A stretch of 64,000 nt of DNA from Tubiluchus corallicola. Its lineage: Eukaryota; Animalia; Priapulida. Numbering within the stretch: the stretch's first letter is position 1; each line of letters starts with the position of its first letter. Where the stretch lies: contig JAQGDQ010000085.1 in assembly GCA_030141605.1 (NCBI GenBank), forward strand, positions 124,001 through 188,000, written 5' to 3'. Position numbers and translations under genes: made by a program. Below the pieces are notes generated by a model. It did no database searches. It was not told where the DNA came from and saw only the letters and a program-made list of their open reading frames with translations. Shown here piece by piece: positions 1 through 64,000 of this stretch.

Positions 1-3000
1 GGGTGGTCGAAATATAATGATTAAAATTCTTAAATCATTTCTATAGGAATTCGTTGTATTTGTGTTAACTTAAGAGGTGTTAGTATGTCTGTCTGCTCTC
101 ACCCAAATTGTAAGATGACTGAGAATTTTTATCTGCTATTTTCTCAGCAGCCAAAAAGGTTGGTTTTGGTTGCAGCAGTGCGAGAGAAACCTTATGTAAT
201 GTATGAAACACAAAAGTTGTTGTTGTTGTTATTATTGTTGCGATTGTTGTCTTTGCTGTAGTAGTGGTGGAAGGGTTGCCGTTATGGTACTATTGTGCTG
301 CAATGGTTGTTATGCACATCATCATCATCATCACCGTCGTCGTCAAAGTTGCTGTTGTCGACGACAATGTGGAAAGGACATATTACTGTCACACATCAGC
401 AAGCTATTGATGTAGGACTTGTGATATCAGCCATAAATAAAAATAAAAATTAGTTTATAAGAGTTTAAAGGTATTGCTTAAAAGTAGAAGTTTCTTGTGT
501 TTGATTAATGAGTTAAGAAACTCATATTTTTTAATGTAACAATATCACTACCATAAATGCACACAGAAAAAAAAGTTAAAGATTCCTTTGTTAGCCATGG
601 GAAAGAACGTCAACAGGCCTGAAAAACATTCGATGAATGCAGCGTATATTTTTACTGTTACTGTAAATAGGATGTTCAGTGATTTGTTCACACGTTCCTA
701 GTTCACGATCCTTAGTGTGAACCAGGTCAAATTTAAACTTCTTTAAGCAAGTCAAAATGAGCATGCATTGAATATTTTTTGTGAAAGCTTTTGTCGGTCC
801 GTTTTTTTTTTTATTTTTTTTATTAATGATTCCAAACTTCAGTTTACATTTACTGTGCCAAAAAATTTTTGACACTTCGTCAGTAAACAGTCATAGAATG
901 AAGAAGAACAAGAACAAATAGATGAGCAAGAGAGGACGAAATACTGTATTATTACCATAGTGGAATATTACCAAATAAAAACTAGTTTACGCAAGTAGTA
1001 CGTGTTATTGTCTTAGACTGATTAGATTAGTTCTAATCCTCTGAACGTTTTCTTAGAAATCTCGTGCAATGGACTGTCCAGCCCACAGTGTGCGGTCACT
1101 CATTCAGTATGACCACCCAGCAGCCTTCGTGGGGAAGAATAATTTTCTCAGTTCAGTATAGACCTTTTCTGAGATGCTCGTATATGTGGGTCCCATAGAA
1201 TGTAGTCACGCAGAAATTAATATTTTCTTACCAATACACTACTGGAATAGCTACCGTGCCAAGGTATAGGTGACATCGTTTTATTCTTCCGGGGTGGTTG
1301 AAAGGGTTTTTCGGCTCCGTGCTGCTTACTATGGGTTGGCACATAAGATAAGTAAAATATTGACCCTTCTGTTCCAACAACATTTTCCGACGGCGATGAT
1401 TCACATGCCTTGCATTGCAGAGATTTACCCAAGCTGGGATAGTTTGCTTACTGATTTTAAGAAAACACTATGATTGCTAGAAAGAATAACTTCGCAAGAA
1501 GTTGTTCTGCAAAAACAGGAATGACTACGTGAGTGGCATAGGAGTGTGGTCAATAGAGAAGGAAACCAACTGCCTGATTCGCATTTTTCACAAATAGATA
1601 ATGAACCTTTACCAATTTATTCCCGCGACTAACTTCTTGATGAGTCGGAAGGCTTTTCTTCAAGAATTTTCAATTTCCACTCAATGAAGATTCAGTGCAC
1701 ATTATTTTGAAGAAAACTGAGAAAATGGTGTTATTATTTAACATGTAAACATAAACATAACAAAGACATAAACAATACAACGCAATTTTGATTGTTATTT
1801 TTTGCTTACTGTTTTACGTCAGCCCAAATGTTTTGTGTTGTTTCATCTCTTTTGAGTAACACAGCACAAAGAGTTTCATTCTTCTATATCTATTTACTTG
1901 AAAGCACCACAAACAGTTTCCTCAAGTTCTGCTTTATATTATCCCAGTTCATTTGTTGGAAGTAATACTTTTACTGTGTCATTTATGATTTTTCTACAGC
2001 ACATGCTTTTAACTATAATTGTGCTAAATAATATTAAAAATCCGAAATTTGTTTTTAGTTCTACAAGAAGACAGGACTCAGCAGTATATTACAGTATATA
2101 GTGTTTTTTTCAATTTCTTTATTGTGTTTATGTGACTGTATGTTATCCTAATGTACGCCAATGATATTTGTGTCGTGTTCTTTTGTCCTGGCTTGCAAAA
2201 ATATGAATAATGAAAACGTAAGTGAACAAAAGCTGTAAAATATAGGTAATTTTTCGCATTGTATACACCGTATATTTCAAAATAGTTCGTATTTATCAAA
2301 CAAAAGAAACTAAGCTTTAATCATTTTAGCCTTTTTCGATGGCTTGCTATCACTGTGTTAAATTAACTCTGTGTAAATATTCAACTTTTCGCGAAAATAT
2401 GGCCAATTCTAGTAAGAGTTTTGAAATGTTTATAACAGATACTCAATGCACAACCAGTGTAACTTTTGTATGACTCTATTTTCGTAAATAATGTTGTATT
2501 TGATTTGTTTTATAGGCGCTGGTGAAGTCTTTAACAGACGAAACACGTGCAGGATTCTGTTAAATGAGACTGCACCAATTGCTGCATTTTTCTAAAGTAT
2601 TAATTGGTTTTTTTAATACGTGTAGGCATGTATTATAACTGTGTGACTACACACTGTATGGCTTTCTTTATAAACGTTATTAGACTTTATACATTCAATA
2701 TTTTTTATGTCTTTTTTTGTTTTCAACAATTTGTTTTGAAATAGGGCCAAAACTAAAACACGTAATTTGGTAAACAGGCACTGCTTTAGCTGGGCAGAAT
2801 TTTAATTGTTAACATGGGAATTTTAACGGGACGCCACACCATGCTTTTACCGTCGAGAATGAATGGAGAAATAAAACCTTCGAGGTCGATGGATCACATC
2901 CGCTTTACCCGCCCACCGTAAACGAAGCCGACCCCGCTGTGATTAATTGACACTTTGAGCAGGTATCAGTGTCTAATGAAATGCAGGGGCAATGCGATGG

Positions 3001-3389
3001 ATTAAAGTGTATGGTCTCAGACACAAATAGGTAGGCTACACGCATTCAATTGCCCAGTTTCAAACTGGAAAATTGATTTCATGGTAGTATCATTACTGAA
3101 AAGTTAAAAATGTTTAAACTGAACAATTTTACCAAAATCATCTTTTATTTCAGGCAAATTATACAAATTTGAACACAGGTGGAATCGCTTTTACATTTTT
3201 CGAATAAAATACACCAGGAGCATTCATGGCTTTACAGCGTAGCTTCTACGCGGAGCTTAATACTTCGTGTTAACTTTATTCATGTTTAACTCCGTGGATT
3301 CTACTAATTGTTCATAATGCGTTTAAGTGAAAGATAAATGCATTAAATATAAACAAAACGACAAGCGTTAAATACATAGCAACGACAAG

Positions 3390-3734
3390 CTATACGCATG
3401 CGCATACACGCAGCAACAAAATGCTAACATATGTAGTGAAACATGTATGTAGTACTGAAAAGTAATACGCGCACATATGCACTAACATTTTTACAGGAAC
3501 TTAAGTGCTAAACAGTGAAACATGTACATGCACATTAATCACTAAAACATGCACATATGCACATATGCACATACGCACTAAACAGTAATACAGGGAGGTA
3601 AGCACTAAATTGTGAAACATACACATGCCCACTAATCAGTAAAACATGCACATACGTCTACGCGCTTATATTAAAAAAACATGCATATACATACTAAACA
3701 GTAAAACACGCACATATGCACTAAGCAGTAAAGA

Positions 3735-3779
<45 letters not shown>

Positions 3780-3995
3780 GCATATATGCACTAAATAGTG
3801 AAACACAAAGACATACATAAAAACATGCACATATGCGCCAAGCTAGTAAAACATACACGATTGCACATACGCACTAAAAGCAAAACATGCACATAAGTGG
3901 TAAATGCTAAAGCAGGAAAGTATGCACTAATCCACAGGAAGATACACACACACACACACACATATGTACTAAACAATAAAATACACACACATGTA
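3390..3995. repeat. Degenerate ~27-bp minisatellite with embedded (TA)n and (CA)n
   Basis: Recurrent CATATGCACTAAACAGTAAAACATGCA. Confidence 0.8.
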
Positions 3996-4287
3996 CCAAG
4001 CAGTGACATTCAACTTGAAAAGAAACTCCTGACAGCTGATCAAAATGGTCTGAAATTAAAAACAGTTTTTTCATCTAATTAATGAGAGACAGGAAGATAT
4101 AAGTTCACACGTAACACGTGTCTCACATGTAATAATTAATTATTGAGGAACCAAATTTTTTATTCACTGTATAAACAAACACACAAACAAACAAGCACAT
4201 AAACGTTTAAACAAGCGAAAAAACATACGACACACCCGCAGTTCAGACTGTAGGTAATCGTTTCAACTGGAAAAATACCCGACTTAC

Positions 4288-4315
4288 TTTACTGGCAACC
4301 TCTGAACCCATAAAA
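4288..4315 (-). other. Candidate 28-nt micro-exon (possible start MGSEVASK)
   Basis: TTTTCTTTTTTTTAG acceptor and AA|GTAAGT donor 28 nt apart. Confidence 0.4.
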
Positions 4316-6979
4316 CTAAAAAAGAAAAGTTGTCCCGTGTATCTGTAACATAAGCACGTTTAAGCATCATATTGACCACATTAATGGAATTAATGGATAT
4401 GCCACCGAATTAAATTCTGTTCAGTCTGTTTAGCTTCCGTTGCCTGGAAGGCAGAACGGGAAAGTGTCTGCTGCCGCCATGGGAGTTCTTGCAACTTTCT
4501 CAGGTGTGCACAGGTAAGCATAATAGCCGTGCATTAATTATACCCGGAGCCAACACCTGGACAACTGAGTCAGCATCCAAGTATGCCTGCCTGCTGTGTT
4601 TCATAACTTAACGAAAATAGTTATACCTACCGCTGAAATTCTATCCCACGGAACAGTCAGGTTCTTCACGCCCAGCGTAACGGGGCGCAAGTTCCGACAA
4701 TCATATACCGGGCAAGGTGAACGATCCAGGTTAAAATAATTTCACTAATTAAAACCAGCAAAATAATTTATGGAATAAATTTAAGTCCTCGAAAAATTAT
4801 TAAATATGAAGAAGAAGATGATGATGATGATGATGATGATAATGATGATGATGATTGTCCCGTATAAGTAACTGTGTGACGTATTAATTAATTAAGTGTT
4901 CGTTGTTGTTTTGAATAAAAATTTGAGATTTTAAGATAGAGTCAGCGATCTTGGTCACATCCTGAAATTAGATGTCAAAACTTGCTTGCCAAAATGTTCA
5001 GGAATGTTCGTCTTATATATTTCACACTTCATCTAATAAAACTGAGTCAAGTTATCAGTTAGAAACAAGATGAACATAGTTGCATTACTATGTTTTACTA
5101 TGGAGTACAGGTTTTTATCGCCATCTGGTGTATCCAAGTTTTGTCGCTATCTTTTTCTTTAGAAAAAAAGAAAGCGGGAGGAGAGGGTAAGATTAGAGAG
5201 GAAGAAAGAGAGAGAGAGAGAGAGATTTTGTGCAGATTTATAATAGTACACTGCAGGTTCATAGCTTTATACACTTATAGTTTAGCTTATGTCTGACACA
5301 TTTGCCTAGAAAAGAATGTGTTTTTATCGTTAATATTTGGATTATGATAGTCAGGTTTTAAAAAGGCAAAATAAAGAATATAACTACTATTACAATTACT
5401 TGTACCATTGTAAATGTAATGAACTGTCCAGTTGGTCTGTGTAGGAAACGTCTTGGGGACAAGATGCAGTTAGCGTTGTCTAGAGACGACTGGACAAAGA
5501 GGAAACCTACCCTCGAGCAGATAAAGAAACTTAAGCTAGCTTTTAGAAGTTTCTGTTAAAGTATGAACACATAACTAAAAAAAAATAATTCCTATAACAT
5601 GCTTACTCATTTTTTATGTTTCCTTAGGCAAATGATGCTGTTAACAGGCAGCAGTTTTCTTACATCTAAGAATATCTAAGGCAAATATAATTATAAGATG
5701 AAGCAGTACTTCGAACAAACTGTTGCCATTTAGAAACCAATGAAGAAATCTCGAGATCTTTTACCATTCTTTTTTATTGCCCAATGGTAGTCATAGTAGA
5801 GTGCAGACAAATCGTTGCTTTATAAAGACTCAGAATTTAGTAACTTTAAGAGGTAATTTAGTATACATGATCTAGCGATTCCCCAAGCAAGGATTATTTA
5901 ACAATAAAATTGAATTAAAGTCCAAAATGTTTTTAAAGCAAAGTGTTGAGTTGAGATTTTTCTGGAGAGGTAGTTTTCACTGGCCAGGTTTAATTTGGAA
6001 AGTATTAATTTGATTTATAACGTAGTTAATCATTATGACAATGATTATAATGCAAAACAGCAATGACAGGTACGCACTGACAAGTTAACTGAGGTAACAG
6101 CCTCGATTATGTAAATGCTTTTTAAAGGTGAAGCTCGAGCAAGAGATCCGCGAAACATTCTGAAATTAAACAGCGTTGATGCTGTAAGTTTTAATTCACT
6201 AATATGTGCGCAAGGCACGTTCAGCAAAGTATTGTAATCCGCGGAAGTGGGTAAATGAGTAAATCTTAATCCCGTGACATGCCACTGTTGCTGCCATCTT
6301 CGTGCAGGTGCCTAAATGACGAGGCGCCCTCTAATGGACGATTTCTCAAGTAATTATAAAGTGAATAAACTAAAGTTTAAGTTTTTATTACAGTTGTGCC
6401 ATCGTCATTGCTACTGCTAATTTTTACTGAACTGATTACTTTTCTAATACCAGTAACTAATTACATTATTTTTTTTAGTAATTCTGAACCAGTAAATCCG
6501 TGTATTATTAGTCAGTTAAATTATAATATTAATGTCAAGATTATTGTTAATGATGTTACAAAATCACAATTAATTAACTTTTGATACTAAATTCGAAAGA
6601 CAGGAAACGTGGGTTGGGATGTTGCCTTCAGGGAAAACTTGGGAAAATTTCAATTCATTGACAAAAATAAAGGCAGATTAAAAATGAGTGCTTACAGTCG
6701 AGTGCCGGCATTGGCATTGGAATTGGTGGCGGCATGTTATAGAAATCGAATGATAATGTTTACAAAGAAACTTTACTATTTCTTTAAAAATTATTTTATT
6801 AAAACGTTCATCGTGTTGCCAAATAGTAAAACCTAAAATAATTAAACAGCCCCAGTGATTTACGGTAAAGAATTGTTTGATCTTTCACTTTATTTAATCC
6901 TGTAGAATTTAGCATTTTGTCCTTGCGTATGAAATTAATCATAAACCGCTGTAGGTATAATTCTAACTTTTGTGTTTAA

Positions 6980-7526
6980 AGGAAAACCGGACCCAGTCTT
7001 AAACTGCAGGTCAAAACAATTTACTCTTTAACATATTGAAGGGGAACATACTATTTTTTCAAGAATAACTTACGTGAAAGAGTTGTTACCACAAAAAACG
7101 CAATTTCACGTTCGCGCCACTAGTTCTTCGCTGTTACATGCATTTCGCCATTCATTAGTTAGACGGGCACTGGCGCCTGCATTTCGGAAATGCCTTGCAC
7201 AAAAAATAGGTGCTCAACTTTCAGTTCACAGGTGCTCCTTTGTGACGTACTACATATCTTCGACAGGTTTTGTCTTAAAACTTGGCTTGCTGAGTTCTGG
7301 CGCAACACACGTGCAGCACGCCCACAGAATGTTTGTGCTGTTGAAAATTATGTTCGTTTGTGATATCATCTCTACTCTAGTTGGGCTCTCCGTCCGGCAG
7401 TTAATTCAATTTTCAATCTATTATTTAATTATCAGAAATGCTTTTTCAGTATTATTGGTGTTAAAATGTATACTTTTTACCGTACCTGACAATGTGGTAG
7501 AATACTAAAAATCATCCTGTCTTCCT
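6980..7526 (+). mobile_element. Non-autonomous Kolobok-like DNA transposon, copy 1
   Basis: TTAA on both sides; ends AGGAAAACCGGA / TCCTGTCTTCCT (imperfect TIR); homologous to 9850-10458 and 14430-15007. Confidence 0.8.
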
Positions 7527-8335
7527 TTAATTGTTTTAGGTCCTACGAAACCGGTCGGCAACATGATGAATGTTTAATAAATTTTACACCATTTGCAGAA
7601 CGCGAACAGTGCATTAATAATTTCACTACATTTCTCATTCGTTGATGAATTTCGTGGTCAGTATAATACCCGTGCGACGCGTGCGTGAATGCGTGCATTG
7701 TGCAAAACACCCTGACAACACTGTAATTATTTTCTAATCTATTGCTTCTAAATGGACAGGAAAACGTAGCCCCCGACAAGTTTTTACAGAATAGGACAAT
7801 TTAACAACGAATGGTAAGGCACGAGCTCACAAAGACCTAGACACCGTGGTTGCACAACTGTAAAATAGAGTTTGACAAGCTAAGAGATTATAAACTTCCG
7901 GTGTGGCGGTCATCAAAGATACGCCAAGTCAACTCAAGAAACAGCGAATATTCAAAAAATTTAGATATTGATGGAGCGCATCTAAATCTGCGATAATTTG
8001 AATCTCTTAGGAATGGTATAGCATTGCAGAAACAGCTGCCAGTAGGATTATTGATTGATTGGTTATAATTTTAATTCAGAAAAAAAAGTCAATCTATATG
8101 GTGATCGTGGTCATTTGACTTTTCACTTAATCGGTTTACTTTTGCTTAAAACGAATTAAAAAGCCTCTTTAAGGCCTATAAGAGTTGGCAATCGCCATTC
8201 GAAAGGCGATGGCGAACTTTGGGAGGGTGGTTCAAGGTCAAAGGTCCGTTATAACTCAATAATTATGTGGACTGAGAAACTACGAAATTAGACACTCAGT
8301 AGCTACTAGAAATAGTATGAACGATTGGCTCATTA

Positions 8336-8546
8336 ACTGATTGATTGACTGATTTGATTTGATTTGATTTGATTTAAAGACTGACTGACTGACTGACTGA
8401 CTGACTGACTGAATGAATGACTGACTGACTGAATGACCGACCGACCGACCGACCGACTGACCGACCGACCGACTGACCGGCCGACCGACAGACAGATTGA
8501 CTGACTGATTGATTGACTAAGTGACTGACCGACAGACTGACTGACA
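8336..8546. repeat. Compound microsatellite (GATTT)n/(GACT)n/(GACC)n
   Basis: Direct reading. Confidence 0.95.
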
Positions 8547-9849
8547 GCAATAATTGGGAAAAAACGAATATATTGTTAATCTGGACACAATTAAAAACTC
8601 TTTTTCCCTTTTCGGTAGAAATGAAGAAATAATTCAGCTGCTTTTAGATAAAAAAATTCTTTATTAATTATGAGTTAAACTCAAACTTCGTAAATACACT
8701 GAATGACTTTTTAAACGCTATGCTTCACGCAATACTTCGAACCAGAACAACGCCGAATCTTGTTCACAGCCGATAAGAAAGTTGCATGAAACATGGGGTA
8801 GAATGATTTACAACTTATTAAAAAAAATTAGCCGGCGCGTCCTTTGACCTCCACTTGTCAAGCGCCATCTATCGATTGGCTAAATAGGTTCTCAAGGCTG
8901 ACAATGCTAATATTTTATAGTCTGTAAGTAACACGAATGCAAGTGCTACAACATAAAGGAAAACACAAAAACTGATGACTACAATAGCTACTGCGTTTTT
9001 GTATACCCAAATCCGGCTTGTGGGTCCAAAACTTATAAAGTTATAATACCTCAAGTGAAATGGCTGCTTGTTGCGCGGGCGATTTGTATTTTTGTAAACA
9101 CTATAATCACCTCGTACTTAAACATCGACCAGTGTAGCTGCACACTCAAGCACTTTAGCTGTAAACAGCGGCTTTTGAATAAAAGTAATTGTTCTGGAGG
9201 CATGCCTATTTCCTAATTGCACTTGCAAAGTATGCTGCCCTATTAGTAACAAGTCCATCAATAGAAATGCTTTCATTTGAGCCGATGCTTTTAACTTTCA
9301 ATCGCTTAACCGTTTGTTGTAACTTGTTACTTGAGTTACTGAAAGCGGATTTGTATTTTCTGAAGCAATTCAAGAAAGTTTAAAATAACTGTGCGGTGGG
9401 TACATATAAGTTAAGCTTGGTATTATTCAATACAAATGCCTATTGATCGGTGCAGAAATTTGCAAAATCAAAACCAGTTAGACCTGGAAAAAAAGAAATA
9501 ATGGCACCTTAAGGCAATCGTTAAATGCTTATTATGGATCCAATCACGTGCTTCCTACTTGATTGGAATGTGTCAATGTTATGCTACAGATTTTGCTACG
9601 TAAATTTCGTGTATGAGTGTGAATTGAATTGGAAACCCTTAATACACATCTTCCAGTCATTCAAGAAGCACTATGTTGTGCAGGGGTATTAACCACAATA
9701 TTGGTCCAGAAATTTGTTAACTCCTCTCCTGCTCTTACCTCTGCTCTTACCTATTCTTCACTGGTTGAAATAAAAACTTTAAACGCAGAACAATTGCGTA
9801 ACTACTGGTATACACTCTAACAAAAATCACAAAAAACTGCAAAACTTAA

Positions 9850-10458
9850 AGGGAAACAGAATGTTTTTTCATATCCTACCCCATTTTAAAGTATGGTAAA
9901 AGTATACATTTCTGCACTAATAATACTGCAAAAACATTTCTGATCATCAAATAATAGATTAAAAAGTTAATTAACGTTTGGCGAGCCAAACTATTGATTT
10001 GCAGTAATGACGTAATAACAAACAAATGAAATAATTTACAATAGCAAAAACATTCCATGAGCGTGTTGCACGTGCTTGCGAAGGCGAAACTTGAAGCACA
10101 GCACTGCTGTAAGATATTCAGTGTGTTTTACTAAAACTAGGCAAGTTTTAAGATAAAAATTCAAATTTCAAATTTACAGCTGCGCTCTCGCATAAACTGT
10201 CGAACGTCTGCACTACTTTACAAACAAACACCTCTAAAATGAGAGGTACAACACCAGTTTTTGAGCAATTCGTTTCCGAAACACCTAACCAAAAAAATGC
10301 ATGTAACAGCAAAAAGCTAGCCGCGCGAACGAGAAATTATGTTTCTGTAGTAATAATTCTTTTACGCATATCATTGTTGAAAAAAACAGTATTTCCATTC
10401 AATATTTTAAAGAGTAGATTGTTTTGATCTGCAGTTTAAGATTGAGTCCGGTTTTCCT
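9850..10458 (-). mobile_element. Kolobok-like element, copy 2 (inverted)
   Basis: Reverse complement of copies 1 and 3; flanks TTAA / TCAA. Confidence 0.8.
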
Positions 10459-10694
10459 TCAAAGAAATTTAAAGAAATGTTGTGCAAGGTTGTCCCATGA
10501 CTTTTGCCCATAAAGCACTGATTACCTCGATTACTTAACAGGAATTAGAGAAACTAGTATTCACACATAGCTTACATTAATCTTTTCATACCGTACTTTG
10601 GCGTACACTATTTTAGCTCATTAATTAATTACATTGTGATTGCCAGAATTTAATAAACCATTGCGGTTTATTTTACCAATTGTTTTGGAGAAAA

Positions 10695-10800
10695 GAGGCG
10701 CTGAAAAATTGTGGACTAGTCGGGATTTGAAGCCGAGACCTGGGATTCCCAAGCTCTACACCTGAACTACCAGCCAAGATGACAGATCAAGCCTGAGATC
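10695..10800 (-). mobile_element. Degenerate tRNA-containing dispersed repeat, copy 1
   Basis: A-box/B-box-like (TTCAAATCCC) followed by CACAATTTTTCAG; similar to 63200-63312, 47045-47145, 18405-18490. Confidence 0.6.
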
Positions 10801-11529
10801 TGGGAACGTATTTTTAACTCATTTAACAATTTTCCACGTCATGTAACTGACAATTTTCACACGCATTGTTATTTAGCCTTTACCAGGCATTTTAAATGAT
10901 TTTTTCATAACATTTGCTTAGATATTTGGATCTTTGATCGTTGTTACGTGTGCACAGTTTGCCTTAAGCCTCGTCAGTTACGTTTGCCGCAATCATCGTT
11001 GATCCTGTCCTATGTTTTCTATGTAAATCTATATTTATATACATCCATCTCATTCCACGTTGCGCATGCGCATCCATTCGAAAATTCCACAAAGCCTATT
11101 GCCAGTTAGCACCCGTCAAAAACACATCTTAGTATATTTGCCTATTGCTCTAAGAACACAGCAGTTAGTAAAAACCCATCGACCAAACAACTGCATTTTA
11201 TATGGTATTTGTGGTGATCCGGGTTTAGTTAGATATAAGGCCTACGTCGATGTGTCATTGAAAAAATGTTATAATATCTTTTTACTATTTGATGTGGTTC
11301 AAGTAAAAAATAAAAGTCTAAGTTTATGTCACTGCCTAATGAATTACGATTTTTGTCTTGGTCGTATTGTTCACATACAATTTGTGACTACTAGAGGTAA
11401 CAACCTCTCCGACACCTAACGTTTTTTTAAGAACGCCTACGCAATGTTTTGTACCACTTCTCCATGTGGTTAATAAAATTCCCATCTTATTACATAATCA
11501 TGCACCAAATATCCAGCCATGGGCATCTA

Positions 11530-12130
11530 ATTTCATCTCATTTCATCGTACCTTATCGCACCTCACCTCAACTCGTATAATCTTGCCTAATCTTACTTCC
11601 CCTCGCCTCACTTCAGCTGATCTCACCTCACTTCACTTCACTTCACCTCACCTCACCGCATCTCACCTCACGTTACCTTAATTCATCTCGCCTCATCTCA
11701 CCTGATGTTATCTTTCTGCAATTCATACTATCTCATCTTACCTTATTGCATTACATCACATTCAGGACATGCCATCTAATGTTATCTTCTACACGACCCA
11801 GACGGTCTTTTCTCGTCTCGTCTCGTCTCGTCTCGTCTCATCTAGTCTCATTACATCACATCATATCAAATTGCATGGCATCCAATCACATGTCACCTAT
11901 CTGATTTGATATCACTTCGCATCAGTTCATCGAATATCAAATTGTATCGTTTTTTCACCCTCTTTTCATCTCATCATTCAATTCCTATCCCATTCTCATC
12001 TCATCCCATGCCTCGACACACTACCCTTGGCATCTCATATCATTTGTTCTTCTCTTATTTCATCCCATCACCCATTATCTTATGTCAATTTCAACTTATC
12101 GCTTCTCATCGAAGCGCAGATTTCATCTCG
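11530..12130. repeat. Degenerate pentanucleotide tract (CTCAC/TCTCA/TCTCG)n
   Basis: Direct reading. Confidence 0.85.
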
Positions 12131-14429
12131 CGAATTTCATATTTTTCTTTGCCAAAATTTTCATAAATTTCTTACGTGAGATATAATAACTTTAAACATT
12201 TATAAATTAATGAATGGTTCATTAATCTTTAACTGATAAGTGATCGGAAAATAATGAAATTAATCCACAAAGCCACAATTATTAAATTTTTAATAGAATT
12301 AGCCTCTACAACTGAAAAGTAATTTTTCGATTTGCCTGTAGGTGGCAGCACCGTGATGAATTTGCTCAGAGTGTTCTGAAACTGGATAGCATTGGTACCA
12401 GGGACTCACCGGACTAACATGAAAATAATGTACAAACTAGAGTTATCTCAGTAAATTGTAAAAAATCGAATTTGTGCTTTCATGTACAATGCATACGTAA
12501 TTTTATTTTATTTTTCCATTATCTGTTTATTTAACTGACTGTTTTTCATCTCATAATTTGTTTCTTTCTCTTTTGATGTCTACAGATTGTCTAAACGATT
12601 GGAAATTCACGTTATTGAGACAATCTTAACTGATTGCTTTTTTATTTGAAAACTCTAAAACTAAAAGATTTCGATGTACCTTAGAAATGTGGTGATAATG
12701 CTCAAAGCTAAAAGAAAGAAATAACTGTTTGCAAAAGAGACATATCAACGCACTAAGTGCCAGAATAATTAATTTAGTGGAGGCAAATTCGATGTATGCT
12801 TTAGCTTTTTTGAGTATGGTTGAGAGATAGACTAAAGTCACTAAACAACCAAATTAAAAAAAGAAATCAATACGACAAGAATATTTAAAAAAGATAACGT
12901 CTCTGCCTTTAATTGCTTTGTATTGTTTTAAAAATTATTAGTTTTACTTCATTATCTCTTTTCATGAGAATTTTTTTACTTCTATCGGTTTGGATATTTA
13001 TAGTACACTACTTTCGCCACCTACTTCACTACTTCTGAATGCATTTACAATTACAGTCATTTTTCCCTGTATGATAAGGGCGAGAAACAAGAGCAAGACG
13101 TGAAAAAATTAACTGATAAACAAGCAGATACAATGATGGACAAATTTTGATGGAATGTTTCGCGAGCTGGGACGTCATTAAATTCTGGAAATCGGATTTA
13201 ACGCTCTATCTCCTCTTAAATAAACTGTTAAAATGGATAAAAACGGATAAAAATCTATTTCCGATGAGTGGAAATCTAGTGTATTACCACTCGCTTAACC
13301 TAGGTAACGAATAGTTTATGGCCCAAAATTTGTCACTCAAAATAAGTGAGTGGTACTGACAAAGTCTAAAACATAAAATATGTGGTCCCAATTTTGATAA
13401 CTTTCCACAGTTTGCACTTGCACCTAAGTCACCCACAAGAAGATACTTAATGTGGTGCCCATGTACTTAGGCAAAAAAATATCAAGGTCGCAGGTCAATG
13501 CTCACTTAAAAAATTCAAAATTCAACAATTTAAAAATTGCTATGATTGTATATGGTATATAATAAGTCATTGTAAGTTTATTAATTCACATTAAATGAAA
13601 AGATAAACGTCTGTCTGCCATCTTTTGTACATGACTACATGCCGCAGCGTATACCCAAATGTGGTGTTTTTATTTTTTATTCATTTTCTATTTTTATTTA
13701 TTTTTATTTCTGACAAAAAGCACTGTACATACGACGATACGTAGCAAATAATAACGAATTGCCACACTAAAAAAACTAACTGTTTACAGTTAAAATGTTT
13801 CAGTGTGCGTTAAAACAAAATCTTGTAAACTCAACATTGATAGTGAAAAGGGGTTAGACAAGACAAGGCAAAATATAATACTAGGGTGTGAATAAAGAAG
13901 AGTACGGTTAGAGGTGCAAGTTAGGAGGATAAATAACAATATGAACACTATACACAAGAGACCTCATGAGGTGTACCATAAAAATTACCGTGACCCGGGA
14001 AGGTTTCAGCGGGCCAATGCAGGTCACCCCCTCAATAAGGCGACTACAATGACGTCCAAAATAACATCCGCTGCGCGGGTGAACTCATCTAGTAAAACTA
14101 AAATATGTCTTGATATAGTCACAACGCGTTCAGTGACATTTGGTTAGCGTATTTTCCCAGTAACTTGTGTATTTTCATCAGAACATCATTAGAAGCCAGT
14201 TAGTTTGTTTGTGGCTATTGATTTTCATGACTGTACCTACGACCTTTAAATTCTAACTGTTCTTTGACACTAGTGTTTACCATAATGATTGTTTTGTACG
14301 TCATGCTTCCTTGTCTAGGGATCTTGGCAATTTTGCTCGACAAACACCTGTGTTTATTGATTTCCAGGAATTTCTTGATGTCACGTTTCATTAAAAACGG
14401 TAAAATTTTAAATATCGTTCACATGTTAA

Positions 14430-15007
14430 AGGAAAACCGGACCAAATCTTACACTGCAGGTCAGAACGTTGTACTCTTTAAAATATTGAAAGGGGGCGTA
14501 CTATTTTTTCAAGAATGACTTATGTGAGAGAATTATTACCTCACAAACTCAATTTCATGTTCGCGCGGCTATTTCTTCGCTGTTACATGCATTTCGCCAT
14601 TCGCTAGTTAGATGGGCACTAGCGCCTGCATTTCGGAAACGAAGTTGAACAAAAACAGGTGGTGTACCTCTCAATTCACAGGTGTTCGTTTGTGACGCAC
14701 AGCACATGTTCGATAGCTCATGTGTGAGCATAGCAGTAAATTCGAAATTTGAATTTTAAAACTTATCTTAAAACTTGTCGAGTTTCATTACAGTACAATG
14801 AATCTCTTACAGTAGTGCTGTACTTCCATCTTCGCTTGTGTTCATGGAATGTTTTTGCTATTTGAAAACTATGTTCCTTTGTAATGTCATCAGTAGTTGG
14901 GCTCGCCCGCCGTTAATTAAGATTTTAACCCATTATTTAATTATCAAAAACGCTTTTGCAGTATTATTGGCGTTAAAATGTATACTTTTTACCGTACTTA
15001 AAAGTGG
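14430..15007 (+). mobile_element. Kolobok-like element, copy 3 (right end unclear)
   Basis: TTAA-AGGAAAACCGGACC start; colinear with the other copies. Confidence 0.78.
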
Positions 15008-16069
15008 AGTATCATCTTACTCCAGAGGAATGCAACGCATTTAACGTCTCGTTCACTTTGGCATGGTGCACACTTTACCATCAGTTTTAGCATGGGGGCA
15101 TCCGTTAGTCTTGCCAGGCTAAACATTAATATTGTATTATTGAGTCAATTACCTTAATTAAGGCCTTAGTGAAAAAGTGAAACTTTTGGTGCGTTTTCAG
15201 GGTTTCAAATAAGCACAACAGTGTTTGAGAGGCAAGAAAAACGGCCAAAACTCGAACCCTGGTCACATTCCTCGTGAAGACTCTGAATGTGGTGTCAGAA
15301 TGTGTTGTTTAAAGTCAAACTAAACCCTCGCTGTAACATAAACTTTTACAAAACTTAAAATCCTACTCTTATTACGAATATTCAATTTATTTTATTACAA
15401 ACTTACTACAAAACTTGTTTCTTTTGATCTTTTATCACTTCGTTGTTAGCCGTATAAAATTTGAAGAACTGCCATTTTCGTTGCGCGAGATGAATGACGT
15501 AATAAGACCGTGGCGAAACCACCAAAAATTGGTAAACAAACATTGGTAACCAAAGGCGCTTTTTGCGCTACGTACATTCTAGCTCACTCACGCCAAAAAA
15601 ACGAAACATGGCGATCATTGCAGCAGTGCACGTATTCAAAATTTGCCAGAAAGAGGCAAAGTATTTCATTTATAAGTTTCTTTTGTTTCATAATAACTAT
15701 AAATTCTTCCTGTAATCATAATAATGCGTTAAAAACTTTAATGACTATTGTGGTTATGTAGGGCTGTAAATTCGAAAGAGATCTACGGCCACGTTAACGT
15801 GGAAACTTTGTTTCGAGACTGAAACGTGTTCATCATCCAGGTGAGACGCTGATCCAGCAGAGGTGTCTCAGTCACGATCAGAAGTGAATACGTCATTTCT
15901 CAACGAGACAAACAGCCACAATAAGTATGATGAATGAAACAACCCGGAGGGAGTATACTACGAATTATTCGAAGTAACTTTTTTTTTTAAAAATGCAATA
16001 CGACTTAGTGCGATACCTGAATGACAAACAACGTCACGTGACTGACTGCAATTTTCTCTCTGCGTCACA

Positions 16070-16460
16070 ATAAACTTTTTCACTGTTTCGTTGTGCACAG
16101 TATGCACACCCAGTTGCTGCAGGTCAAACGTTAAGTGAACCACAGTAACGCGTCTTAACTGCAACCGTCACGTGACATGCGTGCAAAGCCGTCGGCCGTA
16201 TCAGTTCAGTAACTTCAGTTGTTTTACGTGAACTTAACTTTATTATGCATTAATCTATGCGTAGAGTGATTTACTAGCAGGATCTTACTTGGGAACAAGA
16301 AAAATAGGTAAGGTTCTAGTTAGTTGTTAATTTGTTACTATCACAATGGCATGGGCTGCAAGGCGTTGTCAAGTGTACACAAATGCGTTGTCAGGTTCAC
16401 TTAACCGTTGACTTTTCACGATCATCATCAATCGCTGGAACTGTGAAATGGCTTATTTTG
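16070..16460 (+). repeat. Dispersed repeat with promoter/first-exon-like features, copy A
   Basis: Reverse complement aligns to 29095-29550 (shared core AGAGTGATTTACTAGCAGGATCTT.CTTGGGAACAAGAAAAA..TAGGTAAGGTTCTAG). Confidence 0.85.
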
Positions 16461-17379
16461 TTAAATGTGTTATAATCGATAGGCTAAATTACTTTTCTAA
16501 TGGAACTAAGAAGAAGGTAAATTAAATTAATTACACAAAGTTTATTTGTGAATATGAACTATTATTTACAATTAATCACCAATGATAGCACATAATGTTT
16601 TACACTGTGAACCAGTCTACACTCAAAACTTAAATTTTCACAACTAACACACTTAAATAAAATTAACCAAAAAATCGTTAGTTTAATTACTGGGCCGGTT
16701 AGATTCGGGTAGATTTTTAACTTACGAATTTTTCTTTTACCCTCAAATAGAACGTTGGTATGTCTAAAGTATAATTACGAAATAAAAACTAGAGTTTTAA
16801 TATTTTGCGTTACAAATTTTCCATTAATGTTGTCTAGGTTAACATGTAGTAATTTCTAATCTTCTTGATAGTTTGTATATGCTACAATATACTGTGCAAT
16901 TGTTTTTTATACTCTTCTGACCCCGAGTGTCTATAGTGTAATGCTGAGTTGCCCATGACGTTGTGCCATATCAATCGGGCCAATGCTATTATGTCATGTC
17001 ACCAAATATTTTGTCATAGTCGCGTTATGTCATAGGCTTGTGCGTATTGGTTTTTCGACTATTCCAACCAAAATGCAGGTTCAAACTTCCACAGTATGAG
17101 TATGTTACATAAGTGGTAAACTGTTGGACGACTTGGGCCTTCATTGAATTTTCAAATCAGTTAATCAGTTTTTCTTGGAGGAAACTGCCATGGAATAGCG
17201 ATAGGATAACCCCGAATGTAACACATCCCTTTCTTTGTGACCTATATTACCTACGTCAATAAATTATAATTTTATTGCTCATACCTACGAATATAAATAA
17301 ATACACCACTCATCAATAGTTATCAATAGATTAAGCTGTAATTTAAGTACTGGGCAATGACTTTCTACTGGCCTCTTTT

Positions 17380-17631
17380 CTACTTTCTTCTTCTTCGCTT
17401 TTTTATTTCAGCAATTTCTCCTTCGTCGTCTCCCATGACGTAGTCAACGACACAATCTACCCTGCACAACCTTGGTGTGTCACGACCAAAATAGTGGTGT
17501 TGCATCACTGCAACAAGCATGTTACCGGCGCTGACGACACAACTGTCGTCATCACTGTCAACACACATTTGACTAGCTTCCTCCATAAAACCTCTATCGC
17601 AGTCATCTCTTTCCACTCCGTAATCGTAACC
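17380..17631 (-). CDS. Granin/PLA2-like precursor, terminal coding exon (GYDYGVERDDCDRGFMEEASQMC...CVVSAGNMLVAV...CRVDC...KKRRRRK*)
   Basis: TTTCAG acceptor, phase 0; continues conodipine-like spacing C-G-x3-G-x-x-R-x-x-C-D-x-x-F; TAG stop; AATAAA on minus at 17271-17276; exon sum 1749 nt = 583 codons. Confidence 0.85.
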   Translation of the reverse strand, partial: GYDYGVERDDCDRGFMEEASQMCVDSDDDSCVVSAGNMLVAVMQHHYFGRDTPRLCRVDCVVDYVMGDDEGEIAEIKKRRRRK

Positions 17632-18404
17632 CTGAAACACAAAAGCACTATTGTCAGTAGTCACGTGATAACAACCACTTTTCTTAGGTTTCTCAGTTTC
17701 TCAGAAACGTCCGTTTTTCGAAATAGTGGTTAGTAAAACAACATGACGTGAAATGAATGCAAACACTTGTACAGTAACACAGTTAAAAGACAACATGAAG
17801 AAACATAAGACTTGGTTCCACCCAGAAAAAACGTTCCACCAAATTAACTCGTAGATGTTCATTCTGGTAGAAGTGTTTGTAAAACAAGTCCACATGAGCG
17901 TGTAGCCAGTTTCCCCTCTATGTTCAAGAGTTATAAATGCCCTCCAAGACCCCATCAAGTGCCACAAGAATATATTCTTTGGGATTCAAGCTACACGAAG
18001 ACGTGCGTTTCTTTTACAAGTGCCTCTGCCATGGTGAGGGACCTGTACAAACCTCTTGGCGATACATGAAATTTAACATAAAAAATTAGCAATTAAAATT
18101 AACGCCGAAAATTTCTTTTCAGAAATTCAAGTTAGTCATAAACATTCTCTATAAAACACAGTCATTGCTCGAATAATATGAACCATTTAATTACAATATG
18201 ATATGTAATATGTGATATGAACCAGTTAATTATTATAATCTTAATATCATGATTAATATTAATAATAGTACCAACCTGCAATTAATGAAATTGATTATAG
18301 TGGAATAGAAAATTAATTAGTTAGAATCACTCTTGTGAGAGCGATCTAACATTGGAAAAGCTGAATTCGGTTGCTAGCTATAAGAGATAAACTTTGGACT
18401 ACCT

Positions 18405-18490
18405 TGATGACAGTTTAGTAGTATAAAGCGTTTGCCTTGTAAGCAGAAGGTCTTTTGTTCAAATCCAAGCTATACTCCAACTTTTTCACA
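18405..18490 (+). mobile_element. Degenerate tRNA-like repeat (Thr-TGT-like anticodon arm) in last intron of the granin/PLA2 gene
   Basis: TTTGCCTTGTAAGCAGAAGGTC...GTTCAAATCC then TTTTTCA; acceptor stem broken. Confidence 0.6.
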
Positions 18491-19019
18491 TTTTCACTGT
18501 TTTCACACCGTTTTTCAAATTTGCAATCAAATTTATCTTAATATTGGTGTTGTACCTTAATGAACCTGTTGTAAATCCTTTTCGTTTCACCCAGCATTAT
18601 CCTGGTTGCGTTTTGTTTAGTAACTTAACAATTGCAAAGAACTTTTTTATAATTTTCGGGTTTGATCATTTTTTAAATCAGGTAGAAAATTCTGTCACCT
18701 GCAAATTGGAGAAATTGTGCTTCTACGTGTGCATGCATTCTCAAGTAATTTTCATCATTACAACATTCATCATTTGAAATTCTACATGCCTTCAGACCTA
18801 TTCAGATTTACTTTAGCTACAACCTCATCATTAACCCTCCCCAGAAACACAACACACAGCGTAATTATGAGCTGAATTGTTGAACAGTCGGCTTCGCCAA
18901 TAACTTGCCAACCACAGGTTGTTGCGCCATAATGAATAACCAACACTAAATAATTAACGAAAGGCATGCACAGCTTTCCATAAAGAATATTAGTGAAGAG
19001 GTGTTGAATTACTACGTAC

Positions 19020-19147
19020 GCATGTATAGCAGACTTCATGCTTGTTGCACATGTCCATGAAAATGTCCACTACTTCTGGTGGGGCGCCAGCTTCGACAGC
19101 CACGTCGCAATTTGTTACCATGACATCGATTGCAGGGCACTCATCTT
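19020..19147 (-). CDS. Granin/PLA2-like precursor, coding exon 3 (EDECPAIDVMVTNCDVAVEAGAPPEVVDIFMDMCNKHEVCYTC)
   Basis: TATAG acceptor, GTACGT donor, phase 1-0; ends in sPLA2-type C-x-x-H-[D>E]-x-C-Y-x-C motif. Confidence 0.85.
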
Positions 19148-20160
19148 CTATATACAAATTATACATACAATTACCATGCTATCATACAGCAATTAAATAG
19201 CTTAAATCAATTATTAAACAACTCGTACAGATTTTGCAACTTTATATAATCTTAAAGCCGCTGTGCGTTGCTCATTATAATAGTAGTTACTGGAAGAAAG
19301 TCACGTTTGCAATTATCTGAAGTGGGTATAGTCATGCAAAGAGTATTACTGAAAAGCTTAGAGTTGATTCGAGCAAATAAACTTTAAATTACTAATATTA
19401 TGGTGTTTGTGCACCTGCGAAGTTGACTCATTCACGTGACAATATAAGAGTGCACGTGAAATGAAACTGGTAGAAAAACCCGTTAACATTTTTAGCTATG
19501 CATTTTCTGAAAGAAAACGCTTCTCGATGCTACGTGAATTGTGAAATAAAACACGTGCTGGAAGCTTTTTAGAAATTATTGTCACTGCTTGTCTATTTGT
19601 GCAAAGTTATACGCTTGAGTCATCTTGAACAAGTAAAAATAATGATATGCAGACTCACTTTAGTTATCATTCTGAGAGATATAACTACGTCTGAAATCCA
19701 TTTGATGACATTTCAGCGATTTAAATTGAAGTTGCAAACAGGAAAAAGGAAAGGGGAAAAGAGAGAAAAAATAGAAAGAAACAAGTAAAAGAATGAATTT
19801 TTATAACAGGGTAGGACAAGAAGGAGAAGGAAAAGAAAAGAGAAGATTCCATAATTTAATAAACCGATTATATAACTGTTCAACTTGATTTTTTCTAATA
19901 AATCTTTCTTCATCATCATGCAAACTTTTTATTTTTTATTTTCCAAGTTTCTGTTTTATTGCATTACATTTCATTTTATTTTTTCTCATTTTTAATTTTT
20001 GTTTATTTAAAAAGTTATGACTATCATTAAAAATTTCCTTTAAAGCTGTAGATGGAAGAAGCCCCTTCATGCTTGTGGTAGTTTCACACTACAAGCGACT
20101 TAAACGAAAGCAGAACATTTGTATTGAACGCAAAAAATTATTTGTCTAGTCATTAGTTAC

Positions 20161-20274
20161 CCACATCCTCCCATTCTTTGCGTCTCCTGTAGAAGATTTC
20201 GTCTTTTGGTGAATACCTTGCACCAGGAAATGCCACCTGCTTTTTCCGTCTGTCTGGATACGCTACAGCAACAT
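20161..20274 (-). CDS. Granin/PLA2-like precursor, coding exon 2 (DVAVAYPDRRKKQVAFPGARYSPKDEIFYRRRKEWEDV)
   Basis: GTTTAG acceptor, G|GTAAC donor, 114 nt phase 1-1, open frame, continues the multibasic-site pattern. Confidence 0.8.
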
Positions 20275-21458
20275 CTAAACGAAACAAAATGGCGGTTGAC
20301 ACAGAAACTCAAATATTGGTTTTGTCAAGCTTTCGGAATGTTAATTTCTATCTTGATAACTCCCTCCCAACCTATTTTTGTGGCCTTTAAGCCATTCTTT
20401 GCTCCTGCTAAACCCTCCTTTACCCCAGTTTCCTCACCTGCTCCTCACTTCCCTTTCCCTCCAGCTGTCATCGCCAATCACCAAAGAAACTTGGTATCAC
20501 TGCGTTACGAAATGTGAAACAAATATTGATAAGGTCAACGGTACCACCTGAGAGCAAGGAGACTCCTCATAGTCCTGATGTTCAAGCACTTGTATCAACA
20601 CTGTCGTTCTTATTAACAGCTTTTTTTTCAAATGGAAGTACCCGCAGACCTCATTTAAAAAAATTTGTGACTAAAACAACACTTCCAGTGCTGGGTCAGA
20701 AGCTGCCACTTTGACCCTTGTCTCCTCGTCTAGGATTGTTTTCAAGTAGAGGAAAGACATTTTATTGATACTTGTAAATAAACTTTAATGATTTTAAACC
20801 ACGGCTAGTTAACCAGAACAATCCAGGTGCTCGAGACGGTCTGCGCCAAAATTGTGGAAAGTCTAAAAACTAGTTATAAATAATAAAAAGAGCTACATGG
20901 GGAGTTACTGAAGAACAGCAGGGACACTTCCAAGATTATCATACTACATAGCTTAATCCTGTACTGTAAGCCTACTTCTAGAAAAAACATTTTATTAGGT
21001 TTAATCTCACGTATTTTAAATACCTCGCGTAGTATTTAAGATTAAGATCATTTATTATCAATAAGCTTTCTAAAAGCGAATACGCCTGTGAGATTATATA
21101 AAGCGACTCTTATAAGCATTTTTGCCAAGATTGATATGCTTCTGTTTATTAATGACACACAAGGGCCACATTTGTTTTATCTAGTTTCTGAGACGTTCAG
21201 TGTGTAAAAGAGCAGGGAGCTCTATTTAAGGATTTCCACTTTTTTTAATTTTTGCAGCTTAATAGGCTTTATTAATTTTCTATTAATATTAATTTTTTCT
21301 ATTAATATTGTTGTTTACGTGTGTGTTTATGTACAAGAAATTCTATCTGCAACTACTTTTTATTTCCAAGAGCGCACAATTTTCTTGCAAATCAAGAAAA
21401 TTGCTGCACAAGTTACAAGACTGGAGTTGTTTAAAATACGTTTATGAAGAGTACTTAC

Positions 21459-22713
21459 CGTTGGGTAATGGTTGATTCCACCATCTTTCGCCTCTATTTG
21501 ACAGATACTGTCTTTTTAGTACTGCATTTGGGACTGCATCGAAGGAAAACGGCATTTGAGTATCGTAACGAAATGGCGGTTCGACATTATCACTTTCTTC
21601 TTCTTCAAATTCTTCGTCATCTTCAAAGTCTTCGTTATTCATCGTATAACTTTCCAATGCTTCAATTAGTTTTTCTGCATCGTAAGCAAGTCGCAGTTTT
21701 TTAAATTCACTTTCCAAATTGGGATCTTCTTCTGCTGACAAGTGCTGGCTTTGTGCCATTTGAATTTCTGAAAGTGCTTCGTCCAAAGCAGCATTTTCAA
21801 TGTCACTAAGTGCATCAACTACACTATCCAAGACTTCTTCAGTTACTTCTTCAGAATCTTCGGCTTCAGTACCGTCTTCTAGAGAATCTACAATATATGG
21901 CTCCTCATCTTCATTATCATTCTCATCTTCGATATCATCATTCTCATTTTCAGCTTCTAAACGCCCCTGTTTTTCATATTCTAAATCTTTGTTCATTTCG
22001 TTTTTAAACAAGTTAAACAACCACTCATTCATATCTTCTTTTGATTGTTCTTCATCAGATTCTGTTTCATCCTCTTCTTCTTCCTCCATTTCGTCTTCTT
22101 GTTCTTCACTATTATTTTCAGAATTACTGCCTTCCATATTTTCTGAATTATCTATCTCTTCTGCTGCTTTAATTTTTGCAAAAACTTTATGTAGTCTTTC
22201 TTGTTGGTCGTTTTCATCATCATCATCAAATCGCAAACGTCCGTAATTTTCACTCTTTTTTCGTTTCTGTCCTTCAGCACCCATTATGAATTGGAACTCC
22301 CGTCTACGCTCGCTCTCGTGATCTAAGTCTTCTCTTTTCTTTTTCTTTTCGTTTTTTCCATCACCCTGATAGAAGTTTTCCATATCATCCCTGTCAGCTT
22401 CTCTTGCACCAAATTGTGCTATTGCATTTGCTAGCACATCTCGCATGTCTCCCTCCTGTCTTTTCCTGACAGCAAGGCGCTTTTTGAACTGGTAAGGCCT
22501 ATGTAAGATGTCGCTGACTTGATTGTCATCCAAACTTTTTCTTTTACGCTGAATAACGTCTAAGGCGCGAGTAAGACTAGGCGCATCATAGTTGTCATCA
22601 TACAACTCAGCTGGCTCGTAGTACCTCTTCCTAAACGTATATGCGTAAGAAGACACTTCCGGAAAAAGCACCACTCCTATGAGGAGGCATGCAGCTACCG
22701 TTAGAAGCCCCAT
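21459..22713 (-). CDS. Granin/prohormone-like secreted precursor, coding exon 1 (signal peptide + acidic region with multibasic sites)
   Basis: 423-aa ORF; hydrophobic N-terminus MGLLTVAACLLIGVVLFPEVSS; repeated RKR/KKR/RRR/KRKK sites; E/D-rich body; acceptor TTTTTCAG at 22745-22752 upstream; donor G|GTAAGT after 21459 (phase 1). Confidence 0.9.
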
Positions 22714-24424
22714 TGCAAATGAACGCTAATGATAAAATGCCATCCTGAAAAAATACAGATAATTACCACCTTAATGCGCCTAGCAGCAACTATACAAATA
22801 GCACAAAATCTGTTGGGAGTAGCATCTCTATTCTTTACCCGCTGGCAAATTACCCCTTGTGTCGATTCCGGTTATAATTATTAATTAATCCATTTTTATA
22901 CTATATAAATCAAAAGTGCTGAAGTCAGATATTTTTAGCATTTCAGATTAATTGTGTTTTAATTCAATATTTTAGATTACTTGTATTTAGTTTCCTTTTT
23001 TATTTACTTGTAACGTTACTTTTATAAAGTCTGAAGATGAGTTGAGTTAAAAGAGTGTTTGTGACATTGGGTAGGGATAGAATAATGTTTATATCTCTTA
23101 TAAAGCTCATAAAACACATTAAGAAGTTTTGCAGATGGCTGACGAAGAAATTTCCTTAATTTCTACTATTACGGAACGCAAAATTCAATATTTTAGTTGC
23201 CTAATTCGTGCCAGTGTGATACAAGGATTGTTGCTGAAGTTGCTGGAATGTACCATGGATGCAAGTGTAGAAGCCAGAGGGATGGAGGGATGACTGAATT
23301 GTTGATGTTGATGATGTCTTTACCAGCTTCTTTTTGCAGGCAAGACTGAAAAAATCGGACATGACACTAGATGGTAATGATGAATTAAAAACTCTTTTTC
23401 AACAAACTGTGCTGTATATAAGCTGAAAGCTAACACACGTGTAGGCCTACAGACACTTTCATGCGTCATATTTAAAGAATATTATATCCACCAGACTGTA
23501 CCTTGATTACTTCTGCTAGTATATTGTGAAGTGAACTAATGTAATACATTGGCTGATGTCGGATAATGAGTGTCAGGCTTTTTACTAAAAATAATAAAGC
23601 CGATTAGACAATGTTGTCAAGAAATATGTATCTTCGAGGCATGGGGTGTGTTGTTTCTTGTAACGTGTTTGTCTAAGTCGCCTAGCAAACAGCTTTTGTT
23701 ATGCTTCAAGCATGTAACAATAGAATACGCAGTCGTCTTCTGCATGAAATGTCTAATGTATGAAATGCTTCCTTTTCTATGTGTTGTGAAATAACGTTTG
23801 TTAAACATTACGGTAAACTCTCTAGTCTTGCATTGATCATTATTGTCCTTAATTTATTAATATGCAAACTACAGCGTTTTTAGACCACGCAGGTACAATT
23901 TAACATAAGTACTAATGTGTTGTGTACTAGTGCTAGTCTTGTATTAATGCAATTACTAATTTAATTAATTAATTATCATTGTAAATATCATTATGTAGAT
24001 TCTGTAGAAAGCAAAGTTAATTTCATACGTATTTTACTCTTGAACAAAATTTAAAATCTTTTCGAACTTTGAGGCCAAAATTAAGCATTCGGTCTAATAA
24101 ATTTCACATTCTTGTCTTCTATAACAATCAAAACCTTTGTTGCTTGCCTACTGTTTCTGTTTTTCCTCTTCTTTACTAATAAACAAAAGGAAAGGACTGT
24201 GTTTACATAAATTTGTTAGTTTTAGTGAAGCCTCAAACTCATTGTATGAAACGAGATAAGAATAATATAACATGATAAGACCTGTTTGCTGGCGACGAGG
24301 GGGGGGTGCTAGACAAACACGCTGCACGAAAAAATATATGGGCATATTGGCATATTTCTCAACAACAGTGTCTGTACTGTTATATTACTTTCAGTAAAAC
24401 CTGAAACTTATTATCTGACATCAG

Positions 24425-24745
24425 ACAGTGTTTGGCCAAACAAAATTTCAAATCAGGATCTTTATAATAAAGTCAAAGCAGAGGAAAGAACAGTTAAAAT
24501 CAAAAGGAGAAGATTAAGATGGATAGGACATGTTATACGACCACCAAATAGGAGCCCATTAAAATTAGTTTTCAAAGAAGCACTACAAAAAGAAAAGAAA
24601 CCGCAAGACGGACAGCTGCTAACTTACATCAATTTCATCCAAATATATCTTATGAACACATAATTATATATCAAAAATCAAGAGATATGGAAAAGTTGCG
24701 GGTGACAGGGCAGCGTGGTCTAAAGCGACCGCAAGAGTCATATCA
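24425..24745 (+). mobile_element. RTE-type LINE 3' remnant
   Basis: Decayed frames WPNKISNQDLYNKVK...IKRRRLRWIGHVIR, typical of the post-RT end of RTE ORFs. Confidence 0.7.
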
Positions 24746-25685
24746 GAGGACGTGTGACTACAGAGACGAAATGAATGAAGCTCATTGTCAGGTAGTTCAT
24801 TTCCTATACTAAAGTCACCTTCCAATTTTTACACGTACTTTGTACTTCTTTGGTCATCTATGAAGACGAATCGTAAAAACTGATTAGGTGTTTGCAAAGA
24901 CAGCCTTTTTGGTATCGTGACTTTTAACTCTAAAGAAAATATAAACTCCTGCACCATCTTGCCGACTGCCGAGAGCGGTAAATGAATTTATGTGAAAACA
25001 TGTTTGCCATTAAAAACACACAGGCTGCTTATAATACCTTCAACTCTATCAGCCGACGTTCAAATATGCCATAATCCAGCTGACCTAAACATATGACAGT
25101 TTCAGGCAAAAGTGGGATTTGCGTGCATAACGCAAAAGAACAAAAACCTAAACGTGGCTTATTGCTTTTTTCAATTTGTCAAGATTTGTGTGCAGTAATC
25201 TCTAACCAAATGTAGTATCAGCGCCTTTTTGCATTTTCAGAAGTTATCAAATTTGATGTTGGAAAACTACTACCAAATCACATTAAAATGTCACATGGGC
25301 AACCCCATTTTACGTTTTAGTCACTTTATGCACTTAATGCTTTACTTAAGAGTTTTATGTTCTACATCTATGTACTGGTAAGTCGAAGTTTCAAGCGTTA
25401 CTTGTGAACTTGGGTAGCCAGGCCTATTCATATTAACGTAATGTGTTTCCGCTAAACAAGGTCGTCAACTCAACATCACGTTTTTTCAGACCAAATATAA
25501 CAAGTAAAAAGCAAGACGATGGCAGTGATGGCAACAAAAATACATCAGTGCCAAATGCGCTAATGCTGCCTTCGTCGCCATCATCATTATTGTCTTCACA
25601 AATACCACAACCAGTAGCGATAATAGAAAGAGCAGTGGGACAAAAATCAGCAAGAGAAGTAGTACCAGTATAACAGTAATAGTAA

Positions 25686-25968
25686 CAATGGTTGCAGTGG
25701 CATTATCACAACGCAAATGACAATGGTAGCAGTGTCATTATCACAACGCAACTGACAATAGTTACAGTTTCATATTACAACGCAAGTGACAATGGCTGCA
25801 GTGTCATCATCACAATGCAAATGACAATGGTTGTATTGTCATCATCACAACGTAAATGACAATGGTTGCAGTGTTATCACCACAATGCAAATTACATTGG
25901 TTGCAGTGTCATCATCACAACGCAAATGACAATGGTTGCAGTGTCATTATTACAATGCAAATGACAAT
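25686..25968. repeat. 35-bp minisatellite, about 8 copies
   Basis: Unit CAATGGTTGCAGTGTCATCATCACAACGCAAATGA. Confidence 0.9.
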
Positions 25969-26644
25969 GACAACCATGCACAGGTTTCACCATCAGTAGT
26001 GGCGGTAGGTGTAGCACCTGCACCAGATTCAGTAACACCAACAGTAGAAACGGCAGTAACAGCAATGAAACTGACACCGGTAACAACAGTGACACTGACA
26101 CAGATAACAAAAAAAAAACAAATGGCGATTACACAACATCATCGAGACCAGCAACTGATAGCTTATCTTTCTAATAAAGCAAAACTAATTTGCAAGATCT
26201 AGTAAAATTTAGCTCTAAAAACACGCCTAGTGGGCGTTCAGTGTATTGAAGTTACTGATTGTAGTAACACAACCTAGATTATAAAGGTGGCAGGAGCTAG
26301 AGGCAAATAATCAGCGCCATATTAATTAGAGTAACAGAATAGCAGTCGTTCTATGATTAAGCGACACATATATCACCTTACCTAGTGAACAGCATCACCA
26401 GTAAAGCCATATAATTGCACTGGCGAGCGAATTAGAGAATTATGAAAGTGTGCAAACAACCTAGACCTAGTTTGTATAGTAATATGAGGATCCTATGTAC
26501 ACTATAATGTATAAATGCTTATTTGCGCGAACTGAGCAGCCAATGAATTTATTTCTACGGTTACCTGTATTGACGATAACGTTAACCATCCAACCCGACC
26601 AGGAAAATGTGGAAGAGAGGTTTCTTGCGCTTTCTACTATTTCC

Positions 26645-26686
26645 TAGCCAATGTTTTGCACTCTGACGTATACATAGCATTGGCTA
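26645..26686 (-). promoter_or_regulatory. Candidate promoter of the granin/PLA2 gene: inverted CCAAT boxes around a CRE-like site
   Basis: TAGCCAATG (26645-26653), TGACGTA (26664-26670), CATTGGCTA (26678-26686); minus-strand donors at 26563-26564 and 26380-26381. Confidence 0.45.
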
Positions 26687-29094
26687 AAACGTGTAAAATT
26701 CTAGAGAGAAAGAGAGAGAAACATGAGAGAGAAAACAGATAAAGAAAGAGAGAGGTGAGCAAAGAACGACAACGATAACGATGGCAATGGACGGAGAAAA
26801 ACCAAGGAAGAGGAAAAAGAGCGAATGAGAAAGTAACGAAGAGAAAAGAGAGAGGCAGAAGAGAAAAAAAGACGAGACAGCAACAAAGATGACGATGACC
26901 CTGGGGAGAGAAAGAGGCAAGAAAAGAGAGAAACGAGCGAGAAGGCGCGACTTATAGAACGATGACAAAGTTTACTTGCCCAAACATGAAAAATATAAAC
27001 AATGTTGCAATATAGCTTGCATTGATTCTCTCGGGAGGGCACTTTGCAGAGTTGTTTTGTACATAACGTACGGAATAAGACACCTAACAGTTACACGAAA
27101 GGTGTTATCCAATATTAATAAAAATTCTTCACTTCAGACTGTTTAAAGCCCGAGATATAATAATAAAAGCTAGTTATTAAGGCTTTAAATGTGTGCTTAC
27201 AAGATTATCTATGAAGAATAAGTGATAATTAACGATAATCTGTGTGCGATTATGTACGATCATTGTCATTTTTATAAATAGTTTATTTCATGCATACTAA
27301 TTTCTTTCTTTTTTGTGTGTTTATACTAACTATTCCTTGTTATATTTTATGTATATATGGGTGTATCTGCTATGGTACGAAATAAAATAATAATAATAAT
27401 GATCCGTCATTCGTTCGGTCGTTTGAAAACTACCTACATTAACTGAGTGTTGGATTTTAACTTGCAAAGTGTTTGTATGTATCAAAAATCATCGTAATAA
27501 TAATAAAAAAAAAAAAAAAAAAAAAATAATAATAATAATAATAATTTTGCAGTAAGAGTACTAGAAGACTTCTATTGCACCGTTTTTCTGAACAGCGGTG
27601 TAATGCTCAAACCATGTTTGACTTGTTAATTATATAAGACTAATATGCGGTTTCTGTTAATACTTTTACGACGAGGGTAAATACTTAAATGGTAAAGAGG
27701 GTAGCAAACATTACGTCACTGCGGTTTGAATAGACTGGATTAATAAAAAACAGCAAAAGCTTTTTAATGTACATACATTCACTTGGTTTCCGTCGCCGCC
27801 TAAAGTAGCGTTTACCTAGCATCCGGAATGCGCATGCGTATCGGGATGCTGAATAGATAAAATTGGTTTATATTGTTTTCCGTGCAGCCGTTTATCAGAC
27901 CTGCGTTAGGCGCTATTTTTTTCTGCAGCTATTTCCTATTGATTTTTTTATTCCGTAGCTATTCCGCAGGCGGACAACACATGACGCATTCCGGATTAAG
28001 CATGAAATGTTTCGTAGTGCATTGTTCATCTAGCTCAAGTGAAGTACAATATAATAAATTACAGATTTATTGCATTAACCGTATTTGTATAGGCGTCTGT
28101 ACAAATACAATTGATATAGCCTCATTTCCGTCAATTTAAAGTGTTGAAACTTCAACATTTACTTACTGTCACGAAACATAAGACTTCATTTTTAATATTG
28201 CAATCACTTATTATCTGCTTATTTCATGTCTTTACTCACATAATGCGAGGAACTGATTACAATGAATATCCTACAAGAATTAGAGAAACTATACGTCTGC
28301 CTAACTAGCCTTTAATATTTTCAAACCGTACTTTGGCGTTAAGGATTTTTTTTTTAGTTAATCATCTTCCTAGTTACGTAACTGATAAAGTTCACACTTT
28401 TGGTTATAAATTCTTCACCAAGCTTTGTAAATTGTTTTTTCCGTAATACTTATTCTGAGGTTTTTATTTGATATTTAATTTATTGTATACTTGTTAATTG
28501 TTACGTATCCGTACTTTATTATAATCGTCGTTCATTAAGTTGCTATATAATTATTTCACATCTAGTTATGCGTATTTATGCTTCAATCATCGGTAAAATC
28601 CTATAGTGTAATATATTAATAGTTAACATCCTGTATGACAAATAGTTCACTGATCATCACTCATTGTTCATCATTACTTGTCATCATCGATCAAACTACC
28701 TGTATGCTACTAATGTTAATGGTCTAGGTGGCTTGTACGTTTTGCGTAGTTTTTGTCATTTATGGGTCTCCCAGCCTACAGCTGTACGTAAACCACAAAT
28801 GCAATTACATGTATGATGTTTTAAAATTGAAATATGAGTTGAATAAAAAACAAAAGTTAAAAGTTATACTACATATAACTTTCAGTCAGTTATTAAGATG
28901 TATGATCATATCAGGGCATAAAATTTGTGATTAAATTCAAATGTATTTTTTCTCAACGGGATAACATGGCACACGACACAGCTCAGAACCAGTTTTCCCA
29001 TTAGTTACCCATCCATTTACTAACTACTTACCACTATTTAAATATTATAGTCAGCTCACATGCTAATTAAAGGCTATCCCAAAAATGAAGTTTG

Positions 29095-29177
29095 GCAACA
29101 ATAAACCTTTTCACAGTTCCAGCGATTCATGATAATCGTGAAAAGGTCAAAGGTTAAGTGTACCAGACAACGCATTA

Positions 29178-29249
<72 letters not shown>

Positions 29250-29550
29250 ATGTGTGTGTCAGAGCCTCGCAGCCCATGCTATTGTAATAGTAAAAGTTTT
29301 AACAGCTAGCTAGAACCTTACCTAGTTCGTTTTTTCTTGTTCCCAAGGAAGATCCTGCTAGTAAATCACTCTGTATCACACAGGCTAATGCATAATTAAG
29401 TAAAGTCTACGCAAAAACTGAACTGATGCGCCAGACGGCTTTGCTTAACGCACATGTTACGTGGCTGTTATAGTTAAGACGCGTTGATGGGGTTCAGCAA
29501 CCTTTGGCCTACAGCAGCTGCGCGTGCGCACAACGAAACTGTGAAAAGGC
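29095..29550 (-). repeat. Same repeat, copy B (inverted), interrupted by a (TA)n expansion at about 29183-29251
   Basis: Colinear similarity to 16070-16460 on both sides of the (TA)n run. Confidence 0.85.
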
Positions 29551-30788
29551 TTATTACTCTCAGAACTTTATTGTTAGAACCTTCAGAACCCACAGACAAG
29601 CACTTGATTTGTTTGACAAGTAGATTAGACGGTTCAACTGTGGCATGAAGCCAAACTCCTGGCAGCATGGCTTCAGTTTTATCATGTTACGTGTTGACCT
29701 TTAGTCTCCAGCATCTTGCATCATTTATGAATTCATTTAAGCATTGATCTGTTAACTGATGGCAAGTGTCTCCATCTTCAGAGGTTAACTGGAGGTACAC
29801 GAGCTTCTGCAATTCTTTGAGTAGTTTCAGGTAAATTTGTAAATTTCAGCGCAGAGAACTTCCTATAGGTAGTCTTGCAGGTAGTTTTATGGTTTTCAAA
29901 TGTTAATTGCGCCATTTGGTGTGTTTTAACAAAAACAGTTTTAACAGAGCATAAAATAAATGGAATTTTAAAGTCATTCATTTGAAACAAAACTAGTAAA
30001 CGTGCATTTTATGTATTATTGATTTTATTGTTCACTATAATCTGTATTTTCTCAAAGTTTGTTCATGTTACGTATCGTAAACCCCTGGATTTCATCACAA
30101 CGCAAGAAAACCAATGGTACGGTGTTGGGCGATTATCACATCAGTTCGTATTCAGAGACAATCTAGAAATTCCCGCCAATTGACAATTATTTGACTTTTA
30201 TAAATCATTCTATTGTTTTCTTTTTAGTTTTGAAAGAGAAACCTTAGTTAGTGCACGTTTTTTTATTTGGTGGAATAAAAATTAAAAGTTGACTAAGATA
30301 ATGAAATACGAATGCAACTGTAGTTAACAGTTCATTGTTCGGGTCACTAGAGTTGAGTGTATGTCAGTACCTTCATAAAGATGCCCATTTAAATCAAGCA
30401 CTTAGAAAGACAGCTTTCCAGCATCTATTAAATAAATAATACGACCACGAAACATTAAGCAGCTTTTAGACATAGGCAAAGAACTTAAAACTGAACCGTC
30501 GTTTTTGCAAAATCTCTATAGATTTCTTCGAGTACCTTCCGGTACGTTACCTAGTAACGTAATTTAGCTCAATTATTTATTAACGGGCGATCCCGCTTCA
30601 TCATTATAGCGTGCATAACGCTGCAATTACTATTTCCAATGTTCTAAAACCTTATTACTTGCGTATATTTTCTGCAATAAAGATTTATACACGTACGGAA
30701 ATCTTTGCTGTAGAAATTGCGCCCCTGCACATTATTTTTTATGACATTAGGATTTGGACGATAATGAAAATAACGTGTATGTTTCACG

Positions 30789-30938
30789 TTCTATTCTATT
30801 CTGTCCTGTTCTGTTCTATTCTATTCTGTTCTATTCTATTCTATTCTATTCTATTCTATTCTATTCTATTCTATTCTATTCTATTCTATTCTATTCTATT
30901 CTATTCTATTCCATTCCATTCTATTCTATTCTATTCTA
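30789..30938. repeat. (CTATT)n microsatellite
   Basis: Direct reading. Confidence 0.97.
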
Positions 30939-32442
30939 CATATGCATACATCAGGGAATATTGGTTGATGTCTGTGCAATACAGCAGGTTTTCATAAAAT
31001 ACCTAAATTAAGACTAGTAAAAATATTACAGTGGTAATGCTGATTTTGTGCGTTTGATTATAAAGCTTGATTAAAATAAATTTTCACTATAAATCGTAAT
31101 GTGCTTTAAGCAAAGACAGGACATTCTGATACGATTAACACGTGAAACCTGGATTATGACGACTGCTATGCGTGATAAGGCACTGATCGTGAGACTATTG
31201 ATGATGGCTATTCAACGACAAGTAGAAACTCAATTAAAATGTAACAAAGACCCTATTGCTCGAAGCTCGGGATTCCTGGAAGCTCTCTAGATTTCACTTC
31301 ATTTCCGTGCGCGCCACCAAAATGCAAGAAGAACATTTTCGATCATTCAGCCTGGTAAGCAAGAAGTTTTGATGGGATGAGGAGTTTATTGAGGACGCTC
31401 ATGTTTTACTAAACTTGAATTCTCAGTGGAAAACATTAAAGTGCTCAAAGGGCAGTCACCATATTGCACTTAACCGTTTAGTCCAGTACGCTATGCATTG
31501 TGTGCGTACACCCTGAAATATTCAATTATAATTGAAAATAAAACAGAAATTAACAAACAAAACAATGTAGCTATTAGTAAGTTGGTAACGGTGAAAGTGG
31601 CATGCTATGGAGTTGAATTCCCTTTTGTGGGGGGAGGAGGGTGGAAGAAACATAGCCCTCTAACCAAGGAACTTTGATCTATTAGTGCCAATAACGTGAT
31701 TTGGAACGAGGTATTTTTCTATTTTATGTGGTATCTTTTGCCGAAATAAAGAAGCATTGAATTGAATTGAATGTGACCGACGCTTTTATTTGAGGAGAAC
31801 ATCATCAGTTACAAAAACTGAAGAAGAGAGTCAAGATAGTACAAATCAATGGAATGTCCATTAAAAATTGTAAACAATGGGAATAGTCACCTAAAAAAAT
31901 AGCAGAATAGCGAACTAACATCTTGGTTATTGAGGTGGCATATAAAGGGTCCAGGTATGCCCCGAAACCTGATGAAGCATTGTAACTGCTGATGGCCTTT
32001 TATAGTGACGCAGAGATTTTTGTGAATTGTTTTTTGCCTGCTCGATGTTTTACTCCAATAGTCATAGTGACCGAAATTTTTGTTGTCATAGAGCTATTAC
32101 CAATTGCAAACTAAATCAAACTAGTGTTCATAAACATAGGCCTAGAATAAGAGAAGACGGCTAGGTTTGAATATAGTAACCAGTAGATCGACTTACAGTT
32201 TAATGTGCTGTTTGTGATGTTACCTACATTGGTCAGGCTAAACATCACTCTGTTTATTTGAGTGATCAGTGAAGTGTTACTTACTTAACCTTGATTATCT
32301 TGATCAGGTTTGGGATTTCTAGCGACTAGAAGCCTAGAAGATGTATACACTTTAACCTTTAACGTGTTTTAATTGATTGGTGATGGCAAAAACGAATTCT
32401 TAAAATATAAATTACAGCCAACACCTACTTAAGCAAAGACAT

Positions 32443-32690
32443 GGCTTTCATTCAGACACAAACATCTGCATCCAGTTATGGTCATGTTCACGCAAAAATC
32501 CACCTAAATAAAAATACAGTGTATAAACATTCAAAAATCAATATTGTGAGAAAGATTTAGTATTTGTCTTGTTTGCTTTTCAATTGATCTTTGTAATTTT
32601 TATACACTGTGTTTATTTAGGTGGACTGTTACGTAAAAATGACCATAACTGGTCAAAACGTTGCAGATGTTTGTGCCTGAATAAAAGCCT
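32443..32690. repeat. Foldback inverted repeat (~100-bp arms), probable MITE
   Basis: GGCTTTCATTCAGACACAAACATCTGCA..CCAGTTATGGTCAT..TCCACCTAAATAAA..CAGTGTATAAA mirrored on the right arm. Confidence 0.8.
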
Positions 32691-33294
32691 TTTCTTAAGT
32701 CTTTTCTTAATTGGGTACTGGCTATTATTTTTGTGTTTTAATTATTTTACAATGTATTAATGCTGAGGATCTTAAGAACGAAGCCCTCCGCTTCATTTTT
32801 AAAAGCTGTGTTGTTTCACTTCCTGTTTGAAATTAAATCATGCACTTATATAGATTTTGTATTTTAAACGTTTGAGCGCACGGCGATAGAAAACGCTTGC
32901 CGTGAACAATATTTTATTGGCGATATTTCAAATTTACCATGAATTTTGTGCAGTTACTGTTGCTTTGTTGGTCATTAAATTAAAGATAAACATGTTTTCG
33001 CAAATGAGGCCCAAGAGGCCAAGCTTTCAAACTTTATGATATAAGCAACTTTGTAGATGTTTTATAAGCAAAATTTACAATGCACATGCTACTGTATGTA
33101 GAAAAACATAAACATACAGATTGCAAAACTAAACGATGCTTCGAAAGTTGAAAACATAACCACGTATATCCACGAGAACTGATGACTTTGAATAGAGCCT
33201 ATCGTAGCTTGAATTTCATAATGCATCATTAAAACTACCAGTGTTATAACACGTCCGATTTTCATTGTTTTTCATTGCTTTTCACAAGAAAGAA

Positions 33295-33604
<310 letters not shown>

Positions 33605-33881
33605 ATCTTTTTACACAGTTTTTTGCCAACGTGATATTATTTTGGCTAGCAAAATTGTTTCGAGAATTGATGTATTTAGAGTAATTTCAATAATTACTTG
33701 CTGTTTTAGAAATAAGTGCGAATAACTATAAGCATGCAGTATGTGGTTTTATAAAGCCAACAAAACCTGTGACAGATAGACTTAAATTTTATTTCTACAT
33801 TCTTGATTAAACTTGTTCACCGTACATGATGGGACCAAGCTAGGACAGCCAAAATCCGGATATCTTGTCCTGGCAATATTA

Positions 33882-34019
33882 AGGCTAAAATTTACTATTT
33901 CCCACACACAAGAAATTTGGTCGCGAAGCGGGTTAGGATTAGGATTAGTGTTAGGGTTAGGATTATGGTTAGGGTTAGGGTAAAGGTATTTAAATTAAGT
34001 GGGGGAATCGTAAACTCCT
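33882..34019 (+). mobile_element. Short element with subterminal inverted repeats enclosing degenerate TTAGGG repeats, copy 1
   Basis: Aligns to 43072-43215. Confidence 0.75.
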
Positions 34020-34819
34020 TCCAATATTAAACAATGTAACTTCTTTTTACCAAAATAATCTTTTCGTTAACGTTCTTTACTATTTTTGTACAGCAGCTTA
34101 AGCAAAAATTTTGCTGAGCGTTGTGGAACACGTAATTAATTACTTTTTATACTCATGGGGTCACCGACTCCTATAAGCTTCTATATTCATTTACAAAACT
34201 GCTGCAGTTTCTCAGAAGACTTTAGTAGCTGTAAGAGTACGTGCAGTCTACACAGTTGTGCAAGTTTTTGAGCAAGGCATTAATTACGAAACCAATTAGC
34301 TAAAAACCTGTCTAATGTCATATGCAACTTATAATACAAAGGATCTATTAAACAAGGTAATAGTAATAGGTAATTAATAGTAATTAAACATAGTAAGGTA
34401 TATTATAATAATAATTATAAAGTTTCGGCAGACAATAAACAATAATCTATAGGCATTCGTTTGTAAAACTGAAGGGCTTGTTTTTTAAAATCTACATAAA
34501 AATAATAACACAGTTTTTAGATGAACTACCATCTACCCAGAAAACAGCAAAGAGCCATTCGACATGCCTAGTAAACTCTTTCGATTAATCGGATAACTAG
34601 ATGGTTTAATGTTTTATTTAAATTATTATACAAGGGCCGTTTTAGCGCATGGGCACGCTGGGCCGTCGCCCGGGGGCCACATGAGCATAGATAGAACCCC
34701 TATGCTAATCCATGTAACCCATGCTGATCCAAATTTCAACCTGAAGCTTATAAAACATCAGCTTCGTAGCAGAATGAGGTAGGAGCGTTTGAAGTGGCTT
34801 TCACTCATGTGTATGTACT

Positions 34820-35255
34820 GAGAGACCTCAGTGGTAGGATGGACATTTTAGAAGAGAAATCAGCTATGGCTTCAGAATCGGCTACGCATGAACACCATGA
34901 GGACCTATCTTCAACCATTGTCATACGAAATCGACCACAGGAAGACGATGAAGACCTCCGCGTCGCTATGAACAGTTTAGTCAAGGATGGTCCAAAGTTG
35001 AAGCACATCGAATGAAAGTCCGCTTCTCGCGAACGTTCTTATAAGAGCAGCAAGCCAGGTGTTGTCGTAGCCAGACTTCATTTTCTCGAGCACAAGAAAG
35101 CTATTTTGAAACTTAAATCAACTTTGGCTAAACAGGGACAGTATCAGATTGTGCTTCTTAGTAATGACAAAAACTCGAGACCAGAGAGTCAGTGAGCAGA
35201 ACTTTGAAACACTTATTAAAGCTCTTGGCTCAGACGTCCTTACCATGAAGGGTGA
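34820..35255 (+). pseudogene. Decayed LINE ORF1-like (coiled coil + RRM) fragment
   Basis: DLSGRMDILEEK...TIVIRNRPQ...VNSLVKDG-like...KPGVVVARL...KKAILKLKSTL...; internal stop at 35013 and frameshifts. Confidence 0.6.
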
Positions 35256-36437
35256 TAGTTACAAAAAGTCAAGACCAGTGACCAGAGAGATGAAAATCAC
35301 ATCACATTTGCCGGGGAGGCGCAAATGAGGTATTTGAAAACTTTTCAGTTTTTTACACGAACACTAGAAGTTTGACTAACTAAGCAAAAAGTAGATCTTT
35401 ATGTTTGAACTATGAACTATTGACTATGAACTATGAACTACATGAAATATATGAGCTATTATCTGTGAACCAACGCCAGGTGGAACGTAAACCCTGCCGA
35501 GACGCTGACAATCCTAAAAGATGTTCTACATTTCTGAATAAACATGAACTACATTGCAATAGTGTTCACGGTAAGCCAAAATTAGTCCCCAGATGCACCT
35601 CTCTATCTTCAAATCAAAAGCCATAAAATAAAGCACAGAAAGCGCAGTATTGATTGTCTTCTCAACTAAAGGAAGTGCAAAAATATCAGACCAGTTTGTA
35701 GAGAGCGTAATTTTTTTACTAAGCAGTAGATCTAATTTTAGCACTTTTCCCCGTGATTAAGTTGTAAACTAAACGAATCCATGCAGTACTCACCAGTATA
35801 AACGAATCGGATGATCAGTGTGAGAAATTGTCTACTCGTAAACCTTTCCGAGATTGTCCATATAAAATTTCCGGAAAATATTCGTTCTTGTGCGCAGGCT
35901 TCAGCCGCGTCCTGAGAAGCCAAATCAGTCGATGATGCAGAGCACCCTAGGGGCGCATGCGCTCCGCCTGTTTACTCGTAGTAAGCAACAAATCAAGCGA
36001 TTATTAGTGCACTGATCAATTCTATAATCGTGCTTGATTGGACTGTAGTTGAGCTAAAGTTAGCACATCTACGTGTGGTCACTGGCTAGAAAAAAAATCA
36101 ACATTTGTTGACGTTGTAAAAAATGCAAGCATAAACGTTTTGCATTAGCTTCAAGTTTTGATTTCTGAAAGCTCCCAATAGAGACTTTAAAAGAATTCTA
36201 TGGATAGGAAGAAACTGATCCAAAGTAAATTAAACTATATATCATAGAGTAATTTTAACAAATAATTAAATTGAGTTGTCAAGTTTAATATAAATTCTAC
36301 ATTCAAAATTTTCAAAGCCATTTTCAAAAATTAATAGTGCCTCTGAGTACTCAATGTCCCTGCCTTTGCCATTGCCGTTGCCATTGGCGTTTTCGCTGAC
36401 GTTGCCTCCTACTGTTGCTGTCGTTGCTGATTCTGAA

Positions 36438-36503
<66 letters not shown>
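36438..36503. repeat. (GCT)n trinucleotide repeat
   Basis: Direct reading. Confidence 0.97.
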
Positions 36504-36508
<5 letters not shown>

Positions 36509-38689
36509 TGTTGCCTTGAAAGGTAGAATCATACGATGACATTCGATTGTATAGCTTGTGGGAGTTTTGAAGATTTGTTAACAACTAATTACATATTAAT
36601 ATAAAATACAAGGCCAGTCAATTTGCTTTTCAATTAACTCAGAGTTGGCACGTCTAATTGCAAAGTCATGTTTTCTTGACACAAAGCAGGATTGCTTGGA
36701 TTTCGGTCAACCACTTCGCTGAATGCGGTTGGTTGATTAACACAAGGAAAACGTAATTTACCTTCCAGGTCTATTTGCCATGTTATTAAGATTATAAGCA
36801 CTGCTTAAACATAAAACGTTTATTATATTGTCAGTAGCTATCGCTTGCTAGGACACCACAAGTAGTTTCTGCATAAAGATAACGGGGCGTAAAAGTTACC
36901 GTGATCGCTATAACTGGTATTCAAACAATTTTTATTGCAAGCATTTCAACATTTCGTTTGTTATTTTCATTATCGCAACAGAAGAAGAAGAAAGAATTTT
37001 CACTATCAGCGTATAGCCTGTAACAAGAAAAACTCGGTCAATAACAAATAGTTGATTAAAAAATCACCTAATCTGTAACTGTACAGTGGGTATAATATTT
37101 TGCAAAAATGTTCTTTAATGTGTAAATAACATGCAGTGTGCGAATAACTGCATCTTTTGAACAGCAGTCAGTGCTATTCTGTACACTTGACATTTTCATA
37201 TATAGAAGTAGTTGTTCATTAATTACTTACTAATGAAGGTATGTAATACATAACATACTGCAACCTCGTCTCACGCTCACACGTAATCATACATGTCGTC
37301 AAATGACAGACGTATTTAGCCAGCGAGCAAGTTTGAAAAGGGCAGTAGTATCTCCGAATTAACTTCCGAGTCGATTTGAGCCGTGCCACCTCACTTTTAA
37401 TGAAGGTTAAGCTGGCATATTGACAGGAAAATGGGATTTTCGATCAACTCGGCATTAATCTTGATCATGTCAGACTGAACAACCAAATCCCTTTTGATTA
37501 CGGAATGCTAATAACAAATGGTCTCGGAGGCCATTACACAGCACTGCTGATGGGAAATAAAAATTCCTTATTTATTGTTCTACACGTCAGCGAAAGAGTT
37601 AACGAATAATGAGTGGCGAGAGACTAGATTGCAGGTCAGCAGTTAAGAGCACGTAGGGTTCCCATACAGACCATGGTCAAAGAATGGAATTTCTCCGATA
37701 AGAAAGAATAACGCCATAATTGATAAAGCCATGCAGGCATAACTGAAGATTAGTCGTTGTATTTACTTATGTGTGTTTATTTAATCATACTTGCTGATTA
37801 TTTCTTTAGAGATGCTCATAGTTAAGCAACACTTAGTTCACGCAACTAAACGCACGCACTCACAAACTCACTCACATGCATGCAGACACATTCTCTATCT
37901 TTATGCAAACATATAATTATATATATATTTATTTATATATTATATGATATATATATCATACGTTTTGATTGTATTTTTATGGATTCTATCGTATTTTTAT
38001 TTTACACAGCACATCAAAACGTGCAATGTGAGATTTTATGTTTTAAAAAAGTAAAAAAAAACATGAAGTTAATGGTAAGGAATTGAGCTTTACGGAAGTA
38101 CAGATACCATCCTCTGCATACAAACACAGTTAACAGAGCATAGATTCCACAATGCATAGAACTTACACTATTTGCCCACCTAGACCTTAGCACCCCGTTA
38201 CCAAAACACTGTCCTAGATCATAGAACGTGAACAGGTGGTCAACACAACAATGGCTACAATAAAAGTTCAAGGAAGAGAAAACAACATGTAAATCCCAGG
38301 TTAAATCACGCTAAAGTTGAAAAAAGAACCCAGCAGGATGCTAGCAACACTTGGTTTTTTGTGACTGTCATATGTGGTCTGCTTATAATAGCTCAAACAT
38401 CGTTTCACGACTTTAACCAGATTGATCATCTTGCTACCCTGCAAAAGTCAGCCCCAGGTAGAACTTAGTGCTTGTGGAAATTTTTCGTTGTTGTTGTGCT
38501 GCATCAAGGTGAGTTATAGAGAACTAATTATGGTTATTACAGACATAATGGTTTGCTTGAAATTACTCGCCTAACAGCGTTAAACAACAAATATAAATAA
38601 GCTTCATACTTTGAAATGTTCATTTTCGTAAGTTTTTAGTATAGCTCAAAATAATAGAGTTAGTTTCTCATTTATTCAGTCAGGCATAG

Positions 38690-38750
38690 TCAATCAGTCA
38701 GTCAGTCAGTCAGTCAGTTAGTCAGTTAGTCAGTTAATTAGTCAGTTAAT
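38690..38750. repeat. (CAGT)n microsatellite
   Basis: Direct reading. Confidence 0.9.
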
Positions 38751-39317
38751 TAAAAAAGCCCAAAATGACGAAGCTGGAACAAACAGGATATTGTAGTACA
38801 ACTATGTACTATTTTCAGCTAAAGAAAAGAAATAGAGGAAGAAAAACGCTAGTAAAACGTTAAAATATTGTTAAACGTTAGTAATCATTCTTATTTTGTA
38901 ATCTATACTATGAACGAGTTTTGCTAGTTTCTTAAGCTCGTTGAGTGACCTTGGAGATTTTGAATTAGGCCGAAATGGAGTAGGATAGTCCATTTCATAA
39001 TAATAATTCGTTTTGAAATACAACATCAAGAAAAAATGATTTGGGCGCAACAAACTTCAGGCTATTGTGACCTAACGGCTTTATCAAATTCGTAATAAAT
39101 ACAAAACATGAGGCAATCTTATCAAGTTTCCAAGTTTAACTGAGTGCTGAAACGAAGCAGTAAACGAATTTACTTAAACTAGCATGGATAATTAGAGTTT
39201 ATAATTTCGAGCAATTAATAGCTAATCAGTAGTAGTCATCAAATAATTAATAATCGTATGGTAATTAAATTTCATTATAATTTATTACAAAAATAGTAAA
39301 CAACATCAAAAGGTTTA

Positions 39318-39390
39318 TGCCCCGAGTGAGGCTCGAACTCACGACCTTCAGATTATGAGACTGACGCGCTGCCGACTGCGCCATCGAGGC
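39318..39390 (-). tRNA. tRNA-Met (CAT), elongator type
   Basis: GCCTCGATGGCGCAGTCGGCAGCGCGTCAGTCTCATAATCTGAAGGTCGTGAGTTCGAGCCTCACTCGGGGCA folds to a cloverleaf; GTTCGA T-loop; TTTT terminator just downstream. Confidence 0.97.
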
Positions 39391-39829
39391 ACGACGACAT
39401 TACTTCCGTTAAATTTACTTCTTTCATGGCGTCAGGCATTGGCAGGAAACTTAACCGTTTATTCAGTTGTAATTTCTACAAAAAATTAGATAGCGAATAC
39501 GTACAACTATAGCGCACAACTCTATAATGATTGCTGAGCTCCATAATTGTATTTCAGCCCAAAAAGGTTGAAACTGATGTCAAGCATAGCAACAGATGAG
39601 ACTGACGCGCTGCCGACTGCGCCATCGAGGCACGACGACATTACTTCCGTTAAATTTACTTCTTTCATGGCGTCGGGCATTGGCAGGAAACTTAACCGTT
39701 TATTCAGTTGCAATTTCTACAAAAAATTAGATAGCGAATACGTACAACTATAGCGCACAACTCTATTATGATTGCTAAGCTCCATAATTGTATTTCAGCC
39801 CAAAAAGGTTGAAACTGATGTCAAGCATA
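39355..39829. repeat. Near-identical tandem duplication, period 241 bp (39355-39588 / 39596-39829)
   Basis: Direct alignment by eye, only a handful of substitutions. Confidence 0.95.
39596..39631 (-). pseudogene. 5' half of tRNA-Met (nt 1-36, ends at anticodon) in a 241-bp tandem duplication
   Basis: Identical to 39355-39390; lacks T-arm/B-box. Confidence 0.9.

Positions 39830-64000: not shown

What the first reader, a model, noticed from the sequence alone, without database searches (positions are those of the whole stretch)
17380..22713. Granin-like prohormone fused to a cleavable conodipine-type phospholipase A2-like module
Seen: four phase-compatible GT-AG exons give a 582-aa protein that the ORF track shows only in pieces: signal peptide; ~150 aa cut by RKR, RKRK, KKR, RKR, KKKKR, RRR, KRKK; a ~240-aa E/D-rich stretch; then KR, RRKK and RRRK; then a compact 10-Cys module (C..TNC..CNKHEVCYTCGYDYGVERDDCDRGFMEEASQMC..CVVSAGNMLVAV..CRVDC) and a KKRRRRK tail. 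Known: acidic, multibasic, largely non-amidated precursors are the chromogranin/secretogranin pattern; CxxHDxCYxCG...CDxxF...C is the conodipine/group IX-XII sPLA2 signature. Inference: a dense-core-granule precursor that releases short peptides plus a folded PLA2-derived ligand or membrane-binding unit. I do not recall a named family with this architecture, though orthologues may sit in databases as uncharacterised proteins.
Basis: partly seen in the sequence, partly recalled or inferred. Interest (0 to 1): 0.82.

Follow-up and report, generated by a model that had tools for sequence, protein, structure and literature searches.

The report
Ancient granin-like precursor with disabled phospholipase
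This spliced animal gene encodes a very acidic protein, predicted to be secreted and cut at many basic sites, that ends in a likely inactive phospholipase-A2-like domain; it is likely the counterpart of the little-studied insect brain precursor "fliktin", and relatives from scorpions to amphioxus point to an ancient family that would serve secretory granules much as vertebrate granins do.

Summary
The gene is real. Four GT-AG exons give 582 aa. Contigs of a related public run join all three introns, and a 581-aa near-identical protein exists.

The 10-Cys module is homologous to short conodipine-type PLA2s (hhalign 99.6%). However, the His-Asp pair survives in only 1 of 77 precursor-type modules, against 44 of 46 short PLA2s, so it is likely a pseudoenzyme.

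The same layout occurs in Priapulus, chelicerates, molluscs, annelids, a brachiopod, echinoderms and amphioxus, under uninformative names.

The architecture is not unnamed. Arthropod hits match, by eye, the beetle Pea-NPLP/fliktin precursor, whose non-amidated peptides were found by mass spectrometry in nerve tissue (PMC9552230). My searches found no paper giving its bilaterian range or PLA2 origin, but I could not read the two founding papers.

Best reading: a granin-like dense-core-vesicle protein (function inferred). It is not a vertebrate granin by sequence.

The parts
35794..35824 (-). 3' end of a non-coding first exon (true start unknown); GT donor at 35793-35792; 13-kb intron to 22745
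   Evidence: Loose end of an X2 contig at 22745 matches here with 2 mismatches of 30, 0 of 100 shuffles give a match; donor seen
22714..22744 (-). 5' leader of the first coding exon, holding a 5-codon upstream ORF (22743-22726)
   Evidence: Sequence; AG acceptor at 22746-22745
21459..22713 (-). Coding exon 1 (418 codons + 1 nt): signal peptide, multibasic region, acidic region, hairpin
   Evidence: P0001 90% identical over residues 1-185
22648..22713 (-). Predicted signal peptide (residues 1-22)
   Evidence: Hydropathy; followed by YAYTF-RKR, identical in Priapulus; coordinates
22255..22647 (-). Multibasic region (residues 23-153) with seven basic clusters; includes YAYTF and a family-wide LxxAL helix ending in basic residues (46-59)
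21517..22254 (-). Acidic, largely disordered region (residues 154-399) with short conserved helices (about 172-182 and the EWL helix 226-252)
   Evidence: pLDDT below 50 over 188-224, 256-285 and 373-394 in the P0001 model; motifs
21646..21828 (-). Conserved helical hairpin (residues about 296-356), predicted folded
   Evidence: Hit by arthropod (15.5 bits) and spiralian (19.9 bits) HMMs built without it, 0 of 300 local shuffles reach either; one Ala in 44 of 44 rows; pLDDT 91-96
20161..20274 (-). Coding exon 2; holds the candidate peptide QVAFPGARYSPKDEIFY (20189-20239) between RRKK and RRRK
   Evidence: 68% identical to Priapulus over residues 431-449
19020..19147 (-). Coding exon 3; first half of the PLA2-like module, His-Glu at 19040-19035
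17380..17631 (-). Coding exon 4; second half of the module (conserved Cys-Asp at 17601-17596), basic tail (17403-17383), stop
   Evidence: AATAAA at 17276 on the same strand

Best explanation
The gene encodes an acidic, multibasic precursor with a conserved helical hairpin and a C-terminal PLA2-derived domain; it is likely the orthologue of insect fliktin/Pea-NPLP and likely works as a granin-like content protein of neuronal dense-core vesicles, with a likely inactive PLA2 domain. Shown here: the spliced gene, the domain layout, PLA2 homology, loss of the His-Asp pair, and one family across bilaterians. Shown only in beetles and cockroaches (literature): nervous-system occurrence and cutting into non-amidated peptides. 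Inferred steps: (1) the signal peptide sends it into the regulated pathway; (2) the acidic disordered region binds Ca2+ and helps condense granule cargo at low pH, with the hairpin as a self-association or sorting surface; (3) the disulfide-bonded pseudo-PLA2 is a docking unit for granule membrane or a partner protein rather than an enzyme; (4) PC1/3- and PC2-type convertases and carboxypeptidase E cut it into short peptides (YAYTF, the QVAF peptide), a roughly 245-aa acidic hairpin fragment and, in this species, a roughly 125-aa free module. Some peptides may signal, but they differ between phyla and are probably secondary.
For: Family: 114 phmmer hits. In a quick IQ-TREE of 123 of 131 modules (8 without the motif left out), one branch (SH-aLRT 99) separates 77 precursor-type from 46 short PLA2-type domains, and named members inside the 77 sort by phylum. 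Pseudoenzyme: after the His come Glu (51 of 77), Gln (15) or other residues, with His-Asp in 1 of 77 against 44 of 46. A GC[STN] motif is in 37 of 46 short forms and 6 of 77 precursors; precursor modules are acidic (67 of 77 net negative, P0001 -19). In group I/II PLA2, D49E binds Ca2+ but does not react (PMC10150362 passages). Orthology independent of the module: exon 1 scores 30.5 bits against an HMM of arthropod N-terminal parts, above all 200 shuffles (max 16.8) and 200 local shuffles (max 10.5) (that set held one misfiled annelid, removed). The T. molitor Pea-NPLP printed shows, by eye and in the same order, the LxxAL helix, the EWL helix, the hairpin and a Cys module with His-Gln, and it shares FPVxKR and IDWS motifs with hits P0091, P0102 and P0108. 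Its peptides were detected by MS in ganglia and the retrocerebral complex (PMC9552230; PMC12604039). What is conserved across phyla is folded elements and charge, not a peptide motif, as expected of a granule scaffold.
Against: No expression, localisation or processing data exist for this organism. No Pfam granin family matched P0001 at E<=10 or 59 relatives at E<=0.01, so 'granin-like' is analogy only. The six deuterostome members tested do not match the hairpin HMMs (best 3.7 bits), and the sea-urchin protein lacks KR/RR sites upstream of the module, so the role may differ between lineages. The link to the named beetle protein is a by-eye comparison through unnamed Logan hits, not a scored alignment, and the window protein lacks the IDWS peptide. 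The tree is a quick one on 113 columns without bootstrap, and the window protein sits in an unresolved protostome node. The catalytic His (43 of 44) and Asp (44 of 44) are kept, so residual chemistry is not excluded. The D49E evidence comes from a different PLA2 group.
Confidence: 0.5

Rival explanations
1. Classical neuropeptide precursor: the point of the protein is to release one or more short receptor ligands, and the acidic region and module are carriers (neurophysin-like).
For: YAYTF-RKR is identical in Priapulus, and the QVAF peptide region is 68% identical against 47% for the module. Insect peptides are abundant in ganglia and neurohemal organs.
Against: YAYTF, IFYR and RALDV occur only in P0001 and P0002 among stored proteins. 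No peptide is shared across phyla. Amidation signals are rare (17 of 627). I saw no receptor named in the passages read.
Confidence: 0.2
2. The pseudo-PLA2 module is itself a secreted protein hormone or receptor ligand, and everything upstream is a long pro-region.
For: The module is the only part conserved in all members including deuterostomes. Here it is flanked by RRRK and a basic tail. Non-catalytic PLA2 homologues with biological effects are known (PMC10150362 passages).
Against: A cut site within 20 aa of the module is present in only 22 of 68 long members (median 41 aa). It does not explain the strong conservation of the hairpin in protostomes.
Confidence: 0.17
3. Extracellular-matrix or biomineral protein like otoconin-90, which (recalled, not tested) pairs inactive PLA2 domains with acidic stretches.
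For: Very acidic, predicted secreted, inactive PLA2-like domain. The echinoderm members have few basic sites.
Against: Present in non-mineralising animals (priapulid, mites, spiders, annelids). Insect members are processed in nerve tissue.
Confidence: 0.07
4. Active PLA2 kept as a zymogen by the acidic pro-region.
For: His and the second Asp are nearly invariant and the Cys frame is complete. One chelicerate member keeps His-Asp (P0018).
Against: The Ca2+-ligand position is replaced by at least six different residues across the clade and the GC[STN] motif is lost.
Confidence: 0.06

Closest known systems
[quoted passage not shown]
   Same: Size class (691 aa in T. molitor), signal peptide, multibasic sites, non-amidated peptides. 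Same order of motifs: LxxAL helix, EWL helix, hairpin, C-terminal Cys module lacking His-Asp (by eye; HMMs from arthropod hits).
   Different: The window protein lacks the IDWS peptide and has YAYTF and QVAF peptides shared only with Priapulus. The passages read describe the family in insects only and do not mention PLA2 homology or a folded hairpin.
Priapulus caudatus 607-aa protein auto-named 'IWS1 homolog' (P0002)
   Same: Nearest relative: same layout and peptides, 47% identity in the module.
   Different: Uncharacterised; the database name appears to come from acidic composition. It has a longer acidic insert before the module.
Short conodipine-type secreted PLA2s (relatives match Pfam Phospholip_A2_3 and PLA2G12)
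   Same: Cys frame, catalytic His, downstream Cys-Asp, C-terminal Cys pair; hhalign 99.6%, E 4.7e-24 over 98 columns.
   Different: Stand-alone 100-200 aa proteins with His-Asp and net basic charge. The label 'conodipine-type' is recalled; no hit was looked up under that name.
Vertebrate granins (chromogranins, secretogranins, VGF) and Drosophila Sparkly
   Same: Acidic, multibasic, mostly non-amidated, non-repetitive products (PMC11196111 passages).
   Different: No Pfam granin match. Sparkly has no cysteines and is limited to Diptera. Granins are not known (recalled) to carry a PLA2-derived domain.

Membership tests
Fliktin / Pea-NPLP | Signal peptide plus many basic convertase sites, products non-amidated | tested here: met
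   (sequence only)
Fliktin / Pea-NPLP | Homology outside the Cys module to arthropod members | tested here: met
   30.5 bits, 0 of 400 shuffles; hairpin 15.5 bits, 0 of 300
Fliktin / Pea-NPLP | Scored homology to the named insect protein itself | tested here: inconclusive
   Only a by-eye match of the printed T. molitor precursor to P0091, P0102, P0108 and the window protein
Fliktin / Pea-NPLP | IDWS-type peptide seen in the beetle precursor and four mandibulate-type hits | tested here: not met
   Absent from P0001, P0002 and the chelicerate members. It marks a sub-group only, so I file the window gene as a likely orthologue, not as an insect-type fliktin
Fliktin / Pea-NPLP | Peptides detected in nervous tissue by mass spectrometry | not testable with these tools
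   Shown for beetles and cockroach only
Secreted PLA2 fold, conodipine/microbial type (homology) | Cys/His/Asp framework homologous to these PLA2s | tested here: met
   hits with Pfam PF09056/PF06951 among the phmmer results
Secreted PLA2 fold, conodipine/microbial type (homology) | Structural match to a solved PLA2 | tested here: inconclusive
   Model pLDDT 90.9. Best row is Tuber PLA2, Z 5.9, rmsd 3.4, 84 aligned, tied with unrelated helical proteins; Foldseek had no E<=0.001
Active secreted PLA2 enzymes | His-Asp pair with the Ca2+-binding Asp | tested here: not met
   His-Glu here; His-Asp in 1 of 77 clade members
Active secreted PLA2 enzymes | Phospholipid hydrolysis | not testable with these tools
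   Needs an assay
Vertebrate granins | Granin-family sequence signature (Pfam) | tested here: not met
   No granin match for P0001 or 59 relatives
Vertebrate granins | Acidic pI, multibasic sites, signal peptide | tested here: met
   pI 4.3, 11 basic clusters in the mature chain
Vertebrate granins | Dense-core-vesicle localisation and Ca2+/low-pH aggregation | not testable with these tools
   Needs imaging and biochemistry
Baratin / NVP-like precursor | NVP and WGGF peptides, precursor of about 320 aa | tested here: not met
   No WGGF in any stored protein; the beetle NVP precursor is a separate 322-aa protein

The most novel reading that the evidence does not exclude
The orphan insect precursor fliktin is one branch of an unrecognised family, at least as old as the protostome-deuterostome ancestor. 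It arose when a secreted PLA2 lost its Ca2+ ligand and fused to an acidic, convertase-cut scaffold. The family is the functional counterpart of vertebrate granins in invertebrate neurons, and its pseudo-PLA2 tethers granule cargo to the vesicle membrane or is released as a new class of protein ligand.
Probability: 0.35. Interest if true: 0.78.

Novelty: new member of a known kind. Interest (0 to 1): 0.57.

Why it matters
[quoted passage not shown] This finding turns an insect 'neuropeptide-like' orphan into a bilaterian-wide family with two folded, conserved parts. It also gives candidate genes in animals used in the laboratory (Tenebrio, oyster, sea urchin, amphioxus). Attention moves from short, lineage-specific peptides to the hairpin and the pseudo-PLA2. 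It would be a clean case of an enzyme recruited as a pseudoenzyme into a prohormone-like protein more than half a billion years ago (age from the recalled bilaterian divergence), and it corrects database misnames such as 'IWS1', 'eIF5B-like' and 'FK506-binding protein 5'.

Tried and rejected
Pfam on single exons and on P0001 gave no real family. Single-sequence PDB search gave only a designed helical repeat. Foldseek on the module model had no significant match, and the VIA ranking was tied. ESM Atlas gave PLA2 clusters at 0.80 for the module, a lead only, and nothing for the hairpin.

Baratin/NVP and Sparkly were considered and rejected as the family.

A full-length spiralian N-terminal HMM did not recognise exon 1 (-8.2 bits); only the hairpin HMM did. 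Arthropod versus spiralian hairpin profiles aligned weakly (probability 36%, score 22.7 against a maximum of 14.2 in 40 column shuffles). Those cores were cut by pattern from 21 of 27 and 20 of 28 proteins. The careful tree did not finish in two runs, and the group labels were read off the tree, so its 'one change' count is circular; the independent traits are His-Asp and length.

No RNA holder was listed for the window; no whole genome is held. No complex model was obtained, so hairpin-module contact is open. No reads were laid upstream, so the extent of the first exon is open.

Literature: 10 full-text searches found 'fliktin' in 3 listed papers and 'PaOGS36577' in 3, all on insects, and none linking the family to PLA2 or to non-insects. 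Habenstein 2021 is not held; Zeng 2021 was seen only as a reference entry; the PMC12604039 supplement was unreadable. Any of these may already note the range or the domain. Motif searches of supplements found nothing in PMC8398477 or PMC3890597 (5 files not searched). In PMC6425005 chiton and oyster members appear as unnamed entries in a large file that was cut when stored. NP-HMMer (parts 1-2 of 3 read) does not name the family in its text; its table is an image.

Earlier-scan look-ups by sequence, words and nearby place were empty.


Full report
Observation. All listed basic clusters, the 246-residue acidic stretch and ten cysteines are present; pI is 4.3. Contigs of run X2 join the first and third introns at the predicted GT-AG ends, and the second with three other letters at the joint. 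X2 is RNA only by guess, and most of its laid contigs are 90-95% alike, so it is another individual or a close species. A Logan protein, P0001, has the whole spliced layout at 87% identity; it may not be independent of X2. A loose contig end at 22745 maps to 35795-35824, followed by a GT donor, so a non-coding first exon lies 13 kb upstream. Of 33 listed coding substitutions, 25 fall at third codon positions (44 further rows were not shown). No second copy of the gene lies in the window.

The family. The module region found a Priapulus caudatus protein with the same layout and the same short peptides: YAYTF after the signal peptide, and the QVAF peptide region at 68% identity. A search of 1.84 billion representatives gave 114 hits, and a profile search returned 28 proteins, 17 of them new. 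They fall into two kinds. Long acidic proteins carry the module at the C-terminus; named ones come from scorpions, horseshoe crabs, spiders, mites, ticks, bivalves, a cephalopod, annelids, Lingula, a crinoid, a sea urchin and amphioxus. Short proteins of about 100-200 residues match Pfam PLA2 families. A quick maximum-likelihood tree of 123 of the 131 modules splits them 77 to 46 at SH-aLRT 99, and named members among the 77 sort by phylum (113 columns, no bootstrap, careful search unfinished). Of the 77, 68 have at least 200 residues upstream, against 1 of 46. No vertebrate, cnidarian or nematode name appeared, but many hits are unnamed, so absence was not tested. The window's organism is unknown; its nearest relative here is Priapulus, which suggests a scalidophoran-like worm (inference).

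The module. Profiles of 36 precursor modules and 24 short PLA2-type proteins align at 99.6% probability, E 4.7e-24. The precursor profile finds microbial PLA2 structures 7ygk, 1faz and 8k1w at E 0.006-0.02. The AlphaFold model is confident and all-helical. Fold search alone is inconclusive: Tuber PLA2 ranks first at Z 5.9 but is tied with unrelated helical proteins. The His and the downstream Asp are kept (43 and 44 of 44). The adjacent Asp is present in 1 of 77 precursor modules and 44 of 46 short forms, and is Glu here. In group I/II enzymes that residue binds Ca2+, and the Glu variant does not react (PMC10150362, passages). The precursor modules have also lost an upstream GC[STN] motif and are acidic. 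I read the module as a pseudoenzyme; this is inferred, not assayed.

A second folded part. Exon 1 scores 30.5 bits against an HMM of arthropod N-terminal parts with the module removed, above all 400 shuffles (one annelid was misfiled in that set). The match centres on an EWL helix and a hairpin. Separate arthropod and spiralian hairpin HMMs both hit window residues about 291-366 (15.5 and 19.9 bits, 0 of 300 shuffles), so this protein bridges the two groups; six deuterostome members were not hit. In a 44-protein protostome alignment the hairpin has one invariant Ala and several positions at 40-43 of 44, and a basic pair at 251-252 is kept in 40-42 of 44, though not as KR in the window protein. 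The full-length model gives the hairpin pLDDT 91-96 and leaves most of the rest disordered.

What is known. The supplement of PMC9552230 prints the Tenebrio 'Periplaneta neuropeptide-like precursor'. By eye it has the same motifs in the same order and ends in a Cys module with His-Gln. It shares FPVxKR and IDWS motifs with hits P0091, P0102 and P0108. That protein is PaOGS36577, named fliktin in ants. Its non-amidated peptides were found by mass spectrometry in ganglia and the retrocerebral complex of beetles and a cockroach. One beetle peptide corresponds to the EWL helix, which in the window protein has no basic pair in front of it. The architecture therefore belongs to a described, though functionally uncharacterised, insect family. 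The link to the named protein is unscored. Papers seen: passages of PMC9552230 (plus supplement part 1 and search hits), PMC12604039, PMC10148640, PMC10570428, PMC11196111, PMC10150362, PMC6585902, PMC4237046, PMC6209648 and PMC6425005 (plus supplement hits); supplement searches only for PMC7179676, PMC8398477 and PMC3890597; parts 1-2 of 3 of bioRxiv 2024.07.20.604414. The founding papers (Zeng 2021, Habenstein 2021) were not read. Ten searches found no mention of non-insect members or of PLA2 homology.

How it likely works. What persists across phyla is charge, disorder, a few helices and two folded units. The short peptides are lineage-specific and rarely amidated (17 of 627 KR/RR sites follow Gly). 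A cut site close to the module is present in only 22 of 68 long members, and the sea-urchin member has no KR/RR upstream. This fits a granin-like content protein of dense-core vesicles better than a dedicated peptide precursor. In this reading the acidic region binds Ca2+ and condenses cargo, the hairpin self-associates or sorts, and the pseudo-PLA2 docks on membrane or a partner. Convertases then cut the chain, which in this species would free the module at RRRK 448-451. I put this at 0.5, a classical peptide precursor at 0.2, the module as a hormone at 0.17, a matrix protein at 0.07 and an active zymogen at 0.06. It is not a member of the vertebrate granin family by sequence.

Verdict. It is a new member of a known but orphan kind. 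The bilaterian range, the pseudo-PLA2 identity and the hairpin were not found in print by my searches. Interest 0.57.

Noticed in passing
window 44132-45397 (+): Long open frame rich in Ser/Thr/Glu/Asn, bounded by an AG near 44147 and a GT near 45342; likely an internal mucin-like exon of another gene. No Pfam match.
   Followed up: partly
window 35953-35962 (-): GCGCATGCGC palindrome about 140 bases upstream of the mapped first-exon stretch; resembles an NRF1/EWG site (recalled). It occurs twice on that strand in the window.
   Followed up: no
window 22726-22743 (-): Five-codon upstream ORF in frame with, and stopping just before, the main ATG; could tune translation.
   Followed up: no
P0021 (Owenia fusiformis): Family member with a VWA domain after the module; the module's C-terminal end looks altered, so it may be a gene-model fusion.
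   Followed up: no
P0018, P0026: Chelicerate-clade members with Asp after the His position (HD and YD): either a reversion or a retained state inside the pseudoenzyme clade.
   Followed up: no
window 21501, run X2 record 10: A loose end upstream of the exon 1/2 joint resembles exon 2 sequence; probably an assembly or library chimera, possibly a back-splice.
   Followed up: no
window 39355-39829: Near-perfect tandem duplication of about 240 bases (98% identity).
   Followed up: no
window 6975-15011: Dispersed and inverted copies of a repeat of up to 620 bases (72-83% identity) at about 7000, 9900-10460 and 14430-15010.
   Followed up: no
window 33222-33725 and 36430-36510: Long (GA)n and (CAG)n microsatellites that create spurious ORFs.
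   Followed up: no
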